In this document: positions 1-64,000 of the stretch, piece after piece | How the letters are laid out: the number at the start of each line of letters is the position of its first letter | How positions within the stretch are numbered: position 1 is the stretch's first letter | NCBI GenBank assembly: GCA_002345025.1 | Contig: DDUX01000154.1 | Coordinates: 28,075 to 92,074 of the forward strand | Length of the DNA: 64,000 bases | Source: Candidatus Accumulibacter iunctus | GTDB taxonomy: Bacteria > Pseudomonadota > Gammaproteobacteria > Burkholderiales > Rhodocyclaceae | Reading direction: 5' to 3' | The notes under the pieces: generated by a model | The model's database searches: none | What the model saw: only the letters and a program-made list of their open reading frames with translations | Told to the model about the DNA's origin: nothing | Translations under genes and position numbers: made by a program

Positions 1-894
1 GGCAAGTTCCAGATCCAGGTTTTCGCCGGCGGCGAGATCGTTCCCGGGCCGGCCGTCTTCGATGCGGTCAAGGACGGCACCGTTGAAATGGGGCATACCG
101 TCTCCTACTACTTCTTCGGCAAGGACCCCACCTACGCGCTGGAGACCGCGGTCCCCTTCGGCATGACCAATCGCATGATGGACGCCTGGATGCGCCATGG
201 CAACGGCGCCAAGCTGCTTGGCGAGTTCTTCGCCAAGTCGAACATCATGACCATTCCCTGCGGCAACACGACGACGCAGATGGGCGGCTGGTACCGCAAG
301 GAAATCAAGACAGTGGCTGACCTCAACGGCCTGAAGATCCGCATCGGCGGCTTCGCCGGCTCCGTTCTCAGCAAGCTCGGCGCCGTGCCGCAGCAGATTC
401 CGGCTGGCGACATCTATCCGGCGCTCGAGAAGGGAACGATCGACGCGGCCGAGTGGATCGGCCCCTACGATGACCAGAAGCTCGGCTTCAACAAGGTCGC
501 CAAGTTCTATTACTATCCGGGATGGTGGGAGGGCGGTCCGCAGGTGTCGGCCTACGTCAACCTGAAGAAGTGGGCAGAGTTGCCGAAGGAGTACCAGACC
601 ATCCTGCAGATCGCCTGTGCCGATGCGCACGTGGACATGGTCGCCAAGTACGATGCCAGGAATCCGACGGCGCTGAAGCAGCTCGTTGGCTCGGGAACGC
701 AGTTGAAGCAGTTCCCGAAGCAAGTCGTGGACGCCTGCTACAAGGCCGCAATGGAGCTTTACGCAGAGACGTCGGCGAAGAACGCCCAGTTCAAGAAGGT
801 GTACGACGACTACAAGAAGTTCATGGACGACCAGATCCTCTGGTTGCGCGTTGCCGAGGGTTCGTACACCAACTACATCTTCAGCAAGCGGTAG
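1..894 (+). CDS. TRAP transporter substrate-binding protein (DctP type), 5' end outside window
   Basis: Frame 1 is open from base 1 (GKFQIQVFAGGEIVPG...) and continuous with ORF 88..894. The sequence pattern is typical of TRAP periplasmic receptors, and the gene is convergent with dctQM-like genes. Confidence 0.8.
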   Translation, partial: GKFQIQVFAGGEIVPGPAVFDAVKDGTVEMGHTVSYYFFGKDPTYALETAVPFGMTNRMMDAWMRHGNGAKLLGEFFAKSNIMTIPCGNTTTQMGGWYRKEIKTVADLNGLKIRIGGFAGSVLSKLGAVPQQIPAGDIYPALEKGTIDAAEWIGPYDDQKLGFNKVAKFYYYPGWWEGGPQVSAYVNLKKWAELPKEYQTILQIACADAHVDMVAKYDARNPTALKQLVGSGTQLKQFPKQVVDACYKAAMELYAETSAKNAQFKKVYDDYKKFMDDQILWLRVAEGSYTNYIFSKR

Positions 895-947
895 GACGTC
901 CTTGCCGCGCGCAGCGGCTACCGGCTGCGCGTTGCCGGAAGGGGTAG

Positions 948-989
948 AGAAAGGGGACCGGGGCACTTCGCCCCGGTCCCCTTTCTTTG
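948..989. terminator. Bidirectional intrinsic terminator between convergent dctP-like and dctM-like genes
   Basis: 17-bp stem (agaaaggggaccggggc / gccccggtcccctttct) with a 5-nt loop. An A-run lies upstream and CTTTCTTTG downstream. Confidence 0.7.
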
Positions 990-1033
990 CTGCAGCATCC
1001 CGGCGACCCCAGCCCGTCGGGCTGACATCAGGG

Positions 1034-2533
1034 CTACTTGGTCTGCTCCTGCTTCATCGCGTCGCGGATGGCCTTGCTCGCCGCATCGTCGGCGTCGGCT
1101 GCCGCGTCCTTGGGCGCTTCCAGTCCGGGCGGGGTTGCCGGTGTGCCGTAGTCTGAGCTCGGCATCTCGATCTGCACCGAATCGAGATCGACCTTGACGT
1201 CCTTGTCGAGGCCGAAGGTGACCAATTGCGGAAAGAAGATGAGGATTGCGACCATGATGATCTGGATGCAGACGAAGGGGATTGCCCCCCAGTAGATGTC
1301 AGTCGTCTTGACCGCGGCCGGCGCCACCGATCGCAGGTAGAAGAGCGCGAAGCCGAACGGCGGATGCATGAACGAAGTCTGCATGTTCACCGCCAGCAGC
1401 ACACCGAACCAGATCAGGTCGATTCCCAGCGCCTGCGCGACCGGTCCGAGCAGTGGCACGACGATGAACGAGAGCTCGAAGAAGTCGAGGAAGAAGGCGA
1501 GCAGGAAGACGAGCACGTTGACGACGATCAGGAAACCGACTTCGCCGCCGGGCAGTCCGGTCAGCAGGTGCTCGACCCAGCGGTGGCCATCGACGCCGTA
1601 GAACGTCAGCGAGAACACGCGAGCGCCGACGAGGATGAAAACGACGAAGGTGGTCAGTTTGGCGGTCGTTTCCATCGCCTGCCGGAGCAGGCTCCAGCTC
1701 AGTCGCCTGCGCGCCAGCGCCATGATCAGTGCGCCGGTGGCACCCATCGCGCCGCCTTCGGTCGGCGTTGCGATGCCGAGGAAGATCGTCCCGAGGACGA
1801 GAAAGATCAGGAACAGCGGTGGCAGCAGCGTTGTCAGCACGCGCATCAGCAGTCTGGCGCCGTGCAGGGTGCGTGCCTCGGCTGGCAATGCAGGTGCCCA
1901 GCGCGGCTTGAAGATGGCGACGAGGATCACGTAGCCGACGTAAAAAACCGTCAGTACCATGGCGGGCAGAAAAGCGCCCTTGTACATGTCGCCGACCGAC
2001 TTGCCGAGCTGGTCGGCCATGATGATCAGCACCAGCGATGGCGGAACGATCTGCGCCAGCGTTCCCGAAGCGGCGATGACACCGGTGGCGAGCTTGGTGT
2101 CGTAGCCGTAGCGCAACATGATCGGCAGCGAGATCAGCCCCATCGAGATGACCGACGCGGCGACGACGCCGGTCGTCGCGGCGAGCAGCGCGCCGACGAA
2201 GATCACCGCCAAGGCGAGGCCGCCGCGCAGCGGCCCGAAGAGCTGGCCGATGGTGTCGAGCAGGTCCTCGGCCATCCCCGAACGTTCGAGGATCAGTCCC
2301 ATGAAGGTGAAGAACGGGATCGCCAGCAGCGTGTCGTTGTTCATGATGCCGAAGATGCGATCCGGCAGGGCCTGGAAGAGCTGCGGTCCGAGCAGCCCGA
2401 GTTCGATGCCGATCAGGCCGAAGAAGATGCCGTTGGCTGCCAGTGCGAAGGCGACCGGGAAGCCGACGAGGAGGAAGAGGACCATCGAGGCGAAGATGAT
2501 CGGTGCCATGTTGGCGATCAGGAAATCGGTCAT
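1034..2533 (-). CDS. TRAP transporter large permease subunit (DctM family) with hydrophilic C-terminal tail
   Basis: 499-aa polytopic membrane protein with a DctM-like sequence. Its start overlaps the stop of the small subunit gene by 1 nt. Confidence 0.85.
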   Translation of the reverse strand: MTDFLIANMAPIIFASMVLFLLVGFPVAFALAANGIFFGLIGIELGLLGPQLFQALPDRIFGIMNNDTLLAIPFFTFMGLILERSGMAEDLLDTIGQLFGPLRGGLALAVIFVGALLAATTGVVAASVISMGLISLPIMLRYGYDTKLATGVIAASGTLAQIVPPSLVLIIMADQLGKSVGDMYKGAFLPAMVLTVFYVGYVILVAIFKPRWAPALPAEARTLHGARLLMRVLTTLLPPLFLIFLVLGTIFLGIATPTEGGAMGATGALIMALARRRLSWSLLRQAMETTAKLTTFVVFILVGARVFSLTFYGVDGHRWVEHLLTGLPGGEVGFLIVVNVLVFLLAFFLDFFELSFIVVPLLGPVAQALGIDLIWFGVLLAVNMQTSFMHPPFGFALFYLRSVAPAAVKTTDIYWGAIPFVCIQIIMVAILIFFPQLVTFGLDKDVKVDLDSVQIEMPSSDYGTPATPPGLEAPKDAAADADDAASKAIRDAMKQEQTK

Positions 2534-3120
2534 CAGATCTCTCCCTTCTGCGCCTTGATCGCCAGCGCCAGCTCTTCCTCAGGTGTCGGCTTGTGGCCCT
2601 TCTCCGTCGGGTCGGGGCAGAGACCCTGGAGGAAGCCGAAGCGCTTGATCAGCTCCGAGATCCCCTGCAGAACCAGCAGGAAAAAACCGATCGGCACCAG
2701 CAGGCGGACCGGCCATACGGCCAGGCCCCCGGCGTTGCTCGACTGTTCATTGCTGTGCAGGGCGAGGAGGAAGATCGGCCACGACATGTACATGATGGCG
2801 ATCGCCATCGGCAGCAGGAAGAAGATGATGCCGAAGATGTCGATCCAGGCCTGGCCGCGGCGACTCAGCCGGCCGGCGATCAGATCGATTCGCACATGTT
2901 CGTTGCGCATCAGCGTGTAGCCGGCGCCGAGCAGGAAGATCGCCGAAAACAGGTACCACTGGATCTCGAGAAAGGCGTTCGAGCTGTAGTTCCAGACGTA
3001 GCGCATCACCGCGTTACCGGCGCCAATCAGGGTGACGACCAGGATGAGCCAGATCAAAGCCTTGCCGACGCGCTCGGTGAGGGCGTCGATCAGGCCGGAG
3101 AGCTTGAGCAAAGCGTTCAC
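2533..3120 (-). CDS. TRAP transporter small permease subunit (DctQ family)
   Basis: 195-aa protein with about four TM segments, immediately upstream of and coupled to the DctM gene. Confidence 0.8.
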   Translation of the reverse strand: MNALLKLSGLIDALTERVGKALIWLILVVTLIGAGNAVMRYVWNYSSNAFLEIQWYLFSAIFLLGAGYTLMRNEHVRIDLIAGRLSRRGQAWIDIFGIIFFLLPMAIAIMYMSWPIFLLALHSNEQSSNAGGLAVWPVRLLVPIGFFLLVLQGISELIKRFGFLQGLCPDPTEKGHKPTPEEELALAIKAQKGEI

Positions 3121-3524
3121 GGGTGTTCCTCCATAAGCGAGCGAAGCTGCCTCTCCTCCTTGCCCCGATCGCTTGCGCCTTGCCTCGTTACGGGCAATTC
3201 ATCGGGTGCTGCCGCCGTACCCGGATGCCGCTGCGAGCCGCGGAACTCCGAGATGTTCGATTATGGCACATCTTTGCCCCATGCAAACGTGCTCGCGGTC
3301 ACCACGAGGATTCCCGCGCCGCAGAACAAATAAGCCGGTAAATCATGAGGATGGACCTTCGCCGGCGACTTCTCCGGCAAGCGTTGCGCGGCTGCCGCGC
3401 AGCCTTGTGAGCACCGGGGGCTGTTTCTGAAGCAGCCGGAGCCAGCTTGGCACGGGTGCCGGCGTGCGCCGCGGGCGCGGCCAGGCGAGCACCGGGACCG
3501 CAGCATGCGGCCCCCGGCGCCCCG

Positions 3525-4862
3525 CTAGAAAAAGCGCCACCCGACGTAAAGACAGGCGATCGCGACGTGGCCCAGCATCAGCGGAAAGGCGATCATCGTG
3601 TAGCGCGCGAAGTGGAACGGGATGCCGTTGCGTTCGGCGATGCCGGCGACGGTGAGGTTGGCGCTGGCACCGATCAGGGTTCCGTTGCCGCCCAGGCAGG
3701 CGCCCAGCGAGAGGCACCACCAGAGTGGCACGAGTGCGTCACTGCCACCGAACGCGGGGGCCATCGACTTGATCAGCGGGATCATCGTCGCCACGAACGG
3801 GATGTTGTCGACGATTGCCGACAGCACTGCCGAGGCCCAGAGGACGCTCATGCCGGTGCGGGTGAAATCGCCGCCGGTGGCGGCCAGCAGCCGGTCGGCC
3901 AGGAGCTGCAGCAAACCCGCATGCTCGACGCCGGCGATGACGATGAACAGGCCGACGAAGAAGAAGATGGTGATCCACTCGACTTCGTTGAACACCTTGA
4001 CCACCGCTGCCGACTGCTCCTCGGCGGACTTGCCGAGGTTGTCGAGCATCAGCAGCAGTGCCGCACCGGCGATGCCGATGGTGCCGGAGTCGAGGCCGAG
4101 CGTCCGTGCCATGACGAAGGCGGACATCACCAGTGCCAGGACGAGTGTCGCCAGGCGCAGCAGGCGTGGATCGCTGATCGCCTGCCTTTCGTCGAACTGC
4201 ATCACACGCGCGCGCAACTCGGGCGAGGCCCGCAGCCGCCTGCCCCAGATCAGGTGCATCGAGACGACATGCACGACCAGGATGACGACGACGACGGGCG
4301 CCAGGTTGAGGACGAAGTCGTTGAACGTCAGTCCGACCTGGCCGCCGATGAGGATGTTCGGCGGATCGCCGATCAGCGTCGCCGTGCCGCCGATGTTCGA
4401 CGCCAGGATCTGCGAGAAGAGGAAGGGGTAGGGATTGACCTTCAGCGCCTCGGTGATGATCAGCGTCACCGGCACGACCAGCAATACCGTGGTGACGTTG
4501 TCGAGCAGCGCCGAGACGACGGCGGTGACCGCCGCGAGCATTGCCAGAATGCCGGCCGGGCTGGCCTTGACGAGCTTAGCGGACCAGATCGCGAGATACT
4601 CGAAAATGCCGCACTTGCGGGTGATCGAGACGATGATCATCATGCCGACGAGCAGCCCGATGGTGTTGAAGTCGATGCCGGCGACTGCCTGCTCCTGTGT
4701 CAACAGACCGAACATGATCATCAGCATGGCGCCGAGCAGGGCGATGATCGAGCGGTTGAGCCGCTCGCTGATGATCACGCCGTAGGTGACGATCATCACC
4801 ACGGTCGACAGCCAGAGCGGATCGAGCCCGAAAAGCACGGTCGAGGTCGTCGCATGCATCAT
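3525..4862 (-). CDS. ArsB/NhaD (SLC13-like) family anion permease
   Basis: 445-aa polytopic protein with motifs such as GGTATLIGDPPNIL and GGNGTLIGASANL, typical of the ArsB/NhaD permease superfamily. Confidence 0.75.
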   Translation of the reverse strand: MMHATTSTVLFGLDPLWLSTVVMIVTYGVIISERLNRSIIALLGAMLMIMFGLLTQEQAVAGIDFNTIGLLVGMMIIVSITRKCGIFEYLAIWSAKLVKASPAGILAMLAAVTAVVSALLDNVTTVLLVVPVTLIITEALKVNPYPFLFSQILASNIGGTATLIGDPPNILIGGQVGLTFNDFVLNLAPVVVVILVVHVVSMHLIWGRRLRASPELRARVMQFDERQAISDPRLLRLATLVLALVMSAFVMARTLGLDSGTIGIAGAALLLMLDNLGKSAEEQSAAVVKVFNEVEWITIFFFVGLFIVIAGVEHAGLLQLLADRLLAATGGDFTRTGMSVLWASAVLSAIVDNIPFVATMIPLIKSMAPAFGGSDALVPLWWCLSLGACLGGNGTLIGASANLTVAGIAERNGIPFHFARYTMIAFPLMLGHVAIACLYVGWRFF

Positions 4863-5341
4863 CTCATCCTCCCGAGGCGGGCCAGCACATCCCAGACCGA
4901 GACGATTCCGATGAGCTGGCGGTGCTCGACGACAGGCAGGATGTTGCGCTGCCGGTGGAGATAGAGCATGGCGTTCATCAGCGTGCTGTCTGGCCCGATC
5001 ACCGGCACCTCGGGGTCGATGTGCCGGCTGACCGGATCGTCGGCGACGGCGTCGATCCGCTCCTGCAGATTGGCCAGGGTGTCCTGCATGAAGCTCCCCT
5101 GCAGGCGGCTCAAGGGATGCTGCGCATCCTCCAGTCGGAGCACGCGCGGCATGGCGAGGGCGATCAGCCGGCTGCGCGGCAGCATGCCGACGTAGTGGCC
5201 ATCATCTTCGGCGACCGGCAGTGCCGGCAGGCGGTGGTGGACCATCGCCTGCAGGGCGGCGAGCAGCGGGTCCGTGGGTTTCAGCACGACCGGTGGTTGC
5301 GACATGACCGATCGACAGAGGTTGTCGGCATCAGGTTTCAT
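4859..5341 (-). CDS. CBS domain-containing protein
   Basis: CBS-pair-like sequence (MSQPPVVLKPTDPLLAALQAMVHHRLPALPV..., ...ILPVVEHRQLIGIVSVWDV). I chose the ATG at 5341 because it has a GGAG 7 nt upstream. There is a 4-nt ATGA overlap with the permease. The longer ORF start at 5506 would overlap the RND gene. Confidence 0.7.
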   Translation of the reverse strand: MKPDADNLCRSVMSQPPVVLKPTDPLLAALQAMVHHRLPALPVAEDDGHYVGMLPRSRLIALAMPRVLRLEDAQHPLSRLQGSFMQDTLANLQERIDAVADDPVSRHIDPEVPVIGPDSTLMNAMLYLHRQRNILPVVEHRQLIGIVSVWDVLARLGRMR

Positions 5342-5502
5342 GATTCTCCTGGAGTCGGGAAAGAGGCTGGGTGGGAACGTTGCCGCGGCGCCGCGAGGGT
5401 CGGGGCGTGTCCGTCGACTGGTGCCGGGAAGCATCCCGGACGTACGGACTGCAGCTTGAGCGAGGTCGTTGCAGGCAGTATGCCGAGGCCGTCGCGTGGC
5501 TG

Positions 5503-8500
5503 TCAACCGCTCGCGCCGTGGTCGCGCGCGGCAGCCGGGCTGATCCGATAGCAGGCGGCATAGAGTGCCGGCAGGAAGAGCAGCGTCAGCAGCGTGGCGA
5601 CGATCAGCCCACCCATGATCGCCACCGCCATCGGGCCCCAGAAGACGCTGCGTGTCAGCGGGATCATCGCCAGGATGGAGGCGGCGGCGGTCAGCATGAT
5701 CGGCCGGAAGCGGCGCACGGTCGAGCCGACGATCGCCTCCCAGGGCGGCATGCCGGCCTTCCGGTCCTGCTCGATCTGGTCGACCAGAATCACCGAGTTG
5801 CGCATGATCATTCCGGAGAGCGCGATGACTCCGAGGTTGGCGACAAAACCGAAGGGAACCTGGAAGATCAGCAATGCCGCTGCCACGCCGATCAGTCCGA
5901 GCGGTGCCGTCAGCAGCACGAGCAGCATGCGGCCGACGTTCTGCAACTGGATCATCAGCAGCGTGATGACGCTGACCAGCATCAGCGGCATCACCGCCTT
6001 GATCGAATTCTCGCCCTTCGCCGACTCTTCGGTGGCGCCCCCGGCCTCGATGCGAAAGCCCGGCGGCAGGCGTTCACGCAGCGGGTCGAGCAGTGGATCG
6101 ATGCGCGCCGTCGCGGCGGGCGCCTGCATGCCGTCACGGATGTCGGCGCGCACCGTCACCGTCGGCAGCCGGTTGCGGCGGGCGATCACCGGCTCTTCGA
6201 GTTCGTAGCTGATCTTCGCCAGTTGCGCCAGCGGCACGTAGCGGCCGCTGCCGGTGTGGATGTTGATGTCGGCCAACGCCGAGATGCGGGCACGCTCGTC
6301 GCCGGCGGCGCGCGCGACGACGTCGATCAACTGGTCGCCCTCGCGCATCTGGGTCACCGCGATGCCGGTCAGCATCGAGTTGAGGAAGGCGGCGAGTTCC
6401 TGTGAGCTGATTCCCAGGGCGCGCGCGCGGTCCTGGTCGATGTCGACGCGGATCGACTTGCCGAGTTCGTTCCAGTCGAAATTGACCTCCTTCAGGTGCG
6501 GGCTGCCGCGCATCACCGCGGCCACCTCGGCCGCCACCCGCCGCAACTCGCCAATGTCCTCACCGGAGACGCGGAAGACGACCGGGAAACCAACCGGCGG
6601 GCCGTTCTCGAGGCGCAGCACCCGCGTGCGCAGGCCGCTCCATTCGCCGCCTTCGTCGGCGAAGCGTTGCTCGAGGCGGCGCCGCAGATCCTCGCGTGCC
6701 GCGATGTCGTGCGTCGTGATGACGAATTGTGCAAAGCCGTCGTTGAACAGTTGCTGGTCGAGCGGCAGGTAGAAGCGCGGGCTGCCGTTGCCGACATAGC
6801 TCGCGTAATGGCGGATCGAACGCGCCATGTCCGGCTCGGCGAGGAGTTCCTCGACGCGCCGGGCGTAGGCCTCGGTTGCTTTCAGCGATGAGCCGTTCGG
6901 CAGCCACAGGTCGACCAGCACCTCGGACCGGCTCGAGGCGGGGAAGAACTGTTTCTGCACGCCGAGGCTCAGCCCGGCCAGGGCGGCCACGAAAGCCAGC
7001 AGCGTCGCGCCGATGACCAGCCAGCGATGGCGCAGACACCACTCGACACTGCCTCGCACGCGACGATAGAACGGCGTCTGGTAGGGATCCGCGCCATGCT
7101 CTGCCGCCGCCCGTTGCAGCTTCGCGGCGTCGAGCACGAGATAGCCCAGATAGGGGGTGAAGACCACCGCCACCACCCAGGACACCAGCAGGGCGATGCT
7201 GACGACGGCGAAGATGGAAAAGGTGTACTCGCCGGCACCCGAGCGGGCGAGGCCCACCGGCATGAAACCGACGGCGGTGATCAGCGTGCCGGTCAACATC
7301 GGAAAGGCGGTCGAGGTATAGGCGAAGGTCGCGGCGCGGAAGCGATCCCAACCCTGCTCCATCTTCACCACCATCATCTCGACGGCGATGATTGCATCGT
7401 CTACGAGCAGCCCGAGGGCAATCACCAGGGCGCCGAGAGAGATGCGCTGCAGATCGATGCCGAAGGCGTACATGAGCAGGAAGGTCACCGCCAGCACCAG
7501 CGGGATCGACAGCGCGACGACGGCGCCGGTGCGCAGGCCGAGGCTGATGAAGGAAACCACGAGGACGATCACCACCGCCTCGGCGAGCGACGACATGAAG
7601 AGGTTCATCGACTGGCGGACGATCTCCGGCTGGTCGGCGACGACATGCAGGTCGATGCCGACCGGCAACTGCCGCTGCAGGCGTTCGCGTGCGGCGTGCA
7701 GCCGTTCGCCGAGCCGGATCACGTCGCCACCGCGGTTCATCGCGATGCCGATGCCGATCGCATCGTGTCCCTGCACCCGCATGCGCGGCGTCGGCGGATC
7801 GGCGAAGCCACGCTCGACGCTGGCGATGTCCCCAAGGCGGAAGAGGCGACCGGCGGCCTGGATGCCGATTTCGCGAATGTTTTCCACCGACTCGAAGTCT
7901 CCCGAGACGCGGATGCGAACGCGGTCGGAAGGTGTCTCGTAGAAACCGGAGGGAGTCATCGCGTTCTGCCGCTGCAGGGCATCGAAGATGGCGAGCGGGT
8001 TGAGCCCGAGCGTTGCCAGCTTGGCGTGCGACACTTCGATGTAGATCCTCTCGTCCTGCACGCCGAACAACTCGATCTTCTTCACGTCCGGCAGCTGCCG
8101 CAGTTCGCGGCCGATGCGGTCGGCTTCGCGGCGCAGGGCGGCGAGGTCGAAACCGTCGCCGGTGAGCGCGAAGATGGTGACGAAGGTGTCGCCGAACTCG
8201 TCGTTGAGGAAAGGGCCGACGACGCCCTGCGGCAGCGTGTGCCGCATGTCACCGATCTTCTTGCGCACCTGGTACCAGGAATCGGGGACTTCCTTCTTCG
8301 GCGTGTAGTCCTTCAGCAGCACGGTGATCAGCGACTCGCCGGGCCGCGTCTGCGAGCGCAGCACGTCGACCCACGGTACTTCCTGCAGTTTCTTCTCGAT
8401 GCGTTCGGTGATCTGCAACTGCACTTCCGGCGCCGTCGCTCCCGGCCACAGCGTGCGCACGACCATCGCCTTGAAGGTGAAGTCCGGGTCCTCGGCGCGG

Positions 8501-8607
8501 CCGAGCCGGAAGTACGAGAAGACGCCTGCGAGCATCAGCACGACCATCAGGTAGGCAACGAGCGAGCGGTGGCGCAGCGCCCACTCGGAGAGATTGGGCG
8601 GCGTCAT
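5503..8607 (-). CDS. RND efflux transporter permease (AcrB/HAE family)
   Basis: 1034 aa of typical RND length and sequence (MTPPNLSEWALRHRSLVAYLMVVL...), in an operon with MFP and TetR genes. Confidence 0.9.
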   Translation of the reverse strand: MTPPNLSEWALRHRSLVAYLMVVLMLAGVFSYFRLGRAEDPDFTFKAMVVRTLWPGATAPEVQLQITERIEKKLQEVPWVDVLRSQTRPGESLITVLLKDYTPKKEVPDSWYQVRKKIGDMRHTLPQGVVGPFLNDEFGDTFVTIFALTGDGFDLAALRREADRIGRELRQLPDVKKIELFGVQDERIYIEVSHAKLATLGLNPLAIFDALQRQNAMTPSGFYETPSDRVRIRVSGDFESVENIREIGIQAAGRLFRLGDIASVERGFADPPTPRMRVQGHDAIGIGIAMNRGGDVIRLGERLHAARERLQRQLPVGIDLHVVADQPEIVRQSMNLFMSSLAEAVVIVLVVSFISLGLRTGAVVALSIPLVLAVTFLLMYAFGIDLQRISLGALVIALGLLVDDAIIAVEMMVVKMEQGWDRFRAATFAYTSTAFPMLTGTLITAVGFMPVGLARSGAGEYTFSIFAVVSIALLVSWVVAVVFTPYLGYLVLDAAKLQRAAAEHGADPYQTPFYRRVRGSVEWCLRHRWLVIGATLLAFVAALAGLSLGVQKQFFPASSRSEVLVDLWLPNGSSLKATEAYARRVEELLAEPDMARSIRHYASYVGNGSPRFYLPLDQQLFNDGFAQFVITTHDIAAREDLRRRLEQRFADEGGEWSGLRTRVLRLENGPPVGFPVVFRVSGEDIGELRRVAAEVAAVMRGSPHLKEVNFDWNELGKSIRVDIDQDRARALGISSQELAAFLNSMLTGIAVTQMREGDQLIDVVARAAGDERARISALADINIHTGSGRYVPLAQLAKISYELEEPVIARRNRLPTVTVRADIRDGMQAPAATARIDPLLDPLRERLPPGFRIEAGGATEESAKGENSIKAVMPLMLVSVITLLMIQLQNVGRMLLVLLTAPLGLIGVAAALLIFQVPFGFVANLGVIALSGMIMRNSVILVDQIEQDRKAGMPPWEAIVGSTVRRFRPIMLTAAASILAMIPLTRSVFWGPMAVAIMGGLIVATLLTLLFLPALYAACYRISPAAARDHGASG

Positions 8608-9707
8608 CGCGCCGCCGGATCGGCCGCGCGGCTGCCCGGCGGCGTGCCGCGGCGGTCGGGTTGCTCGATGACGCGCACGCGTTCGCCGCTGCTCAGCTTG
8701 TGCACGCCGGCGACGACGATCCGCTCACCGGCGGCGGCGCCGCTGGCGAGAATCGCGCTGTCCTCGCGGTAGGCGGCGATGGCGACCGGCCGCAGGCTGA
8801 CGATCTGATCCGCGTCGACCACCCAGAGGGCCGGTTGTCCCGCGTGCTGGAAGACCGCCGTCAGCGGCACGCTCAGGCGGCTGCTGCCTTCCTGGCGCAG
8901 GAAGCGGACCGTCGCCGTCATGCCGAGCAGGACGCGGGCATCGGGCTGGCGGATCGCCACCCGTGCCGCATAGGTGCGTGTCACCGGGTCGGCCACTGGC
9001 GACAGCTCTCGCAGCGTTCCGGCGTAGTGCGCCTGCGCGTCGGCCCAGAGGCTGATTTCGGCGGCGCCGAGCGAACGCAGCTCGGGCATGCGCGCCTCGG
9101 GAATCGAGATCGCCACCTCGAGCGTGTCGGCGCGCGCCAGGCGCATGATGGTCTGGCCGGCGGCCACCACCTGTCCGACCTCGCCGGTGATCAGGCCGAT
9201 GACGCCGGCCTGGTCGGCGCGCAGCACGGTGTACGAGGACTGATTGCGCGCCAGTTCGGCCTGTGCGCGGGCCGCCCGGTAGGCGCTTTCCTTGCCGTCG
9301 AGCGCCGCCTGGCTGACGAAGTTCTGCGCGCGCAGATGGCGCCAGCGCTGCACGTCGGCAGCGGCGAGTTCGAGTTGCGCACTGGCGGCTTCGACGGACA
9401 GCAGGCTGTCCGCCGGGTCGATCCTCGCCAGGACCTGCCCTGCCGTGACGATGGCGCCGGCATCGACCGGCCGGGCCGTGATCTTGCCCGGAATGCGGAA
9501 GGCGAGCGGTGTTTCGTGGCGCGAGCGGACCTCACCCGAATAGCTCAGGGTCTCGTCGCCGGCGGTCTCGCCGAGGACGCGTGTCAGTACCGGTCGCGGT
9601 GGTTCGGGTGCTGCTGCTTCCCGGCCGCAGCCGGCGAGCGCAGCGAACAGCAGCAGCGCGGGCAACAGCCGCAGGCGCAGCGGCGATGACGCGTGGCGGA
9701 CTCTCAC
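8604..9707 (-). CDS. RND efflux periplasmic adaptor (membrane fusion protein), lipoprotein
   Basis: HlyD/AcrA-like sequence. I chose the GTG start at 9707 (GGGAGA upstream), which gives the signal VRVRHASSPLRLRLLPALLLFAALAGC with a lipobox. It forms a GTGA overlap with the tetR stop. Confidence 0.8.
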   Translation of the reverse strand: MRVRHASSPLRLRLLPALLLFAALAGCGREAAAPEPPRPVLTRVLGETAGDETLSYSGEVRSRHETPLAFRIPGKITARPVDAGAIVTAGQVLARIDPADSLLSVEAASAQLELAAADVQRWRHLRAQNFVSQAALDGKESAYRAARAQAELARNQSSYTVLRADQAGVIGLITGEVGQVVAAGQTIMRLARADTLEVAISIPEARMPELRSLGAAEISLWADAQAHYAGTLRELSPVADPVTRTYAARVAIRQPDARVLLGMTATVRFLRQEGSSRLSVPLTAVFQHAGQPALWVVDADQIVSLRPVAIAAYREDSAILASGAAAGERIVVAGVHKLSSGERVRVIEQPDRRGTPPGSRAADPAAR

Positions 9708-10375
9708 GAATGGTCTCCCGCCGGCCGCAGGCCGCACAGCAGCAACTCGAAATGCGTCTCGAGGTAGGCCTCGGGCGACACCTCGTGCCCGCACAGGCGC
9801 AGCGAGAAGCGCGAGATCGCCAGCATCAGCAGCGGCGCGATGATCACGTCGATCGCCGCCTCGACATTCAACGGTCGAAACTCGCCACTTTCGATGCCAC
9901 GTTCGAGCGCCTGCCGCAACAGCGCATGGCCGCGGCTGATCACCCGCTCGCGGTAGTAATCGGCGATCTCGGGGAAGTTCCTCGCTTCTGAAATGATCAG
10001 ATTGCTGACGCCGGCCAGCGCAGTGCTGCCGATCTGCTGCCACCAGCCGAGCAGCAGCTCGTGCAGCAGCTCGGCAGCCGGTCCCCGATGGGCCGCGATT
10101 CGTTCCTCGGCAGCCAGCAGCGCCGCCACCATGCCGTCCTCGATCACCGCCTTGAACAGCGCTTCCTTGCTCGGGAAGTAGAGATAGAGGGTGCCCTTCG
10201 AGACCCCGGCGCGGCGCGCGACATCGTCGAGCCGGGTGGCAGCGAAACCCTTGTCGACAAAGAGTTCCAATCCCGCTGCCAGCAGTTCGGAGGGGCGCGC
10301 GTCCTTGCGCCGGCGGCGAGTCGAAGCCTCACCCGGCGAGGGGGACGAAGACTCGTGATGGGCCGTGGGATGCAT
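9704..10375 (-). CDS. TetR/AcrR family transcriptional regulator
   Basis: N-terminal TetR HTH (ELLAAGLELFVDKGFAATRLDDVARRAGVSKGTLYLYFPSKEALF). First gene of the efflux operon. Confidence 0.9.
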   Translation of the reverse strand: MHPTAHHESSSPSPGEASTRRRRKDARPSELLAAGLELFVDKGFAATRLDDVARRAGVSKGTLYLYFPSKEALFKAVIEDGMVAALLAAEERIAAHRGPAAELLHELLLGWWQQIGSTALAGVSNLIISEARNFPEIADYYRERVISRGHALLRQALERGIESGEFRPLNVEAAIDVIIAPLLMLAISRFSLRLCGHEVSPEAYLETHFELLLCGLRPAGDHS

Positions 10376-10390
10376 TCGTTCTGGTTAGTG

Positions 10391-10404
10391 ACTGACTGGT
10401 CAGT
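10391..10404. promoter_or_regulatory. Candidate TetR operator (inverted repeat ACTGAC-TG-GTCAGT) in the tetR promoter region
   Basis: Perfect 6+6 inverted repeat 16-29 nt upstream of the tetR ATG, adjacent to a TATATT -10-like hexamer on the minus strand. Confidence 0.4.
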
Positions 10405-10488
10405 AATATAACGGTCATCGCTGCGGCAGTCAAATCCAGCGCCGGGATCATCGAGCTGACGCTCGAACAGTCGTTCTGACGATCCCAG

Positions 10489-11538
10489 TCACTTCAACCC
10501 GTACCAAACACCGCGTCCACTGCCATGCTGCTCCAGATGGTTGCGCCCGGTCAGGTCGCGGAAGTGCTGCTTGAGGGTATTGCGGCTGGCTCCGGTCAGT
10601 TTGATCGCATCCATCATCGTGACGCGCCCATGTTCGCGGGCAAATTCGACGATCTGCAGTGACAGTTCGGGCAGCGCGGCCAGCACGATCCTCTCGCGCT
10701 CGACCTTCTTCTCCAGGCGCCGAACCTGTTCGGCCAGCGAGCGCAAGAAGAACACCAGCCAGGGCTGCCAGTTGGGAGCCCTCGCGCGGATGGTGCCCTG
10801 TGTCTGGCGCAGGGCCAGGTAATAGGCTTCCTTGTTCAGCTCGATCACACGCTCCAGCGAGCTGTACGGCACATGGGCGTAACCGGCCTGGAGCAGCAGC
10901 AGGGTCGTCAGCACCCGGCTCAAACGTCCGTTGCCATCCTGGAAAGGGTGAATTTCCAGAAACACCACCACGAAGATCGCGATGATCAACAAGGGGTGCA
11001 GATGCCTCTTCTCCCGTTCGTCGTTCACCCACGACGCCAATTCGGCCATTAAACGTGGCGTGTCAAACGGTGTGGCGGTCTCGAAAACGATGCCGATCTG
11101 TGTCCCTTTTTCATCGAAGGCGGCGACGCTGTTTGAATTCGTCTTGTACTGCCCCCGGTGGCGCGTATCCCTTTCACTGTGGCGCAGCAGGATCTGGTGC
11201 AGTTGCTTGATGTGGTTCTCGTTGACGGGGATGTCCTGCCACGAGCTGAACACCAGATGCATCAGTTCAGCGTAACCGGCCACTTCCTGCTCGTCACGGG
11301 TGTCAAAGGACTGGATGGCCAGATTGGAGAGCAGGCGCTCGACCTCGCGGTCAGTCAGCTTGCTGCCCTCGATACGCGTGGACGAACCGATGCTTTCGAT
11401 GGTCGCAACCCGCCGCAGCGCCGAAAGGCGATCCGGTGCGAGGGTTCCCAAGGCCCGCCAGGCGCCTTTGAATTCGTCGATCCGGGCAATCAGGCTCAGG
11501 ATCTCGGGTGTGATCTGGAGGGTGTCTGAACGTAGCAT
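10489..11538 (-). CDS. Fic family protein (class II, N-terminal inhibitory helix, C-terminal winged-helix)
   Basis: Canonical Fic motif HPFQDGNGRLSR. Inhibitory motif [ST]xxxE[GN] is present as STRIEG. The C-terminal HTH-like tail is ...MMDAIKLTGASRNTLKQHFRDL.... The start is ambiguous (11538 preferred, 11568 possible). The TTG-initiated 390-aa ORF would read through a palindrome and a CRISPR repeat. Confidence 0.85.
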   Translation of the reverse strand: MLRSDTLQITPEILSLIARIDEFKGAWRALGTLAPDRLSALRRVATIESIGSSTRIEGSKLTDREVERLLSNLAIQSFDTRDEQEVAGYAELMHLVFSSWQDIPVNENHIKQLHQILLRHSERDTRHRGQYKTNSNSVAAFDEKGTQIGIVFETATPFDTPRLMAELASWVNDEREKRHLHPLLIIAIFVVVFLEIHPFQDGNGRLSRVLTTLLLLQAGYAHVPYSSLERVIELNKEAYYLALRQTQGTIRARAPNWQPWLVFFLRSLAEQVRRLEKKVERERIVLAALPELSLQIVEFAREHGRVTMMDAIKLTGASRNTLKQHFRDLTGRNHLEQHGSGRGVWYGLK

Positions 11539-11552
11539 GAAACCAATAGTAA

Positions 11553-11606
11553 ACCCATTAACACCCATTTTGAAGCCGAGCGGCCTAGGAATGGGTGTAA
11601 ATGGGT
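11553..11606. promoter_or_regulatory. Four-heptad operator-like element (2x ACCCATT, 22-nt spacer, 2x AATGGGT) upstream of fic
   Basis: ACCCATT at 11553 and 11563; AATGGGT at 11590 and 11600. The 17-nt arms are inverted repeats identical except for one base in the 3-nt linker. The element starts 15 nt upstream of the fic ATG. Confidence 0.55.
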
Positions 11607-11661
11607 AATTTCTTGCTTTGCTCTGAATCGAACGCCTTAGGCGTCGGGTGTTGGTCAGCAA

Positions 11662-11763
11662 GTTTCAATCCACGCGCGCCCGTGAGCCGCGCGACCGTTG
11701 GTTGTGAGCGAAACGACGGCGAAGAACGCGTTTCAACCCACGCGCGCGAGCAAGTCGACGCTG
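11662..11763 (-). CRISPR. Vestigial mini-array: one intact type I-C-like repeat, a 34-nt spacer, and one half-degenerate repeat
   Basis: The minus-strand sense repeat GTCGCGCGGCTCACGGGCGCGCGTGGATTGAAAC (11695..11662) closely resembles the Desulfovibrio vulgaris I-C repeat as I recall it (GTCGCGCCCCGCACGGGCGCGTGGATTGAAAC). A second copy 68 nt away (11763..11730) keeps 17 of the 18 nt at the 3' handle end (...GCGCGCGTGGGTTGAAAC) and is unrelated beyond that. Confidence 0.75.
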
Positions 11764-12114
11764 AACCGTCTGGAACATGCTCCGGAGGCGGATCACGACG
11801 ATCGCGACCACAGGGTTGCCCACGACCGGGGACGGTAGGCCAGCATTTTGTGAACGGGTTCATCGCAGCGCACGAGAGGGCGCCGGACGAGACTGTCCTG
11901 CACCTGGACGCGATCGACCTGGATCACAACTCGCTATCGGGGCTAGAGAGGACTGGTGATGGTGTCTGTGCAGGTAATGTAGGTGTCTGCTGATGTCTGC
12001 GCTGTTCGATTCCACGGTTGGAAACGGCACCGGTGTCCTTGCCAAAAAAATTGGTGAGTGGGTTGAAAGAGTGATTGAAATCCAGGGACTTCTTGCGCCA
12101 CCCCGTTCGGCCAA

Positions 12115-13035
12115 TTAAAGCATCGCGTCATGAAGCCGCCATCCGTCCCCTGCCCGCCATGTCATGGCGTAACTGTCCCTCGCGGCGACCGACCCCAGCA
12201 GCGGCAATAGAAAATTTCGCAGATCGGCGATCACTGCCGCCAGCGGGATCAGAGCGATGGCGTTCTTGTGCAGGAACGCCTGCCATTGTTTTTCCTTCTG
12301 AGCGTCGTTGATGAACTCGTCACTCAACCCGATCGGCACACCCATGGGAATCGCGGTGCGCCGACGCTCGAACGTGGCCGCGACGGCCCGCGACAACACC
12401 GTGCCGTCGAAGTCCGAATGCTTTGCCAGCACCCAGAGGTCGAAGAAATCCTTCATCCGGCTGTTCAGCATGCCGAGCGACGTCAGCGCCTCCAACTTCT
12501 CCGCAATGACCGTGTAACGAGGATAGGCGCGGAGTTGCGGCGCGGGCATCTCGCCAAGGAGGACGGGGTAGTGGACGTCCTCCGGGCCTGGTACGACGGC
12601 ATCCCCGAATCCGATGTCGACCCGCACTGGGCAACGGGCACTGTCCAGCAGCCCCATGAGCGTCACCCGAAAGCCGGCATAGTGCGCCTCCTTGCGGATC
12701 TCGACGGCCGTCACGGAATCAGGCTGAAACACGATGCCGTCCTCAACCTCAATGCGGCAGATGTCCTGGAAGACCTTTGCCAGATGAGGAATCTCGGCTG
12801 ATCCGAACCCAAGGAAATCGGCATCGTGGGTGGGCCGATGCGGCACGTCGAACCACAGGTCGAACAGCAACGCGCCCTTGAGCAGAAACTGGTCGCGCTG
12901 ATCCGAGATGCTCAAGCGGTAGAGCAGGCGCTCCAGCGCATAGCGGGTTAGCAACAGATTGTAGTCCAGCCTATCGGCGCGGGCCTTGTTGAGCAGTCGA
13001 TCCCGGATGGAGGCTCCAATATTCCGGACCGTCAT
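12115..13035 (-). CDS. abiEii: Nucleotidyltransferase AbiEii/AbiGii toxin (type IV TA / abortive infection)
   Basis: N-terminus MTVRNIGASIRDRLLNKARADRLDYNLLLTRYALERLLYRLS...LLKGALLF..DADFLG is typical of AbiEii. ATGA overlap with the upstream AbiEi gene. Confidence 0.85.
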   Translation of the reverse strand: MTVRNIGASIRDRLLNKARADRLDYNLLLTRYALERLLYRLSISDQRDQFLLKGALLFDLWFDVPHRPTHDADFLGFGSAEIPHLAKVFQDICRIEVEDGIVFQPDSVTAVEIRKEAHYAGFRVTLMGLLDSARCPVRVDIGFGDAVVPGPEDVHYPVLLGEMPAPQLRAYPRYTVIAEKLEALTSLGMLNSRMKDFFDLWVLAKHSDFDGTVLSRAVAATFERRRTAIPMGVPIGLSDEFINDAQKEKQWQAFLHKNAIALIPLAAVIADLRNFLLPLLGSVAARDSYAMTWRAGDGWRLHDAML

Positions 13036-13631
13036 CCCAGGCTTTCCAGGTAGGGACGCATCACGTTGGCGACACGGCAAACCTTGGCGTAGCGCCAGAT
13101 GTCGTCACTGGTTACGCGTTTCTCGTGCCATGCCTCACGTAGCGCTTCCAGGGCAACGTCAAGGCCGATCTTGTTGCGGTATTTAAAGCAGTCGGCGACG
13201 GTCTTCGCGACGCAGGTGACGCGGACGGTCACCCTGTCCACGGCATGTTCCTCGACACCCTCGGTGAGTGCCGCACCCGAAAAGCGGACGATGCGTAGCG
13301 GCGGGTAATCGAGCTTCGGCGCGATGGACTTGTTCTCGATAGCCAGCCACACTGCAAACGGGGCCTGGGTGGTCAGGCCATGAAAACGAAGTGCCGAGAG
13401 TAGGCAGACGATTCCTTTGGGCACCCGGCGCGCCACTTCTGCCAGCGCCCCGTGGGCGGAAACCTCTCGCCCGGGCAGCCCGTAGAGACCCCGTCCAACG
13501 CGCTCCAGTTGCCCACGGCAAACGGCACGTGTCAGGGAAACCCGGGAGATTCCCAGAGGTGCCAGATCACACGGGCGGATCAGCCCTTGGGATCGCGCCA
13601 AGTCGATCAGCCTCTCGGCAACGTTGTTCAT
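13032..13631 (-). CDS. abiEi: AbiEi antitoxin / transcriptional autoregulator
   Basis: AbiEi-like sequence (RLIDLARSQGLIRPCDLAPLGISRVSLTRAVCRGQLERVGRGLY...), translationally coupled to the abiEii-like gene. Confidence 0.8.
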   Translation of the reverse strand: MNNVAERLIDLARSQGLIRPCDLAPLGISRVSLTRAVCRGQLERVGRGLYGLPGREVSAHGALAEVARRVPKGIVCLLSALRFHGLTTQAPFAVWLAIENKSIAPKLDYPPLRIVRFSGAALTEGVEEHAVDRVTVRVTCVAKTVADCFKYRNKIGLDVALEALREAWHEKRVTSDDIWRYAKVCRVANVMRPYLESLG

Positions 13632-13946
13632 GTCGGGCATGGTGGGCCATAACATCGGTAAATGTCAATAATTGCCGATGACGTGGAACACGTCGTGGTG
13701 CGGCACACCCAAACCGACTTCGATCCTATCGCAGCTGTCGGAGCGAAAGATGAGGCCATTCCGGGCAAGCAACGCCAGAGAGAAAGATGGCCCGGAGCGA
13801 GTGGAATATGACAAATCAAATCGGTCTTGCTTTGTCGACGTGCCCCACCTCAATTTTCGGCCAGGCAACACCGGTTACGTTTGCGTATCCACACATAAAA
13901 CGAGGCATACTGCCCGAGAAGACGAGACGAGCAGGAAGCAATAGAC

Positions 13947-14981
13947 ATGACTGGAATCAACCGCACCGACCGCTTGCGCCAGATCCAGGGACTACTCAGC
14001 CCCCGCCGCGTCACTTGCCGAAGTGAACTGATGGAAAAGTTCGGCATCTCTCGCGCCACCCTTGGTCGGGACATCCAGGAGTTGCGAGACCGCTTCCAGG
14101 TTCCCATTGACTACGACCCGGAATACGGCGGCTACCGACTCGGCGCTCCTGAAGAAGCCGGAGGCCAGTTCGAACTGCCACACATGTGGTTCTCTGCGGA
14201 AGAGATCCACGCGCTCCTGACCATGCAGCATCTCCTGAGCAACCTCGACACCAGCGGCCTGCTGGGGAGCCAGATCAAGCCACTGCTCAATCGTTTGACG
14301 AAACTGCTGGGAGCGGGTGACAACCCGAGCGCGGAAGTGGCTCGCCGAATCCGAATAGAAACCGTCGCTGCCCGATCCTACCGCCTGGAACATTTCCAGG
14401 CCGTGGGCAGTGGTCTATTGCGACGGCGCCGGCTGGTGATCGGCTACCATGCCCGCGGCACAGACGAGCACACCCGGCGCGAAGTATCGCCTCAGCGCCT
14501 GGTGCACTATCGGGACAACTGGTATCTCGACGCTTGGTGCCACCTGCGCAACCAGCTGCGCGCATTCGCCGTCGACGCGATCCGCGATGTCCGGGTGCTC
14601 GATCGACCGGCCGTCGACATCGACGACACTGAGCTGGATCGGGAATTGGGTAGTGGCTACGGCATTTTCTCGGGCGCCTCGGTGCTCTGGGCCAAGCTAC
14701 TCTTCAGCGCCGAGCGCGCACGGTGGGTAGCCAATGAAAAGTGGCACCCGGCCCAGCGGGGCCGTTTCCTGGACGACGGACGCTATTGGCTATCCCTTCC
14801 CTACAGCCGCGAGCCGGAACTTATCATGGACATCCTGCGCCATGGCCGTCACGTGACGGTACTGGCCCCCGACTCGCTGCGCGACGCAGTTCAGCAGGAG
14901 CACCTCGCGGCGAGCAAGAATCTGGGCGCGTGCTCACAAATTGAGCCTGCCGACCTTCACAATCAGGACAAAGAGGCGTGA
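13947..14981 (+). CDS. HTH + WYL domain transcriptional regulator (YafY/BrxR/CapW-like architecture)
   Basis: N-terminal HTH (CRSELMEKFGISRATLGRDIQELR) and a central WYL segment (LVHYRDNWYLDAWCHLRNQLRAFAVDAI). AGGAAG RBS. Same strand as the cas genes and directly upstream of them. Confidence 0.85.
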   Translation: MTGINRTDRLRQIQGLLSPRRVTCRSELMEKFGISRATLGRDIQELRDRFQVPIDYDPEYGGYRLGAPEEAGGQFELPHMWFSAEEIHALLTMQHLLSNLDTSGLLGSQIKPLLNRLTKLLGAGDNPSAEVARRIRIETVAARSYRLEHFQAVGSGLLRRRRLVIGYHARGTDEHTRREVSPQRLVHYRDNWYLDAWCHLRNQLRAFAVDAIRDVRVLDRPAVDIDDTELDRELGSGYGIFSGASVLWAKLLFSAERARWVANEKWHPAQRGRFLDDGRYWLSLPYSREPELIMDILRHGRHVTVLAPDSLRDAVQQEHLAASKNLGACSQIEPADLHNQDKEA

Positions 14982-15039
14982 CGCCCTCACACGAATCCGC
15001 ATCCCGGCACAACCGAAACCCTTGGAGCCAATCGCAATC

Positions 15040-15645
15040 ATGGAATCACCCAGGATAGACCTCCTTTTTCCGCTGCATGGCCATGAAATTCCCCTGGATC
15101 ACGGCTATGCGCTGTACGCTGCGCTATCCCATGCGCTCGAATCCGCGACCGACCCCTGGCTGCACACACGAGAGGATGTGGGTTTGCACCTCATCCGAGG
15201 GAGCTATCGTGGAAAGGGCCGCTTGGCGCTGAGCCCCGCATCGCGGATTGCCATCCGCCTGCCGGTAACGCTGGTCCACAAGTTCCTTCTCCTGGCGGGC
15301 CAACAACTGACGCTGGGTACCGACCCGCTGCGCTTGGGAATCCCTCAACCCCAAGCCCTCCAGCCTGCTCCCGCGCTCTACGCCCACTTGGTCACCACCC
15401 GTAACGGCCAGGATGAGAGTCGGTTCGACACCGAAATGGCTCACCAATTGGCCGAACTGGCGATTCGAGGTAGCCCGCAACGTGGTCCCCGACGAAGTTT
15501 CACGATCAAGGACAGGAAAGTCGTTGCTCACACGCTGCTGGTCAGCGAATTGACGGCAGAGGAATCCATACGGCTGCAGGAACATGGGCTGGGAGGAAGA
15601 CGGAAGCTGGGGTGTGGAGTGTTTGTACCATGGCAAACGAGATGA
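15040..15645 (+). CDS. cas6: Cas6-family RAMP protein, Cas6/Cmx6 (MYXAN-subtype)-like
   Basis: 201 aa. The C-terminal glycine-rich RAMP loop GLGGRRKLGCGVF parallels GVGHAKAFGCGLL in the locus Cas6e. I recognise the N-terminus IDLLFPLHGHEIPLDHGYALYAALS as Cmx6-like. It sits immediately 5' of a cas3-like start. No profile search was run. Confidence 0.55.
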   Translation: MESPRIDLLFPLHGHEIPLDHGYALYAALSHALESATDPWLHTREDVGLHLIRGSYRGKGRLALSPASRIAIRLPVTLVHKFLLLAGQQLTLGTDPLRLGIPQPQALQPAPALYAHLVTTRNGQDESRFDTEMAHQLAELAIRGSPQRGPRRSFTIKDRKVVAHTLLVSELTAEESIRLQEHGLGGRRKLGCGVFVPWQTR

Positions 15646-15896
15646 CTCTTCTCCTTGCCAAATCGGTCCCGAAAGGCCAGACCCCGAAAACTCTGGTAGC
15701 CCACTCTCTGGAAGTAATGGACGCTTTTGTCGGTCTGTTTGGCACCTTGGTTGAGCCAACACGGCTAGGGCAACGATGGCTGGCTTTTTTCGGGCTGCCG
15801 AACGCGCTTTGGCCGGTTTTCTACCGCCACGGAGCAAAACAGGCGAAACCGGGCTCAGAGTTTGCGCCTGCACGCGTTCATAATGGCTGCCAATAG
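15630..15896 (+). pseudogene. Probable 5' stub of a second cas3 (HD-domain N-terminus only)
   Basis: The 88-aa ORF overlaps the cmx6-like stop by 16 nt. LLAKSVPKGQTPKTLVAHSLEVMDAF resembles the Cas3 HD N-terminal pattern (AHS/AKS ... L.eHL..V), but no HD dyad or helicase motifs follow. It ends 31 nt before the I-E cas3 ATG. Confidence 0.35.
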
Positions 15897-15927
15897 AGGC
15901 GAACACGGCACGCACAGGAGATGAACG

Positions 15928-18729
15928 ATGCGAGATGAGGCGCAGAGTTACTTCCGTTACTGGGGCAAGGCGCGGGCGACGGGTCTGCAGAACGATGCGT
16001 ACCACCTGCTCGTGTACCACTGCCTCGACGTTGCCGCGGTTGGAACCCTCTACCTGCGCCGCTCCCCGGCGTTACTGGACATCTTCCGACACCTCACCGG
16101 CTTCGCAGACGACGAACGGCTCCTGAAGTGGCTGGCGTTCTGGTTGGCTTTGCACGACGTCGGAAAGTTCGCCGAAGCTTTTCAGGGCCAGCAGCCCCAC
16201 ATCGTCGCCTCGCTGCGTGGGCGCGAGCCGCTGGCGTCGAAAACCTATAGCCTGCGGCACGATAGCCTCGGCTGGTTGTTCTGGACAGAAGTCCTTCGGG
16301 ACAAGGCTGCGGCAGAAAGCTGGTTCGGAGCGCGCACTTCCTCCGCCCTCAAGGGGCTGGACTGGTGGGCCAGGGCGGTGACGGGCCACCACGGCATGCC
16401 CCCGCAGCCGGCGAGCGATTGGTTGAGCCACTTCGACAGGGACGACCGCGCGGCTATCTGTGCCTTTGTCGCCGAGTTGCTGGAACTCTTCCTTCCGGGA
16501 GAGCCGCCATGCCTCCCGTCTGCCGATGGTGCCAGGCGCTTTTCGGCGGCGAGCCGTGATGCGTCTTGGTGGCTCGCGGGACTGACCGTTCTTGCAGACT
16601 GGCTGGGGTCGAATTCCGATCGCTTTACTTATGTGACGGCAGCCGTACCGCTGCGCGAATACTGGTTGCGCAGCAAGGGCGTGGCGGTACAGGCGCTTGA
16701 AGCGTCTGGTGTTTTGCCAGCGGCGCAGCGAGTCGACGTGTCGTTCGGCGACCTGTTTCCCGGTATCCAGTCACCCTCTCCCTTGCAGAATTGGGCTTGC
16801 CGTGTGGAGCTGTCGCCGGGACCCCAGATCTACATCCTCGAGGACGTCACCGGTGCCGGGAAAACCGAAGCGGCATTGAAGCTCGCACAGCGGCTGATGG
16901 CAGCAGGCCGCGCCGATGGGTTTTTCGTCGCTTTACCGACGATGGCCACCGCAAACGCGATGTACGGGCGCATAGCCAGTGTGTACCGCCGCCTGTTCAT
17001 GGGCAACGCGAGCCTCGTTCTGGCCAACGGCCAACGTGATCTCGTCGAACTGTTCGCTGCCTCGGTCGTTCCACCTGGCCCTGCTGATACCAGTGTGGGC
17101 GACGAGACGGCAACGGCTCGCTGCACCGCCTGGTTGGCTGACCACAACAAACGTGCGTTGCTCGCCCCCGCTGGCGTAGGTACGATCGACCAAGCCCTGC
17201 TTGCCGTTCTTACCAGCAAGCACCAGTGTCTGCGGCTACTCGGTCTGCTCCGTAAGGTTCTGGTGGTGGACGAGGTGCATGCGTGCGATGCCTACATGCA
17301 GCGAGTCCTCGAAACGCTGCTCGAGTTTCACGCACGCTCTGGCGGCAGCGCCATCCTCCTCTCGGCGACCCTGACCGATCGCATGAAGGAGGAACTGGTT
17401 GAAGCCTTTGCGCACGGCTGTCGCGCCGATCCACCGCGACCGGCTGCGGCATCGGAAACTCCGTATCCGCTGGTCAGCCGCTGGTCGCCAGCGCGACCAG
17501 ATGTGCTTGAACAGAAGCCGCTGGGGACCCGCTTCGACGTTCGCCGCCCGCTCGGTGTGCGCTACATCAGCGAGCCTGATCTGGTTGTTGGCGTCATTGA
17601 AGCGGCGCTGGCTGCTGGCAAGTGTGTTTGCTGGATGCGCAACACCGTTGCCGATGCGCTCGATGCCCACTCTTTGTTCCAGGAGCGCATTCCGGCCGAC
17701 AGGATCATTCTTTTTCACGCCCGCTTCGCGCTGCGCGATCGACTCCATGCTGAAGACCGCGTCCTTGCGGCGTTCGGGAAGGACAGCACTCCGGAGTCCC
17801 GTGCGGGGCGGCTGGTGATCGCCACGCAAGTGGTCGAACAGAGTCTGGACGCCGACTGGGACTTGGTGATCAGCGATCTGGCGCCTGTTGATCGTCTGAT
17901 CCAGCGTGCCGGCCGGCTGCAACGTCATCCGCGCGACACTGCCGGAAGGCGGCTCGCCGACCCTCGCGCGACCGATATGCGCGGCACACCTTGCCTGTGG
18001 GTTCTCGGGCCCGTCTGGGAGGAGAATCCCGATGCAGCCTGGTTTACCGCGGCGTTCCCGCGAGCTGCCAAGGTCTATCCTCACCACGGGCAGCTATGGC
18101 TGACCGCCCAGGCGCTGCGGAAAGCGGATTTCATCACCATGCCCGACGACGCACGTCGCCTTATCGAGTGCGTGTTTGGCGGTGAAACGCCGCTACCGGA
18201 GGCACTGGAAGAGAACGCGATGCGGGCCGTGGGCCAAGCCTACGCCGACGCGGCCGCCGCACAGCAGAACACGGTCAAGCTGGGAAACGGTTACGTTCAT
18301 TGCGGTCTCGACTGGTGGGGGGAGGCAAAGAGCCCTTCGCGGCTTGGCGAGGTGACTGCGACGGTCGTTCTCGCGTGTTGGCGTGGCGACCAGCTGAAGC
18401 TCTGGGCGCCTGGGGCGCTTGCGTACAGCAGCCTGCGCGTTGCCGAGCGGCTGATTGCTGAGGCGATGGAGCCCGAAGAGATGTCCCGGCGAGCCGAGTT
18501 CAATCGGTTTCGGCAGGACTTGCCAGATCACGGGAAATGGTCGGTGGTCCTGGCGCTCGATGAAACACCAGAAGGATGGATTGGGGAGGCCTGGCGGCAG
18601 CCACTGAAAGGACAGCGAGAGCGGGCGCGTTGGCAGTACTGCGCAAAGCTCGGGTTGCGGCAGGTGGTTGCGCCGAGTGCGGCGCACTCGGCGCTGCCCC
18701 GCGATGCGCGGGGAACGGATCGGTCATGA
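15928..18729 (+). CDS. cas3: Type I-E Cas3 (HD nuclease + SF2 helicase)
   Basis: N-terminus YFRYWGKA...YHLLVYHCLDVAAV...LHDVGKF is the HD domain. Helicase motifs GAGKTEA and VVDEVH are present. 933 aa, with an AGGAG RBS. Confidence 0.95.
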   Translation: MRDEAQSYFRYWGKARATGLQNDAYHLLVYHCLDVAAVGTLYLRRSPALLDIFRHLTGFADDERLLKWLAFWLALHDVGKFAEAFQGQQPHIVASLRGREPLASKTYSLRHDSLGWLFWTEVLRDKAAAESWFGARTSSALKGLDWWARAVTGHHGMPPQPASDWLSHFDRDDRAAICAFVAELLELFLPGEPPCLPSADGARRFSAASRDASWWLAGLTVLADWLGSNSDRFTYVTAAVPLREYWLRSKGVAVQALEASGVLPAAQRVDVSFGDLFPGIQSPSPLQNWACRVELSPGPQIYILEDVTGAGKTEAALKLAQRLMAAGRADGFFVALPTMATANAMYGRIASVYRRLFMGNASLVLANGQRDLVELFAASVVPPGPADTSVGDETATARCTAWLADHNKRALLAPAGVGTIDQALLAVLTSKHQCLRLLGLLRKVLVVDEVHACDAYMQRVLETLLEFHARSGGSAILLSATLTDRMKEELVEAFAHGCRADPPRPAAASETPYPLVSRWSPARPDVLEQKPLGTRFDVRRPLGVRYISEPDLVVGVIEAALAAGKCVCWMRNTVADALDAHSLFQERIPADRIILFHARFALRDRLHAEDRVLAAFGKDSTPESRAGRLVIATQVVEQSLDADWDLVISDLAPVDRLIQRAGRLQRHPRDTAGRRLADPRATDMRGTPCLWVLGPVWEENPDAAWFTAAFPRAAKVYPHHGQLWLTAQALRKADFITMPDDARRLIECVFGGETPLPEALEENAMRAVGQAYADAAAAQQNTVKLGNGYVHCGLDWWGEAKSPSRLGEVTATVVLACWRGDQLKLWAPGALAYSSLRVAERLIAEAMEPEEMSRRAEFNRFRQDLPDHGKWSVVLALDETPEGWIGEAWRQPLKGQRERARWQYCAKLGLRQVVAPSAAHSALPRDARGTDRS

Positions 18730-19010
18730 CCAGCATTACGAAGCGACACACGGTTCATCTCCATGCAATGGAGAACGTGGGACATTCCGAGAGCCACAGA
18801 CGAGGAAGGAAGTCTACCTCCCGCAGAGACCGACTAACAAACGCAGAAAGTGGCTTCGGCGACAATTCCGCGTTTATACATGCATCGCAACCATCCACTA
18901 CTCCAGCGCATCAGCGGCTTGCCCGGTTTGGACTATCTTGGTTTCCCGGATTCTGTTGGCGATCGCTCTCGAATTGTGTTTGAAGCAACTTGCACTAAGA
19001 AGCTACACAC

Positions 19011-19039
19011 TTGACACGATCCCTGGCGGTGGCTAGTAT
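19011..19039 (+). promoter_or_regulatory. Candidate sigma70 promoter of the Cascade operon (TTGACA-17 nt-TAGTAT)
   Basis: Consensus -35 at 19011..19016, exact 17-nt spacer, -10 TAGTAT at 19034..19039. It lies in the 446-nt lower-GC cas3-cas8e spacer, about 130 nt upstream of the cas8e ATG. Confidence 0.55.
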
Positions 19040-19175
19040 CGCAGCTGTGGGTCCCGCGCCGGCTGACTGCATGAAATCCGCTCCTCCAAGGTTCGGGTTT
19101 CGTCACCTACTGCGTGGGGTGGCCAGCCTCCAAACTTGGCCACCTCCACCTTGTATTCAAGGAGAACGAAGGAAG

Positions 19176-20819
19176 ATGTCGCTACTGACCGAAGATTGGA
19201 TGCCGGTTCGCTATCGTGATGGCTGCCGCGCTTGGGTCGCACCAAGCGAACTCGCCGATCCCCGCATCGTCGCCTTTGACGCCGATCGTGCCGATTTCAA
19301 CGGCGCCCTCGTGCAGTTCGCGATTGCCCTCCTGCAGACCAGCACCCCCGTGGTTGAGCCCGATGACTGGGACTTCTGGTTCGAGGATCCGCCCGATTCG
19401 GCGACCCTGACCGCTTGGTTTTCACCACTGGCGGCAGCTTTCGAGTACGACGGTGAAGGCGCGCGCTTCCTGCAGGATTTCGAGCTGAGGGCGGGGCGGG
19501 GCGTCTCGTTCGAAATCGCCGGCCTGCTCATCGAAGCGGCGGGAGAACAGTCGGTGCAGCGGAACACCGACCACTTCGTCAAGCACGGTCAGGTGGCGGG
19601 CATGTGTCCCCATTGCGCGTTGACAGCGCTGCTCACGCTGCAGATCAACGCGCCAGCGGGTGGATCAGGCCACCGCACCGGACTGCGCGGCGGCGGGCCG
19701 CTGACCACTCTTGTCCTGTGCCATCCGCAGCGCAGTCTGTGGCACGACCTCTGGCTCAACGTGCGTTCCCGCTCCGAGTTCCTCGCGTCTCAAGGCGACC
19801 CGCGCAAGGCGGCACCGCACTTTCGGTTTCCATGGCTCAGGGAGATCGGCGCGATCCAGCCGGATGGTGGCGAGACCTCACCATTGCTCGTGCATCCGGA
19901 CCATGTCTTCTGGGCGATGCCGCGCCGGATTCGGTTGGACCTGACCGATACGGGCCTTGGCGATTGCGACCTCTGTGGCCGGCACTGCGACAGACTCATC
20001 CGGCGCTACGAAACGAAGAATCACGGCCTCAATTACAAAGGCCCCTGGAACCATCCGCTGTCGCCGTACTACGAGACCAAGGAAGGCTGGCTGCCGATTC
20101 ATCCGCAGCCGGGCGGCATCGGCTACCGTCATTGGCTGGCGTGGGTCATGGGCGTAGCGACGCAACAAAAAGGCAGGCGGCCGGCAACCGTGGTCAGCCA
20201 TTTCCTCGCGCACCTCTTTCCGCGCGCCAAGGGACAGCGTCGCTTGTGGGCCTTTGGTTTCGACATGGACAACATGAAGGCCCGCTGCTGGTACGAAGCG
20301 ACGATACCGCTCTACGGACTGGCCGATTGTCAGCCCGAGGCGCAGCGGCAGGCGCAGGCGGAGGTGGGCCGCTGGCTTGCCGGAGCCGAACTGGCAGCGT
20401 CGTGCTTGCGCAGTGCGGTGAAGGAAGCCTGGTTCGGCAAGGAAGCCCGAGGTGACCTCAGCGCAGTCGAAGCAGGTTTCTGGAGCCGGACCGAGCCGGA
20501 GTTCTATCGGCAGCTCGAGTCGCTCATCACTTCCCTGCGCAGCGATGGTGATGGCGACTCCCGGGTCGATCGCTTGCCGGTCCGGGCCGCTTGGCATCGG
20601 AATCTCATCGACACGTGCGAGAGCCTTTTTGATGGCGAGTTTGTCGGCGTCGCGGCGATCGAACGTCAGAACATGCGACGCGTGGTCAAGTCTTGGCACC
20701 GCCTGAGGGCAAACCTCAGGGGACCGGCCATTCGCAAAGCGCTAGGACTCCCGGACGCCGAAGGTCCTGGCACAAGCAACAAGGCCAAGGGTGCATCCGC
20801 AGCCCCGCGAGCATCCTGA
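19176..20819 (+). CDS. cas8e: Type I-E Cas8e (Cse1/CasA), Cascade large subunit
   Basis: N-terminus MSLLTEDWMPVRY... is typical of Cse1. I chose the ATG at 19176 (AAGGAGAA / AGGAAG upstream) rather than the extended ORF start at 19011. Confidence 0.9.
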   Translation: MSLLTEDWMPVRYRDGCRAWVAPSELADPRIVAFDADRADFNGALVQFAIALLQTSTPVVEPDDWDFWFEDPPDSATLTAWFSPLAAAFEYDGEGARFLQDFELRAGRGVSFEIAGLLIEAAGEQSVQRNTDHFVKHGQVAGMCPHCALTALLTLQINAPAGGSGHRTGLRGGGPLTTLVLCHPQRSLWHDLWLNVRSRSEFLASQGDPRKAAPHFRFPWLREIGAIQPDGGETSPLLVHPDHVFWAMPRRIRLDLTDTGLGDCDLCGRHCDRLIRRYETKNHGLNYKGPWNHPLSPYYETKEGWLPIHPQPGGIGYRHWLAWVMGVATQQKGRRPATVVSHFLAHLFPRAKGQRRLWAFGFDMDNMKARCWYEATIPLYGLADCQPEAQRQAQAEVGRWLAGAELAASCLRSAVKEAWFGKEARGDLSAVEAGFWSRTEPEFYRQLESLITSLRSDGDGDSRVDRLPVRAAWHRNLIDTCESLFDGEFVGVAAIERQNMRRVVKSWHRLRANLRGPAIRKALGLPDAEGPGTSNKAKGASAAPRAS

Positions 20820-20843
20820 TCACCCAGCACAGAGGAAGGAAAG

Positions 20844-21377
20844 ATGTCGATTCAATTCATTGGCAGCACACATGAGCCGACGCGAGTTGGACGCGTACTG
20901 TTTGACTGGTGGCATGGCCTCGAAGAAGATCACGCCAGCCGCGCGATCGTGCGGCGCGCGGCGTCCCCCACAGCGGTCGCACTGACTGGACCATATCAGC
21001 GGCTGTATCGTCGCCTGCTCAAAGCTGGCTGGCCGGCCGATGCGACCGATGGGCAGGACGAGCGGCTGGCGGCGATTGTCGGGTTGCTGGCTCACGTCAG
21101 GGATGACACGGCACGTTCGAGTGGCGGTTCGCAATCGATCTCGGCAGCGATGAGTCAAAGGAGAACCGATCGCCCCCTGGTCAGCGAGCTGCGCTTTCGG
21201 CGCCTCCTCGAGTCGCCGGACTCCGACTCGCTGTTCACTGCGCTGCGCCGCGTGTTGCCATTGATGGACTACAGGATCGACGTGCTGGGGCTGGCCAACG
21301 ACTTCTTCTACTGGGGCGATGCAGTAAGGAAGCGATGGGCGTACGACTACCAGTGGCCAGAAGAAAAGAAAACCTGA
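20844..21377 (+). CDS. cse2: Type I-E Cse2/CasB (Cas11e), Cascade small subunit
   Basis: 177 aa, in the position and of the size of Cse2, with the C-terminal W-rich motif (DFFYWGDAVRKRWAYDYQW). Confidence 0.85.
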   Translation: MSIQFIGSTHEPTRVGRVLFDWWHGLEEDHASRAIVRRAASPTAVALTGPYQRLYRRLLKAGWPADATDGQDERLAAIVGLLAHVRDDTARSSGGSQSISAAMSQRRTDRPLVSELRFRRLLESPDSDSLFTALRRVLPLMDYRIDVLGLANDFFYWGDAVRKRWAYDYQWPEEKKT

Positions 21378-21436
21378 TATCGAGCAAGAGCCCGAATGAC
21401 TGAGCAGTTTCTCGCATCCCATACAAGGAGCCACGA

Positions 21437-22501
21437 ATGTCCCGTTTTGTTCAGCTACACCTTCTGACCAACTATGCGCCCTCCAATCTCAACCGCGATG
21501 ACACTGGGCGACCGAAGAATGCCCTCGTCGGGGATGCGCTCCGCTTGCGCATTTCCTCCCAGTGTCAGAAGCGCGCATGGAGAACTTCGGATGCCTTTGC
21601 AGGTGCGTTGGGCGATCACCTCGGCACGCGAACGAAGCGTCTCGGCAACGAGGCGTTTCAGGCCCTTTGCAACGCTGGGGTGCGCGAAGCAGATGCGCGC
21701 AAATGGAGTCGCATGATCGCCGGCTGTTTCGGAAAGCCGAAATCCGAGAAGAAGACCGATAATGATGAGGATCTCGAGATCGAGCAGCTCGCACACGTGA
21801 GCACCGACGAGCGGGCTGCGGTGCGGGAGTTGGTAGCAAAATGCGCGCAACGTGGCAGCGGACCGGAGGGGGAAGAGCTGTCGCTATTGCGCAAGCCTCG
21901 ACACGACGTTGACATCGCAATGTTTGGACGCATGCTTGCCGATTCTCCGCAGTTCAATGTCGAAGCTGCCGTGCAGGTTGCGCACGCGATAACCGTGCAC
22001 CGTTGCACCGTCGAGGACGACTACTTCAGTGCCATCGACGACCTCAACCGCGATGCGCCCAACGCCAGCCACATTGGTGAGCGCGGGTACGGAGCGGGAT
22101 TGTTCTACCAGTATGTATGCATCAATAGAGAGCTGCTGTCTGACAACCTCGGCTGCGACGGTGAGCTGACTGCCAGGGCGCTGGCGGCACTGGTGCATGC
22201 AGTGACCAAGGTCACGCCCAATGGTATGCAGAGCAGTTTCGCTTCGCGCGCGTACGCGAGCTACGTGCTTGGGGAAAAAGGCGATCAGCAGCCCCGTTCG
22301 CTTGCCGAGGCTTTCCTCCAGCCCATCAAGCCGACGGGTGACCGCGGCATGCTCGATTCGGCTATCGCGAAGCTCGAAACATGGCAGAAGCACTTCGACG
22401 ACGTGTACGGTGCCTGCGCCGCCAGCCGCTACACGATCAACGTGGTCACGGGTGACGGGCGGCTGACCGACCTCGTTGCTTTCGTGCAGGCCGAACCATG
22501 A
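21437..22501 (+). CDS. cas7: Type I-E Cas7e (Cse4/CasC), Cascade backbone
   Basis: MSRFVQLHLLTNYAPSNLNRDDTGRPK... is the hallmark Cas7e N-terminus. 354 aa. Confidence 0.95.
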   Translation: MSRFVQLHLLTNYAPSNLNRDDTGRPKNALVGDALRLRISSQCQKRAWRTSDAFAGALGDHLGTRTKRLGNEAFQALCNAGVREADARKWSRMIAGCFGKPKSEKKTDNDEDLEIEQLAHVSTDERAAVRELVAKCAQRGSGPEGEELSLLRKPRHDVDIAMFGRMLADSPQFNVEAAVQVAHAITVHRCTVEDDYFSAIDDLNRDAPNASHIGERGYGAGLFYQYVCINRELLSDNLGCDGELTARALAALVHAVTKVTPNGMQSSFASRAYASYVLGEKGDQQPRSLAEAFLQPIKPTGDRGMLDSAIAKLETWQKHFDDVYGACAASRYTINVVTGDGRLTDLVAFVQAEP

Positions 22502-23223
22502 CCGAGTTTCTGGTATTCCAGCTTCGCGCGCCGCTCGCATCCTGGGGCGAGCCCGCAGTTGGCGAGTACCGAGGCAGCCGCGAATACCCCGGCGAATCAG
22601 CGTTGATCGGCCTACTCGGGGCAGCTCTGGGTGTGCGAAGAGATGACGAACCCGCACAGCAGCGGCTACGTGCGGGTTACGCCTTCGCCGTGGGTGTGCA
22701 CGAGGCCGGAACGCTCATGCGCGATTACCATACGGCGCAGGTTCCCAGCCGAACGACACTGAAAGGACGCCCGCGTGTGACAAGAAGCGACGAGTTGTCG
22801 CCGTCTCGGCATGAGTTGAACACGATCCTGTCAACGCGAGACTACCGGCAGGGCGCAGCGTGCATCGTCGCCATGCAGTCGATGCCGGACGCGGTGTACT
22901 CGCTGGCTGCCTTGGCAGAGGCTTTGCTCCAGCCACGTTTTGTACTGTACCTCGGACGCAAGGCCTGCCCTCCGGCGGCGCCACTTTGTCCGCAGATCAT
23001 AGCGGCCGACAATGCCCTCGCTGCGCTGCACTCGTACGGCATCGAGCTGGCTAGTCGCAACGGGGTGACGGTTCGTCGACTTGTGCGACTGGCTTGGTCG
23101 GAGCGTACGCTGGCGGGGGCCGAACCTGACCTCAGCGCGCCCCGTAAGGATCGCGTCATCCGCCGGGCAGCGTGGCAGTTCGGCGATCGTACGGAACACA
23201 TCAAACTGCTTGCGGGAGCATGA
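22498..23223 (+). CDS. cas5: Type I-E Cas5e (CasD)
   Basis: MTEFLVFQLRAPLASWGEPAVGEYR... is the hallmark Cas5e N-terminus. Overlaps the cas7 stop. Confidence 0.95.
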   Translation: MTEFLVFQLRAPLASWGEPAVGEYRGSREYPGESALIGLLGAALGVRRDDEPAQQRLRAGYAFAVGVHEAGTLMRDYHTAQVPSRTTLKGRPRVTRSDELSPSRHELNTILSTRDYRQGAACIVAMQSMPDAVYSLAALAEALLQPRFVLYLGRKACPPAAPLCPQIIAADNALAALHSYGIELASRNGVTVRRLVRLAWSERTLAGAEPDLSAPRKDRVIRRAAWQFGDRTEHIKLLAGA

Positions 23224-23915
23224 ACATGTACTTCAGCTTGATCACTGCCGCCGAAGGACGCGAGAGCGCCGCAGCGCACGAACGAATGCGAGCAGACGCC
23301 TACGCAGACCACCAGTGGCTGTGGCGCTTTTTCCGAACAGTTCCCGGGGGAAGCCGCGAGTTCCTGTTTCGCCGTCAGGACCGTGCAGACGCGCCCCGCT
23401 ACTACGTGGTATCCCAGACTCAGCCGGACGGCGGCAATTCGGCGTGGAGCGTGCAGAGCCGCGAGTACGCACCGATCCTTCGCCCGGGAGACCAGCTTCA
23501 GTTCGACTTGCGTGCCAATCCCGTCGTTACCGTTACAGACGGCAACCAGTCCAGACGCCATGATGTGGTGATGCATGGGAAGAAGCTGTTGCTGCAGCAG
23601 CGGGGTCTCAGCGCTTGGGCGCAGTGGAAGGAGAGCGACAAGCCGGCGCTTGCCGATCTAGTAAGGGACACATGCAGTACTTGGCTCGACCAACGTGCCG
23701 AGCGCTTGGGCTGCGAGATCGATCGCGACAGCCTCGCCGTAGAAGCATACGAGCAACATCGAGGGAAGGGGGAGAAGGTACAGTTCAGCACGGTGGATTT
23801 TTCAGGTGGACTCACCGTCGTCGAGCCGACGCGGATGCTTGATGCGCTATACCGCGGAGTCGGCCATGCAAAAGCCTTCGGTTGCGGGCTGCTGCTCGTA
23901 CGCCGGTCTGCTTGA
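23220..23915 (+). CDS. cas6e: Type I-E Cas6e (CasE), crRNA endoribonuclease
   Basis: Starts at the ATG in an ATGA overlap with cas5. MYFSLI...HQWLWRFF... and the C-terminal G-rich loop GVGHAKAFGCGLLLV are typical of CasE. Confidence 0.9.
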   Translation: MNMYFSLITAAEGRESAAAHERMRADAYADHQWLWRFFRTVPGGSREFLFRRQDRADAPRYYVVSQTQPDGGNSAWSVQSREYAPILRPGDQLQFDLRANPVVTVTDGNQSRRHDVVMHGKKLLLQQRGLSAWAQWKESDKPALADLVRDTCSTWLDQRAERLGCEIDRDSLAVEAYEQHRGKGEKVQFSTVDFSGGLTVVEPTRMLDALYRGVGHAKAFGCGLLLVRRSA

Positions 23916-24127
23916 ATGCCTCGCTCGCCGATCCAGTGTGAATGGGGTGGGGCCATCGCCGTACCAGGCGTTGGGTTTGGCGGCTGGCCTCGAGTGCGCG
24001 GTGTGGCCGGGTGGACGTCCGGGCGCTGCGGTGTTACGAGTGGATGGCGGGGGACTCGGGGCACGCGGCGAACTGCTTGGCCGCTGGGTCGATCTGAGGG
24101 GCTTCGTCGGACGAGGAGTGTGGAAGC

Positions 24128-25331
<1,204 letters not shown>

Positions 25332-25420
25332 CAATTGGGATAATGCTTCCTGCATGCCATGTTCTCGGTAGAAATGTCGATGGCTCATTTCCTTATACAA
25401 ATCAGTCTGATAGACTAAGT
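25332..25420 (+). promoter_or_regulatory. CRISPR leader (AT-richer, 89 nt between the cas2 stop and the first repeat)
   Basis: AT-richer than the flanks by eye (…cttatacaaatcagtctgatagactaagt). It directly abuts repeat 1, and the degenerate repeat is at the opposite end of the array. Confidence 0.75.
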
Positions 25421-28400
25421 GTGTTCCCCGCGCCCGCGGGGATGAACCGTCTGGATCCGTGCTGGAGAGTGCCGGAAGGGCGTGTTCCCCGCGCCCGCGG
25501 GGATGAACCGCGGTATGAACTCTGCATGGCCCAGGGTGAGAAGTGTTCCCCGCGCCCGCGGGGATGAACCGAACGTCGAGTTCTTCGGGATGCTGGCGCA
25601 GGCGTGTTCCCCGCGCCCGCGGGGATGAACCGCGATCGGCCAGCGCGGCCCACAGCCCCTCGAAGTGTTCCCCGCGCCCGCGGGGATGAACCGGCGCTCG
25701 CCCACTCCCTCCCCGGTGGGCTGGAGTGTTCCCCGCGCCCGCGGGGATGAACCGCGGCCGTGAGGCACCTCGGAATTTCTCAGGGTGTGTTCCCCGCGCC
25801 CGCGGGGATGAACCGCCGGGGGAGTCGCTTGGGTGTCCTGCTCCGGTCGTGTTCCCCGCGCCCGCGGGGATGAACCGGAGACGACCACGGGTGCCTTCAC
25901 GGTTTATGTGTGTTCCCCGCGCCCGCGGGGATGAACCGCAGCAGAGCACCCTCGAGCGCCGCATCAACGAGTGTTCCCCGCGCCCGCGGGGATGAACCGC
26001 GACAACCCAGATTCAACACCACAAGCTGCGAGTGTTCCCCGCGCCCGCGGGGATGAACCGTGCACGGCATGAACCGCCCGAAATCATCAGCCGTGTTCCC
26101 CGCGCCCGCGGGGATGAACCGATTCGGCAGGGCCATGGCGTGCGTCGGATGGCGTGTTCCCCGCGCCCGCGGGGATGAACCGGTCAGGCTCCTGGGTGGT
26201 GGGTGGTGGTTGGTGTGTTCCCCGCGCCCGCGGGGATGAACCGTTCATGTCGGCGACAGCGGCGGCAACTGATCCGTGTTCCCCGCGCCCGCGGGGATGA
26301 ACCGAATCCGTGGTCTCGATCGAGAATCGGCCGAGCGTGTTCCCCGCGCCCGCGGGGATGAACCGCCGAGGAACCGCCGGCCCATCAGCAGCGCGCCGTG
26401 TTCCCCGCGCCCGCGGGGATGAACCGTCCGGCGAGCCAGCACTGGTCGGTGCTGGGGTGTGTTCCCCGCGCCCGCGGGGATGAACCGATGACGAGCAACG
26501 GACACAAGGTCGCGCTGCTGGTGTTCCCCGCGCCCGCGGGGATGAACCGCCACGGTCGTTGATGGCCTGGTCCAGTTCCCAGTGTTCCCCGCGCCCGCGG
26601 GGATGAACCGTCGCTGCCAACGGCAACCTGATGGGCGAATACGTGTTCCCCGCGCCCGCGGGGATGAACCGAATCTGCACGGGGGATGGACAGCCAAGCG
26701 ACTGTGTTCCCCGCGCCCGCGGGGATGAACCGCCAATCCACAACGAGCGCAGTCTTGCCCGAGCGTGTTCCCCGCGCCCGCGGGGATGAACCGCCTGTCC
26801 CGTCGCTACCTGGTGGTGAGTCCGGGTGTTCCCCGCGCCCGCGGGGATGAACCGCGTGGCCCACGTCGTACCTTGATCCGCAGCAGGTGTTCCCCGCGCC
26901 CGCGGGGATGAACCGCCCGAGGAATCGGACTACTATGGACTAGGGCAGTGTTCCCCGCGCCCGCGGGGATGAACCGCGCTCGACGCTGATTTTTCACGGC
27001 GACCAGGGGTGTTCCCCGCGCCCGCGGGGATGAACCGTCGTACGGTACGGTTAACGGTACGGTCGTCTGGTGTTCCCCGCGCCCGCGGGGATGAACCGAA
27101 GGCAGAGCGCAAGCGGTACAGTCCAGATCCGTGTTCCCCGCGCCCGCGGGGATGAACCGGCGACGGTGATGGTGTTGGCGGTGGCGGACTGGTGTTCCCC
27201 GCGCCCGCGGGGATGAACCGGCGCTGATCGATACCACCGTCGCGCCGGTGGTGTGTTCCCCGCGCCCGCGGGGATGAACCGCACCTGTCCGCCCTATCCG
27301 TCGCGCAGCAGTAGTGTTCCCCGCGCCCGCGGGGATGAACCGATGCCCGCCTCGTTGGCGCCGTAGTATTCGCCGTGTTCCCCGCGCCCGCGGGGATGAA
27401 CCGCGATTCAGGATCTACGAGGACCGCATCAAAACCGTGTTCCCCGCGCCCGCGGGGATGAACCGTCGGCGCGATCTGCCCAAAAGTGGCGTCCTGCGTG
27501 TTCCCCGCGCCCGCGGGGATGAACCGGCCTCGACAGCCCGAACGGCCGCATCAAGGGAGTGTTCCCCGCGCCCGCGGGGATGAACCGTATCTCGGTGAGG
27601 TCGCGGGGTTGGGTGCCACGTGTTCCCCGCGCCCGCGGGGATGAACCCAGGGAATACTTGACTAAGTGTGGAGGGTATTAGTGTTCCCCGCGCCCGCGGG
27701 GATGAACCGGTCGGCGTCCGTCTGCGGCTCAAGCCTGCGACGTGTTCCCCGCGCCCGCGGGGATGAACCTCGATGATGCAACGGCGTTCCGAATGCTCAA
27801 GCGTGTTCCCCGCGCCCGCGGGGATGAACCGCCGGAGATCGCAACCGGATTGATTGCCGGCGCGTGTTCCCCGCGCCCGCGGGGATGAACCGGTCACCTT
27901 GTAGCCGCGCTGGACGACGTCGAAGTGTTCCCCGCGCCCGCGGGGATGAACCGTACGTTCCGCCGACGGGGAATGTCTGCGCTGTCGTGTTCCCCGCGCC
28001 CGCGGGGATGAACCGGCCATCAGGACGTTGTTGGTGATGCGGTAGACGTGTTCCCCGCGCCCGCGGGGATGAACCGATCGATCCCCCCTGCGGCTGGCTC
28101 GACTGGGCGTGTTCCCCGCGCCCGCGGGGATGAACCGCCCTCTTCAGCGGCGAAACCCCTGGCGCCGACGTGTTCCCCGCGCCCGCGGGGATGAACCGGA
28201 GCTTCCCGCGCGTGGCGTGTGCGGTACTGCGTGTTCCCCGCGCCCGCGGGGATGAACCGACCTTGGTCGTGTGGTTTTCGTCGGCGCCGCGGTGTTCCCC
28301 GCGCCCGCGGGGATGAACCGGATATCTGGCCAAGAACGGTGTAGGTGGTTTGGTGTTCCCCGCGCCCGCGGGGATGAACCGTCATCAATGGCGCTGGTCT

Positions 28401-30376
28401 GCAGATCAATTTTGTGTTCCCCGCGCCCGCGGGGATGAACCGGTGACGGTGATTTTGTGGTCTTCGGCCGGGCCGTGTTCCCCGCGCCCGCGGGGATGAA
28501 CCGTGTTGGTAGAAATTGACTGCAGCGTGGCGGCTGTGTTCCCCGCGCCCGCGGGGATGAACCGTACTGTTTGCCGGTCTTGGCGGAAATTCCGTTTTGT
28601 GTTCCCCGCGCCCGCGGGGATGAACCCCCTTACGGGCTGGCGTGCCTTGGCGCTCCGGCGTGTTCCCCGCGCCCGCGGGGATGAACCGATCACGATCGTC
28701 GCGGCTCTGCTCGTGTTCACGTGTTCCCCGCGCCCGCGGGGATGAACCGAGGCTCAGCGTGTGTATCCGGGTCGGTCGGTCGTGTTCCCCGCGCCCGCGG
28801 GGATGAACCGGTCGGACCCATCGCTGTACGCATGTAATCGTAGTGTTCCCCGCGCCCGCGGGGATGAACCGCACTTCCCGGCCGCATGCACGACGCCGGT
28901 GTCGGTGTTCCCCGCGCCCGCGGGGATGAACCGGCGGCACATTCTGCGCCCGGCCGCAGAAGAAAGTGTTCCCCGCGCCCGCGGGGATGAACCGGTCTGG
29001 CTTGCCTGGGCGCTCCGGCTACGGGTGTGTTCCCCGCGCCCGCGGGGATGAACCGACGGCTGGATGATCGCCACGTCCGGCAACGTCGTGTTCCCCGCGC
29101 CCGCGGGGATGAACCGGTCGATTGGGCCGAGCGCAGCCAGTCCAAAGCGTGTTCCCCGCGCCCGCGGGGATGAACCGCACGGCCTCACCGAGATGCGCAT
29201 CTACCAGATGTGTTCCCCGCGCCCGCGGGGATGAACCGCGCGTCGGCGCCTACGTCGAGACCAGCAAGCAGTGTTCCCCGCGCCCGCGGGGATGAACCGA
29301 AAATTGGCGGTGCCGTCATCGCTGTTGCTCCCGTGTTCCCCGCGCCCGCGGGGATGAACCGGCACGAATCGTGACCCGACGTGCTCACGCCGCCGTGTTC
29401 CCCGCGCCCGCGGGGCTGAACCGCTCGCACCAATCCGCCAACGGTGGCGCCGGCTGTGTTCCCCGCGCCCGCGGGGATGAACCGCCGCGCGCGCCGAATC
29501 GAGCCTGGCCACATACCGTGTTCCCCGCGCCCGCGGGGATGAACCGTCCGCATCAGGGCGGCGGCTCATCGGCGGGAAGTGTTCCCCGCGCCCGCGGGGA
29601 TGAACCGACGCGGCATGTCGCGCCAATCCTCGACACTGAGTGTTCCCCGCGCCCGCGGGGATGAACCGTCGAGATGGGCGCGAACTTGTACATGGGAACG
29701 AGTGTTCCCCGCGCCCGCGGGGATGAACCGAAATCCGGCGGCCCGGTCACACAGCGCCGATCGTGTTCCCCGCGCCCGCGGGGATGAACCGAAATCCGGC
29801 GGCCCGGTGACACAGCGCCGATCGTGTTCCCCGCGCCCGCGGGGATGAACCGTCTTGCGAGCCCTTCCCGGTTTATGCATGCCCGTGTTCCCCGCGCCCG
29901 CGGGGATGAACCGGCGATTGTCTGGTCGAGGTCGACGTCGGGATTGTGTTCCCCGCGCCCGCGGGGATGAACCGGTCATGAGGGCGTCTTCCATGTTGGC
30001 GAAGGCGTGTTCCCCGCGCCCGCGGGGATGAACCTGAGCCGGACCAGCCGACCGCCGTGTGCCAGCCGTGTTCCCCGCGCCCGCGGGGATGAACCGCCCA
30101 GGGCGAGCAGCAGGGCGGCAAGGGTGGGGTGTTCCCCGCGCCCGCGGGGATGAACCATCAGCAGCAGGTCGCAGACGCGCACGATGCCCGTGTTCCCCGC
30201 GCCCGCGGGGATGAACCGGTGAATCGGGCATCGTCGAACAGCGCCGATTCGTGTTCCCCGCGCCCGCGGGGATGAACCGGGGTAGGCGATCTGTAGCGGC
30301 GCGGGGATGAACCGTACCGCGCGCGCATCGGGCTCATGCTCGGCGGCGTGTCCCCCGCGCCCGCGGGCAGGAACCG
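25421..30376 (+). CRISPR. Type I-E CRISPR array: 80 intact 29-nt repeats, one 15-nt truncated repeat, and one degenerate terminal repeat
   Basis: Repeat GTGTTCCCCGCGCCCGCGGGGATGAACCG, counted by hand from 25421 to 30251. The 79 spacers between intact repeats are 69x32 nt, 9x33 nt and 1x34 nt. The terminal repeat at 30348..30376 has 3 mismatches. Orientation is set by the leader, by the similarity to the E. coli I-E repeat and by the distal degeneracy. Confidence 0.97.
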
Positions 30377-30620
30377 GCGGTTGGTGTCCGTGACAATGAA
30401 GAGCCTCGGAAATCTTGCTCCGCCAAGGGATCGGGCGCGAAGATTGCCCGCTTGGAGCCGGATCAAGAGTGAATCTCGGACAGGGGCCTGGCCATTGCGC
30501 TGATTCATTTGCCGAGGAATCTCTCGTCTCCGTGTCGCCTCCGACTGCTCGCCGAAGGCGGACTGATGCGCTGACCAAATCGGTTAACATGCTGCGTGGC
30601 CAACCTTGCGAGACCCTCAG

Positions 30621-32252
30621 ATGAGCCGATTTCCTCTCCGTATGCAGCTCTTTCTGGTGTGCCTTGCACTGGCGGTCGGCTTCACGGTGTTCGGCGCCTG
30701 GACCTGGCACACCATCAGCCAGACCAGGATCGGCGGTCCTGGCTACAACTGCATCGTGCTCTACAAGGATCTGGTTGCCGGCATCCTGTCGCCACCGAAC
30801 TACATCATCGAATCGTACCCGCAGTGTCCTGCAGCTCGCGGGCCCGGAGCGTGCGCGTCAGCGTGAGGTTCTCGTCGCCAAGATGAGCCTGTTGCGCAAG
30901 GATTGCGAGCAGCGCCACAAGTTCTGGCTCGAAGAGGACTTGCCGCAGGGCATCAAGGCCCGTTTTCTCAAGGATGCCCACCAGGCGGCGGTGGGGTTCT
31001 TCGAGCTGGCAGATCGCCAACTCCTGCCGGCCATCAGTGCTGGCGACCGCGTGGCGACACAGGACGCGCTGCGCAAGCTCGAAGAGCGCTATCTCGAACA
31101 TCGTCAGGCGATCGACGATGTGGTGGCCCTCAGCACGCGCGAACTGCAGGAGGTCTCGCGCGCGAGACGGCGGGTCTGCATACCGACCTGTGGGTGTTGC
31201 TGGCCGTGTTCGTCGCCGCATCTCGCTCGCCATCGTTGCCAACTACCTGTTCGACCGCTCGCTGCTCGCCGGCATGAGTGTAGCGGCGAGGCGTCTGGGC
31301 GATCTGGCGCGCGGCGATCTGACTTCGGCAACGTGCGCCGTCAGCCGTCGTGACGAAGTGGGGGACCTGCTGCGGTCGATCGACGTGGCGGGTGACAACA
31401 TCGCACAGACCGTCCGGGAGATTCGCGCTGCCGCCGAAGCGGTCCCTGACTCGGCGGCACGCGTCAGGGAAACCGTCGACGGTGTCGTCGAAGGTGCACG
31501 CAGCCAGGATGCAGCAGCGAGTGCGATGGTTGCCGCAATCGACCAGATCTCGAACAGGATTTCGCTGATGGCGGGCCAGGCCGCTTCGGTGGAGCAGCGG
31601 GTGCAGCAGGCGGGTGCCCGCTGCGATCAGGGAAGTGAGGAGATCACCGCCACGGCGACCGTCGGCGAGACGCTGGCCGCCGATGTCCAGGCCACTGCCG
31701 ATTCGATGCTGGTGCTCAGCGAACATTCGCGGGAGATTTCCGGCATCGTCGGCGTGATCCGCGCGATTGCCGATCAGACCAACCTGCTGGCGCTGAACGC
31801 GGCCATCGAGGCGGCGACGGCTGGTGAGCATGGGCGGGGCTTTGCCGTCGTCGCCGACGAGGTGCGCAAGCTGGCGGAACGGACGGCGCATTCGACCGAC
31901 CGCATCGCGACCATGATCACCCAGATCCAGTCCGGCGTCGAGGGTGCCATGGACGTGATGCGCTAGGGTTCGGCAGGGGCGCGCGCCAGCACCGATGCCG
32001 TTCACCGGGCGCGCGCGACGATGGCAGACATCGTCGCCCTGGGGCGCCTCCTGGCTGCCGACATGCGGCAGATTGCCGAGGGACTCGCGGCGTAGCGGCA
32101 GGGCAGTGGCGACATCTCGCGTGCCGGCGAGAAGATGCCGAGTCGGGCCGGCGAGAACAGCGGTGCAGCACACCGGCTTCCCGCCACGGCCAGGGATCGG
32201 GCGGGAACGGCCGCTCAAGCTGCGCCAGTCGGTCGGTGTCTTTCGCGTCTGA
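30621..32252 (+). pseudogene. Methyl-accepting chemotaxis protein, heavily decayed
   Basis: MCP homology runs through frames 0>1>0>2>0. It covers the TM1 and sensor region, TM2 [12 protein letters not shown], the HAMP-like segment, the signalling domain ...[37 protein letters not shown]..., and the C-terminal LRQSVGVFRV. There are in-frame TAG stops at 31964 and near 32092. Confidence 0.8.
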
Positions 32253-32325
32253 GGCTGCCCGGTGCATGCGGGCAGAAAAGCTCCCCCTGGCAGCGGCCGG
32301 AGCCCAGCCGAGTTCTCCCGGCACG

Positions 32326-33981
32326 CTACGCCAGCGACGAACTGAAGCGCACCCGCAGCCGCCGCAGCGTCCGTTCAGCGGCGAGGATGCCGCGGTACTG
32401 TGCCTCCTCGAACAACGAGAATCCGCTGACATCGGCGTGCGCGAAGCGCAATCGCTCGCCGTCGGCGGCAAAGCGCGCGCGGGCGTCGCTCCAGATCAAT
32501 CCGGGCAGTGGCCTGACCATGGCGTGCGCATTGCGGAAGACATCGAGGCGACTGGTCACTTGCCGGATGTCGGCGTGCGGTTTCTCGAGTTCGGCGAGAA
32601 TCTGCTCTGCCCAGCCCTCGCGCGGCGTCTCGCGCAGTGCGGTACGGGCGACTTCCGGAGCGAGTTCGTCGAAACTCCGGTACCAGGTCAGGACCGTGCC
32701 ACCCCGCCAGACGCGCATCTGCTGGTGCGTCGCGACGACGTAGCCGAGGCCGCTGCCGCGATGGAGGACGTTGTCCCAGGCCAGCGGTGCGCCGCTGCGC
32801 TCCTCCGGCGGGCGCGAGAGCGTCAGGTTGGCGACCAGCCACGGCGCGTAGCTGAAGCTGCGCGCGGCATCCTTGAGTCGGGCATGCCCGCTGAACACCC
32901 AGGGGACGAGAAACAGCGGTGCCGCCCAGATCAGCTGTTCGGCCAGCACGCGCAGCGTGCGCTGTTCGCCCGGCAGCCAGAGATCGACCGTCAGCGGCCC
33001 GTCGCCGGCGCCGCCTTCGCCACCCTCGACGCGAAAAGCCAGGGCACCCGTCAACAGGCGATTGCCGACGCGTGCCTCGATCGAGCGCAGCATGCCGGTG
33101 GTGAGCCAGGCGTTGCCTTCCGGTGCGGTGAGGACGGTATCGCTGGCCGCGTTCTCGCCCTCGCCGCTGCGGCAGGCGAAGTAGTGGATCCCGGCCCAGG
33201 CCGAGACGGCAGCACTGGCCGTGCCGTAGTCGTCGCGGCAGGCGTGATTCACGTACCAGTGCAGCTGCGGTGAATCGAGGCCCTGTGCGAGCAGCCAGTC
33301 GCGCATGCTGCTGCGGTCGAGCCGCAGCAGATCGGCGTCGCGGCTCGACAACGCCATCGGCAACGCGAAGGCGGGCCGGCCGCTGGCGTCGCGCCGCCGT
33401 GCAAAGGACTCGATGAGGTCGGCAAAGCGGCGGTACTGGCTGCGCTCGCCGGCACCGACTCCGGTCAGCGGCAGCAGACCTTCCTGCCAGCGACCGTCGA
33501 GGTAGAGACGCTCCTGCGGCGTCGCGCAGAGATGGTTTTCGTCGTAGAAGGGCCGCGCGGCGCGCGCGTCGCCGTGCAGCACACCCAGTTCGGCAAGCAG
33601 TTCGCGCACGGCGGTGGACTCGCGTGTCGGCAGCGGCAGGTAGTGGGCGCCCCAGGGGTAGGCGCTGACGGCGTTGCGGCCGGCGCGCGAGTTGCCGCCG
33701 GCCTCGGACTCGAGTTCGACGAGCAGGAAATCGCCGAAGCCCGCCTGCGCCAGTTTCCAGCCGGCCGCCAGGCCGCCGACGCCGGCGCCGACGATGAGCA
33801 CCGGCACCTTCCGGGTTTCGCTCACTGCCGGCAGCCCCTGTTCGCGCAGGCGATGGCCGATCTGCAGCGAGGTGCCGAGAAGCTCGCCCGGCGGTAGTGC
33901 CGGCGGCTGGCTGCGGCAGGCGGCAAGCGAGGCGGCGCCGGCGGCGGCGGCGATCGAGTTCAGGAAGTCGCGCCGGTGCAT
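32326..33981 (-). CDS. Tat-exported FAD-dependent oxidoreductase (amine-oxidase-like)
   Basis: Twin-arginine signal MHRRDFLNSIAAAAGAASLAAC and dinucleotide-binding motif VLIVGAGVGGLAAG. Adjacent to the spermidine-synthase-like gene. Confidence 0.7.
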   Translation of the reverse strand: MHRRDFLNSIAAAAGAASLAACRSQPPALPPGELLGTSLQIGHRLREQGLPAVSETRKVPVLIVGAGVGGLAAGWKLAQAGFGDFLLVELESEAGGNSRAGRNAVSAYPWGAHYLPLPTRESTAVRELLAELGVLHGDARAARPFYDENHLCATPQERLYLDGRWQEGLLPLTGVGAGERSQYRRFADLIESFARRRDASGRPAFALPMALSSRDADLLRLDRSSMRDWLLAQGLDSPQLHWYVNHACRDDYGTASAAVSAWAGIHYFACRSGEGENAASDTVLTAPEGNAWLTTGMLRSIEARVGNRLLTGALAFRVEGGEGGAGDGPLTVDLWLPGEQRTLRVLAEQLIWAAPLFLVPWVFSGHARLKDAARSFSYAPWLVANLTLSRPPEERSGAPLAWDNVLHRGSGLGYVVATHQQMRVWRGGTVLTWYRSFDELAPEVARTALRETPREGWAEQILAELEKPHADIRQVTSRLDVFRNAHAMVRPLPGLIWSDARARFAADGERLRFAHADVSGFSLFEEAQYRGILAAERTLRRLRVRFSSSLA

Positions 33982-33985
33982 CGTG

Positions 33986-35485
33986 CTAACGGATCACCTG
34001 TCGCCACTCCTGTTCGAAGTAGCGCACCAGCACCTGGTTGTTGAGGCGGTTCACCTCGGCATCGACGCGTGTCATGTCGCGCGGAAAGACGAACAGCGCC
34101 GGCGTGGTCTCGGGGCTCAGGAAGCGGGTCGCGACCGCGTAGGACTGCGGTGGCCGGTACGGCCGGCGACCGGCGAGGACGAAGCCCCACTCACCGAACG
34201 AAGGGACCAGCGCGTGATACGGCGTCACCAGCAGGCCGGTGCTCTCGAGCGTCGTGACGATGCACCAGAACGACTGGCGCGCGTAGAGCGGCGAGGTCGA
34301 CTGGATCACCGCCAGTCCGCTGGCTGCCAGATGCCGGTCGAGCAGGCGGTAGAACGAGGCGCTGTAGAGCTTGCCGAGCGAGAAGTTCGACGGGTCGGGG
34401 AAGTCGACGACGACGAAATCGAAGCTCTCGTCGCTTTCCTCCAGCCACTGCAGCGCGTCGGCGTTGATCACCCGCACCCTTGGTGAGTTCAACGCGTCCT
34501 CGTTGAGTTTGCGCAGCGGTGGCGCGCTGGCGAAGAGGCGCGTCATCGCCGGGTCGAGATCGACGAGGACGACCGTCTCGATCTGCGGGTACTTGAGGAT
34601 CTCGCGCACGGCCAGACCGTCGCCGCCGCCGAGGACGAGCGCGCGGCGCGCCGACGGCAGGGTCGCCAGCCCGGGGTGAACGAGCGCCTCGTGGTAACGG
34701 TACTCGTCGCGCGAGCTGAACTGCAGGTTGTTGTTCAGGTGCAGCCGCAGATCGTCCTTCCAGCGGGTGAGGACGATGCGTTGATACGGCGTGCTTTCGG
34801 CATGAACGATCTCGTCGGCGTAGAGCTGGCGCTCGGCGAGCGACGTCAGTTCGCCGGCGGCGGCGAACGCGGTGAGCAGCGACAGCAGCGCGACGCTGCC
34901 TTGCGCGCGCAGCCAGCCGGCGTTCGGCAACTGTTCGCGAAACAGCCACCAGGCCCAGAGCGCCACGGCGACGTTCAGCACACCAAAGAGCAGTGCGCTG
35001 CGAATCAGTCCCAGATGCGGTACGAGCAGGACCGGGAAGAGGATCGACACCGCGAGCGCGCCGAGGTAGTCGAAGGTCAGCACCTGCGAGACGACTTCCC
35101 TGAACACCAGGTCGCGCTTGAGGATGCGCATGACCAGCGGGATCTCGAGTCCGACGAGCACGCCGACGGCGAAGACGACGAGGTAGAGGAGCAGCCTGAA
35201 CGGCGCCGGCGACCAGGTGAAGGCGAAGAAAAGCAGTGCCGCCGAGAAGCCGCCGAGGACACCGACGAGCAGCTCGACCTGGATGAAGCGCAGGATCAGG
35301 TTCTGACCGATGTAGCGCGACAGCCAGGAGCCGATTCCCATGGCGAAGAGGTAGCTGCCGATGACCGTCGAGAACTGCGTCACCGAATCGCCGAGCAGAT
35401 AGCTGGCGAGGGCGCCGGCGATCAGTTCATACGCCAGCCCGCAAGAGGCGATGACGAAGACCGAGAAGAGCAGCGCCTGCTTCAT
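33986..35485 (-). CDS. Polyamine aminopropyltransferase (membrane-anchored spermidine synthase-like)
   Basis: N-terminal multi-TM domain followed by a SpeE-like catalytic domain (VLGGGDGLAVREILKYPQIETVVLVDLDPAM...DFPDP). Confidence 0.8.
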   Translation of the reverse strand: MKQALLFSVFVIASCGLAYELIAGALASYLLGDSVTQFSTVIGSYLFAMGIGSWLSRYIGQNLILRFIQVELLVGVLGGFSAALLFFAFTWSPAPFRLLLYLVVFAVGVLVGLEIPLVMRILKRDLVFREVVSQVLTFDYLGALAVSILFPVLLVPHLGLIRSALLFGVLNVAVALWAWWLFREQLPNAGWLRAQGSVALLSLLTAFAAAGELTSLAERQLYADEIVHAESTPYQRIVLTRWKDDLRLHLNNNLQFSSRDEYRYHEALVHPGLATLPSARRALVLGGGDGLAVREILKYPQIETVVLVDLDPAMTRLFASAPPLRKLNEDALNSPRVRVINADALQWLEESDESFDFVVVDFPDPSNFSLGKLYSASFYRLLDRHLAASGLAVIQSTSPLYARQSFWCIVTTLESTGLLVTPYHALVPSFGEWGFVLAGRRPYRPPQSYAVATRFLSPETTPALFVFPRDMTRVDAEVNRLNNQVLVRYFEQEWRQVIR

Positions 35486-35756
35486 CGTCCGGCGCGTGTC
35501 GTCGCCGGCGCGCCGCCGCGGACGGCGGGTCCTCGGCTGGCGTCTCGCTTGCGGTCGATCGGTGAATGGCGCATGCCCGGCATTCTATGCGTTGCCGGTA
35601 CCTGCATGCGAAGGAGCATGCGGCCCGAGGCCAGCGAGGGACACCCGGTTGAGGAAATCGGCTACCATGCGCGCTGCACCCGCGTCGCCGTGCCGCAGCG
35701 CCTGCCCCCACCGTGTGCGCCGGCAGACGACAGTCAGAACCCTGGATGAAGCAATC

Positions 35757-36881
35757 ATGAACTCCCCTGACAGGCATTTCGAAATGGCCCGGCCAACCCT
35801 GGCAGTGCTCTTCCTTTGCGTGCTCATCGCTGCATCGCTGTGGATCCTGCGGCCCTTTCTGCCGGCGCTGATCTGGGCGACGATGGTCGTCGTTGCCTCG
35901 TGGCCCCTGCTGCTCCGCCTGCAGCGGAGCTTCGGCAATCGCCGCCTGCCGGCGGTGATCCTGATGACCTTGCTGGTTCTCCTCGGCCTCGTCGTGCCGC
36001 TGTCGGTGGCGATTGCCACCATCGTCGGCAATGCCGACCAGATTGCCGAGTGGGGCAGGTCGCTGAGTGGACTGCGCATGCAGGGGTCGCCGCCGGCCTG
36101 GGTCGGCGAAGTACCGGTGGTCGGTGGGCGGCTCGAGCACGCGTGGCGGCAGATCGCCGCCACCGGCACCAACGAGCTGGCGACCAGGGTCGCCCCCTAC
36201 GCCGGCAACCTGACGCGCTGGTTCGTCAGCGAGATCGGCAGCTTCGGGCTCGTCTTCGTGCAGTTCCTGCTCACCGTCGCCCTGTCCGCCGTCCTTTATG
36301 CGTCGGGCGAGAAGGCCGCGGCGGGTGTTCGCCGCTTCGGCTATCGCCTCGCCGGCGAACGTGGCGAGGGTGCAGTGATCCTCGCCGGTCAGGCAGCGCG
36401 CGCCGTCGCCCTCGGCGTCGGCGTCACCGCGGTCGTCCAGTCCCTTCTCGGCGGTATCGGCCTGGCGATCGCCGGGGTGCCTTTCGCGCCGGTGCTGACC
36501 GCGGTGATGTTCATGTTCTGCATCGCCCAGCTCGGTCCGACGCTGGTTCTGGCGCCGGCGGTCGTCTGGCTGTACTGGGGAGACAACACCGGCTGGGGAA
36601 CCTTCCTGCTGGTGTGGACGGTCTTTGTCGGCACCATGGACAACTTCCTGCGGCCGATCCTGATCCGCCAGGGCGCCGACCTGCCGCTGCTGCTGATCCT
36701 CTCCGGCGTCATCGGCGGCATGCTCGCTTTCGGCCTGGTCGGTCTGTTCGTCGGCCCGGTGATCCTGGCCGTTGCCTATACCCTTCTCGATGCCTGGGTC
36801 AGCGAGGTTCCGCCCGAGGTCGGCAGGGCTCCGGCGGTGACTGCGGAGGCACCGGCAGCCGCAGACGCGCGGACACCCTGA
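35757..36881 (+). CDS. AI-2E family transporter (PerM/YdiK-like permease)
   Basis: Polytopic membrane protein with the family-typical C-terminal region (FLRPILIRQGADLPLLLILSGVIGG). The ATG at 35757 was chosen over the extended ORF. Confidence 0.75.
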   Translation: MNSPDRHFEMARPTLAVLFLCVLIAASLWILRPFLPALIWATMVVVASWPLLLRLQRSFGNRRLPAVILMTLLVLLGLVVPLSVAIATIVGNADQIAEWGRSLSGLRMQGSPPAWVGEVPVVGGRLEHAWRQIAATGTNELATRVAPYAGNLTRWFVSEIGSFGLVFVQFLLTVALSAVLYASGEKAAAGVRRFGYRLAGERGEGAVILAGQAARAVALGVGVTAVVQSLLGGIGLAIAGVPFAPVLTAVMFMFCIAQLGPTLVLAPAVVWLYWGDNTGWGTFLLVWTVFVGTMDNFLRPILIRQGADLPLLLILSGVIGGMLAFGLVGLFVGPVILAVAYTLLDAWVSEVPPEVGRAPAVTAEAPAAADARTP

Positions 36882-36942
36882 GGTCGTCGGCGCCGCGCAC
36901 GCTCGCTTCTTTCACCTTTAGCCCTTGTTCGAGGTTGGCGGA

Positions 36943-37542
36943 ATGTTTTCAGGAATCGTCGCTGCCATTGGTCAGATCACCGCCATCACCCCCCGCGGTG
37001 ACGGCGCGGCAACCGTCCGTTTGACGATCGACGCCGGCCGACTCGGGCTCGACGATGTCGAGCTCGGCGACTCGATCGCCTGCAACGGCGTCTGTTTGAC
37101 CGTGGTCGACCGGCGGGGCGACTCGTTCTGCGTTGACGTGTCGCCCGAATCGCTGGCGTGCACCGTCGGCCTTGCAGAATGCGCTCCGGTGAACCTCGAA
37201 AAGGCGCTGCGATTGGCCGACCGCCTTGGCGGCCACCTCGTCTCCGGGCATGTCGACGGCGTCGGCGAGGTGTTGCGCTTCGACGCAGTCGGCGACAACC
37301 GCCTGCTCGAGATCCGCGCGCCGGATGAACTCGCCCGATACATCGCCCGCAAGGGGTCGGTCACCGTCGACGGCGTCAGTCTGACGACCAACACCGTCGA
37401 GGGGGCTGCGTTCAGCATCAACCTCATCCCGCACACCCTGGCGGCGACGACACTTGGACGGCTGGCTCCGGGCAGCCGGGTGAATCTCGAAGTCGACCTC
37501 ATTGCACGCTATTGCGAGCGTCTGCTCGCAGCAGGCCGGTAG
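36943..37542 (+). CDS. ribE: Riboflavin synthase
   Basis: MFSGIVAAIGQI...GDSIACNGVCLTV...GGHLVSGHVDG...SLTTN is the duplicated lumazine-binding fold signature. Confidence 0.9.
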   Translation: MFSGIVAAIGQITAITPRGDGAATVRLTIDAGRLGLDDVELGDSIACNGVCLTVVDRRGDSFCVDVSPESLACTVGLAECAPVNLEKALRLADRLGGHLVSGHVDGVGEVLRFDAVGDNRLLEIRAPDELARYIARKGSVTVDGVSLTTNTVEGAAFSINLIPHTLAATTLGRLAPGSRVNLEVDLIARYCERLLAAGR

Positions 37543-37586
37543 CCCGGACGGCAGCCGGCGCTCACTTCATCCCTGGCGGTCTGCCC

Positions 37587-37627
37587 GGTGGCCCACGGCG
37601 CAACGAGGTGCTGCGCCGTGGGCCACC
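37587..37627. terminator. Perfect 16-bp GC-rich hairpin between convergent ribE and the SPOR-protein gene
   Basis: ggtggcccacggcgca / tgcgccgtgggccacc with a 9-nt loop. No U-tract, so its function as a terminator is inferred from position only. Confidence 0.45.
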
Positions 37628-37641
37628 GCTGGGCAGCCGGT

Positions 37642-39114
37642 TCAGCGCAGCGATTCCTGCACCGAGCGCATCGGGCGCACCCATGGCTGATTGACACGCA
37701 GTTCGGTCGGCAGCGCGGCAATGGCCGCGCGTGCCTGCGTCAGCGTCGGGAAAACGCCGAAGAAGAGGTTGTAGCGTTCGCCCTGCGCGCCCGCGCTGAC
37801 GGAGTAGGCGAGCGAGTCCAGCGCCAGATGTGCCATGTTGCGGTCGATGAAGCGCGCCATGTCGCCCTGGCTCGGCGACGTTACCAGCTGCACCGTGTAC
37901 GCTGCGGGGTTCTGCTGCAGGAGCCACTGGCTGTCCTGCAACACGCCGGCGCCGCCACCCTGGCCCCGCAGCTTGCGGACCGTGCTGCGCAGGTCGGCGA
38001 GGCTCTTTTCGAGGCTGCCGAGCTTGCCGCCGACGCGATCGATGCTCGCCTGCTGTTGCGCATCGGCTTCCTGCTGGGCGCTCAATTGCGCCGTCAGGGC
38101 GGCTACCTGGGTGTCGACCGCAGTGATGTGGGACTGGCTTTGCGCCACTGCCGACTCGAGGCTTGCGGGTGCGAAGGCGGGCAGCCATTTGACCAGGACG
38201 AAGCCCAGCACGGTCAGCAACAACAGACCGGCGATCGCCAGGTGCGTCCAGCGGAACCGGTCGCGCGTCTCGCCGCGATGTGTCGCCAGCGCAACTGCAA
38301 GCTTGCCGATCTCGTCGTCGAGGCGCTGCGTCTCGGACTGCAGGACGCCGACCAGGCGCCGCAGATCCTGGAACTCGGCATAGCGCTCGCGCTGCAGGGC
38401 GCCCAGGCCGTCGATCCGCGCCTCGACGATCGCTTGCTGCCGCTCCGTCTGTTCACGAACGGTTTCGATGCGGCTCCTGTTGCCGCGCGTCGCCGTGTCG
38501 AGCAGCTGGCAGGCGATGTCGAACTGATCGAGGCGCGTCCGCTGCTCGGAGACGATCTGTTCCTGCGCCCTGAACAGCGCCGCGAGCGAACCGATGCCGG
38601 CGTCGAGATCTGCCAGCTCGGCAGCGATGCGTGCGTTGCTGCCCGCCAGCCGTGCCTCCCAGCGCTGCTCGGAGTCCGCCAGCGCGGCACGGGCTTCGCC
38701 GTGCAGCGCAGCGAGCCGCTGTTCGGTGGCGGTGGCACGTGCGGTCAGCGACTCACCCTGCTGCCGCAGGTCGGCGCCAAGTTGATGCACACGACCGGAA
38801 AGGGCGCCGCCCGACTGGCGGATCTCGCCGAGTTCGCTGTCGATGCGGCGATTGTTTGCCGCGTACAGCGCCGTCAGATCCTCGTAGTCGCGCAGCACAC
38901 GGTCTAGCTGCGCGTTGATCTCCTTGGCCGTCGTGCTGGCGCCGTTGGTCTGCGTCAGCTCAAGCAGCCTGGCCATCTCCGGTCGGATGATGGGAACCTG
39001 CAGGGTTGTTGCTTCGGGTGTGGCGGTGGCTACGGCTGCGGGCTGCGACTCGCTCGGCAGCACCAGTTTGGCAGTTTCGGTCATGTTCGGCCCCTCTGGT
39101 TGATTGGCAGGCAT
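37642..39114 (-). CDS. SPOR domain-containing protein with long coiled-coil and one TM segment
   Basis: The C-terminus (AAYTVQLVTSPSQGDMARFI...YNLFFGVFPTLTQARAAIAALP) is SPOR-like. TM segment WTHLAIAGLLLLTVLGFVLV. The N-terminal half is Q/A/L/E/R-rich and repetitive. Confidence 0.7.
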   Translation of the reverse strand: MPANQPEGPNMTETAKLVLPSESQPAAVATATPEATTLQVPIIRPEMARLLELTQTNGASTTAKEINAQLDRVLRDYEDLTALYAANNRRIDSELGEIRQSGGALSGRVHQLGADLRQQGESLTARATATEQRLAALHGEARAALADSEQRWEARLAGSNARIAAELADLDAGIGSLAALFRAQEQIVSEQRTRLDQFDIACQLLDTATRGNRSRIETVREQTERQQAIVEARIDGLGALQRERYAEFQDLRRLVGVLQSETQRLDDEIGKLAVALATHRGETRDRFRWTHLAIAGLLLLTVLGFVLVKWLPAFAPASLESAVAQSQSHITAVDTQVAALTAQLSAQQEADAQQQASIDRVGGKLGSLEKSLADLRSTVRKLRGQGGGAGVLQDSQWLLQQNPAAYTVQLVTSPSQGDMARFIDRNMAHLALDSLAYSVSAGAQGERYNLFFGVFPTLTQARAAIAALPTELRVNQPWVRPMRSVQESLR

Positions 39115-39358
39115 GCGTCCAGGAAAATGCGCGCTGGCGCGCAGTACGACGACAGTTCAGCGATTGCCCCGGACCTCCCTTGATGACGACGCGCGTGATC
39201 ATGCGACACGCCCGGGGCAGTATATGTTCCGCGATCGATCGGGGTCAATCGTCACTCAGGCTCCGAGCGAACCCGGACGTTGACGCTTCGCCCTTCTCCG
39301 ATGCTCGCTGGCAGGATGCCTTCCGGAGTTCCTGGAGTTCTCGGAGGCAACTCGGGAT

Positions 39359-40057
39359 TCAAGGTGGGAGGAACGGCGCGGGCCGGCAGAGCACGCGGGC
39401 GAGTTCGCGTTCGAGCGCGTCGTCGTCCAGGTCATCGTTCTCGATGACGGCCGCGTCCAGGTAGCGGGTCGCCAGTTCCACCAGACAACGCTCGATGCGC
39501 TCGGCGCGGTCCGGGTCGGCGAGCATGTAGCGGTCGAAAGGATCGACGGTGCCGGCTCGAATCCGGGCGGCGATCCGCCGGTGGCGGGTGGCGGGGGCGA
39601 CGTCGAGCACGATGACCGTCGTTTCGGGCGGCAGCGCCGCGCGCAAGGAACGTTCCAGAGCCGGGCTGCGGGCGCGTGCGGCCCACTCCTCGCGCTGCTG
39701 GCCCAGAAGCAGCGCCAGCAGCCGCAGCGCGGTGTGGCTGACCACCACCAGGGGAGCGGCCGACGGCCGATAGCGGCGCCGGTCGCGCGCCAGGAGCAGT
39801 CGGCCCACGGCCGACAGCAGCGGGCGCAGCAGCGGAAACACGCCCAGGAACGCCTGCTCTCGAAACCGGCCCCAGCGTCCCTTGCTCTCGCTGCTGGAGC
39901 GTGCATCGGCGGCCGGCGCCGCGGCGAATCCGCCGGCGCGCTTCTCGACGCGATGGCCGGCCGCTCGCCAGCGGTGGATGAGGAACTCGGCGACGTAATC
40001 CTTGCCGGCGGCATCAGTGCCGAGAATCAAGAGAACGGGTGGCGGCGGAGGGAGCAT
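39359..40057 (-). CDS. Hypothetical P-loop (kinase-like) protein
   Basis: Walker-A-like LLILGTDAAGKD near the N-terminus. No further family assignment is possible. The start is ambiguous (40057 or 40093). Confidence 0.4.
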   Translation of the reverse strand: MLPPPPPVLLILGTDAAGKDYVAEFLIHRWRAAGHRVEKRAGGFAAAPAADARSSSESKGRWGRFREQAFLGVFPLLRPLLSAVGRLLLARDRRRYRPSAAPLVVVSHTALRLLALLLGQQREEWAARARSPALERSLRAALPPETTVIVLDVAPATRHRRIAARIRAGTVDPFDRYMLADPDRAERIERCLVELATRYLDAAVIENDDLDDDALERELARVLCRPAPFLPP

Positions 40058-40160
40058 CGGGGACTCGTTTACGGCCGGTAGAATCGGGGGCATGGTATGC
40101 CGTCGCTGTCCACGGCGCAGCTCTGGTTCGCCACGGTCCTCGCCGCCGGCGGGCAGTCGC

Positions 40161-41441
40161 TCAGAAAAGCATGTCGGCCCAGATGTTCTGCGCCCAGCCG
40201 GCAGCGATGCGGCCTTCGAGTTCGCTGCGTGCGCTCGAGACGCCACCGGCGCCAGCGACCGGCTGCACGACCCCGGTGTTGCGGTCGTACTGGAATACCG
40301 AGGCGACGTGGATGGCGTTGCGCGAGTCGACGAAGCTGTAGCAGGTGTTCATCAGCACCGGCGCCGGGTCAGGCTGCTCGCCTGCGAGCAGCCTGAGGAT
40401 CGCCGCCGCGGCCAGCTTCGCCTGCTGGTTGGCAACGTGCCCGGACTTCGGCATCGTCGGCGCCGGGAAGATCGCGTCGCCGAGCACATGCACCGCCGGC
40501 GTATTGCTCGACTCCATCGACAGCCAGTCGATCTCGACCCAGCGCTGGTTGATCAGTTGCAGCCCCGATCTGGCGGCGATGTCGGCTGCACGCTGCGGTG
40601 GAATCACGTTCAGGACGTCGGCTCTGACCTTGTCGAAGTCGAGGTGGGCGGTCCTCGTGGTGACGTCCACATCGCGCAGCTCGCTCTGCGGCCGATACTC
40701 GATGATGCCCGGATAGAGTTCGGCCCACGCCTTGGCGAAGAGTCCCTTCTTGGAGACGATCTCGTCGTTGGCGTCGAGGACGATGACCTTCGATCGCGGC
40801 TTGTGTCGCTTGCAGTAGTCGGCAACCAGGCTGGCGCGCTCGTATGGCCCGGGCGGACAACGGTACGGCGCCCTCGGGACCGAGAGCACGAAGACGCCGC
40901 CGTCCGGCATCGCTTCGAGCTGCCGCCGCAGCGCCACGGTCTGCGCGCCCGCCTTCCAGGCGTGCAGGATGGTGGCCTGGGCGCCGGCATTGTCGAGCCC
41001 GGGAATCTCCTGCCACATGAAGTCGATTCCGGGCGACAGGACGAGGCGGTCGTAGCGCAGGTCGCCGCCGCCGGCCAGGCGCACGCTGCGCGCCGCCGCG
41101 TCGATCGCCAGCACCTCGTCATGTACGATGCGCACCCCCCAGTGGCTCTGCAGGCGATCATAGCCGAGCGTGATGTCGGCCATGCTGCGGCTGCCGCCGA
41201 TGACCAGATTGGACATCGGGCAGGAGACGAAGTGAGGCGAGCGCTCGACCAGCGTGACCTCGACGCCGCGCGCGCTCCACATGCGCAGGTACTTCGCCGC
41301 CGTGGCGCCGCCATAGCCGCCGCCGACGACGACGACGTGGCCGCGCGGCTGCCGCAGGGCGCTGCCGGCGCAGCCCGCGACGGTGAGTACTCCGGCCAGG
41401 GTGCCGGCCTTCAGAAAAGCGCGTCGGTTGCGGTCTGCCAT
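40161..41441 (-). CDS. fccB: Flavocytochrome c sulfide dehydrogenase, flavoprotein subunit (FccB/SoxF-like)
   Basis: Tat signal MADRNRRAFLKAG and FAD-binding VVVVGGGYGGATAAKYL. Immediately downstream of a small monohaem cytochrome c gene. Confidence 0.8.
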   Translation of the reverse strand: MADRNRRAFLKAGTLAGVLTVAGCAGSALRQPRGHVVVVGGGYGGATAAKYLRMWSARGVEVTLVERSPHFVSCPMSNLVIGGSRSMADITLGYDRLQSHWGVRIVHDEVLAIDAAARSVRLAGGGDLRYDRLVLSPGIDFMWQEIPGLDNAGAQATILHAWKAGAQTVALRRQLEAMPDGGVFVLSVPRAPYRCPPGPYERASLVADYCKRHKPRSKVIVLDANDEIVSKKGLFAKAWAELYPGIIEYRPQSELRDVDVTTRTAHLDFDKVRADVLNVIPPQRAADIAARSGLQLINQRWVEIDWLSMESSNTPAVHVLGDAIFPAPTMPKSGHVANQQAKLAAAAILRLLAGEQPDPAPVLMNTCYSFVDSRNAIHVASVFQYDRNTGVVQPVAGAGGVSSARSELEGRIAAGWAQNIWADMLF

Positions 41442-41452
41442 GTCGCTGTTTC

Positions 41453-41758
41453 CTACTTCTGCGCCGCAAAGTAGGCGGCGATCAGTTCGAGCTGTTCATC
41501 CGTGTAGCCCTTGGCGATCTGCGGCATGATCGTGCCGGGCCGCTGGCCGCTCTTGAAATCGGCCAGTTTCTGCAGGCTGTGGCGTTTCTCGATACCCGCC
41601 AGGGGGTCGATCCCGGAGCCGGCGACCGGCCGGCCGTCGGTGCCGTGGCAGTTGGCACAGGTGGCAGCGAGATTGCGCGCCCGTTCCGGGTCTGCTGCCT
41701 GGGCGAACAGGCTGCTGGTCAGCAGGGTCAGGGCGACAAGAGCGGATAGCCGTTTCAT
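41453..41758 (-). CDS. fccA: Monohaem cytochrome c subunit (FccA-like)
   Basis: 101 aa with signal peptide MKRLSALVALTLLTSSLFAQA and a single CANCH haem site. GGAGAA RBS. Confidence 0.75.
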   Translation of the reverse strand: MKRLSALVALTLLTSSLFAQAADPERARNLAATCANCHGTDGRPVAGSGIDPLAGIEKRHSLQKLADFKSGQRPGTIMPQIAKGYTDEQLELIAAYFAAQK

Positions 41759-41816
41759 CGAGAGTTCTCCAGAAAGTCGGCCGGCGCGCGGCGACGCCGG
41801 CCGGAAGCGCGCTGCC

Positions 41817-43232
41817 TCATACGCGAACGATGCGGACGCTGTCCGTGCTGCCCGCACGTGGCCCGGCCGAGCCAAAAACGAAGGCCAGCAGGTCGCCTTC
41901 ACGGACCAGGCCGGCGCTGCGGGCGGCAACGACGGCCAGCCGCAATTGCTCGCCGGGGTCGGAGTTCGCCGGCACGACGAGCGGCCGGACGCCCCAGACC
42001 AGCGACAGGTCGCCGAGCACCTGGCTGCTCGTCGAGATGCCGGCGATCGGCACCTTCGGCCGGAAGGCGGCGACACGATGCGCCGTCTGCCCGCTGCGCG
42101 TCGGGCAGAGGATTGCCGCGACGCCGAGTTCCTCGGCGGCCTGCACAGCGGCGTGCGCCACCGCCCAGGCGACACGGTCGCCGTCGGCGCCGGTGGCCGC
42201 AGGCGCCACGCGCTGGCGTGGCCAGCCTTCAGCCGACTCGGCGACTTCGCTCATCATGCGCACGGTCTGGCTCGGGTAGAGGCCGACGGCGGTTTCCTCG
42301 GAAAGCATCAGCGCATCGGTGCCGTCGAGGACGGCGTTGGCGACGTCGTTGACCTCGGCGCGCGTCGGCAGCGGCGAGCGGGTCATCGACTCGAGCATCT
42401 GCGTCGCGGTGATCACCGGCTTCCCTGCCAGGTTGCAGTGGCGAATGATCTCCTTCTGCAGCAGCGGCACGCTGCGGGCCGGCATCTGGATGCCGAGATC
42501 GCCGCGCGCGACCATCACCGCGTCGGCTGCCCTGACGATGCCGTCGAGGTTGTCGATCGCGGCTGCCGTCTCGATCTTCGGCACCAGCGCCGGGCGGACA
42601 CCACGTTTCGGGAGCATCGCCCGTACCCGCTCGACGTCCTCGGCGCGGCGAACGAAGGAGAGCCCGATGAAATCGACCTTGGCGGCGATCGCCATCTCGA
42701 GAGCCAGCGCGTCACGCTCGGTGAAGGGCTCGACGTGCGCCTCGGCGCGCGGCAGGTGCATGCCCTTGCGCGAACGCAGGGTGCCGCCGCGCACGACCTC
42801 GGTGCGTACGTCGTTGCCCAGCGATTCGATCACCCGCAGAACGATGGCGCCGTCGGCGAGGTAGACATCGTCGTTCGGAAGGACCCAATGCGCCAGGTCG
42901 GACAGGGTGGTTGCCACATGCCGCTCGTCGCCGCGGCCGTCGTCGCTGCCGCTGAGGATGAACTCCTGGCCATTCGCGAGTTCAACTTCGCCGTTGACGA
43001 TGATGCCGGAGCGAATCTTCGGGCCGGGAAGATCGACCAGCGTGCCGATGCTGCGTCCGAGCACCTGCGACAGTTCGCGGACGCGGCGGACGTTGGCGCT
43101 GTGCGTTTCCATGTCGGCGTGCGCGGCGTTCAGCCGTACCACGTCGACGCCGGCTTCGAGGAGCTGCCGCAGCGGCTCCATCTCGGAGGTGGCGGGGCCG
43201 ATCGTCGCCACGATCTTGGTTCGGCGCATCAA
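41817..43232 (-). CDS. pyk: Pyruvate kinase
   Basis: MMRRTKIVATIGPAT...VDVVRLNAAH...MVARGDLGI... are hallmark pyruvate kinase motifs. 471 aa. Confidence 0.92.
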   Translation of the reverse strand: MMRRTKIVATIGPATSEMEPLRQLLEAGVDVVRLNAAHADMETHSANVRRVRELSQVLGRSIGTLVDLPGPKIRSGIIVNGEVELANGQEFILSGSDDGRGDERHVATTLSDLAHWVLPNDDVYLADGAIVLRVIESLGNDVRTEVVRGGTLRSRKGMHLPRAEAHVEPFTERDALALEMAIAAKVDFIGLSFVRRAEDVERVRAMLPKRGVRPALVPKIETAAAIDNLDGIVRAADAVMVARGDLGIQMPARSVPLLQKEIIRHCNLAGKPVITATQMLESMTRSPLPTRAEVNDVANAVLDGTDALMLSEETAVGLYPSQTVRMMSEVAESAEGWPRQRVAPAATGADGDRVAWAVAHAAVQAAEELGVAAILCPTRSGQTAHRVAAFRPKVPIAGISTSSQVLGDLSLVWGVRPLVVPANSDPGEQLRLAVVAARSAGLVREGDLLAFVFGSAGPRAGSTDSVRIVRV

Positions 43233-43432
43233 CTACTCCTCGCTCGTTTCAGGATCCCGGCTGCTCTGCCGGTACCCCAGGCGGGCGTCACCGCCAGCCG
43301 CGGACCAGTCTTCAGGATGCCGAAACGCTACCAAAAAACGACCGAGTATATGGGCGGCCGGCGCCGGCAGTCAATTGCGGGCTGGCCGGCCGCAGGCAGA
43401 GGCGGCGCGGCGCCAGGCGGGTTGCGGCAGCC

Positions 43433-44215
43433 TCATGACAGGGGTTGCAGCAACGGTCCGCGGCTGCACTTGCGGGCGACGATGACGATGTCGCGCTGCA
43501 AGCATCGCGGTACGACTCGGTACGCCAGCCGCAGGATCGTGTCGCGACGACTGCCTCGCCGGTCGTCGTGGCGATAGCCGACGGACTGCAGGGCGAAGCC
43601 GGATGCCTCGACGAAGCGGCTGACTTCGGCGCACGAGTACTCGCGCACATGGCCCATGTGTCCGAGGCGGCGCAGCTTGCCGAACTCGGTCAGTGGATCG
43701 GCGACGCTCCTGCCGAGGGCGAAGCGCGCGAGGCTCGGGAGCGAATAGACGTTCGGTGTCGTCAGCAGGAGGAAACCGCCGTGCACCAGCACGCGGCAGA
43801 TCTCCGACAGGACGAAGGCCGGGTCGATGCGCAGATGTTCGAAGGTATCGCACAGCAGCGCCCCACTGAAGTGCTCATCGGGGAAGGGCAGGGGGCTACG
43901 TTCGATATCGCACTGGCGCACGTCGAGGCGCAGGTTTTCGATCAGACCGGCGACCCGCTGCGGTGCGATGTCGACGCCGATGACCGGGTAGCTCGCGCGC
44001 TGCAGCAGGGCAGTCATGTGGCACGGTGCCGCGCCGACGTCGATGATGCTGCCGACGGGTGCCAGACCGGCGACCAGCCGCAGATCGGCCAGGTAGCGTT
44101 GCGCGTGCGCCGTCAGATTGCTGAGGTGCCACTGGCGGGCAGGGCCATAGTCCCGGTGCACTGCCGACCAGAGATCCTGCAGCGCGGCCTGGCCAGGCGA
44201 AGCGTTCGTCGTCAT
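43433..44215 (-). CDS. Class I SAM-dependent methyltransferase
   Basis: Motif I-like IIDVGAAPCHMT. The ATG at 44215 was chosen so as not to overlap the upstream MCP gene. Confidence 0.6.
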   Translation of the reverse strand: MTTNASPGQAALQDLWSAVHRDYGPARQWHLSNLTAHAQRYLADLRLVAGLAPVGSIIDVGAAPCHMTALLQRASYPVIGVDIAPQRVAGLIENLRLDVRQCDIERSPLPFPDEHFSGALLCDTFEHLRIDPAFVLSEICRVLVHGGFLLLTTPNVYSLPSLARFALGRSVADPLTEFGKLRRLGHMGHVREYSCAEVSRFVEASGFALQSVGYRHDDRRGSRRDTILRLAYRVVPRCLQRDIVIVARKCSRGPLLQPLS

Positions 44216-44285
44216 CCGGTCGGCAACTTCGCCGTTGCCGCCGCTCAGGCGGCGTCTGCGGCAGCACCGTCGACGGGCCCGCTGC

Positions 44286-45902
44286 TCATAGACGGAACCT
44301 GCCGACGATCTGGTCGAGATCGCGCGAGAGTCGTTCGAGGCGATTGGCGCTGCCGGCAATCGTGCTCAGCGAGTGACGGCTGTCTTCCGCCATCTGCGCC
44401 ACCTGCTGCACACTGACGGCAATCGCCGAGCTGGCGGCGCGTTGTTCCTCGATGGCACCGGTGATCTCGCCGACCTCGCTCGCCACCCCGGCGAGTTGTT
44501 GCCTGATCGTCGTCATCGCTGCGAAGGCCCCTCGCGCCTGCGCAACGCTCTGGTTCACGGCGCTCAGGCTCTGCTGCATGCCGTGCGCCGCCTCGGCGGA
44601 ACGGGCACCGATGGCTTCGATCATGGCCGAGATCTCGCGCGTCGACCCGGCGGTACGCTCCGCCAGCTTGCGTACCTCGTCGGCAACGACGGCGAAGCCG
44701 CGTCCCTGCTCGCCGGCGCGGGCAGCCTCGATGGCCGCGTTGAGCGCCAGCAGGTTGGTCTGTTCGGCGATTTCGCGAATGGTCTCGGTGATCGCTGTGA
44801 TGCGCCTGGTCTCGTCGCCGAGCGCCCCGATCAGCTCGCTTGCCACGCCAACCGAGTCGGCCACACGAGCGATCTGCTCGCTGACCGCGCGGACCTCGTC
44901 GCCTCCCTGCTGTGCCAGCGTTTCCGCTTCGCCGCCATGCTGCCGCACGTTGCGTGCGAAGTCGGCCGTCTGCATCACGCTCCGTGCCATCTGTTCGACC
45001 GAGCTCGACATGGCGCTGGCGGCGTCGCTCTGCGTGCGCGAGCCCGTCACCACGTGACCTGCCTCGGCAGCAAGTTGTGCAGCCGCGTTCAGCACTTCCT
45101 GCGAGCCCTTGCGGATCGACCGTACCGTTTCGCGCAGGCCATCCTGCATGACGCCGATGTCGGCAAGCAGGCTGCGTCCGTCATTCGGTCGCAGCTGCAG
45201 TGCCTGCGTGAGATCGCCGGCAGCCAGTCGCGAGACCGCTTTGGCGGCAGCCGCCGGTTCGCCGCCGAGCAGCCCGAGCAACATCTTCCCCAGCCCGAGA
45301 TAGGACAGGATGACGCAAAGCAGCGTCACGACAGCGACGCCGACGCTGGTGTAAAGCACCCGTTCGCGGGCCGCGTCGGCGCGTGCCCGCGTGTTTTCCG
45401 CCAGCGTCTCGAGCTCGCCAGACAGGCCGGCGAGCGCTGCTGCGGCACTCGCGGCCGAGGCGTCGAAACCACCCTCACCCTTCATGATCGCGTTTCCCGC
45501 CTCCCGACCCTGCCCGACGTAAGCGTGCACCATGCGCTCCCCGATCTCGTACAGGCGCCGGACGGCGTCGTCGAGTTGCCGCAGCGAAGCCTGCCGCTCG
45601 GGCAGGAGCGCGGCCAGCCGGTCGATGTGGTGCAGTGCCTGCGTGCGCTGCTCGCCGGCCTCCGCAAAGCTCGCTTCGCCGACGGCGGCGGCATCGCTGA
45701 GAAACTGCTGTATCTGGACGACGTGGTATCGCGCGTCCTTGAACAGACGAATGGACTGTTCGGCCCGCGCGGCTTCGTCGGCGGCCAGCGACAGCGCGCT
45801 GCTGCTCCGCCAGACAATGACGTTGCCACCGATGAGCAGGGCGCAGATGAGCAGTGCCGAGTAGAACAGGGATCGTTTGAGCGAGAGCTGGTTCAGGTTC
45901 AT
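44286..45902 (-). CDS. Methyl-accepting chemotaxis protein (intact)
   Basis: N-terminal TM ([19 protein letters not shown]), HAMP, and signalling domain ...[37 protein letters not shown]. The start is uncertain (45902 or 45953). Confidence 0.85.
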
Positions 45903-46227
45903 GATGAGGCTTCGGGGCGCTGGGTTGCGGAAACGGCGAAGAGTGTGGACCATAGACTTGCGACGGCAGTCGGGCAAGATGTCGTTGGCGGACCCGGTCG
46001 CCGGGTCGCCTGCGTTCATCGTGCAGTCTGCCCTCGTCAACGGCTTACCGGCAGGGATCTTGAGCTGCCTGCCGCGAGGGGGCCTCGACACTCCTGACAG
46101 CCCGCCAGGCGGTGCCGCGCGGCAGCCGATGACCCAACGGCGGTGTGCCGGAAGCGACCACCGGTCTTTGCCCTGCGCGCCCGCGCGGTGGTAACCTAGC
46201 CGCGTTGACCACCAAGGAGGAGAGACG

Positions 46228-47232
46228 ATGCAAGCGAGATCCCGTCGTTGGCTTGCCGCCATTGCTGTTGCCGCTGCCGTGCCCGCTTGCGTTGGCACGC
46301 CCGAGCGTGGCGGCGACTATCCACGTTCGTCGGCCCTGCCGGCACCGGCCGACCCGGCCGACAACCCGACGACGCCGGCCAAGGCTGCGCTTGGCAAGAA
46401 GCTGTTCTTCGATCCACGGCTTTCCGGCGATGGCAGCATGGCCTGCCAAGGGTGTCACTACCGCCATCTCGGCTGGACCGACGGGCTGCCGCTGTCGCGC
46501 AAGGTCGGCGGTGGCATGAACACCCGGCATACGCCGAGCGTCTACAACACCGGCTATTACACCTCGTGGTACTGGGATGGGCGGGCGAAGACGCTGGAGG
46601 GCCAGGTGACGGCTGCCTGGAAGGCACAGATTGGTGCCGATCCGGCCCGGGCAGCCGCCGTGATCGCCGCGGTTCCCGCTTATCAGGCCGAGTTTCAGGC
46701 AGTATTTGGCGCCGGACCGAGCGCCGAGAACACCGCGCAGGCGCTGGCGGCGTTCCTGCGGACGCTGAACAGCGGCGAGTCGCCCTGGGATCGCTACACT
46801 GCTGGCGACAAGACTGCCGTGTCGGCCGATGCGGCAGCCGGCTACGAGTTGTTCGTCGGCAAGGCGGGCTGCGCCGGCTGCCACAAGCCGCCGCTTTTCA
46901 GTGACAGCCAGTTCCACAACGTCGGCCTTGAAGCGGGCAAGGCCAACCCTGATCCGGGCCGCTTTGCCGTGACCAAGGACGCCACGGACATGTCGGCGTT
47001 CAAGACGCCGTCGCTGCGCTCGGTGGCGATTTCCGGTCCCTATTTCCACGACGGCAGTGCCAGCAGCCTCGATGCCGCAGTGCGCTACATGGCTTCGGGT
47101 GGCAAGGCCGATGCGAACAGGAGCGGCCTGCTGGTCGATCGCAAGCTGGCCGACAAGGAGATCGCGCAATTGCTCGCCTTTCTCGACACGCTGACCAGCC
47201 ACGAGCGCTTCGCGCCACCGACGCTGCCGTAG
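46228..47232 (+). CDS. Dihaem cytochrome c peroxidase (CCP/MauG family)
   Basis: Two CxxCH sites (CQGCH, CAGCH) with family-typical context ([18 protein letters not shown]; FKTPSLR). Confidence 0.85.
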
Positions 47233-47322
47233 CGCGTTGCCGATGCGCGGAGAACGGCCGCCCGCCGGCGTTGGTCCGGCAGACGTTTCGTCAGGGCGGC
47301 CGTCCATTCGCCGGCAGGGCCG

Positions 47323-48210
47323 GTGAAGGACCGCGAGCAGCTCGCCGGCATCGCCTTCGGTCTTCTGGCCTATGGCATGTGGGGATTCTTTCCGCTGTTC
47401 TTCCGCCAGCTCGCGCATGTGCCGCCGATGGACATCCTGAGCCACCGCGCCGTCTGGGCCTGCGTCTTCGTCGGCGCTCTGCTGACGCTGCGCCGGCAGT
47501 GGGCCAGTGTCGCGGCAGTCCTCCGCAGCACCAGCCACCTGCTGTTGCTGGGCACTGCCGCGCTGCTGATCGGTGCGAACTGGCTGGTCTTCCTGTGGGC
47601 CGTCGACACGCAGCAGGTGGTCGCGTCGAGCCTCGGCTATTTTTTGACGCCGCTGGTCAACGTCGTTCTCGGACTCGCCGTTCTCAAGGAACGCCTCAAT
47701 CGGCTGGAGTGGCTGGCGGTGGCGCTGGCGGTGGCGGCGATCGGCAATGAGATTCTCGCTTTCGGCAGCCTGCCCTGGGTGTCGCTGGTCCTCGCCGGAA
47801 CCTTCGGCACCTACGGCCTGATCCGCAAGCGTCTGCCGGTCGATGTCGTCTCGGGCCTCTGGCTCGAGACACTGGCGATGCTGCCGCTGTGCGTGCTCTA
47901 CGCCATCTGGCAAGGGGAGCAGGGACACTCCGTCTGGTCGGGGCAGGCAGCGATGACCAGCGCCCTGCTGATCGCTTCCGGCGTGCTCACCGCGCTGCCG
48001 CTGCTGTCATTCGCTGCTGCCACGCAGCGTCTCGATCTGGCGACGGTCGGCATGCTGATGTACATCAACCCGACGCTGCAGTTCGTCACGGCCGTCTGGC
48101 TCTTCGGCGAGCCGATGCAGACCAGCCGCTTGCTCAGCTTTGGCCTGATCTGGCTCGGGCTGCTGGTCTTCAGCTGGAGTGCGTGGGGGAAGTACCGCCA
48201 TCCCGCCTAG
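47323..48210 (+). CDS. rarD: EamA/RarD family transporter
   Basis: LAYGMWGFFPLFF... and a 10-TM DMT architecture, typical of RarD. Confidence 0.8.
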   Translation: MKDREQLAGIAFGLLAYGMWGFFPLFFRQLAHVPPMDILSHRAVWACVFVGALLTLRRQWASVAAVLRSTSHLLLLGTAALLIGANWLVFLWAVDTQQVVASSLGYFLTPLVNVVLGLAVLKERLNRLEWLAVALAVAAIGNEILAFGSLPWVSLVLAGTFGTYGLIRKRLPVDVVSGLWLETLAMLPLCVLYAIWQGEQGHSVWSGQAAMTSALLIASGVLTALPLLSFAAATQRLDLATVGMLMYINPTLQFVTAVWLFGEPMQTSRLLSFGLIWLGLLVFSWSAWGKYRHPA

Positions 48211-48582
48211 TCGGGAGAGTCACCAGCAGGCGAGCGTCCGGCAACGGCAACGGGTCACTCCGTTGCCACGCCGCGCTGCCTGCCGATAGCGGTGGCCAGC
48301 CGGGGTGAGCACCGCGCGTCGTCACTGTCCAGTTTCGTCGATGGTCTCGCTGTTCGCGAAACCCGAACCCGGCTCAGCGTGGCCCGTCGGGCATCGCTGA
48401 GCGAGTTTTGCGGAAAAATCTATTGGCCTGGAAGCCAGCCGGCAAACGATAAAAACTCAGCCGACGGCTGAGATTATCTCAGCCGTCTTCCTGGCTTTAG
48501 CCACGCAGCTTCGGGGTGCATGCTTGCGCTGTTCACCGGACGATGGGAAACTCGCCCTTCCCCATACCCCTAGGAGAACTTC

Positions 48583-49404
48583 ATGACGACTCAGGACATT
48601 TCGCGTTGGCAGGAGCTGGCGCTGCAGTACGGTTCGGAGCTGGGCATCAAAATCCTCGCCGCGATCGCCTTCTGGGTCGTCGGGCGCTGGCTGATCGGCA
48701 CCGTCGGCCACCTCGTGCAAAACGCTCTCGAGCGTCAGAAGGTGGACGCGACGGTCATGCGCTACCTCGGGACGGTGATCAACGTCACCCTGAACATCCT
48801 GCTGGTGGTTGGCATTCTCGGCTACTTCGGCATTCAGACGACGACCTTCGCGGCCCTCTTCGCCGCCGCAGGTGTCGCCATCGGGCTTGCCTGGTCAGGG
48901 CTTCTCGCCAATTTCGCCGGTGGTGTCTTCCTCATCATCCTGCGACCGATCAAGGTCGGCGATTTCGTGACGGTCGCCGGCGTTACCGGCACGGTGAAGG
49001 AAGTCGGTCTTTTCACCTCGGCGATCACCACCCCCGACAACGTACTGACGCTGGTGGGCAACAGCAAGATCTTCGGCGATACGATCCAGAACTACTCGAG
49101 CAATCCCTATCGTCGCGTGGACCTGAAGGCTCAGTTGTCCGGCGCAGCCGATCACACCGCGGCGATGGCACTGCTCCGGGAAAAGGTCGCAGCGATTCCC
49201 AACGTGCTCGCCAGCCCGCCGGTCGATGTCGAGATTCTCGAGCTGAATCTCGTCGGCCCGGTGCTGGCAGTCCGCCCGTATTGCCATACGGATCACTACT
49301 GGCAGGTCTACTTCGATACCAACCGGACGATTCGCGAGTCGCTGGGCGCCGGTGGTTTCCCGGCGCCGATGCCGGCGCAGGTGGTTTTCGTCAATCAGCA
49401 GTAG
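48583..49404 (+). CDS. Small-conductance mechanosensitive channel (MscS family)
   Basis: Three N-terminal TMs followed by the MscS beta-domain (RPIKVGDFVTVAGVTGTVKEVGLFTSAITTPDN). TAGGAG RBS. Confidence 0.85.
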   Translation: MTTQDISRWQELALQYGSELGIKILAAIAFWVVGRWLIGTVGHLVQNALERQKVDATVMRYLGTVINVTLNILLVVGILGYFGIQTTTFAALFAAAGVAIGLAWSGLLANFAGGVFLIILRPIKVGDFVTVAGVTGTVKEVGLFTSAITTPDNVLTLVGNSKIFGDTIQNYSSNPYRRVDLKAQLSGAADHTAAMALLREKVAAIPNVLASPPVDVEILELNLVGPVLAVRPYCHTDHYWQVYFDTNRTIRESLGAGGFPAPMPAQVVFVNQQ

Positions 49405-49465
49405 CCTTGGCTGCGAGTGCTGCCGGATGCCGTGTGCGTCCGGCGCACCGTGATACTGGCCGGGT

Positions 49466-50623
49466 ATGGCTCCCGAGTTTCTGGCCGGCAACTGTCTGCG
49501 GCTGCTCAACAGCGGCGCCGAGTATTTCCCGGCGCTGCTCGCAGCGATCGGCGAGGCGGAAAGTGAGGTGCACCTCGAGAGCTACATTTTCGAGGATGAC
49601 GAGACCGGGCGTGCGGTTGCTGCTGCTCTGGCGGCGGCTGCGCGTCGCGGTGTCGTGGTGCGCGTTCTGGTGGATGGCTTCGGCGCCCCGGACTTTGCCG
49701 AGCAGCACCAGCCCGCGCTGCTTGCCGCCGGCGTGCAGGCGATGGTCTACCGGCCGGAGATTGCCCGCTTCCGCTTGCGACGACATCGGCTGCGGCGACT
49801 GCATCGCAAGCTGGCGATGATCGATGGCCGCGTCGCTTTCGTCGGCGGCATCAACGTCATCGACGATTTCAATTCGCCCTACCAGTCGTCGCCGCGCTAC
49901 GACTACGCGGTGCGCGTCGAAGGTCCCTTGCTGGTGCCCATCCAGCGGGCGCTGCGCCGATTGTGGGAGGTGGTCCTCTGGGCCAGGCTCAATCGCCGCT
50001 ACCGCCTGACGAGACTGGTCGAAGCGAGCGGCGCGGCGTGCGGCGAGCAGACGGCTGCCTTCCTGCTGCGCGACAGCATCCGCCACCGGCGAGACATCGA
50101 ACTCGCCTACCTCGAGGCGATCCGCTCGGCGCGCGACGAGATCGTGCTCGCCAACGCCTACTTCCTGCCCGGCCGGCGTTTCCGGCGCGCATTGCGGGCT
50201 GCCGCCGGCCGGGGCGTGCGGGTGACGATCCTGCTGCAGGGACTCGTCGAGTATCGGCTGCTGCATTACGCGACGCAGGCGCTGTATGGCAACCTGCTCG
50301 CCGCCGGAATCAGGATCTTCGAGTATCAGCGCAGTTTCCTGCACGCCAAGGTGGCGGTGATCGACCGCCACTGGGCGACGGTCGGTTCGTCGAACATCGA
50401 TCCCTTCAGTCTGCTCCTGGCACGGGAAGCGAACGTCGTCGTCCGCGACCGCGGCTTTGCCGACGAACTGGAGCGGAGCCTCGCGGCAGCGATGAGCGAC
50501 GGCGCGATCGAACTGCCGGTCGACAGCTGGCAGCGCAAGCCGTGGTACTCGCGGCTGCTGCGGCGCGCGAGTTACAGCCTGCTGCGGATGCTGGTCGGCA
50601 TCAGCGGCTACGGCAGGCGATGA
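49466..50623 (+). CDS. clsB: Cardiolipin synthase B / phospholipase D family protein
   Basis: Two HKD motifs (HRKLAMIDGRVAFVGGIN and LHAKVAVIDRHWATVGSSN). Confidence 0.85.
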   Translation: MAPEFLAGNCLRLLNSGAEYFPALLAAIGEAESEVHLESYIFEDDETGRAVAAALAAAARRGVVVRVLVDGFGAPDFAEQHQPALLAAGVQAMVYRPEIARFRLRRHRLRRLHRKLAMIDGRVAFVGGINVIDDFNSPYQSSPRYDYAVRVEGPLLVPIQRALRRLWEVVLWARLNRRYRLTRLVEASGAACGEQTAAFLLRDSIRHRRDIELAYLEAIRSARDEIVLANAYFLPGRRFRRALRAAAGRGVRVTILLQGLVEYRLLHYATQALYGNLLAAGIRIFEYQRSFLHAKVAVIDRHWATVGSSNIDPFSLLLAREANVVVRDRGFADELERSLAAAMSDGAIELPVDSWQRKPWYSRLLRRASYSLLRMLVGISGYGRR

Positions 50624-51552
50624 TCGGCAACCGCGCTGCGTCGTGCGGGGACGTGCGCGATCGACCAGTTGGCGATCGCCCAGCGCCAGAACTCGGGCAG
50701 CGGTGACTGGCGGACATCAGGCGGAACGACATGGCCGAGGAACGCGAGTGCCGCCGCCAGCAGCGGGCTGCCGCCGGCGGCATCGACCGCCTTGGCGCGG
50801 GTCTGCTTCGACAGTTTCTCGCCGGCGGCGTTGCTGACCAGTGGCAGGTGGGCGTATGCCGGGATCGGCAGTTGCAGGCGCTGCGCGAGCCAGATCTGGC
50901 GTGGGGTCGAGTCAAGGAGGTCAGCGCCGCGGACGACCGAGCTGATCTGCTGCTCGGCGTCGTCGACCACCACGGCCAGCTGGTAGGCGTACTGGCCGTC
51001 GGCTCGCAGCAGGACGAAATCACCGACGGCCTCCGCCAAGTCCTGCCGCTGTGTTCCCTGGACGCGATCGGCGAAGCGGAGTTCCTGCGCCGGGACGCGC
51101 ATTCGCCAGGCGCGCGCGCTGCGTCCCGGCGGCAGTCCCGGGCGGCAGGTGCCGGGGTAGACCAGACCGCCGTCGACGGCTGCGGGCGGTGAGCAGGCAG
51201 CGATTTCGCGCCGAGAACAGGCGCAGGGGTAGACGTCGCCGCTGCCCTGGAGCTGGCTCAATGCGGCGCGGTAGGCATCCAGGCGACGGCTCTGGTAGAC
51301 GACCTCGCCGTCCCACTCGAAGGCCAGTCCTGCGAGCGTGCGCAGAATGGCGTCAGCGGCCCCGGGGACGCTTCGCTGCTGGTCGATGTCCTCGATGCGC
51401 AGCAACCAGCTGCCGCCCCTGGCCCGGGCATCGAGATAGCTGCCGACGGCCGCCACCAGCGAGCCGAAGTGCAGCCGCCCCGTCGGCGACGGTGCAAAGC
51501 GGCCGCGGTGAGACGCCGGCCGCTCGGCCGCGGAGGCGAAGTCGCTCCTCAT
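50608..51552 (-). CDS. gluQ: tRNA glutamyl-Q(34) synthetase
   Basis: RGRFAPSPTGRLHFGSLVAAVGSYLDAR...LLRIEDID is typical of the GluQRS (YadB) paralogue. 314 aa, lacking an anticodon domain. Confidence 0.85.
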   Translation of the reverse strand: MRSDFASAAERPASHRGRFAPSPTGRLHFGSLVAAVGSYLDARARGGSWLLRIEDIDQQRSVPGAADAILRTLAGLAFEWDGEVVYQSRRLDAYRAALSQLQGSGDVYPCACSRREIAACSPPAAVDGGLVYPGTCRPGLPPGRSARAWRMRVPAQELRFADRVQGTQRQDLAEAVGDFVLLRADGQYAYQLAVVVDDAEQQISSVVRGADLLDSTPRQIWLAQRLQLPIPAYAHLPLVSNAAGEKLSKQTRAKAVDAAGGSPLLAAALAFLGHVVPPDVRQSPLPEFWRWAIANWSIAHVPARRSAVADHRLP

Positions 51553-51648
51553 GGCGGATCGTCTGCGGGCGCTGCCGCGGGTTCGGGCTGCCGAATGGGC
51601 GCATGGATCGCGGCGGGGCGCCTTGGTGTTTGCTGTACGCCCGGGTAA

Positions 51649-52566
<918 letters not shown>

Positions 52567-52597
52567 GCGGGAGATCGCGCTGAACGCGGCGTTACCG

Positions 52598-53299
52598 GTG
52601 TGGCTGTTCGACCTCGACAACACGCTGCACGATGCCACGCCGCACATATTTCCGCACATCAATCGCTCGATGGCGACCTACATTCGCCACCACCTCGGTG
52701 TTGATGACGACGAGGCCACACGCCTTCGGCTCGACTACTGGCAGCGCTACGGTGCGACGCTGCTGGGCCTGATGCGCCACCATGGCACGGACCCACAGCA
52801 TTTCCTGCGCCATACGCACGATTTTCCGGACCTCAAGCAGATGCTGGTTTTCGAGCGCGGGCTGAACGCGATGCTGCGCCGCCTGCCCGGTCGCAAGATC
52901 GTTTTCTCGAACGCGCCGCTGGCCTACAGTGAGGCGGTTCTCGAACTGGTCGGCGTGCGCAAGAGGTTCTCCGCGCTGTACTCGGTCGAGCGGCTCCGCT
53001 TCCAGCCGAAGCCGGCGCTCGGCGGCTTCCGCCACCTGTTGCGCAGCGAGCGGCTGTCGCCGCGACGCTGCATCATGGTCGAGGATTCGCTGGTCAATCT
53101 GGAAACGGCGAAACATCTGGGGATGAAAACGGTCTGGATCAGTGACAGTACCCGACAGCCGCAGTGGCTGGATCTGCGCTTGCCATCGGTGCTCGAGCTG
53201 CCACGCCAGTGGCAGCGCCTGCAGTTGCGACTGGCGCCGTGCCGGCCGCTGTCACCGGCGCGGAGGGTGTTCGCAGGAGGTTTCGCCGGAGCGCCATGA
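52598..53299 (+). CDS. HAD-IA hydrolase, pyrimidine 5'-nucleotidase-like
   Basis: WLFDLDNTLH (HAD motif I), ...VFSNAP..., and ...MVEDSLVNL (motif IV-like). Confidence 0.7.
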   Translation: MWLFDLDNTLHDATPHIFPHINRSMATYIRHHLGVDDDEATRLRLDYWQRYGATLLGLMRHHGTDPQHFLRHTHDFPDLKQMLVFERGLNAMLRRLPGRKIVFSNAPLAYSEAVLELVGVRKRFSALYSVERLRFQPKPALGGFRHLLRSERLSPRRCIMVEDSLVNLETAKHLGMKTVWISDSTRQPQWLDLRLPSVLELPRQWQRLQLRLAPCRPLSPARRVFAGGFAGAP

Positions 53300-56200
53300 G
53301 AGACGCCGACTCGCTCGCCCAGCAGATGCTGGAATACCGCGCGATCCTTGATCATTCGGGGATCGCCGTCGTGTGCCTGCGCAACCGCTCGGTCTATCGC
53401 TGCAATCCGCGTGCCGAGGAGCTGTTCGGCTGGCAGCCGGGGACCCTGGTCGGCCAGCCAGACGAGGTGTTCCATCCGGACAGCAGTGCGTGCGACGCTC
53501 TGCGGCGGAGAGTGCGCTCGTCCCTGCGCCGCGGTCAGGCGGTCGATCTGGCAACCGAAATGGTGCGCCGTGACGGGAGCGTCTTCGTTGCCCAATTTGT
53601 GGCGCGGGCGATCGACCCTGCCGCTCCGGCAAGCGGGACCGTCTGGATCGTTCGCGACATATCCGACGAGGTGCGCGCCCGGCTAGCCAACGACAGCCTG
53701 TTGCGCGAGCAGACCCTGATCTTCGAACGTGCTCCGATCGGCATTGCCTTCCTGCGCGACCGGATCATCCAGCGCTGCAATCCGAGCTTCGAGAAGATGT
53801 TCGGCTATTCGCCCGGGGCACTGCTGGGCCAGTCGACCCGCATCTGTTTTGCCAACGAGACGCGGTGGCGCGAGGCGGGCGAGCACGCGCATGCGGTGAT
53901 CAGCGAGACGGGGCGTTACAGTGGCGAGCTGGAGTACCGCAAGGCTGACGGCACGCCGATCTGGTGTCAGGTGACGGGCAGCCGGTTCAACCCGGACAAC
54001 CCGGAGGAGGGACTGGTCTGGCTGTTCGAGGACGTCACGGCACGGCGCGCTGCCGAAGAGGCTCTCGTGGACAGCCTGTGGGAGCAGCAGCTGATCTTCG
54101 ACAACGCGATGATCGGCATCTCGTATCAGCGACAACAGACGATACTCCGCTGCAATCGGCGCTGCGAGGAGATTTTCGGCTATCCGCCAGGGGGCCTGAA
54201 CGGACAATCGGCACGCATCCTTTTTGCCACCGACGAGGCGTGGGAAGGCGACGGGCGGCTGGTCTATGACCATCACCATGGAAGGGAGACCTTTGCAGGC
54301 GAGTTCGTGTATTGCCGTCGCGACGGTGAGCCAATCCGGGTGCGGGTGATCGGTCGCACGATCGGCGAGCATGAACGGGCCGATACCTGGATCTGGACAT
54401 ACGAGGATGTCACGGCGCAGCGGGCTGCCGAAGAGAGGCTGCGGCAAAGCCACCTCGAACTTGAGCAGCGTGTCGGCGAGCGCACCCGAGAACTGTCACA
54501 GCAGCTCCATTTCATGCGCCAGTTGATCGAGGCGATTCCCGGCCCGGTGTTCTACAAGAGCCGCGATGGGCGCTACCTCGGCTGCAATCAGGCGTTCGTC
54601 GAACTGATCGGCAAGGCGCGCAGCGAAGTCGTCGGCGCCACAGTTGATGACCTGGCGCCGCATGATCTCGCCGATCGCTACCGGGCTGCCGACGAGGAAC
54701 TCCTCGCGCGCGGTGGTTCGCTGGTCTATGAGGCGAAGGTCCGCCATGCCGACGGCAGTGAGCGGGATGTCATCTTTCACAAGGCGACCTACGGCAAGCC
54801 CGACGAGCCCGGCAGTGGCCTGGTCGGCGTGATTCTCGACATCACCGAACGCAAGCGGATGGAGGCGAGGTTGCAGCAGGCGGCAACGGTCTTCGACAGC
54901 AGTGCCGAAGGCATCACCATCACCGCTCCCGACGGCAGCATCATCGCGGTGAACCGGGCGTTCTCCGAGATTACCGGTTATGGTGAGGAGGAAGTCATCG
55001 GGCGCAACCCGCGCATGCTGCAGTCCGGCCGTCAGGATCAGGATGTCTATCGCCAGATGTGGCAGGAACTGCGGACGACTGGTCGCTGGCAGGGCGAGTT
55101 GTGGAACCGGCGCAAGGATGGCAGGACCTTTCTCGAATCCCTGACGATCAGTGCGGTAAAGGACAGCGAGGGTCGCGTCACGCACTATGTCGGTGTTTTC
55201 TCGGACATCACCGAGTTGCGCAAGGCACACGACCAGCTCGACCATCAGGCGCACCACGATCCGCTGACCGGCCTGCCCAACCGGCTGCTGCTCGGCGACC
55301 GGTTGCACAAGGCGATGCAGCGTGCTCACCGCGAGGAAGCCCAGCTTGCCGTTCTCTTCATCGATCTCGACCGCTTCAAAGTCATCAACGATACGCTTGG
55401 CCATCAGGCGGGCGATCGTGTCCTCTGCGAGGTTGCGCGTCGCCTGAGCAGGTTGATGCGGGAATCGGACACCGTGGGTCGTCTCGGGGGCGACGAGTTC
55501 CTGATCATTGTCGAGCGGATTGCCGATCCGGGCGCTGCCTCACATGTGGCGGAAAAGATCCTCACCGTTCTGCAGGATGCTCCGGTGACGGTCGAACACG
55601 AGTTCTTTGTCGGCGCAAGTATCGGCATCAGCGTTTTCCCACAGGATGGGAACGAGGTCGATACGCTGATGAAGAATGCCGATGTCGCGATGTATCGGGC
55701 GAAGGAGCGCGGTCGGAATACCTACGACTTCTTCACCAAGGCCCTGACCCGGTCGTCGCTCGAACGTCTGCAGATGGAGACCGATCTGCGGCGCGCCATC
55801 GAACGTGACGAACTGCTCGTCTACCTGCAACCGCAGTTCTCCCTGCGCGACGGCCGCCTGCTTGGTGCCGAGGCGCTGGTGCGCTGGCTGCGGCCGCAGC
55901 ACGGGCTGGTGATGCCCGGGGAGTTCATCCGGCTGGCTGAGGAGTCGGGGCTGATCGTCGCGATCGGTGAATGGGTGCTGCTGACGGCGGCAAGCCACTG
56001 GGCCGCCTGGCTCGCCGCCGGCCTGGCTCCCGGGGTGCTCTCGGTCAACGTTTCCGGGGTCGAGTTCAGCCGTGGCAGAATCGAGCAGACGGCGCGCAAG
56101 ACCATTGCCTCTTCCGGGCTGGCGGCGGGGTGTATCGAACTGGAAATCACCGAAAGCGCGATCATGAGCCATGCCGAGAGCAGCGTGCAGGTGCTGGACA

Positions 56201-56532
56201 ATCTGCGGGCCATGGGCATCAGTCTCGTGATCGACGATTTCGGTACCGGCTACTCCTCGCTTGCCTATCTCAAGCGCCTGCCGATCAACAAGTTGAAGAT
56301 CGATCAGAGCTTCGTCCGCGGACTGCCGGGCGACGTTGAAGACTGCGCCATTACCCGCGCCGTGATCGCGCTCGCCCACAGCCTGCAACTGACGGTCATC
56401 GCCGAGGGTGTCGAGTCTGCCGTGCAGCGTGAATTTCTGGCCAGCGAAGGCTGCGACGAGATGCAGGGCTACCTTTGCGGACGACCGCTGCCGATCGACG
56501 AGTACCGCCAGCGTTTCCTTGACCATTGTTGA
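53296..56532 (+). CDS. Multi-PAS GGDEF-EAL signalling protein
   Basis: Several PAS repeats, a GGDEF site (RLGGDEFLII) and an EAL domain (ELEITES...DDFGTGYSSL). The ATG at 53296 forms an ATGA overlap with the upstream gene. Confidence 0.9.
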   Translation: MRDADSLAQQMLEYRAILDHSGIAVVCLRNRSVYRCNPRAEELFGWQPGTLVGQPDEVFHPDSSACDALRRRVRSSLRRGQAVDLATEMVRRDGSVFVAQFVARAIDPAAPASGTVWIVRDISDEVRARLANDSLLREQTLIFERAPIGIAFLRDRIIQRCNPSFEKMFGYSPGALLGQSTRICFANETRWREAGEHAHAVISETGRYSGELEYRKADGTPIWCQVTGSRFNPDNPEEGLVWLFEDVTARRAAEEALVDSLWEQQLIFDNAMIGISYQRQQTILRCNRRCEEIFGYPPGGLNGQSARILFATDEAWEGDGRLVYDHHHGRETFAGEFVYCRRDGEPIRVRVIGRTIGEHERADTWIWTYEDVTAQRAAEERLRQSHLELEQRVGERTRELSQQLHFMRQLIEAIPGPVFYKSRDGRYLGCNQAFVELIGKARSEVVGATVDDLAPHDLADRYRAADEELLARGGSLVYEAKVRHADGSERDVIFHKATYGKPDEPGSGLVGVILDITERKRMEARLQQAATVFDSSAEGITITAPDGSIIAVNRAFSEITGYGEEEVIGRNPRMLQSGRQDQDVYRQMWQELRTTGRWQGELWNRRKDGRTFLESLTISAVKDSEGRVTHYVGVFSDITELRKAHDQLDHQAHHDPLTGLPNRLLLGDRLHKAMQRAHREEAQLAVLFIDLDRFKVINDTLGHQAGDRVLCEVARRLSRLMRESDTVGRLGGDEFLIIVERIADPGAASHVAEKILTVLQDAPVTVEHEFFVGASIGISVFPQDGNEVDTLMKNADVAMYRAKERGRNTYDFFTKALTRSSLERLQMETDLRRAIERDELLVYLQPQFSLRDGRLLGAEALVRWLRPQHGLVMPGEFIRLAEESGLIVAIGEWVLLTAASHWAAWLAAGLAPGVLSVNVSGVEFSRGRIEQTARKTIASSGLAAGCIELEITESAIMSHAESSVQVLDNLRAMGISLVIDDFGTGYSSLAYLKRLPINKLKIDQSFVRGLPGDVEDCAITRAVIALAHSLQLTVIAEGVESAVQREFLASEGCDEMQGYLCGRPLPIDEYRQRFLDHC

Positions 56533-56548
56533 GCCCAAAGACTTCCAG

Positions 56549-59529
<2,981 letters not shown>

Positions 59530-59664
59530 GGAGGAACCCGCGGGGTGGTGGAAAGTGGAAACGGGGAGGCGCGCGCCAGGCTGCCAAACTGATATAGAAT
59601 ATCAGCTTTGTTGCCCGGCTTCGCAGTCCTCAGATCAGTCATCGTTGTCAATGGGAGTTTGGAC

Positions 59665-60300
59665 ATGATTCGTACCATGGCACTAGCGGTTCTCCTGGCC
59701 GCCAGTTTCCCAGTCTTCGCAGCAGAACAGGCGAAAGCGAAGCCCGACCTCGCCAAAGCCCAGGAAATTGCCGAGGGCGTCTGTGTGGCCTGTCATGCTG
59801 CTGACGGGAACAGTCCGACTGCAGCCAATCCAATTCTCGCCGGCCAGGTTCCCGAGTATCTCTACAAGCAGCTGAGCAACTTCAAGTCTGTCGATGGCAA
59901 GCCGCCGGTGCGCAACAATGCGATCATGGGCGGAATGGTCGCGGCACTTTCGGATGAAGACATGCGCGGCCTCGCGCTCTACTTCGCGCAGCAGAAGATC
60001 AAGCCCTCCATGGCCAAGGATGAAACGCTCCTGGCGGAGGGCAAGTCATTGTGGCGAAAGGGAGATTTCGACAAGGGCGTGCCGGCGTGTGCCGGTTGTC
60101 ACGGTCCTGCCGGCGGCGGCCTGCCGATCCAGTATCCACGGCTGGCGGGCCAGTACGCCGAGTACACCGCTGCACAGCTGAAGAGCTTCCGGAGTCACGA
60201 GCGGGCGAATGATTCGGAGAAGATGATGCGTGTCATCGCAGGCAAACTCTCCGATCACCAGATCAACGCGGTTGCCGAGTACGCTGCGGGTCTACGCTAG
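59665..60300 (+). CDS. Dihaem cytochrome c4
   Basis: Signal peptide MIRTMALAVLLAASFPVFA and two CxxCH sites (CVACH, CAGCH), with the LSNFKS / LKSFRS pattern typical of c4. Confidence 0.85.
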   Translation: MIRTMALAVLLAASFPVFAAEQAKAKPDLAKAQEIAEGVCVACHAADGNSPTAANPILAGQVPEYLYKQLSNFKSVDGKPPVRNNAIMGGMVAALSDEDMRGLALYFAQQKIKPSMAKDETLLAEGKSLWRKGDFDKGVPACAGCHGPAGGGLPIQYPRLAGQYAEYTAAQLKSFRSHERANDSEKMMRVIAGKLSDHQINAVAEYAAGLR

Positions 60301-60429
60301 ACCTCTGGCGGACGGCTGGTGCCGGCAACTGCCCGTCAGCGTGCAGTCGCCAGCAGTTTTCGCACCCCTCGGCAGAGCGAGCGTCGGACGCTCCAGAACG
60401 GGTGCTTCCCTGACCAGAAAGGACGCTTC

Positions 60430-60858
60430 ATGAAGACACTCAGGCAAATTCTCGCTGCCAAGAGCGCAGACCTGGCAGTTGTCTCGCCCGCGGATCCGGT
60501 TTTCCACGCGCTGCAGGTGATGTCGGACGCGAATGTCGGTGCAGTCCTCGTGCTTGACGGCGACAAGCTCGTCGGCATCTTCTCCGAACGGGATTATGCG
60601 CGCAAGGTGATCCTGCACGGCAAGGCGTCGAAGGAGACCCGCGTCGGCGAGATCATGTCCGAGAAGGTGCTCTACGTGACACCGGAGCAGACGGTCGACG
60701 AGTGCATGGCCATCATGACGGAAAAGCACTTCCGTCACCTGCCGGTGCTTGCGGAAGGCAAGGTCATCGGTATCGTCTCCATCGGCGACGTGGTCAAGGA
60801 AACGATCTGTGAGCAGCAGTTCATCATCGACCAGATGGAGAAGTACATCACCGGCTGA
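60430..60858 (+). CDS. CBS domain-pair protein
   Basis: 142 aa, two CBS repeats (...VGAVLVLDGDKLVGIFSERD..., ...HLPVLAEGKVIGIVSIGD...). Confidence 0.8.
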   Translation: MKTLRQILAAKSADLAVVSPADPVFHALQVMSDANVGAVLVLDGDKLVGIFSERDYARKVILHGKASKETRVGEIMSEKVLYVTPEQTVDECMAIMTEKHFRHLPVLAEGKVIGIVSIGDVVKETICEQQFIIDQMEKYITG

Positions 60859-60885
60859 CGCAGCAGCCGTCGTCCTCCGGCATCG

Positions 60886-60911
60886 GCCCGCGCTGCGGCG
60901 CGGGCTTCTTG
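60886..60911 (+). terminator. Intrinsic terminator after the CBS gene
   Basis: 8-bp GC stem gcccgcgc/gcgcgggc with a 4-nt loop, followed by TTCTTG. Confidence 0.5.
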
Positions 60912-61033
60912 CCAACGGTCATCACTTTCGACCCACCCCTGATGATGAAAGTCATGACCGTTTCCCTCATCCCCGGCCCTTCTCGCGCGCAAGGGAGAAG
61001 GGAGATTCGCGAGTCGCAGACGCGACTTTCACA

Positions 61034-61681
61034 TTAAGGCAGCTCGTCGAGGCCGAAAGCAGCCAGGTGTTCGGTCTGTCCCCAGCTTTCCAGGGTCCAC
61101 GTCGCGTCACGGATTTGCAGCCAGTTGATGCCGGCGTTCGGGATCAGGAAGTCGCGCGGAGCCGACAGCGGATTGCCGCGCACCAGGCGGTTGACGATGT
61201 CGAGGACGCCGCCGTGGGTGACGACGACGATGGTTTCCCCATGGTGTTCGGCGGCCAGTTGGCGCAGGCCGCCGCTGACGCGGTCGTGCAGCTGGCGCAG
61301 GCTCTCGCCGCCGAACGGGATCACGAATTCGGGATCGCGGGTTTCGAAAGAGTGGTAATCGGCAGGGTACCTGGCCCGTGACTCGTCGTAGGTCAGACCC
61401 TCGAAGAAGCCGTAGCGTCGTTCGCGAAACTCGGGCCGGAAAGCCGGCAAAAGTCTCATCCTGTGGGCGATGCGTGCGGCTGTCTGGCGCGCGCGCTGCA
61501 GGTCGCTGCTGTAGAGCGCGCTCACCGCTTCGTTTGCCAGCCAGTCTGCCGCCGCCTGCGCCTGCGCCAGCCCCGCGGCATTGAGTCCGATGTCGATCTG
61601 TCCCTGAATGCGTTTGTCGGCATTCCAGGTGGTTTCACCATGGCGGACGAGGCAGATTCGGGTTATTCCCATGTTGGTCAT
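61034..61681 (-). CDS. Histidine phosphatase family protein (phosphoglycerate mutase-like)
   Basis: ICLVRHGETTWN (RHG catalytic motif) and ...VVTHGGVL. The start is either 61681 or 61672. Confidence 0.8.
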   Translation of the reverse strand: MTNMGITRICLVRHGETTWNADKRIQGQIDIGLNAAGLAQAQAAADWLANEAVSALYSSDLQRARQTAARIAHRMRLLPAFRPEFRERRYGFFEGLTYDESRARYPADYHSFETRDPEFVIPFGGESLRQLHDRVSGGLRQLAAEHHGETIVVVTHGGVLDIVNRLVRGNPLSAPRDFLIPNAGINWLQIRDATWTLESWGQTEHLAAFGLDELP

Positions 61682-62082
61682 CACGATGTTCAGAGAGAGC
61701 TGAGGCAGGTCGCCGGCTCGCTGCCACCAGCGCGCGACCCGAGGGGCTGGTGCGGGTGGGAACAGCACGCCGGCGGCATCCGCGAGCCACCTTCCGCCAG
61801 CCGCAGCAGGCAGCGAGACGGTCCGCGAAAGCCGGATTCTAAGCCATCCGCTGGCTGCGGCCGGACTTTGCGCTGCACTCGTCAGCGTTGTTGCAGGGGA
61901 TCGGCCCCGCCCGATGCCTCGGGGACGGTGGCCGCGCTGCGCCGAGCGCCTGCGGCAGCTGCCCCTGAGAATTGCTGCGGCGCAACTTCCATCGGCCTTT
62001 CATCTTGCTCTAGTGATCCTGCGATCGCCGAAAACGCGACATTGATCAGCACGACCATCGATCACTCAGAGGAGGAGACGTC

Positions 62083-62556
62083 ATGCAGAAGTCCTTGCAC
62101 ATCGATTCGGGCAAGTGCACCGGGTGCCTGCAGTGCGAAATGGCCTGTTCGTACGAGAACACAGGGATGTTCAACCCGTCGAGGTCGCGCATCAAGGTCT
62201 TCGACTTCCACCACGAGGGTCGCAAGGTTCCCTACACGTGCACTCAATGTGCCGAGGCGTGGTGCCTCAATGCCTGTCCTGTCGAGGCCATCAGGGTTGA
62301 TCGTGCCACCGGCGCGAAAGTGGTGCTCGAGGCCGTCTGTGTCGGCTGCAAGGTGTGCACGATTGCCTGTCCGTTCGGGACGATCAACTACAGCCGCGAT
62401 TCCGGCAAGGTCCAGAAGTGCGACCTCTGTGGCGGTGATCCGGCCTGCGCGACGGCCTGCCCGACCGGGGCGATCAGCTACCTCGATGCCGACTGGACGG
62501 GCCTCGAGCGGATGCGCCAGTGGGCGCAGAAGACCGACACTGCGGCACACGTTTGA
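62083..62556 (+). CDS. 4Fe-4S dicluster ferredoxin-like subunit (AOR-associated)
   Basis: Four CxxCxxC(x)nC clusters (CTGCLQCEMAC, CTQCAEAWC, CVGCKVCTIAC, CDLCGGDPAC). GGAGGAG RBS. Directly upstream of the AOR gene. Confidence 0.85.
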   Translation: MQKSLHIDSGKCTGCLQCEMACSYENTGMFNPSRSRIKVFDFHHEGRKVPYTCTQCAEAWCLNACPVEAIRVDRATGAKVVLEAVCVGCKVCTIACPFGTINYSRDSGKVQKCDLCGGDPACATACPTGAISYLDADWTGLERMRQWAQKTDTAAHV

Positions 62557-62568
62557 GGAGGAACGACC

Positions 62569-64000
62569 ATGGCCTGGACACGCAAGTTCCTTCGCGTCAA
62601 CCTGAACCGGGGCAGCTGTGTCAGCGAGCCACTGAACATGGCCTGGGCGGCGCAGTTCCTCGGTCAATGGGGGCTGGCGAGCAAGTACCTGGTGAGCGAG
62701 ATTGATCCCGGGGCCGATCCCCTGGCACCGGACAACAAGCTGATCTACGCCACCGGGCCACTGACCGGCACGATGGCCTCGACGGGTGGCCGCTACTCGG
62801 TGGTGACCAAGGGTCCGCTGACGGGAGCCGTCGCCTGCTCCAATTCGGGAGGCTATTTCGGCGCCGAGCTGAAGTTTGCCGGCTGGGATATGATCATCAT
62901 CGAGGGCAGGTCGCCGCAGCCGGTTTACCTTCACATCGAGAACGAGCGCGCCGAACTGCTGCCGGCAGGCGACCTCTGGGGCAGGACGGTCTGGGACACC
63001 GAGGCGATGCTCCGCAAGCGCCATCAGGATTCGTTGTTGCGGGTATCGAGCATTGGCCGTGCCGGCGAGAATCTGGTTCTCTTCGCCGCCATCGTCAATG
63101 ACCTGCATCGTGCAGCTGGCCGTTCCGGGGTCGGTGCCGTGATGGGATCGAAGAATCTCAAGGCTGTCGCTGTTCGCGGCACCCGCGGGCTCGGCAACAT
63201 CGCCGACCCGCAGGCCTTCATGGCTGCCGTGACCGCCGGCAAGAGGGTTCTCGCCGAGAATGCGGTGACCGGGCAGGGGCTGCCGACCTATGGCACGCAG
63301 GTGTTGATGAATGTGATCAACGAGATGGGCGCCTCGCCGACGCGCAATCACCGCGACGTCCAGTTCGAGGGAGCACGCCGCATTTCGGCCGAAGCGATGC
63401 ACGAGCAGCGCGCGACCGACGGCCGCACGCATCTGGTGACGAACCAGGCATGCTGCGGCTGCACGATCGCCTGCGGCCGCATATCGCGGATCGACGAAAG
63501 CCATTTCTCGGTCGCGAACAAGCCGCAATACTGGTGGGCAAGTGGTGGTCTCGAATACGAGGCGGCGTGGGCGCTCGGCAACGCGAACGGGGTCGACGAT
63601 CTCGAAGCCCTGCAGTACGCGAACCTGCTGTGCAACGAGGACGGCATGGACCCGATCTCCTTCGGGGCGACGGTTGGCGCGGTCATGGAACTGTACGAAC
63701 TCGGCGTCCTGAGCAAGGACGAGATCGGCATCGACGCGCCATTCGGTTCGGCCGCGGCCCTTTGCCGGTTCGCCGAGATGACCGCGCGAGACGGCCGGCA
63801 AGCCCGAGCTTCTGAAGGCCTTTCAGGACGCCACGGCAGCGGTCGACTCGAGTGGTCTGTGCGTGTTCACCACCTTCGCATGGACGATGAACGACATCCA
63901 GCCGCAGGTCCAGGCCGCCTGCGGTGGCGACTGGTCGCTGGAAGCGCTGCTGCAGACCGGCGAGCGCATCTGGAACCTCGAGCGCGAGTTCAACCTGGCG
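62569..64000 (+). pseudogene. Tungsten/molybdenum aldehyde:ferredoxin oxidoreductase (AOR family) with internal out-of-frame deletion; 3' end outside window
   Basis: Frame 1 from the ATG at 62569 (GAGGAGG RBS) gives MAWTRKFLRVNLNRG...GGRYSVVTKGPLTG...GYFGAELKFAGWD...CCGCTIACGR.... AOR homology then jumps at about 63795 to frame 2 (GKPELLKAFQDATAAVDSSGLCVFTTF...GERIWNLEREFN). This skips the segment that carries the DPR and RGxCH motifs. Confidence 0.6.

What the first reader, a model, noticed from the sequence alone, without database searches (positions are those of the whole stretch)
11662..11763. Orphan mini-array with a type I-C-like repeat, unrelated to the I-E repeat of the main array
The minus strand reads GTCGCGCGGCTCACGGGCGCGCGTGGATTGAAAC (11695..11662), then a 34-nt spacer, then a second copy exactly 68 nt upstream (11763..11730). 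The second copy keeps only the 3' 18 nt (17/18 identical, ...GCGCGCGTGGGTTGAAAC) and is unrelated in its 5' half. The intact copy has the GTCGCGC start, a GC stem-loop and the GTGGATTGAAAC 3' handle of the I-C repeat family. I recall the D. vulgaris repeat as GTCGCGCCCCGCACGGGCGCGTGGATTGAAAC and the B. halodurans repeat as ending GTGGATTGAAAT. This is incompatible with the Cas6e-type repeat GTGTTCCCCGCGCCCGCGGGGATGAACCG used 14 kb downstream. The half repeat is on the leader-proximal side for this orientation, so it looks like a deletion junction rather than normal trailer decay. Together with the Cmx6-like Cas6 and the cas3 stub at 15.0-15.9 kb, this is a second independent trace of a lost or partly retained non-I-E type I system. 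The AbiE and WYL genes now sit between the pieces. Alternatively, a single-spacer unit with preserved handle sequences could be a crRNA-like regulatory RNA (CreA-style). That alternative is speculation.
Basis: partly seen in the sequence, partly recalled or inferred. Interest (0 to 1): 0.7.

Follow-up and report, generated by a model that had tools for sequence, protein, structure and literature searches.

The report
Leftover scrap of type I-C CRISPR array
This is a two-repeat, one-spacer leftover of a lost type I-C CRISPR array, stranded between two mobile toxin cassettes in an Accumulibacter defence island; it is most likely inert debris, not a new RNA device.

Summary
On the minus strand, a full 34-nt repeat (11695..11662) is preceded, 68 nt upstream, by a copy that keeps only the 3' 18 nt (17/18), with a 34-nt spacer between. 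It is CRISPR-derived. The full copy matches the published type I-C repeat of Accumulibacter SSA1 at 33 of 34 bases. A profile built only from other I-C repeats finds both copies and nothing else in 1.77 Mb. It is not cognate to the neighbouring Cmx6 Cas6: about 60 relatives of that Cas6 use a different repeat (...GATGCCGAAAGGCGTTGAGCAC). WYL-cas6-cas3' is the truncated head of a type I-MYXAN operon, so the island holds traces of two lost systems plus a complete I-E system. The remnant lies in 367 nt of unassigned DNA between an AbiE cassette (edge 12015) and a Fic cassette (edge 11647). The window has no I-C cas genes. The spacer has no protospacer or promoter-seed target. The upstream copy has no repeat hairpin. 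Diverged relatives that share the AbiE cassette lack the remnant. A genuine I-C array (L092) shows the same 3'-only decay in its trailer. Verdict: orphan, degraded I-C array remnant; ordinary; low interest. Whether the rest of the genome encodes a type I-C system could not be checked.

The parts
11662..11695 (-). R2: full-length I-C-type repeat, GTCGCGCGGCTCACGGGCGCGCGTGGATTGAAAC. It is a variant with a stem/loop 3 nt shorter than the SSA1 repeat.
   Evidence: Sequence. 33/34 bases identical to the Accumulibacter SSA1 I-C repeat. nhmmer E=1.1e-8 with an independent I-C profile. Best Rfam hit is CRISPR-DR9 at 20.6 bits, below the 45-bit gathering score. Hairpin of -13.5 kcal/mol.
11696..11729 (-). 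Single 34-nt spacer, GCGTTCTTCGCCGTCGTTTCGCTCACAACCAACG.
   Evidence: No protospacer in the window (best 23/34), in phage records, in plasmids or in IMG/VR. No seed+PAM target in the island's intergenic regions.
11730..11763 (-). psiR1: degenerate repeat. Only the 3' 18 nt (11747..11730, GCGCGCGTGGGTTGAAAC) are retained, and the 5' half is unrelated.
   Evidence: nhmmer matches model positions 19-36 only, E=2.7e-4. The predicted fold pairs the handle itself, so there is no canonical repeat hairpin.
11764..12014 (.). 251 nt of unassigned DNA between psiR1 and the AbiE cassette edge. It holds no detectable repeats, no protein-family hits, and no similarity to the cas1'/cas2 of relatives.
10471..11647 (-). 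Fic cassette: gene at 11538..10489 plus an upstream palindrome at 11540-11619. Its edge lies 15 nt from R2.
   Evidence: Pfam Fic. Proteins at >=90% identity occur in many taxa. DNA homology at 87-90% in Nitrosomonas, Pseudomonas and Rhodoferax contexts ends at 11647 at the latest.
12015..13777 (-). AbiEi/AbiEii toxin-antitoxin cassette with about 100 nt of conserved tail. The inverted handle-like motif at 12056-12069 lies inside this tail.
   Evidence: Pfam. 97.7% and 94% identity to L100, L105 and L108-L111, with the same end point at 12015.
13933..15833 (+). Truncated head of a type I-MYXAN operon: the WYL regulator (13947-14981), an intact cas6/cmx6 (15040-15645) and the first ~68 codons of the MYXAN cas3 (15630-15833). 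It is not cognate to the mini-array.
   Evidence: Pfam and NCBIfam. blastn to the more complete Accumulibacter locus L002 covers only this span, at 87.6%. tblastn finds WYL in 29 loci and the stub in 33 loci. dN/dS is 0.10 for WYL and 0.18 for cas6.
15928..30280 (+). Complete type I-E system (cas3, cse1, cse2, cas7, cas5, cas6e, cas1, cas2) and its array at ~25481-30280, with repeat GTGTTCCCCGCGCCCGCGGGGATGAACCG.

Best explanation
The pair is an orphan, decayed remnant of a type I-C CRISPR array of the kind found in other Candidatus Accumulibacter genomes. One old spacer is flanked downstream by a variant but complete repeat. Upstream, it is flanked by a repeat that has kept only its 3' 18 nt. 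The I-C cas genes and the rest of the array are no longer at this locus (inferred history). The remnant now sits in 367 nt of unassigned DNA between an AbiE cassette and a Fic cassette. Both cassettes are mobile modules, judged by their sharp homology edges in other genomes. The island also holds a truncated I-MYXAN operon head and a complete I-E system. The remnant most likely does nothing. It may be transcribed passively by read-through from abiEii towards fic, since no terminator was predicted between them (inferred). No cognate Cas5c or Cascade is encoded nearby to process or load the transcript. The upstream copy also lacks the hairpin needed to generate the crRNA 5' handle.
For: Repeat family: R2 is identical to the published Accumulibacter SSA1 I-C repeat at 33/34 bases. 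An independent I-C profile hits R2 (E=1e-8) and psiR1 (E=3e-4) and nothing else nearby. Across 1.77 Mb it hits only this locus and the array of L092, which lies next to a Cas1c gene. Decay pattern: the L092 trailer holds many copies that keep only ...(GCG)TGGATTGAAAC, interleaved with intact variants of altered loop and length at 63-69 nt spacing. Orphan status: the 64-kb window has no I-C cas genes. The adjacent Cas6 belongs to a family that uses a different repeat, and that repeat is absent from the window. Cassette boundaries: the Fic cassette ends at 11647 and the AbiE cassette at 12015. GC content dips to 0.59-0.60 across 11-14 kb. No sign of function: no promoter or terminator was predicted. 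psiR1 has no canonical hairpin. The spacer has no protospacer and no seed+PAM target. Relatives sharing the AbiE cassette or the WYL/AbiE adjacency lack the remnant. Literature: CRISPR-Cas systems in Accumulibacter are often gained and lost, and 6 of 43 genomes carry I-C. Mini-arrays without a conserved position or a target are read as degraded repeats (PMC10120712).
Against: The rest of this draft genome could not be searched, so an I-C system on another contig that uses this unit in trans is not excluded. R2 keeps a complete stem-loop and a perfect 11-nt handle, and psiR1 keeps exactly the spacer-proximal bases a crRNA 5' handle needs. Regulatory mini-arrays show that same pattern. All 11 assemblies carrying the locus are 100% identical here, so selection could not be measured in either direction. 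The 251-nt stretch upstream of psiR1 has no identified origin.
Confidence: 0.8

Rival explanations
1. It is a working orphan mini-array. An I-C system encoded elsewhere in the genome transcribes and processes it into a single crRNA that guards against an unknown invader.
For: R2 is a complete I-C repeat with a stable hairpin and a perfect handle. psiR1 keeps the handle with one change, and the spacer length (34 nt) is canonical. I-C systems occur in 6 of 43 Accumulibacter genomes.
Against: The 64-kb window has no I-C cas genes. psiR1 lacks the stem-loop needed for 5' processing. No promoter was predicted. No protospacer was found in phage, plasmid or IMG/VR data, which include EBPR viromes. 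R2 itself differs from the nearest known array repeat by three indels.
Confidence: 0.08
2. It is a crRNA-like regulator of the CreA/CreR type. A degenerate mini-array guides a Cascade by partial complementarity to repress a promoter, for example that of fic, abiE or a cas operon.
For: The architecture resembles described regulatory mini-arrays: two repeat-like units, one degenerate, with the spacer-proximal bases kept (PMC8501985, PMC10120712). It sits in a composite CRISPR island next to toxin genes, and composite loci are enriched in mini-arrays.
Against: The repeat type matches neither Cas system present. Rfam and pairwise alignment show no relation to the I-E or MYXAN repeats. No seed+PAM target exists in the island's intergenic regions: there were 5 hits at 8/10 against 2.2+/-1.6 expected, and none had a TTC PAM. 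The best match in the window is 23/34, with the matches scattered. Diverged relatives lack the unit.
Confidence: 0.04
3. It is a repeat decoy (Racr or solitary-repeat-unit type). It would have been carried in by a mobile cassette to sequester the Cas proteins of an I-C system.
For: One intact repeat lies within 15 nt of the edge of a highly mobile Fic cassette. RNA anti-CRISPRs are solitary repeat mimics (PMC10651486).
Against: The repeat lies outside both cassettes' conserved extents and is absent from every other copy of them. IMG/VR has no hits for the repeat. The presence of a spacer and a second phased copy argues for array origin.
Confidence: 0.03
4. It is a chance resemblance, or a dispersed non-CRISPR (REP-like) repeat.
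For: The GC-rich palindromic core CGCGCG is common in this genome. The hairpin energy is not unusual for this base composition (z = -1.16).
Against: R2 matches a known I-C repeat at 33/34 bases. The profile E-value is 1e-8, and a second phased hit follows at the canonical period. There are no further copies in the window or in 117 loci.
Confidence: 0.02

Closest known systems
Type I-C CRISPR arrays of Candidatus Accumulibacter (SSA1/SSB1 repeat class; bioRxiv 10.1101/2022.10.12.504627, Table S4)
   Same: The start GTCGCGCG, the loop CTCACGGG, the CGCGCG 3' stem arm and the TGGATTGAAAC handle are the same, giving 33/34 bases identical. The spacer is 34 nt and the period is 68 nt.
   Different: Only one complete repeat and one 3' fragment are present. 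The repeat is 34 nt rather than 37. There are no adjacent I-C cas genes and no leader.
Decaying trailer end of a genuine I-C array (L092: cas1c-cas2, 11 perfect repeats, then ~9 degenerate ones)
   Same: Copies that keep only the 3' ...GCGTGGATTGAAAC sit 63-69 nt upstream of intact-looking variant repeats with altered loops. This matches the psiR1/R2 pattern.
   Different: In L092 the decayed units are still attached to a live array and its adaptation genes. Here they are isolated between two unrelated cassettes.
Regulatory mini-arrays (CreA of CreTA; CreR; crRNA-like RNAs: PMC8501985, PMC9458426, PMC10120712)
   Same: Both have two repeat-like units, one degenerate, around a single spacer, in a CRISPR-rich island next to toxin genes.
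   Different: Those lie inside a cognate cas operon, are conserved in position, and have a spacer whose seed matches a nearby promoter next to a PAM. None of these holds here.
Solitary repeat units / RNA anti-CRISPRs (PMC10651486)
   Same: It is a stand-alone intact repeat away from any cognate array.
   Different: Those are encoded in phages and plasmids and lack a phased second copy with a spacer. This repeat is chromosomal, lies outside the mobile cassettes, and was not found in IMG/VR.

Membership tests
Type I-C CRISPR repeat family | Repeat sequence: GTCGC... start, GC-rich stem-loop, 11-nt ...TGGATTGAAAC 3' handle | tested here: met
   33/34 bases identical to the SSA1 I-C repeat and 29/34 to the L092 repeats. 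Independent profile E=1.1e-8. The L092 array lies next to Cas1c, which scores 249.6 bits.
Type I-C CRISPR repeat family | Reaches the curated Rfam CRISPR-DR threshold | tested here: not met
   The best Rfam family is CRISPR-DR9 at 20.6 bits, against a gathering score of 45; E=0.062.
CRISPR array (functional locus) | Three or more regularly spaced repeats with unique spacers | tested here: not met
   There is only one full and one 3'-partial copy. No further phased copies were found.
CRISPR array (functional locus) | Cognate cas genes in the neighbourhood or genome | tested here: inconclusive
   The 64-kb window has none. The other contigs of GCA_000584995.1 could not be searched.
Type I-MYXAN array (cognate of the neighbouring Cas6/Cmx6) | 36-nt repeat ending GATGCCGAAAGGCGTTGAGCAC | tested here: not met
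   About 60 Cas6/Cmx6 loci use that repeat, as do published Accumulibacter loci. R2 shares only 22 aligned bases with it, and the window has no copy of it.
CreA/CreR-type regulatory mini-array | Located within or next to the cognate cas operon | tested here: not met
   The flanking genes are fic and abiEii. The cas systems present are I-E and a I-MYXAN fragment, and both use different repeats.
CreA/CreR-type regulatory mini-array | Spacer seed partially complementary to a nearby promoter next to a PAM | tested here: not met
   There were 5 hits at 8/10 seed positions against 2.2+/-1.6 for shuffled spacers. None had a TTC PAM, and total matches were 10-16 of 34. The window-wide best is 23/34.
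CreA/CreR-type regulatory mini-array | Position and sequence conserved in related loci | tested here: inconclusive
   Eleven assemblies are 100% identical because they come from one population. Diverged relatives L105 and L108-L111, which share the AbiE cassette, lack the unit. L112-L114 show the same AbiE-cas1'-cas2 gene order and also lack it.
Racr / solitary repeat unit | Encoded on a virus, plasmid or other mobile element | tested here: not met
   IMG/VR gave 0 hits. The repeat lies outside the conserved extents of the Fic and AbiE cassettes.
REP-like dispersed repeat | Many copies scattered through the genome | tested here: not met
   There is no other copy in the window or in 117 loci totalling 1.77 Mb. 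The whole genome was not testable.

The most novel reading that the evidence does not exclude
The unit could be an exapted single-guide RNA gene kept after the local I-C system was lost. It might serve an I-C Cascade encoded elsewhere in the genome. Alternatively, it might act as a decoy or regulator against incoming I-C-bearing elements, with read-through from the abiE operon supplying transcription.
Probability: 0.07. Interest if true: 0.55.

Novelty: new member of a known kind. Interest (0 to 1): 0.2.

Why it matters
On its own it matters little, because degraded orphan repeats are common by-products of CRISPR turnover. Its value is as a marker of history. This Accumulibacter defence island has held at least three type I systems: I-C (this remnant), I-MYXAN (the WYL-cas6-cas3' head) and the surviving I-E. 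Toxin-antitoxin cassettes are embedded in the debris. That supports the published picture of rapid CRISPR-Cas gain and loss in this wastewater organism. It also warns annotators not to pair the stray Cas6 with the stray repeat.

Tried and rejected
(1) Pairing the mini-array with the Cmx6 Cas6. Rejected because 80 Cas6 loci show a different cognate repeat.
(2) Protospacer search for the spacer in the window, phage records, plasmids and IMG/VR, with N at every sixth position. Only chance-level hits were found.
(3) Searching for the repeat in IMG/VR and in the metagenome collection. IMG/VR gave 0 hits. The metagenome scan gave one hit, a variant trailer repeat of an unrelated I-C array. That collection did not return the window's own locus from the JGI samples that carry it, so absence there is weak evidence.
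(4) Measuring conservation in other assemblies. All are 100% identical, so there is no signal.
(5) Looking for gene remnants (cas1, cas2 and others) in the 251-nt stretch and in the intergenic ORFs. None were found.
(6) Looking for further decayed, phased repeats. None were found. TGGAATCGAAC at 12014-12004 (8/11, 274 nt from the psiR1 end) is suggestive but not significant.
(7) The inverted handle-like motif at 12056-12069(+). It belongs to the conserved tail of the AbiE cassette, not to the array.
(8) The idea that the AbiE-adjacent cas1'-cas2 of relatives is the lost I-C adaptation module. The subtype is ambiguous (I-G 147, I-C 129, I-D 127 bits), and no DNA continuity with the window could be shown.
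(9) Identifying the strain from the Accumulibacter CRISPR paper. This genome is not in its tables.
(10) A seed+PAM regulatory target in the island. None was found.

Full report
OBSERVATION. The minus strand reads GTCGCGCGGCTCACGGGCGCGCGTGGATTGAAAC at 11695..11662 (R2). A 34-nt spacer (11729..11696) precedes it. Upstream of the spacer lies cagcgtcgacttgctcGCGCGCGTGGGTTGAAAC at 11763..11730 (psiR1). The repeat finder reports the 18-nt pair at 94% identity and a 68-nt spacing. The window holds no other copy of the 34-mer at up to 3 mismatches. The 16-nt handle pattern occurs twice against 0.18 expected.

IS IT CRISPR-DERIVED, AND OF WHICH TYPE? Rfam's best match to that exact 34-mer, though below threshold, is CRISPR-DR9 (...GGAUUGAAAC; 20.6 bits against a 45-bit gathering score, E=0.06). 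Independent comparators give stronger evidence. A preprint on Accumulibacter CRISPR systems lists consensus repeats in its Table S4. The type I-C repeat of strain SSA1 is GTCGCGCGCTCCTCACGGGGCGCGCGTGGATTGAAAC. R2 matches it at 33 of its 34 bases, with three single-base gaps in the stem and loop. By comparison, R2 shares 22 aligned bases with the MYXAN-type repeat and 21 with the window's I-E repeat.

The single metagenome hit to a loop-free version of the repeat is a contig, L092, that carries cas1, cas2 and an array. Its Cas1 scores 249.6 bits against the Cas1c model. Its array has 11 perfect copies of GTCGCGCCCCGCGCGGGGCGCGTGGATTGAAAC at 66-68 nt spacing. I built a profile from SSA1, SSB1 and three L092 repeats only. 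It finds R2 full-length (E=1.1e-8) and psiR1 over model positions 19-36 (E=2.7e-4), and nothing else in the surrounding 801 nt. Across the window plus 117 fetched loci (1.77 Mb), it hits only this locus, its identical copies and L092. The pair is therefore a genuine derivative of the I-C repeat family, not a dispersed REP-like element and not chance.

SURROUNDINGS. The window comes from GCA_000584995.1, contig JFAW01000003.1. Its accession is adjacent to the Accumulibacter genomes SK-02 and BA-93, and the closest relatives of its proteins are from Accumulibacter. The gene order is:
- acrB, an MFP gene and tetR (-)
- fic (-, ATG at 11538)
- the mini-array (-)
- abiEii and abiEi (-)
- a WYL regulator (+)
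- cas6 of the Cmx6 type (+, probable start at 15040)
- an 88-codon ORF (+)
- a complete I-E operon (cas3 of 933 aa through cas2), followed by a roughly 4.8-kb I-E array
The rest of the window is housekeeping, with no I-C cas genes. GC content drops to 0.59-0.60 across 11-14 kb, against 0.66-0.70 in the flanks.

THE NEIGHBOURING Cas6 IS NOT THE PARTNER OF THIS REPEAT. The Cas6 belongs to the family NCBI names type I-MYXAN Cas6/Cmx6. I fetched 80 genomic loci encoding relatives. In these, cas6 is the first gene, about 8 kb of cas genes follow, and then comes an array. In about 60 loci that array's 36-nt repeat ends in GATGCCGAAAGGCGTTGAGCAC. The same repeat is published for the Accumulibacter strains UW6, Bin19 and SCELSE-2, where the system is labelled type I-A. 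No such repeat exists in the window.

A WYL regulator lies directly upstream of cas6 in 29 of these loci. The 88-codon ORF after cas6 matches the N-terminus of the gene that follows cas6 in 33 loci. At the DNA level, only window 13933-15833 aligns to the more complete Accumulibacter I-MYXAN locus L002, at 87.6%. WYL-cas6-cas3' is therefore the sharply truncated head of a I-MYXAN operon. WYL and cas6 have evolved under purifying selection relative to L002 (dN/dS 0.10 and 0.18). But this trace and the mini-array come from two different systems, and WYL belongs to the MYXAN module rather than lying 'between the pieces'.

WHAT FLANKS THE REMNANT. The Fic protein is at least 90% identical in very many taxa. 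In Nitrosomonas, Pseudomonas, Rhodoferax and metagenomic contexts, DNA homology to the window runs from just past the stop codon to 11647 at the most, which is 15 nt short of R2. The AbiE pair is 97.7% identical in L100, L105 and L108-L111. After a 166-nt REP-type insertion in those loci, homology resumes and ends at window 12015 in every case. The inverted handle-like motif at 12056-12069(+) that I had noted lies inside this conserved AbiE tail, so it is not part of the array.

The remnant thus occupies 367 nt (12014..11648) of DNA that belongs to neither cassette. The 251 nt upstream of psiR1 carry no detectable repeat, no protein-family signal, and no similarity to anything fetched. In the relatives, the AbiE tail is followed by a 5'-truncated cas1 and a cas2. 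That cas1 scores 147 bits against Cas4g/Cas1g, 129-131 against Cas1c, 127 against Cas1d and 94 against the MYXAN model, with no I-E hit. This AbiE cassette therefore recurs in CRISPR debris. Continuity between that adaptation module and the window's remnant could not be shown.

DELETION JUNCTION OR DECAY? psiR1's missing 5' half does not coincide with any detectable cassette boundary. The nearest boundary is 251 nt away. The trailer of L092 shows that ordinary decay in this repeat family leaves copies retaining only ...(GCG)TGGATTGAAAC. One such copy lies 69 nt upstream of an intact-looking variant, GTCGCGCGCCGTGTGGGCGCGCGTGGATTGAAAC. That is the same pattern as psiR1 and R2. R2 is itself a length variant of the nearest known repeat. 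The pair is best read as a slice of an old array trailer. An older junction at psiR1 cannot be excluded.

TESTS FOR FUNCTION.
- No sigma-70-like promoter or intrinsic terminator is predicted between abiEii and fic. Any transcription would be read-through (inference).
- R2 folds into the expected hairpin (-13.5 kcal/mol). psiR1's best fold pairs the handle itself, so it lacks the substrate shape for the processing that would create the crRNA 5' end. This rests on established knowledge of Cas5c processing and was not tested here.
- The spacer has no match in the window (best 23/34), in phage records, in plasmids or in IMG/VR.
- No seed+PAM target exists in the island's intergenic regions. There were 5 hits at 8/10 seed positions against 2.2+/-1.6 for shuffled spacers, and none had a TTC PAM.
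- Eleven assemblies carry the locus, but all are 100% identical, which gives no information on selection.
- Diverged relatives that share the AbiE cassette or the WYL/AbiE adjacency do not have the unit.
By the criteria of Shmakov et al. (PMC10120712), a mini-array with no conserved position in a cognate locus and no target is classed as degraded repeats.

VERDICT. The link to the Cmx6 Cas6 is refuted. The deletion-junction and CreA-style readings are unsupported. The best explanation (about 0.8) is an inert, orphan remnant of an Accumulibacter-type I-C array stranded between two mobile toxin cassettes. This is consistent with the reported frequent gain and loss of CRISPR-Cas in this genus. 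The main caveat is that the other contigs of the genome could not be searched for an I-C system. Interest is low (0.2). It is a new instance of a known kind of feature.

Noticed in passing
window 13933-15927: WYL, an intact cas6/cmx6 and a cas3' stub are fused head-to-tail to a complete I-E operon. The stub ORF stops at 15896 and the I-E cas3 ATG is at 15928, on the same strand. The I-E system may now be transcribed from the WYL-regulated I-MYXAN promoter. The orphan Cas6 shows purifying selection (dN/dS 0.18) although no cognate repeat exists in the window.
   Followed up: partly
L043 9662-9758; also L003 ~9817, L014 ~9588, L018 ~9780, L025 ~9766, L049 ~9412: Intact I-MYXAN loci often carry a solitary cognate repeat-like unit 200-600 nt upstream of cas6. 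In L043 this is a two-unit mini-array with a 35-nt spacer. These are candidate Cas-regulating crRNA-like elements for this subtype.
   Followed up: partly
window 12015-13777; L100, L105, L108-L114: A discrete ~1.76-kb AbiEi/AbiEii cassette with an identical end point is followed by a 5'-truncated cas1 plus cas2 in L105 and L108-L114. L100's contig ends within that cas1. In the window and in L105 it abuts the I-MYXAN WYL gene. This is a recurrent association of this cassette with CRISPR debris.
   Followed up: partly
window 10471-11647: The Fic cassette is 87-90% identical at the DNA level across Accumulibacter, Nitrosomonas, Pseudomonas and Rhodoferax contexts. It has a 39-nt-arm imperfect palindrome (11540-11619) directly upstream of the ATG, which is a likely operator. 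It looks like a widely mobile module.
   Followed up: partly
L092 1760-2550: A genuine I-C array has a ~900-nt trailer of decaying repeats in which the 3' TGGATTGAAAC handle persists long after the 5' half is lost. This suggests asymmetric decay, or selection on the handle.
   Followed up: no
window 12004-12014 (-): TGGAATCGAAC (8/11 to the I-C handle) starts exactly at the AbiE cassette junction. It lies 274 nt (4 x 68.5) from the end of psiR1. It could be another decayed repeat, but it is not statistically significant.
   Followed up: partly
L100 3958-4123; the same insertion in L108-L111: A 166-nt REP-type doublet (GTCATCCCCGCGAAAGCGGGGATCC ... GATTCCCGCTTGCGCGGGAATGACGG) is inserted immediately after the abiEii stop codon in relatives. 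It is absent from the window.
   Followed up: no
literature (bioRxiv 10.1101/2022.10.12.504627, Table S4): The systems called 'type I-A' in Accumulibacter UW6, Bin19 and SCELSE-2 carry the I-MYXAN-type repeat GTGCCGTCATCTTTGATGCCGAAAGGCGTTGAGCAC. They are probably I-MYXAN systems rather than I-A.
   Followed up: no
window 58739-58826 (+): Rfam anti-hemB (Burkholderia RNA 7) sRNA match at 67.8 bits, above the gathering threshold. This is consistent with a betaproteobacterial host.
   Followed up: no

Follow-up and report, generated by a model that had tools for sequence, protein, structure and literature searches.

A probable recombination scar joining the head of a type I-B/MYXAN CRISPR-cas locus to a complete type I-E module

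Introduction

[quoted passage not shown] Why should an operon with an intact Cas6e of its own be led by these three elements? An earlier note, made from the sequence alone, had placed and identified all three correctly and had offered two readings: either the I-E module is joined to a second type I locus that was cut short within cas3 at the join, or the WYL and Cas6 genes are kept for a regulatory or accessory role ahead of the I-E genes.

We conclude that the locus probably arose by recent recombination of two CRISPR-cas loci, in a betaproteobacterium resembling Accumulibacter; it looks like a recent recombination scar, a case of ordinary CRISPR module shuffling, and not like a new accessory module. 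The data show what each part is, where the breakpoint lies, that the architecture is intact in relatives, and that the hybrid is clonal and does not recur. In the event proposed, a MYXAN 5' head (WYL, cas6/cmx6 and 68 cas3 codons) would have been fused at 15833/15834 to an I-E module equipped with a cas3 leader of its own, eight cas genes and an array, with the loss of the rest of the I-B locus: most of cas3, cas8/devT, cas7, cas5, cas4-cas1, cas2 and the 36-nt-repeat array. Such a locus offers a clean and datable case of CRISPR-cas rebuilding by recombination: the cas3 breakpoint is mapped to the nucleotide, what remains of the I-B operon includes an orphan Cas6 and a dead piece of cas3, and loci of parental type can be compared in their intact form. 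It also carries a warning for annotation, as automated typers would assign a second Cas6 here or class the locus as 'hybrid I-B/I-E'.

Table 1. Features at and around the junction (window coordinates)
Feature	Coordinates	Strand	Details and basis
abiEii/abiEi toxin-antitoxin pair, left neighbour of WYL	12115..13655	-	Pfam AbiEii 2.9e-49, AbiEi_4 1.1e-13
HTH_11-WYL-WCX transcription regulator	13947..14981	+	344 aa; head gene of type I-B/MYXAN cas operon; Pfam and PADLOC
Candidate cas6 promoter/operator	14931..14963	+	Palindrome TGCTCA-CAAAT-TGAGCC, 10 nt, -10-like CACAAT; motif recurrence
Intact cas6, Cmx6 (type I-B/MYXAN) family, orphaned	15040..15645	+	201 aa; Pfam, NCBIfam, PDB relative, predicted fold
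Type I-B (Cas3b) cas3 pseudogene fragment, first 68 codons	15630..15833	+	Protein matches; end of DNA homology
I-E cas3 leader, probably arrived with the I-E module	15834..15927	+	Palindrome, -10-like hexamer, ribosome-binding site
Complete type I-E cas3 (HD, helicase and C-terminal domain)	15928..18729	+	Pfam, NCBIfam
I-E cse1, cse2, cas7, cas5, cas6e, cas1, cas2	19176..25331	+	NCBIfam equivalogs, all over cutoff
I-E CRISPR array	25481..30377	+	29-nt repeat GTGTTCCCCGCGCCCGCGGGGATGAACCG, ~79 repeats; TRF and repeat search

Genes at the head of the locus

The first gene had been called an HTH and WYL regulator, and its product matches the Pfam models HTH_11 (1.3e-6, residues 10-64), WYL (5.1e-21, residues 148-217) and WCX (3.8e-15, residues 247-319) as well as the PADLOC cas-associated WYL profile PDLC01457 (5e-42), so that the N-terminal HTH, WYL and WCX architecture of defence regulators is present. 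WYL regulators of defence systems include Synechocystis sll7009 (type I-D), BrxR, CapW and PafBC (Makarova et al. 2014, PMC4012209); the window protein shares their HTH-WYL-WCX architecture and, as judged from the sequence, its gene likewise leads a defence operon. A 64-aa open reading frame predicted 5' of the WYL gene by gene callers is of low complexity and belongs to no family, and was taken as non-coding.

The second gene encodes an intact Cas6 of the Cmx6 family, as the earlier note had recognized. It matches Pfam Cas6 (PF09559) over its full length (2.5e-58; 197.7 bits against a cutoff of 26.7) and NCBIfam TIGR02807, cas6_cmx6, over profile positions 3-197 of 197 (1e-54; 185.5 bits, cutoff 98.85), and the Cas6 family profile finds PDB 8FCJ_B, the Cas6 of a type I-B CAST Cascade, at 1.8e-39. 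The AlphaFold model has a pLDDT of 73, and its best fold matches are both Cas6 proteins, 8FCJ_B (E 1e-12) and 3I4H of P. furiosus (E 9e-5); the two-RRM Cas6 fold and C-terminal glycine-rich loop are recognizable, the C-terminal half of the model being of low confidence. The loop, GLGGRRKLGCG, falls in invariant alignment columns, and all 43 of the 43 invariant columns in a 22-sequence family alignment are kept. The closest solved structure, 8FCJ chain B (35% identity in structural alignment), acts within a transposon-associated Cascade, whereas the window Cas6 has no Cascade partners nearby.

The third element is the start of a cas3 gene. Over ~67 residues from its start it shares 73% identity with the Cas3 N-terminus encoded at locus L014 and 87% with that of L013, and another 38 Cmx6 loci have matching cas3 N-termini, the similarity never passing residue ~71. 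In L014 the Cas3 reading frame that follows cas6 contains Cas3_HD and DEAD domains, with Cas3b as its best PADLOC model (2.4e-39), and the intact Cas3 proteins of relatives are 754-761 aa long with DEAD and Helicase_C domains. The 16-nt overlap of the stub with cas6 is the same in intact relatives such as L014. The 88-aa stub reading frame has no profile match in Pfam, NCBIfam or PADLOC, Cas3_HD included. Homology to Cas3 stops at residue ~67 (FYRHG), at the point where the Cas3 of a relative runs on with LAAAGLHDPGKA; past 15833 the frame runs into foreign sequence, and it stops at 15896, 31 nt before the I-E cas3 ATG, as had been noted. Neither HD metal-binding motifs (H...HD...) nor SF2 helicase motifs occur in the 15630-15896 frame, and we infer from this that the stub is dead. 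An absence of similarity to the Cas3 proteins of L001 and L012 had suggested that it was unrelated to Cas3, a view overturned by the match to L013, L014 and L015: closely related cas6 genes precede two different types of Cas3 N-terminus, and the stub is of the L013/L014/L015 type.

The type I-E module

The I-E cas3 product matches Cas3_HD over the full profile (4.1e-42) and Cas3-like_C_2 (8.7e-33) in Pfam, and passes the cutoffs of the cas3_core and cas3_HD models; its match to the whole-length NCBIfam model PRK09694 is strong (9e-146), with a score of 487 bits that lies below the 569 cutoff. The gap between cas3 and cse1 is 446 nt. All eight genes of the canonical (E. coli-type) type I-E system, cas3, cse1, cse2, cas7, cas5, cas6e, cas1 and cas2, are present together with the array and match I-E equivalog models, in agreement with the earlier description of the operon as complete. 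The 29-nt repeat folds to a 7-bp hairpin typical of I-E, and the last repeat (30347-30377) is degenerate. The closest I-E Cas3 that we found is only 64% identical. No Rfam families were detected within 13000-31000.

The cas3 leader contains the palindrome GGCTCA-GAGTT-TGCGCC (15852-15868), a -10-like CATAAT (15879-15884) and, upstream of the start codon at 15928, the ribosome-binding site AGGAG. The segment 15852-15884 corresponds to a palindrome and -10 module known upstream of other I-E cas3 genes and is nearly identical to that of locus L105, and CACGCGTTCATAAT, 3' of the palindrome, is identical in the I-E cas3 upstream region of L105; no homology of 15834..15927 to MYXAN loci was detected. 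The same stretch was considered as a leftover C-terminal tail of an I-E-type WYL gene, but apart from the palindrome its alignment with L095 and L098 is weak, and a conserved cas3 leader like that of L105 seems the better explanation.

Comparison with type I-B/MYXAN loci

Type I-B 'MYXAN' or MxI-B systems (Cas8b3/DevT class; the Myxococcus xanthus dev-linked locus) have the order cas6-cas3-cas8-cas7-cas5-cas4/cas1-cas2 (PMC11237760). The window cas6, an equivalog-level Cmx6 member followed by a cas3 start with the usual overlap, fits the beginning of this order, but only the head survives. By tblastn the 64-kb window contains no MYXAN cas8, cas7, cas5, cas4-cas1 or cas2, and neither the 36-nt MYXAN repeat of the relatives nor a MYXAN-type array occurs in it. 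With cas8b/devT, cas7/devR and cas5/devS missing and cas3 cut at codon 68, the window does not hold a working type I-B/MYXAN system; the cognate cas3-cas8b-cas7-cas5 module and 36-nt array are absent beside Cmx6 here and present in L001, L012 and L015.

Such intact loci are found in Accumulibacter-like contigs, where WYL-cas6-cas3-cas8(DevT)-cas7-cas5-cas4/cas1-cas2 is headed by the same WYL gene and a related cas6. L001, L002 and L003 carry abiE-WYL-cas6-cas3-devT-cas7-cas5-cas4/cas1-cas2 and a 36-nt-repeat array, all intact, and the same MYXAN gene order is seen in L012 and in L015, an Accumulibacter sp. MAG. The WYL protein of the complete L001 locus is 95% identical to that of the window and its AbiEi is 97% identical; the abiEii/abiEi pair adjoins the same WYL gene in both L001 and L013.

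DNA homology to the MYXAN relatives extends to 15833, some ten codons short of the HD motif, and in two independent relatives, L014 and L015, it is lost at exactly this position. Together with the synteny of the relatives, this end point bears out the first of the two earlier readings, a second type I locus truncated inside cas3 at the I-E join. No repeat is common to the two sides of the junction, and a right-hand junction was not found; the event may have run in either direction, with an I-E module replacing the I-B tail or an abiE-WYL-cas6-cas3' fragment landing in front of a resident I-E operon. Recombination between CRISPR-cas modules has been estimated in the 2025 classification (PMC12669027). 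As in other cases of module shuffling, the window combines segments of different ancestry in one locus, to which it adds mosaicism within WYL-cas6; it differs in that the junction falls within the cas3 gene instead of between modules, leaving a dead fragment and an orphan Cas6.

The MYXAN repeat of the relatives (36 nt, CYGCCACTATCYCTGATGCCGAAAGGCGTTGAGCAC; hairpin AUGCCG/CGGCGU-type) is unrelated to the 29-nt I-E repeat. On the recombination reading, the working immune system would be the I-E one, its 29-nt repeats presumably cut by Cas6e, and Cmx6 would be an orphan, lacking a cognate repeat and Cascade partners within the 64-kb window, probably still intact because there has been too little time for decay. 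A MYXAN-type array, or an effector module that lacks a Cas6, may nevertheless lie elsewhere in the genome.

Distribution and age of the hybrid

We surveyed Cmx6 loci for recurrence of the arrangement, using 69 species-level representative loci with enough downstream sequence and 72 loci for the count of upstream WYL genes. A MYXAN-type cas3 lies directly 3' of Cmx6 in 66 of the 69, and I-E genes follow it in none; conversely, none of 80 sampled I-E loci has Cmx6 upstream, or the stub or MYXAN genes. A WYL gene upstream of cmx6 is a regular MYXAN-type feature (34/72 loci).

The hybrid occurs solely in near-identical contigs. At least six share the identical junction (GCA_035436365.1 and GCA_003542235.1 from NCBI, three JGI metagenomes and one ENA assembly), and over 15 kb they show 0-18 nt differences to the window, none of them in WYL-cas6-stub. 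Confinement to such contigs argues that the event is recent. A chimeric contig, in which two loci were joined through a shared repeat during assembly, is extremely improbable: the same junction recurs in contigs from different samples and pipelines and has no shared repeat, and nothing specific speaks for an artefact, although the MAG and metagenome matches suggest metagenome-type data.

The recency of the event also bears on the proposal that the WYL gene and stand-alone Cmx6 form a selected front end of the I-E system, in which Cmx6 might for example process a second RNA or modulate I-E crRNA supply. In its favor, both genes are intact, cas6 retains every invariant family residue, and pairwise dN/dS is below 0.2 for each (WYL 0.09-0.13 against L013/L015; cas6 0.17). 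Because the hybrid copies are essentially identical, these low values reflect history before the event, and since the event is recent the intact genes are no evidence of selective retention, as the earlier note had argued them to be. The dead stub is preserved equally well and no more diverged than its neighbors, which makes preservation uninformative; its dN/dS of 0.25 (11 synonymous and 9 non-synonymous changes), set against 0.17 for cas6, gives no sign of long neutral decay. Moreover, the combination recurs in none of the 69 Cmx6 or 80 I-E loci, the neighborhood survey for WYL-cmx6 upstream of I-E cas3 returning only near-identical hybrid copies; the cognate repeat is absent from the window and unlike the I-E repeat, and the locus owns an intact Cas6e. 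We therefore regard a selected front end as very unlikely.

Along 13000-15800, identity to the relatives runs at 95%, then 71-76%, then 90-97%. Within cas6, codons 1-120 have a dS of 0.86 to L013 and codons 121-201 a dS of 0.21, with dN/dS below 0.2 in both. The divergent 5' part was considered as decay, which is ruled out by a dS of 0.86 with dN/dS 0.17; it is therefore a recombined allele formerly under constraint.

WYL genes and palindromes upstream of cas operons

The earlier note knew of no described I-E operon led by a WYL gene together with a Cmx6-type Cas6. As far as the WYL gene is concerned, such a position is not unusual: one is found upstream in 15 of 53 I-E loci (non-redundant sample), and the closest I-E relatives, L095-L099 (Cas3 62-64% identical), all carry a WYL-WCX gene overlapping or abutting cas3, the position occupied in the window by the I-B WYL-cas6-cas3' instead. 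The window WYL protein is 50% identical over 315 residues, SRATLxRD helix included, to that upstream of the L095 I-E cas3, and both match the same cas-associated WYL profile. Because all of these relatives have a WYL gene directly before cas3, retention of the I-B gene may not be purely accidental.

The palindrome and -10 architecture listed in Table 1, which sits in the 3' tail of the WYL gene ~107 nt before the cas6 ATG, recurs 5' of the first cas gene in 18 of 85 MYXAN and 21 of 75 I-E loci (background 0.12 per kb), and we infer that it is a candidate cas6 promoter/operator. Related palindromes, GCTCA-N5-TG(A/C)GC, precede both cas6 and the I-E cas3 in the window. Terminator-like matches in 13500-19300 number 7, compared with 5.8 expected from shuffles, and the stretch from cas6 to the I-E cas3 has no convincing terminator. 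On the recombination reading, production of the WYL protein probably continues, as does its action at the promoters of its own locus, and since no convincing terminator intervenes, transcripts from the WYL and cas6 promoters may run into the I-E cas3 in addition to those from the promoter-like element in the I-E leader.

These observations raise the possibility that the scar is as described but that the I-B-type WYL was kept functionally and now controls the I-E operon, the I-E clade's own pre-cas3 WYL having been lost in the event and cas6 and the stub being passengers; control would act by read-through from the WYL gene's own promoters, through the related palindrome in the I-E leader, or both. 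The WYL genes overlapping or abutting cas3 in L095-L099, the resemblance of the window and L095 proteins with their similar HTH, the related palindromes and the want of a convincing terminator from cas6 to cas3 are all consistent with such a transfer of control. Against it, the palindrome as WYL operator finds no support among I-E loci, where palindrome and WYL presence are not associated (5/14 vs 10/39, Fisher p = 0.5), so that WYL may not be its binder; no operator common to the regions 5' of both kinds of WYL gene was found, nor a palindrome shared among the regions 5' of WYL genes in 52 loci; the closest match to the window I-E leader, L105, has no WYL gene upstream; and the hybrid is of too recent origin for selection to be visible. 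We consider it unlikely.

A broader version, for which we see a rather poor chance, would have the I-B WYL controlling the foreign I-E operon, WYL and the palindrome-plus-(-10) forming an interchangeable 'head', and Cmx6 perhaps serving a distant array. Such a head would take the form GGCTCA-N5-TGAGCC, 11-12 nt, CAnAAT, before both I-B/MYXAN and I-E operons in Proteobacteria, with odds that are similarly low; were it true, whole effector modules could be swapped under one regulator. The wider potential of the locus is in any case solely regulatory: in these bacteria, operons of the I-B/MYXAN and the I-E kind are headed by homologous WYL genes, and the two kinds share a palindromic promoter element 5' of their first cas gene. 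If WYL and palindrome are linked, this would be relevant to the activation of type I CRISPR expression in environmental Proteobacteria. A different palindrome, AGTCTCA-N5-TGAGACT, is found upstream of WYL only in the three closest I-E relatives.

A WYL-cas6-stub head in front of a type I-E system

The earlier note's observation of a WYL regulator, a Cas6 and a cas3-like stub ahead of a complete type I-E operon is correct in every particular. In PADLOC, the regulator hits the profile for cas-associated WYL proteins at 5e-42. Cas6 matches Pfam PF09559 over its full length (2.5e-58) and scores 185.5 bits against the NCBIfam equivalog TIGR02807 'type I-MYXAN Cas6/Cmx6' (cutoff 98.85). A profile built on 22 family members recovers one solved relative, Cas6 of a type I-B CAST Cascade (8FCJ_B; 1.8e-39), and the best fold matches of the AlphaFold model (pLDDT 73, with a good N-terminal half) are 8FCJ_B and P. 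furiosus Cas6; the proposed Cas6/RAMP identity is thus borne out. The stub has zero profile matches in Pfam, NCBIfam and PADLOC.

Genes at the left of the locus and around the junction (window positions)
Feature	Position	Strand	Remarks
fic-domain gene	10489-11661	-	left of WYL
abiEii/abiEi type IV toxin-antitoxin pair	12115-13655	-	immediately left of WYL
WYL regulator, 344 aa	13947-14981	+	HTH_11, WYL and WCX domains (Pfam)
cas6 (Cmx6), 201 aa	15040-15645	+	Pfam, NCBIfam
Stub ORF, 88 aa	15630-15896	+	16-nt overlap with cas6 stop
I-E cas3	15928-18729	+	start of complete type I-E system

The I-E system is complete, with cse1, cse2, cas7, cas5, cas6e, cas1 and cas2 following cas3 in that order, and its array has about 79 repeats of 29 nt. 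A degenerate terminal repeat (CGTGTCCCCCGCGCCCGCGGGCAGGAACCGG) at 30347-30377, 97 nt past the last regular one, marks the old end of this array. The cas3-cse1 gap is 446 nt long (18730-19175), while the same two genes overlap in L095, one of the closest I-E relatives; it holds the only sigma70-like match in 13500-19300 (TTGACA-17-TAGTAT, 19011-19039) and 8 of the 18 SNPs between two variants of the hybrid locus (L006/L007) and the window.

The stub is the start of a type I-B cas3

Cas6 has 918 homologues at E ≤ 1e-5. Contigs with a 77-85% identical Cas6 (L001-L003, L012 and L015) have the order WYL-cas6-cas3 (754-761 aa)-DevT/cas8-cas7-cas5-cas4/cas1-cas2 and then a 36-nt-repeat array, the same layout as that published for MxI-B (type I-B, Cas8b3), in which cas6 leads and Cas4 is fused to Cas1 (PMC11237760). 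The WYL of L001 is 95% identical to that of the window, and the abiEi to its left 97%.

In two further relatives, L013 and L014, the gene 3' of cas6 begins with the same 16-nt overlap, and the stub is 87% identical to its product over residues 1-60 (L013) and 73% over residues 1-67 (L014), confirming the suspected likeness to Cas3 N-termini. The L014 counterpart goes on to encode a Cas3 HD domain and a DEAD helicase, and its best PADLOC model is Cas3b. A further 38 Cmx6 loci have cas3 N-termini that match the stub, always inside its residues 1-71. DNA homology to L014 and L015 ends at exactly 15833, past ...FYRHG and about 10 codons short of the relative's LHDPGKA motif. This end of homology, together with the matches to cas3 N-termini, shows that the stub consists of codons 1-68 of a type I-B cas3 reading into foreign sequence up to its stop. 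The locus is a type I-B/MYXAN head, cut inside cas3 and joined to a complete I-E locus, which bears out the first of the two readings in the earlier note, a second type I locus truncated where the I-E module joined. It adds one more case to the module shuffling already known from CRISPR-cas loci.

The cognate Cmx6 repeat in Accumulibacter relatives (36 nt, C[C/T]GCCACTATC[T/C]CTGATGCCGAAAGGCGTTGAGCAC) forms a small 6-bp hairpin and bears no relation to the 29-nt repeat of the I-E array, which has a 7-bp G+C hairpin. Neither this 36-nt repeat nor any other MYXAN cas gene was found within the 64-kb window, and an intact Cas6e is already encoded by the I-E operon.

Recurrence and age of the hybrid

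Among Cmx6 loci with sufficient downstream sequence, surveyed with one genome per species, a MYXAN-type cas3 lies directly 3' of cas6 in 66 of 69, and I-E genes follow Cmx6 in none. A WYL gene is upstream of Cmx6 in 34 of 72 loci, directly adjacent in 23 of those. No Cmx6, stub or MYXAN genes were found in 80 metagenomic I-E loci related to the window Cas3, so WYL-cmx6 recurs before I-E cas3 in neither sample. At least six contigs, drawn from NCBI, JGI and ENA assemblies, carry the hybrid, so it cannot be a chimeric assembly.

Compared with the window, the hybrid copies show 0-18 nt differences over 15 kb and none in WYL, cas6 or the stub; the event that formed the hybrid is young. In pairwise comparison with the nearest relatives that lack the hybrid, WYL has a dN/dS of 0.09-0.13, cas6 one of 0.17 and the stub one of 0.25 (from 11 synonymous and 9 non-synonymous changes), and the dead fragment is therefore preserved as well as the intact genes. 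With the stub equally preserved and the copies near-identical, the intactness of WYL and cas6, from which selective retention had been argued, says nothing about selection.

The probable I-E cas3 leader and WYL regulators of I-B and I-E loci

No counterpart of 15834-15927 was found in MYXAN loci. This segment contains CACGCGTTCATAAT, identical to the upstream region of the I-E cas3 of L105, and a palindrome, GGCTCA-GAGTT-TGCGCC (15852-15868), with CATAAT 10 nt further on. Conservation suggests that it is the I-E cas3 leader, which came along with the I-E module. In Proteobacteria, 21 of 75 I-E and 18 of 85 MYXAN loci carry the general module (palindrome GGCTCA-N5-TGAGCC, 11-12 nt, then a -10-like hexamer CAnAAT/TAnAAT) 50-170 nt 5' of their first cas gene, against a background of 0.12 matches per kb; these include L012, L015-L017, L025, L032, L039, L095, L098, L103, L105, L106, L108, L109, L116, L121, L123 and L125. 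The module lacks a canonical -35 at 17 nt. The window has two copies, at 14931-14963 (WYL 3' tail, before cas6) and 15852-15884.

Even the nearest I-E Cas3 proteins share just 62-64% identity with that of the window. Their loci, L095-L099, each have a WYL-WCX gene of their own (342-356 aa) that overlaps or adjoins the start of cas3, and a WYL gene is upstream in 15 of 53 non-redundant I-E loci with sufficient upstream sequence; WYL ahead of I-E cas3 is normal in the clade of closest I-E relatives. A WYL-led I-E operon is thus not new as far as sequence data go, and it is the comparison with relatives on which both the novelty claims and the selective-retention argument fail. The WYL proteins of L095 and the window are 50% identical over 315 residues, HTH included. 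A modest functional possibility is that the I-B-type WYL already in place substitutes for an I-E-type one, but the data lend it no support: the palindrome and WYL genes show no association in I-E loci (Fisher p = 0.5) and no operator common to both kinds was found upstream of WYL genes. Only two leads are perhaps worth following, the palindromic promoter-like element that I-B and I-E loci share and their homologous WYL regulators.

The closest I-E relatives L095 (~4766-4784), L098 and L100 have a related palindrome, AGTCTCA-N5-TGAGACT, 155-210 nt 5' of their WYL gene, which has a similar palindrome on either side; it is not present upstream of the window WYL. There, a 64-aa ORF is called directly upstream of WYL (13750-13944; L002 427-621; L013 1578-1772; MRPFRASNAREKDG...), which is of low complexity, has no family match and is probably a non-coding leader. 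An inverted repeat, GACAAATCAA-N7-TTGCTTTGTC, at 13810-13836 could be a WYL operator.

Mosaicism and the surrounding defence island

Identity to L001, L013 and L015 is about 95% through WYL and 71-76% over 14900-15400, returning to 90-97% for L013 and L015 from 15400 to 15833. The divergent tract is sharply bounded and covers the WYL tail, the intergenic region and cas6 codons 1-120. Decay was rejected as its origin; a dS of 0.86 with a dN/dS of 0.17 indicates a recombined allele under constraint, apparently from an unsampled cas6. In L001 and L012, a related cas6 is followed by a Cas3 with an N-terminus of another type. From such patterns, Cmx6 loci evidently recombine often, and the junction between I-B and I-E is an extreme case.

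The region left of WYL is a defence island that has been rearranged repeatedly. In L001, abiE is present twice, with one copy 97% identical over 1.6 kb, next to fragments of cas1 and cas2 and genes for PIN and HipA_C proteins. G+C over the fic-abiE-WYL-cas region (10000-26000) is 0.59-0.64 versus 0.66-0.70 on either side, which fits horizontal acquisition of the defence genes.
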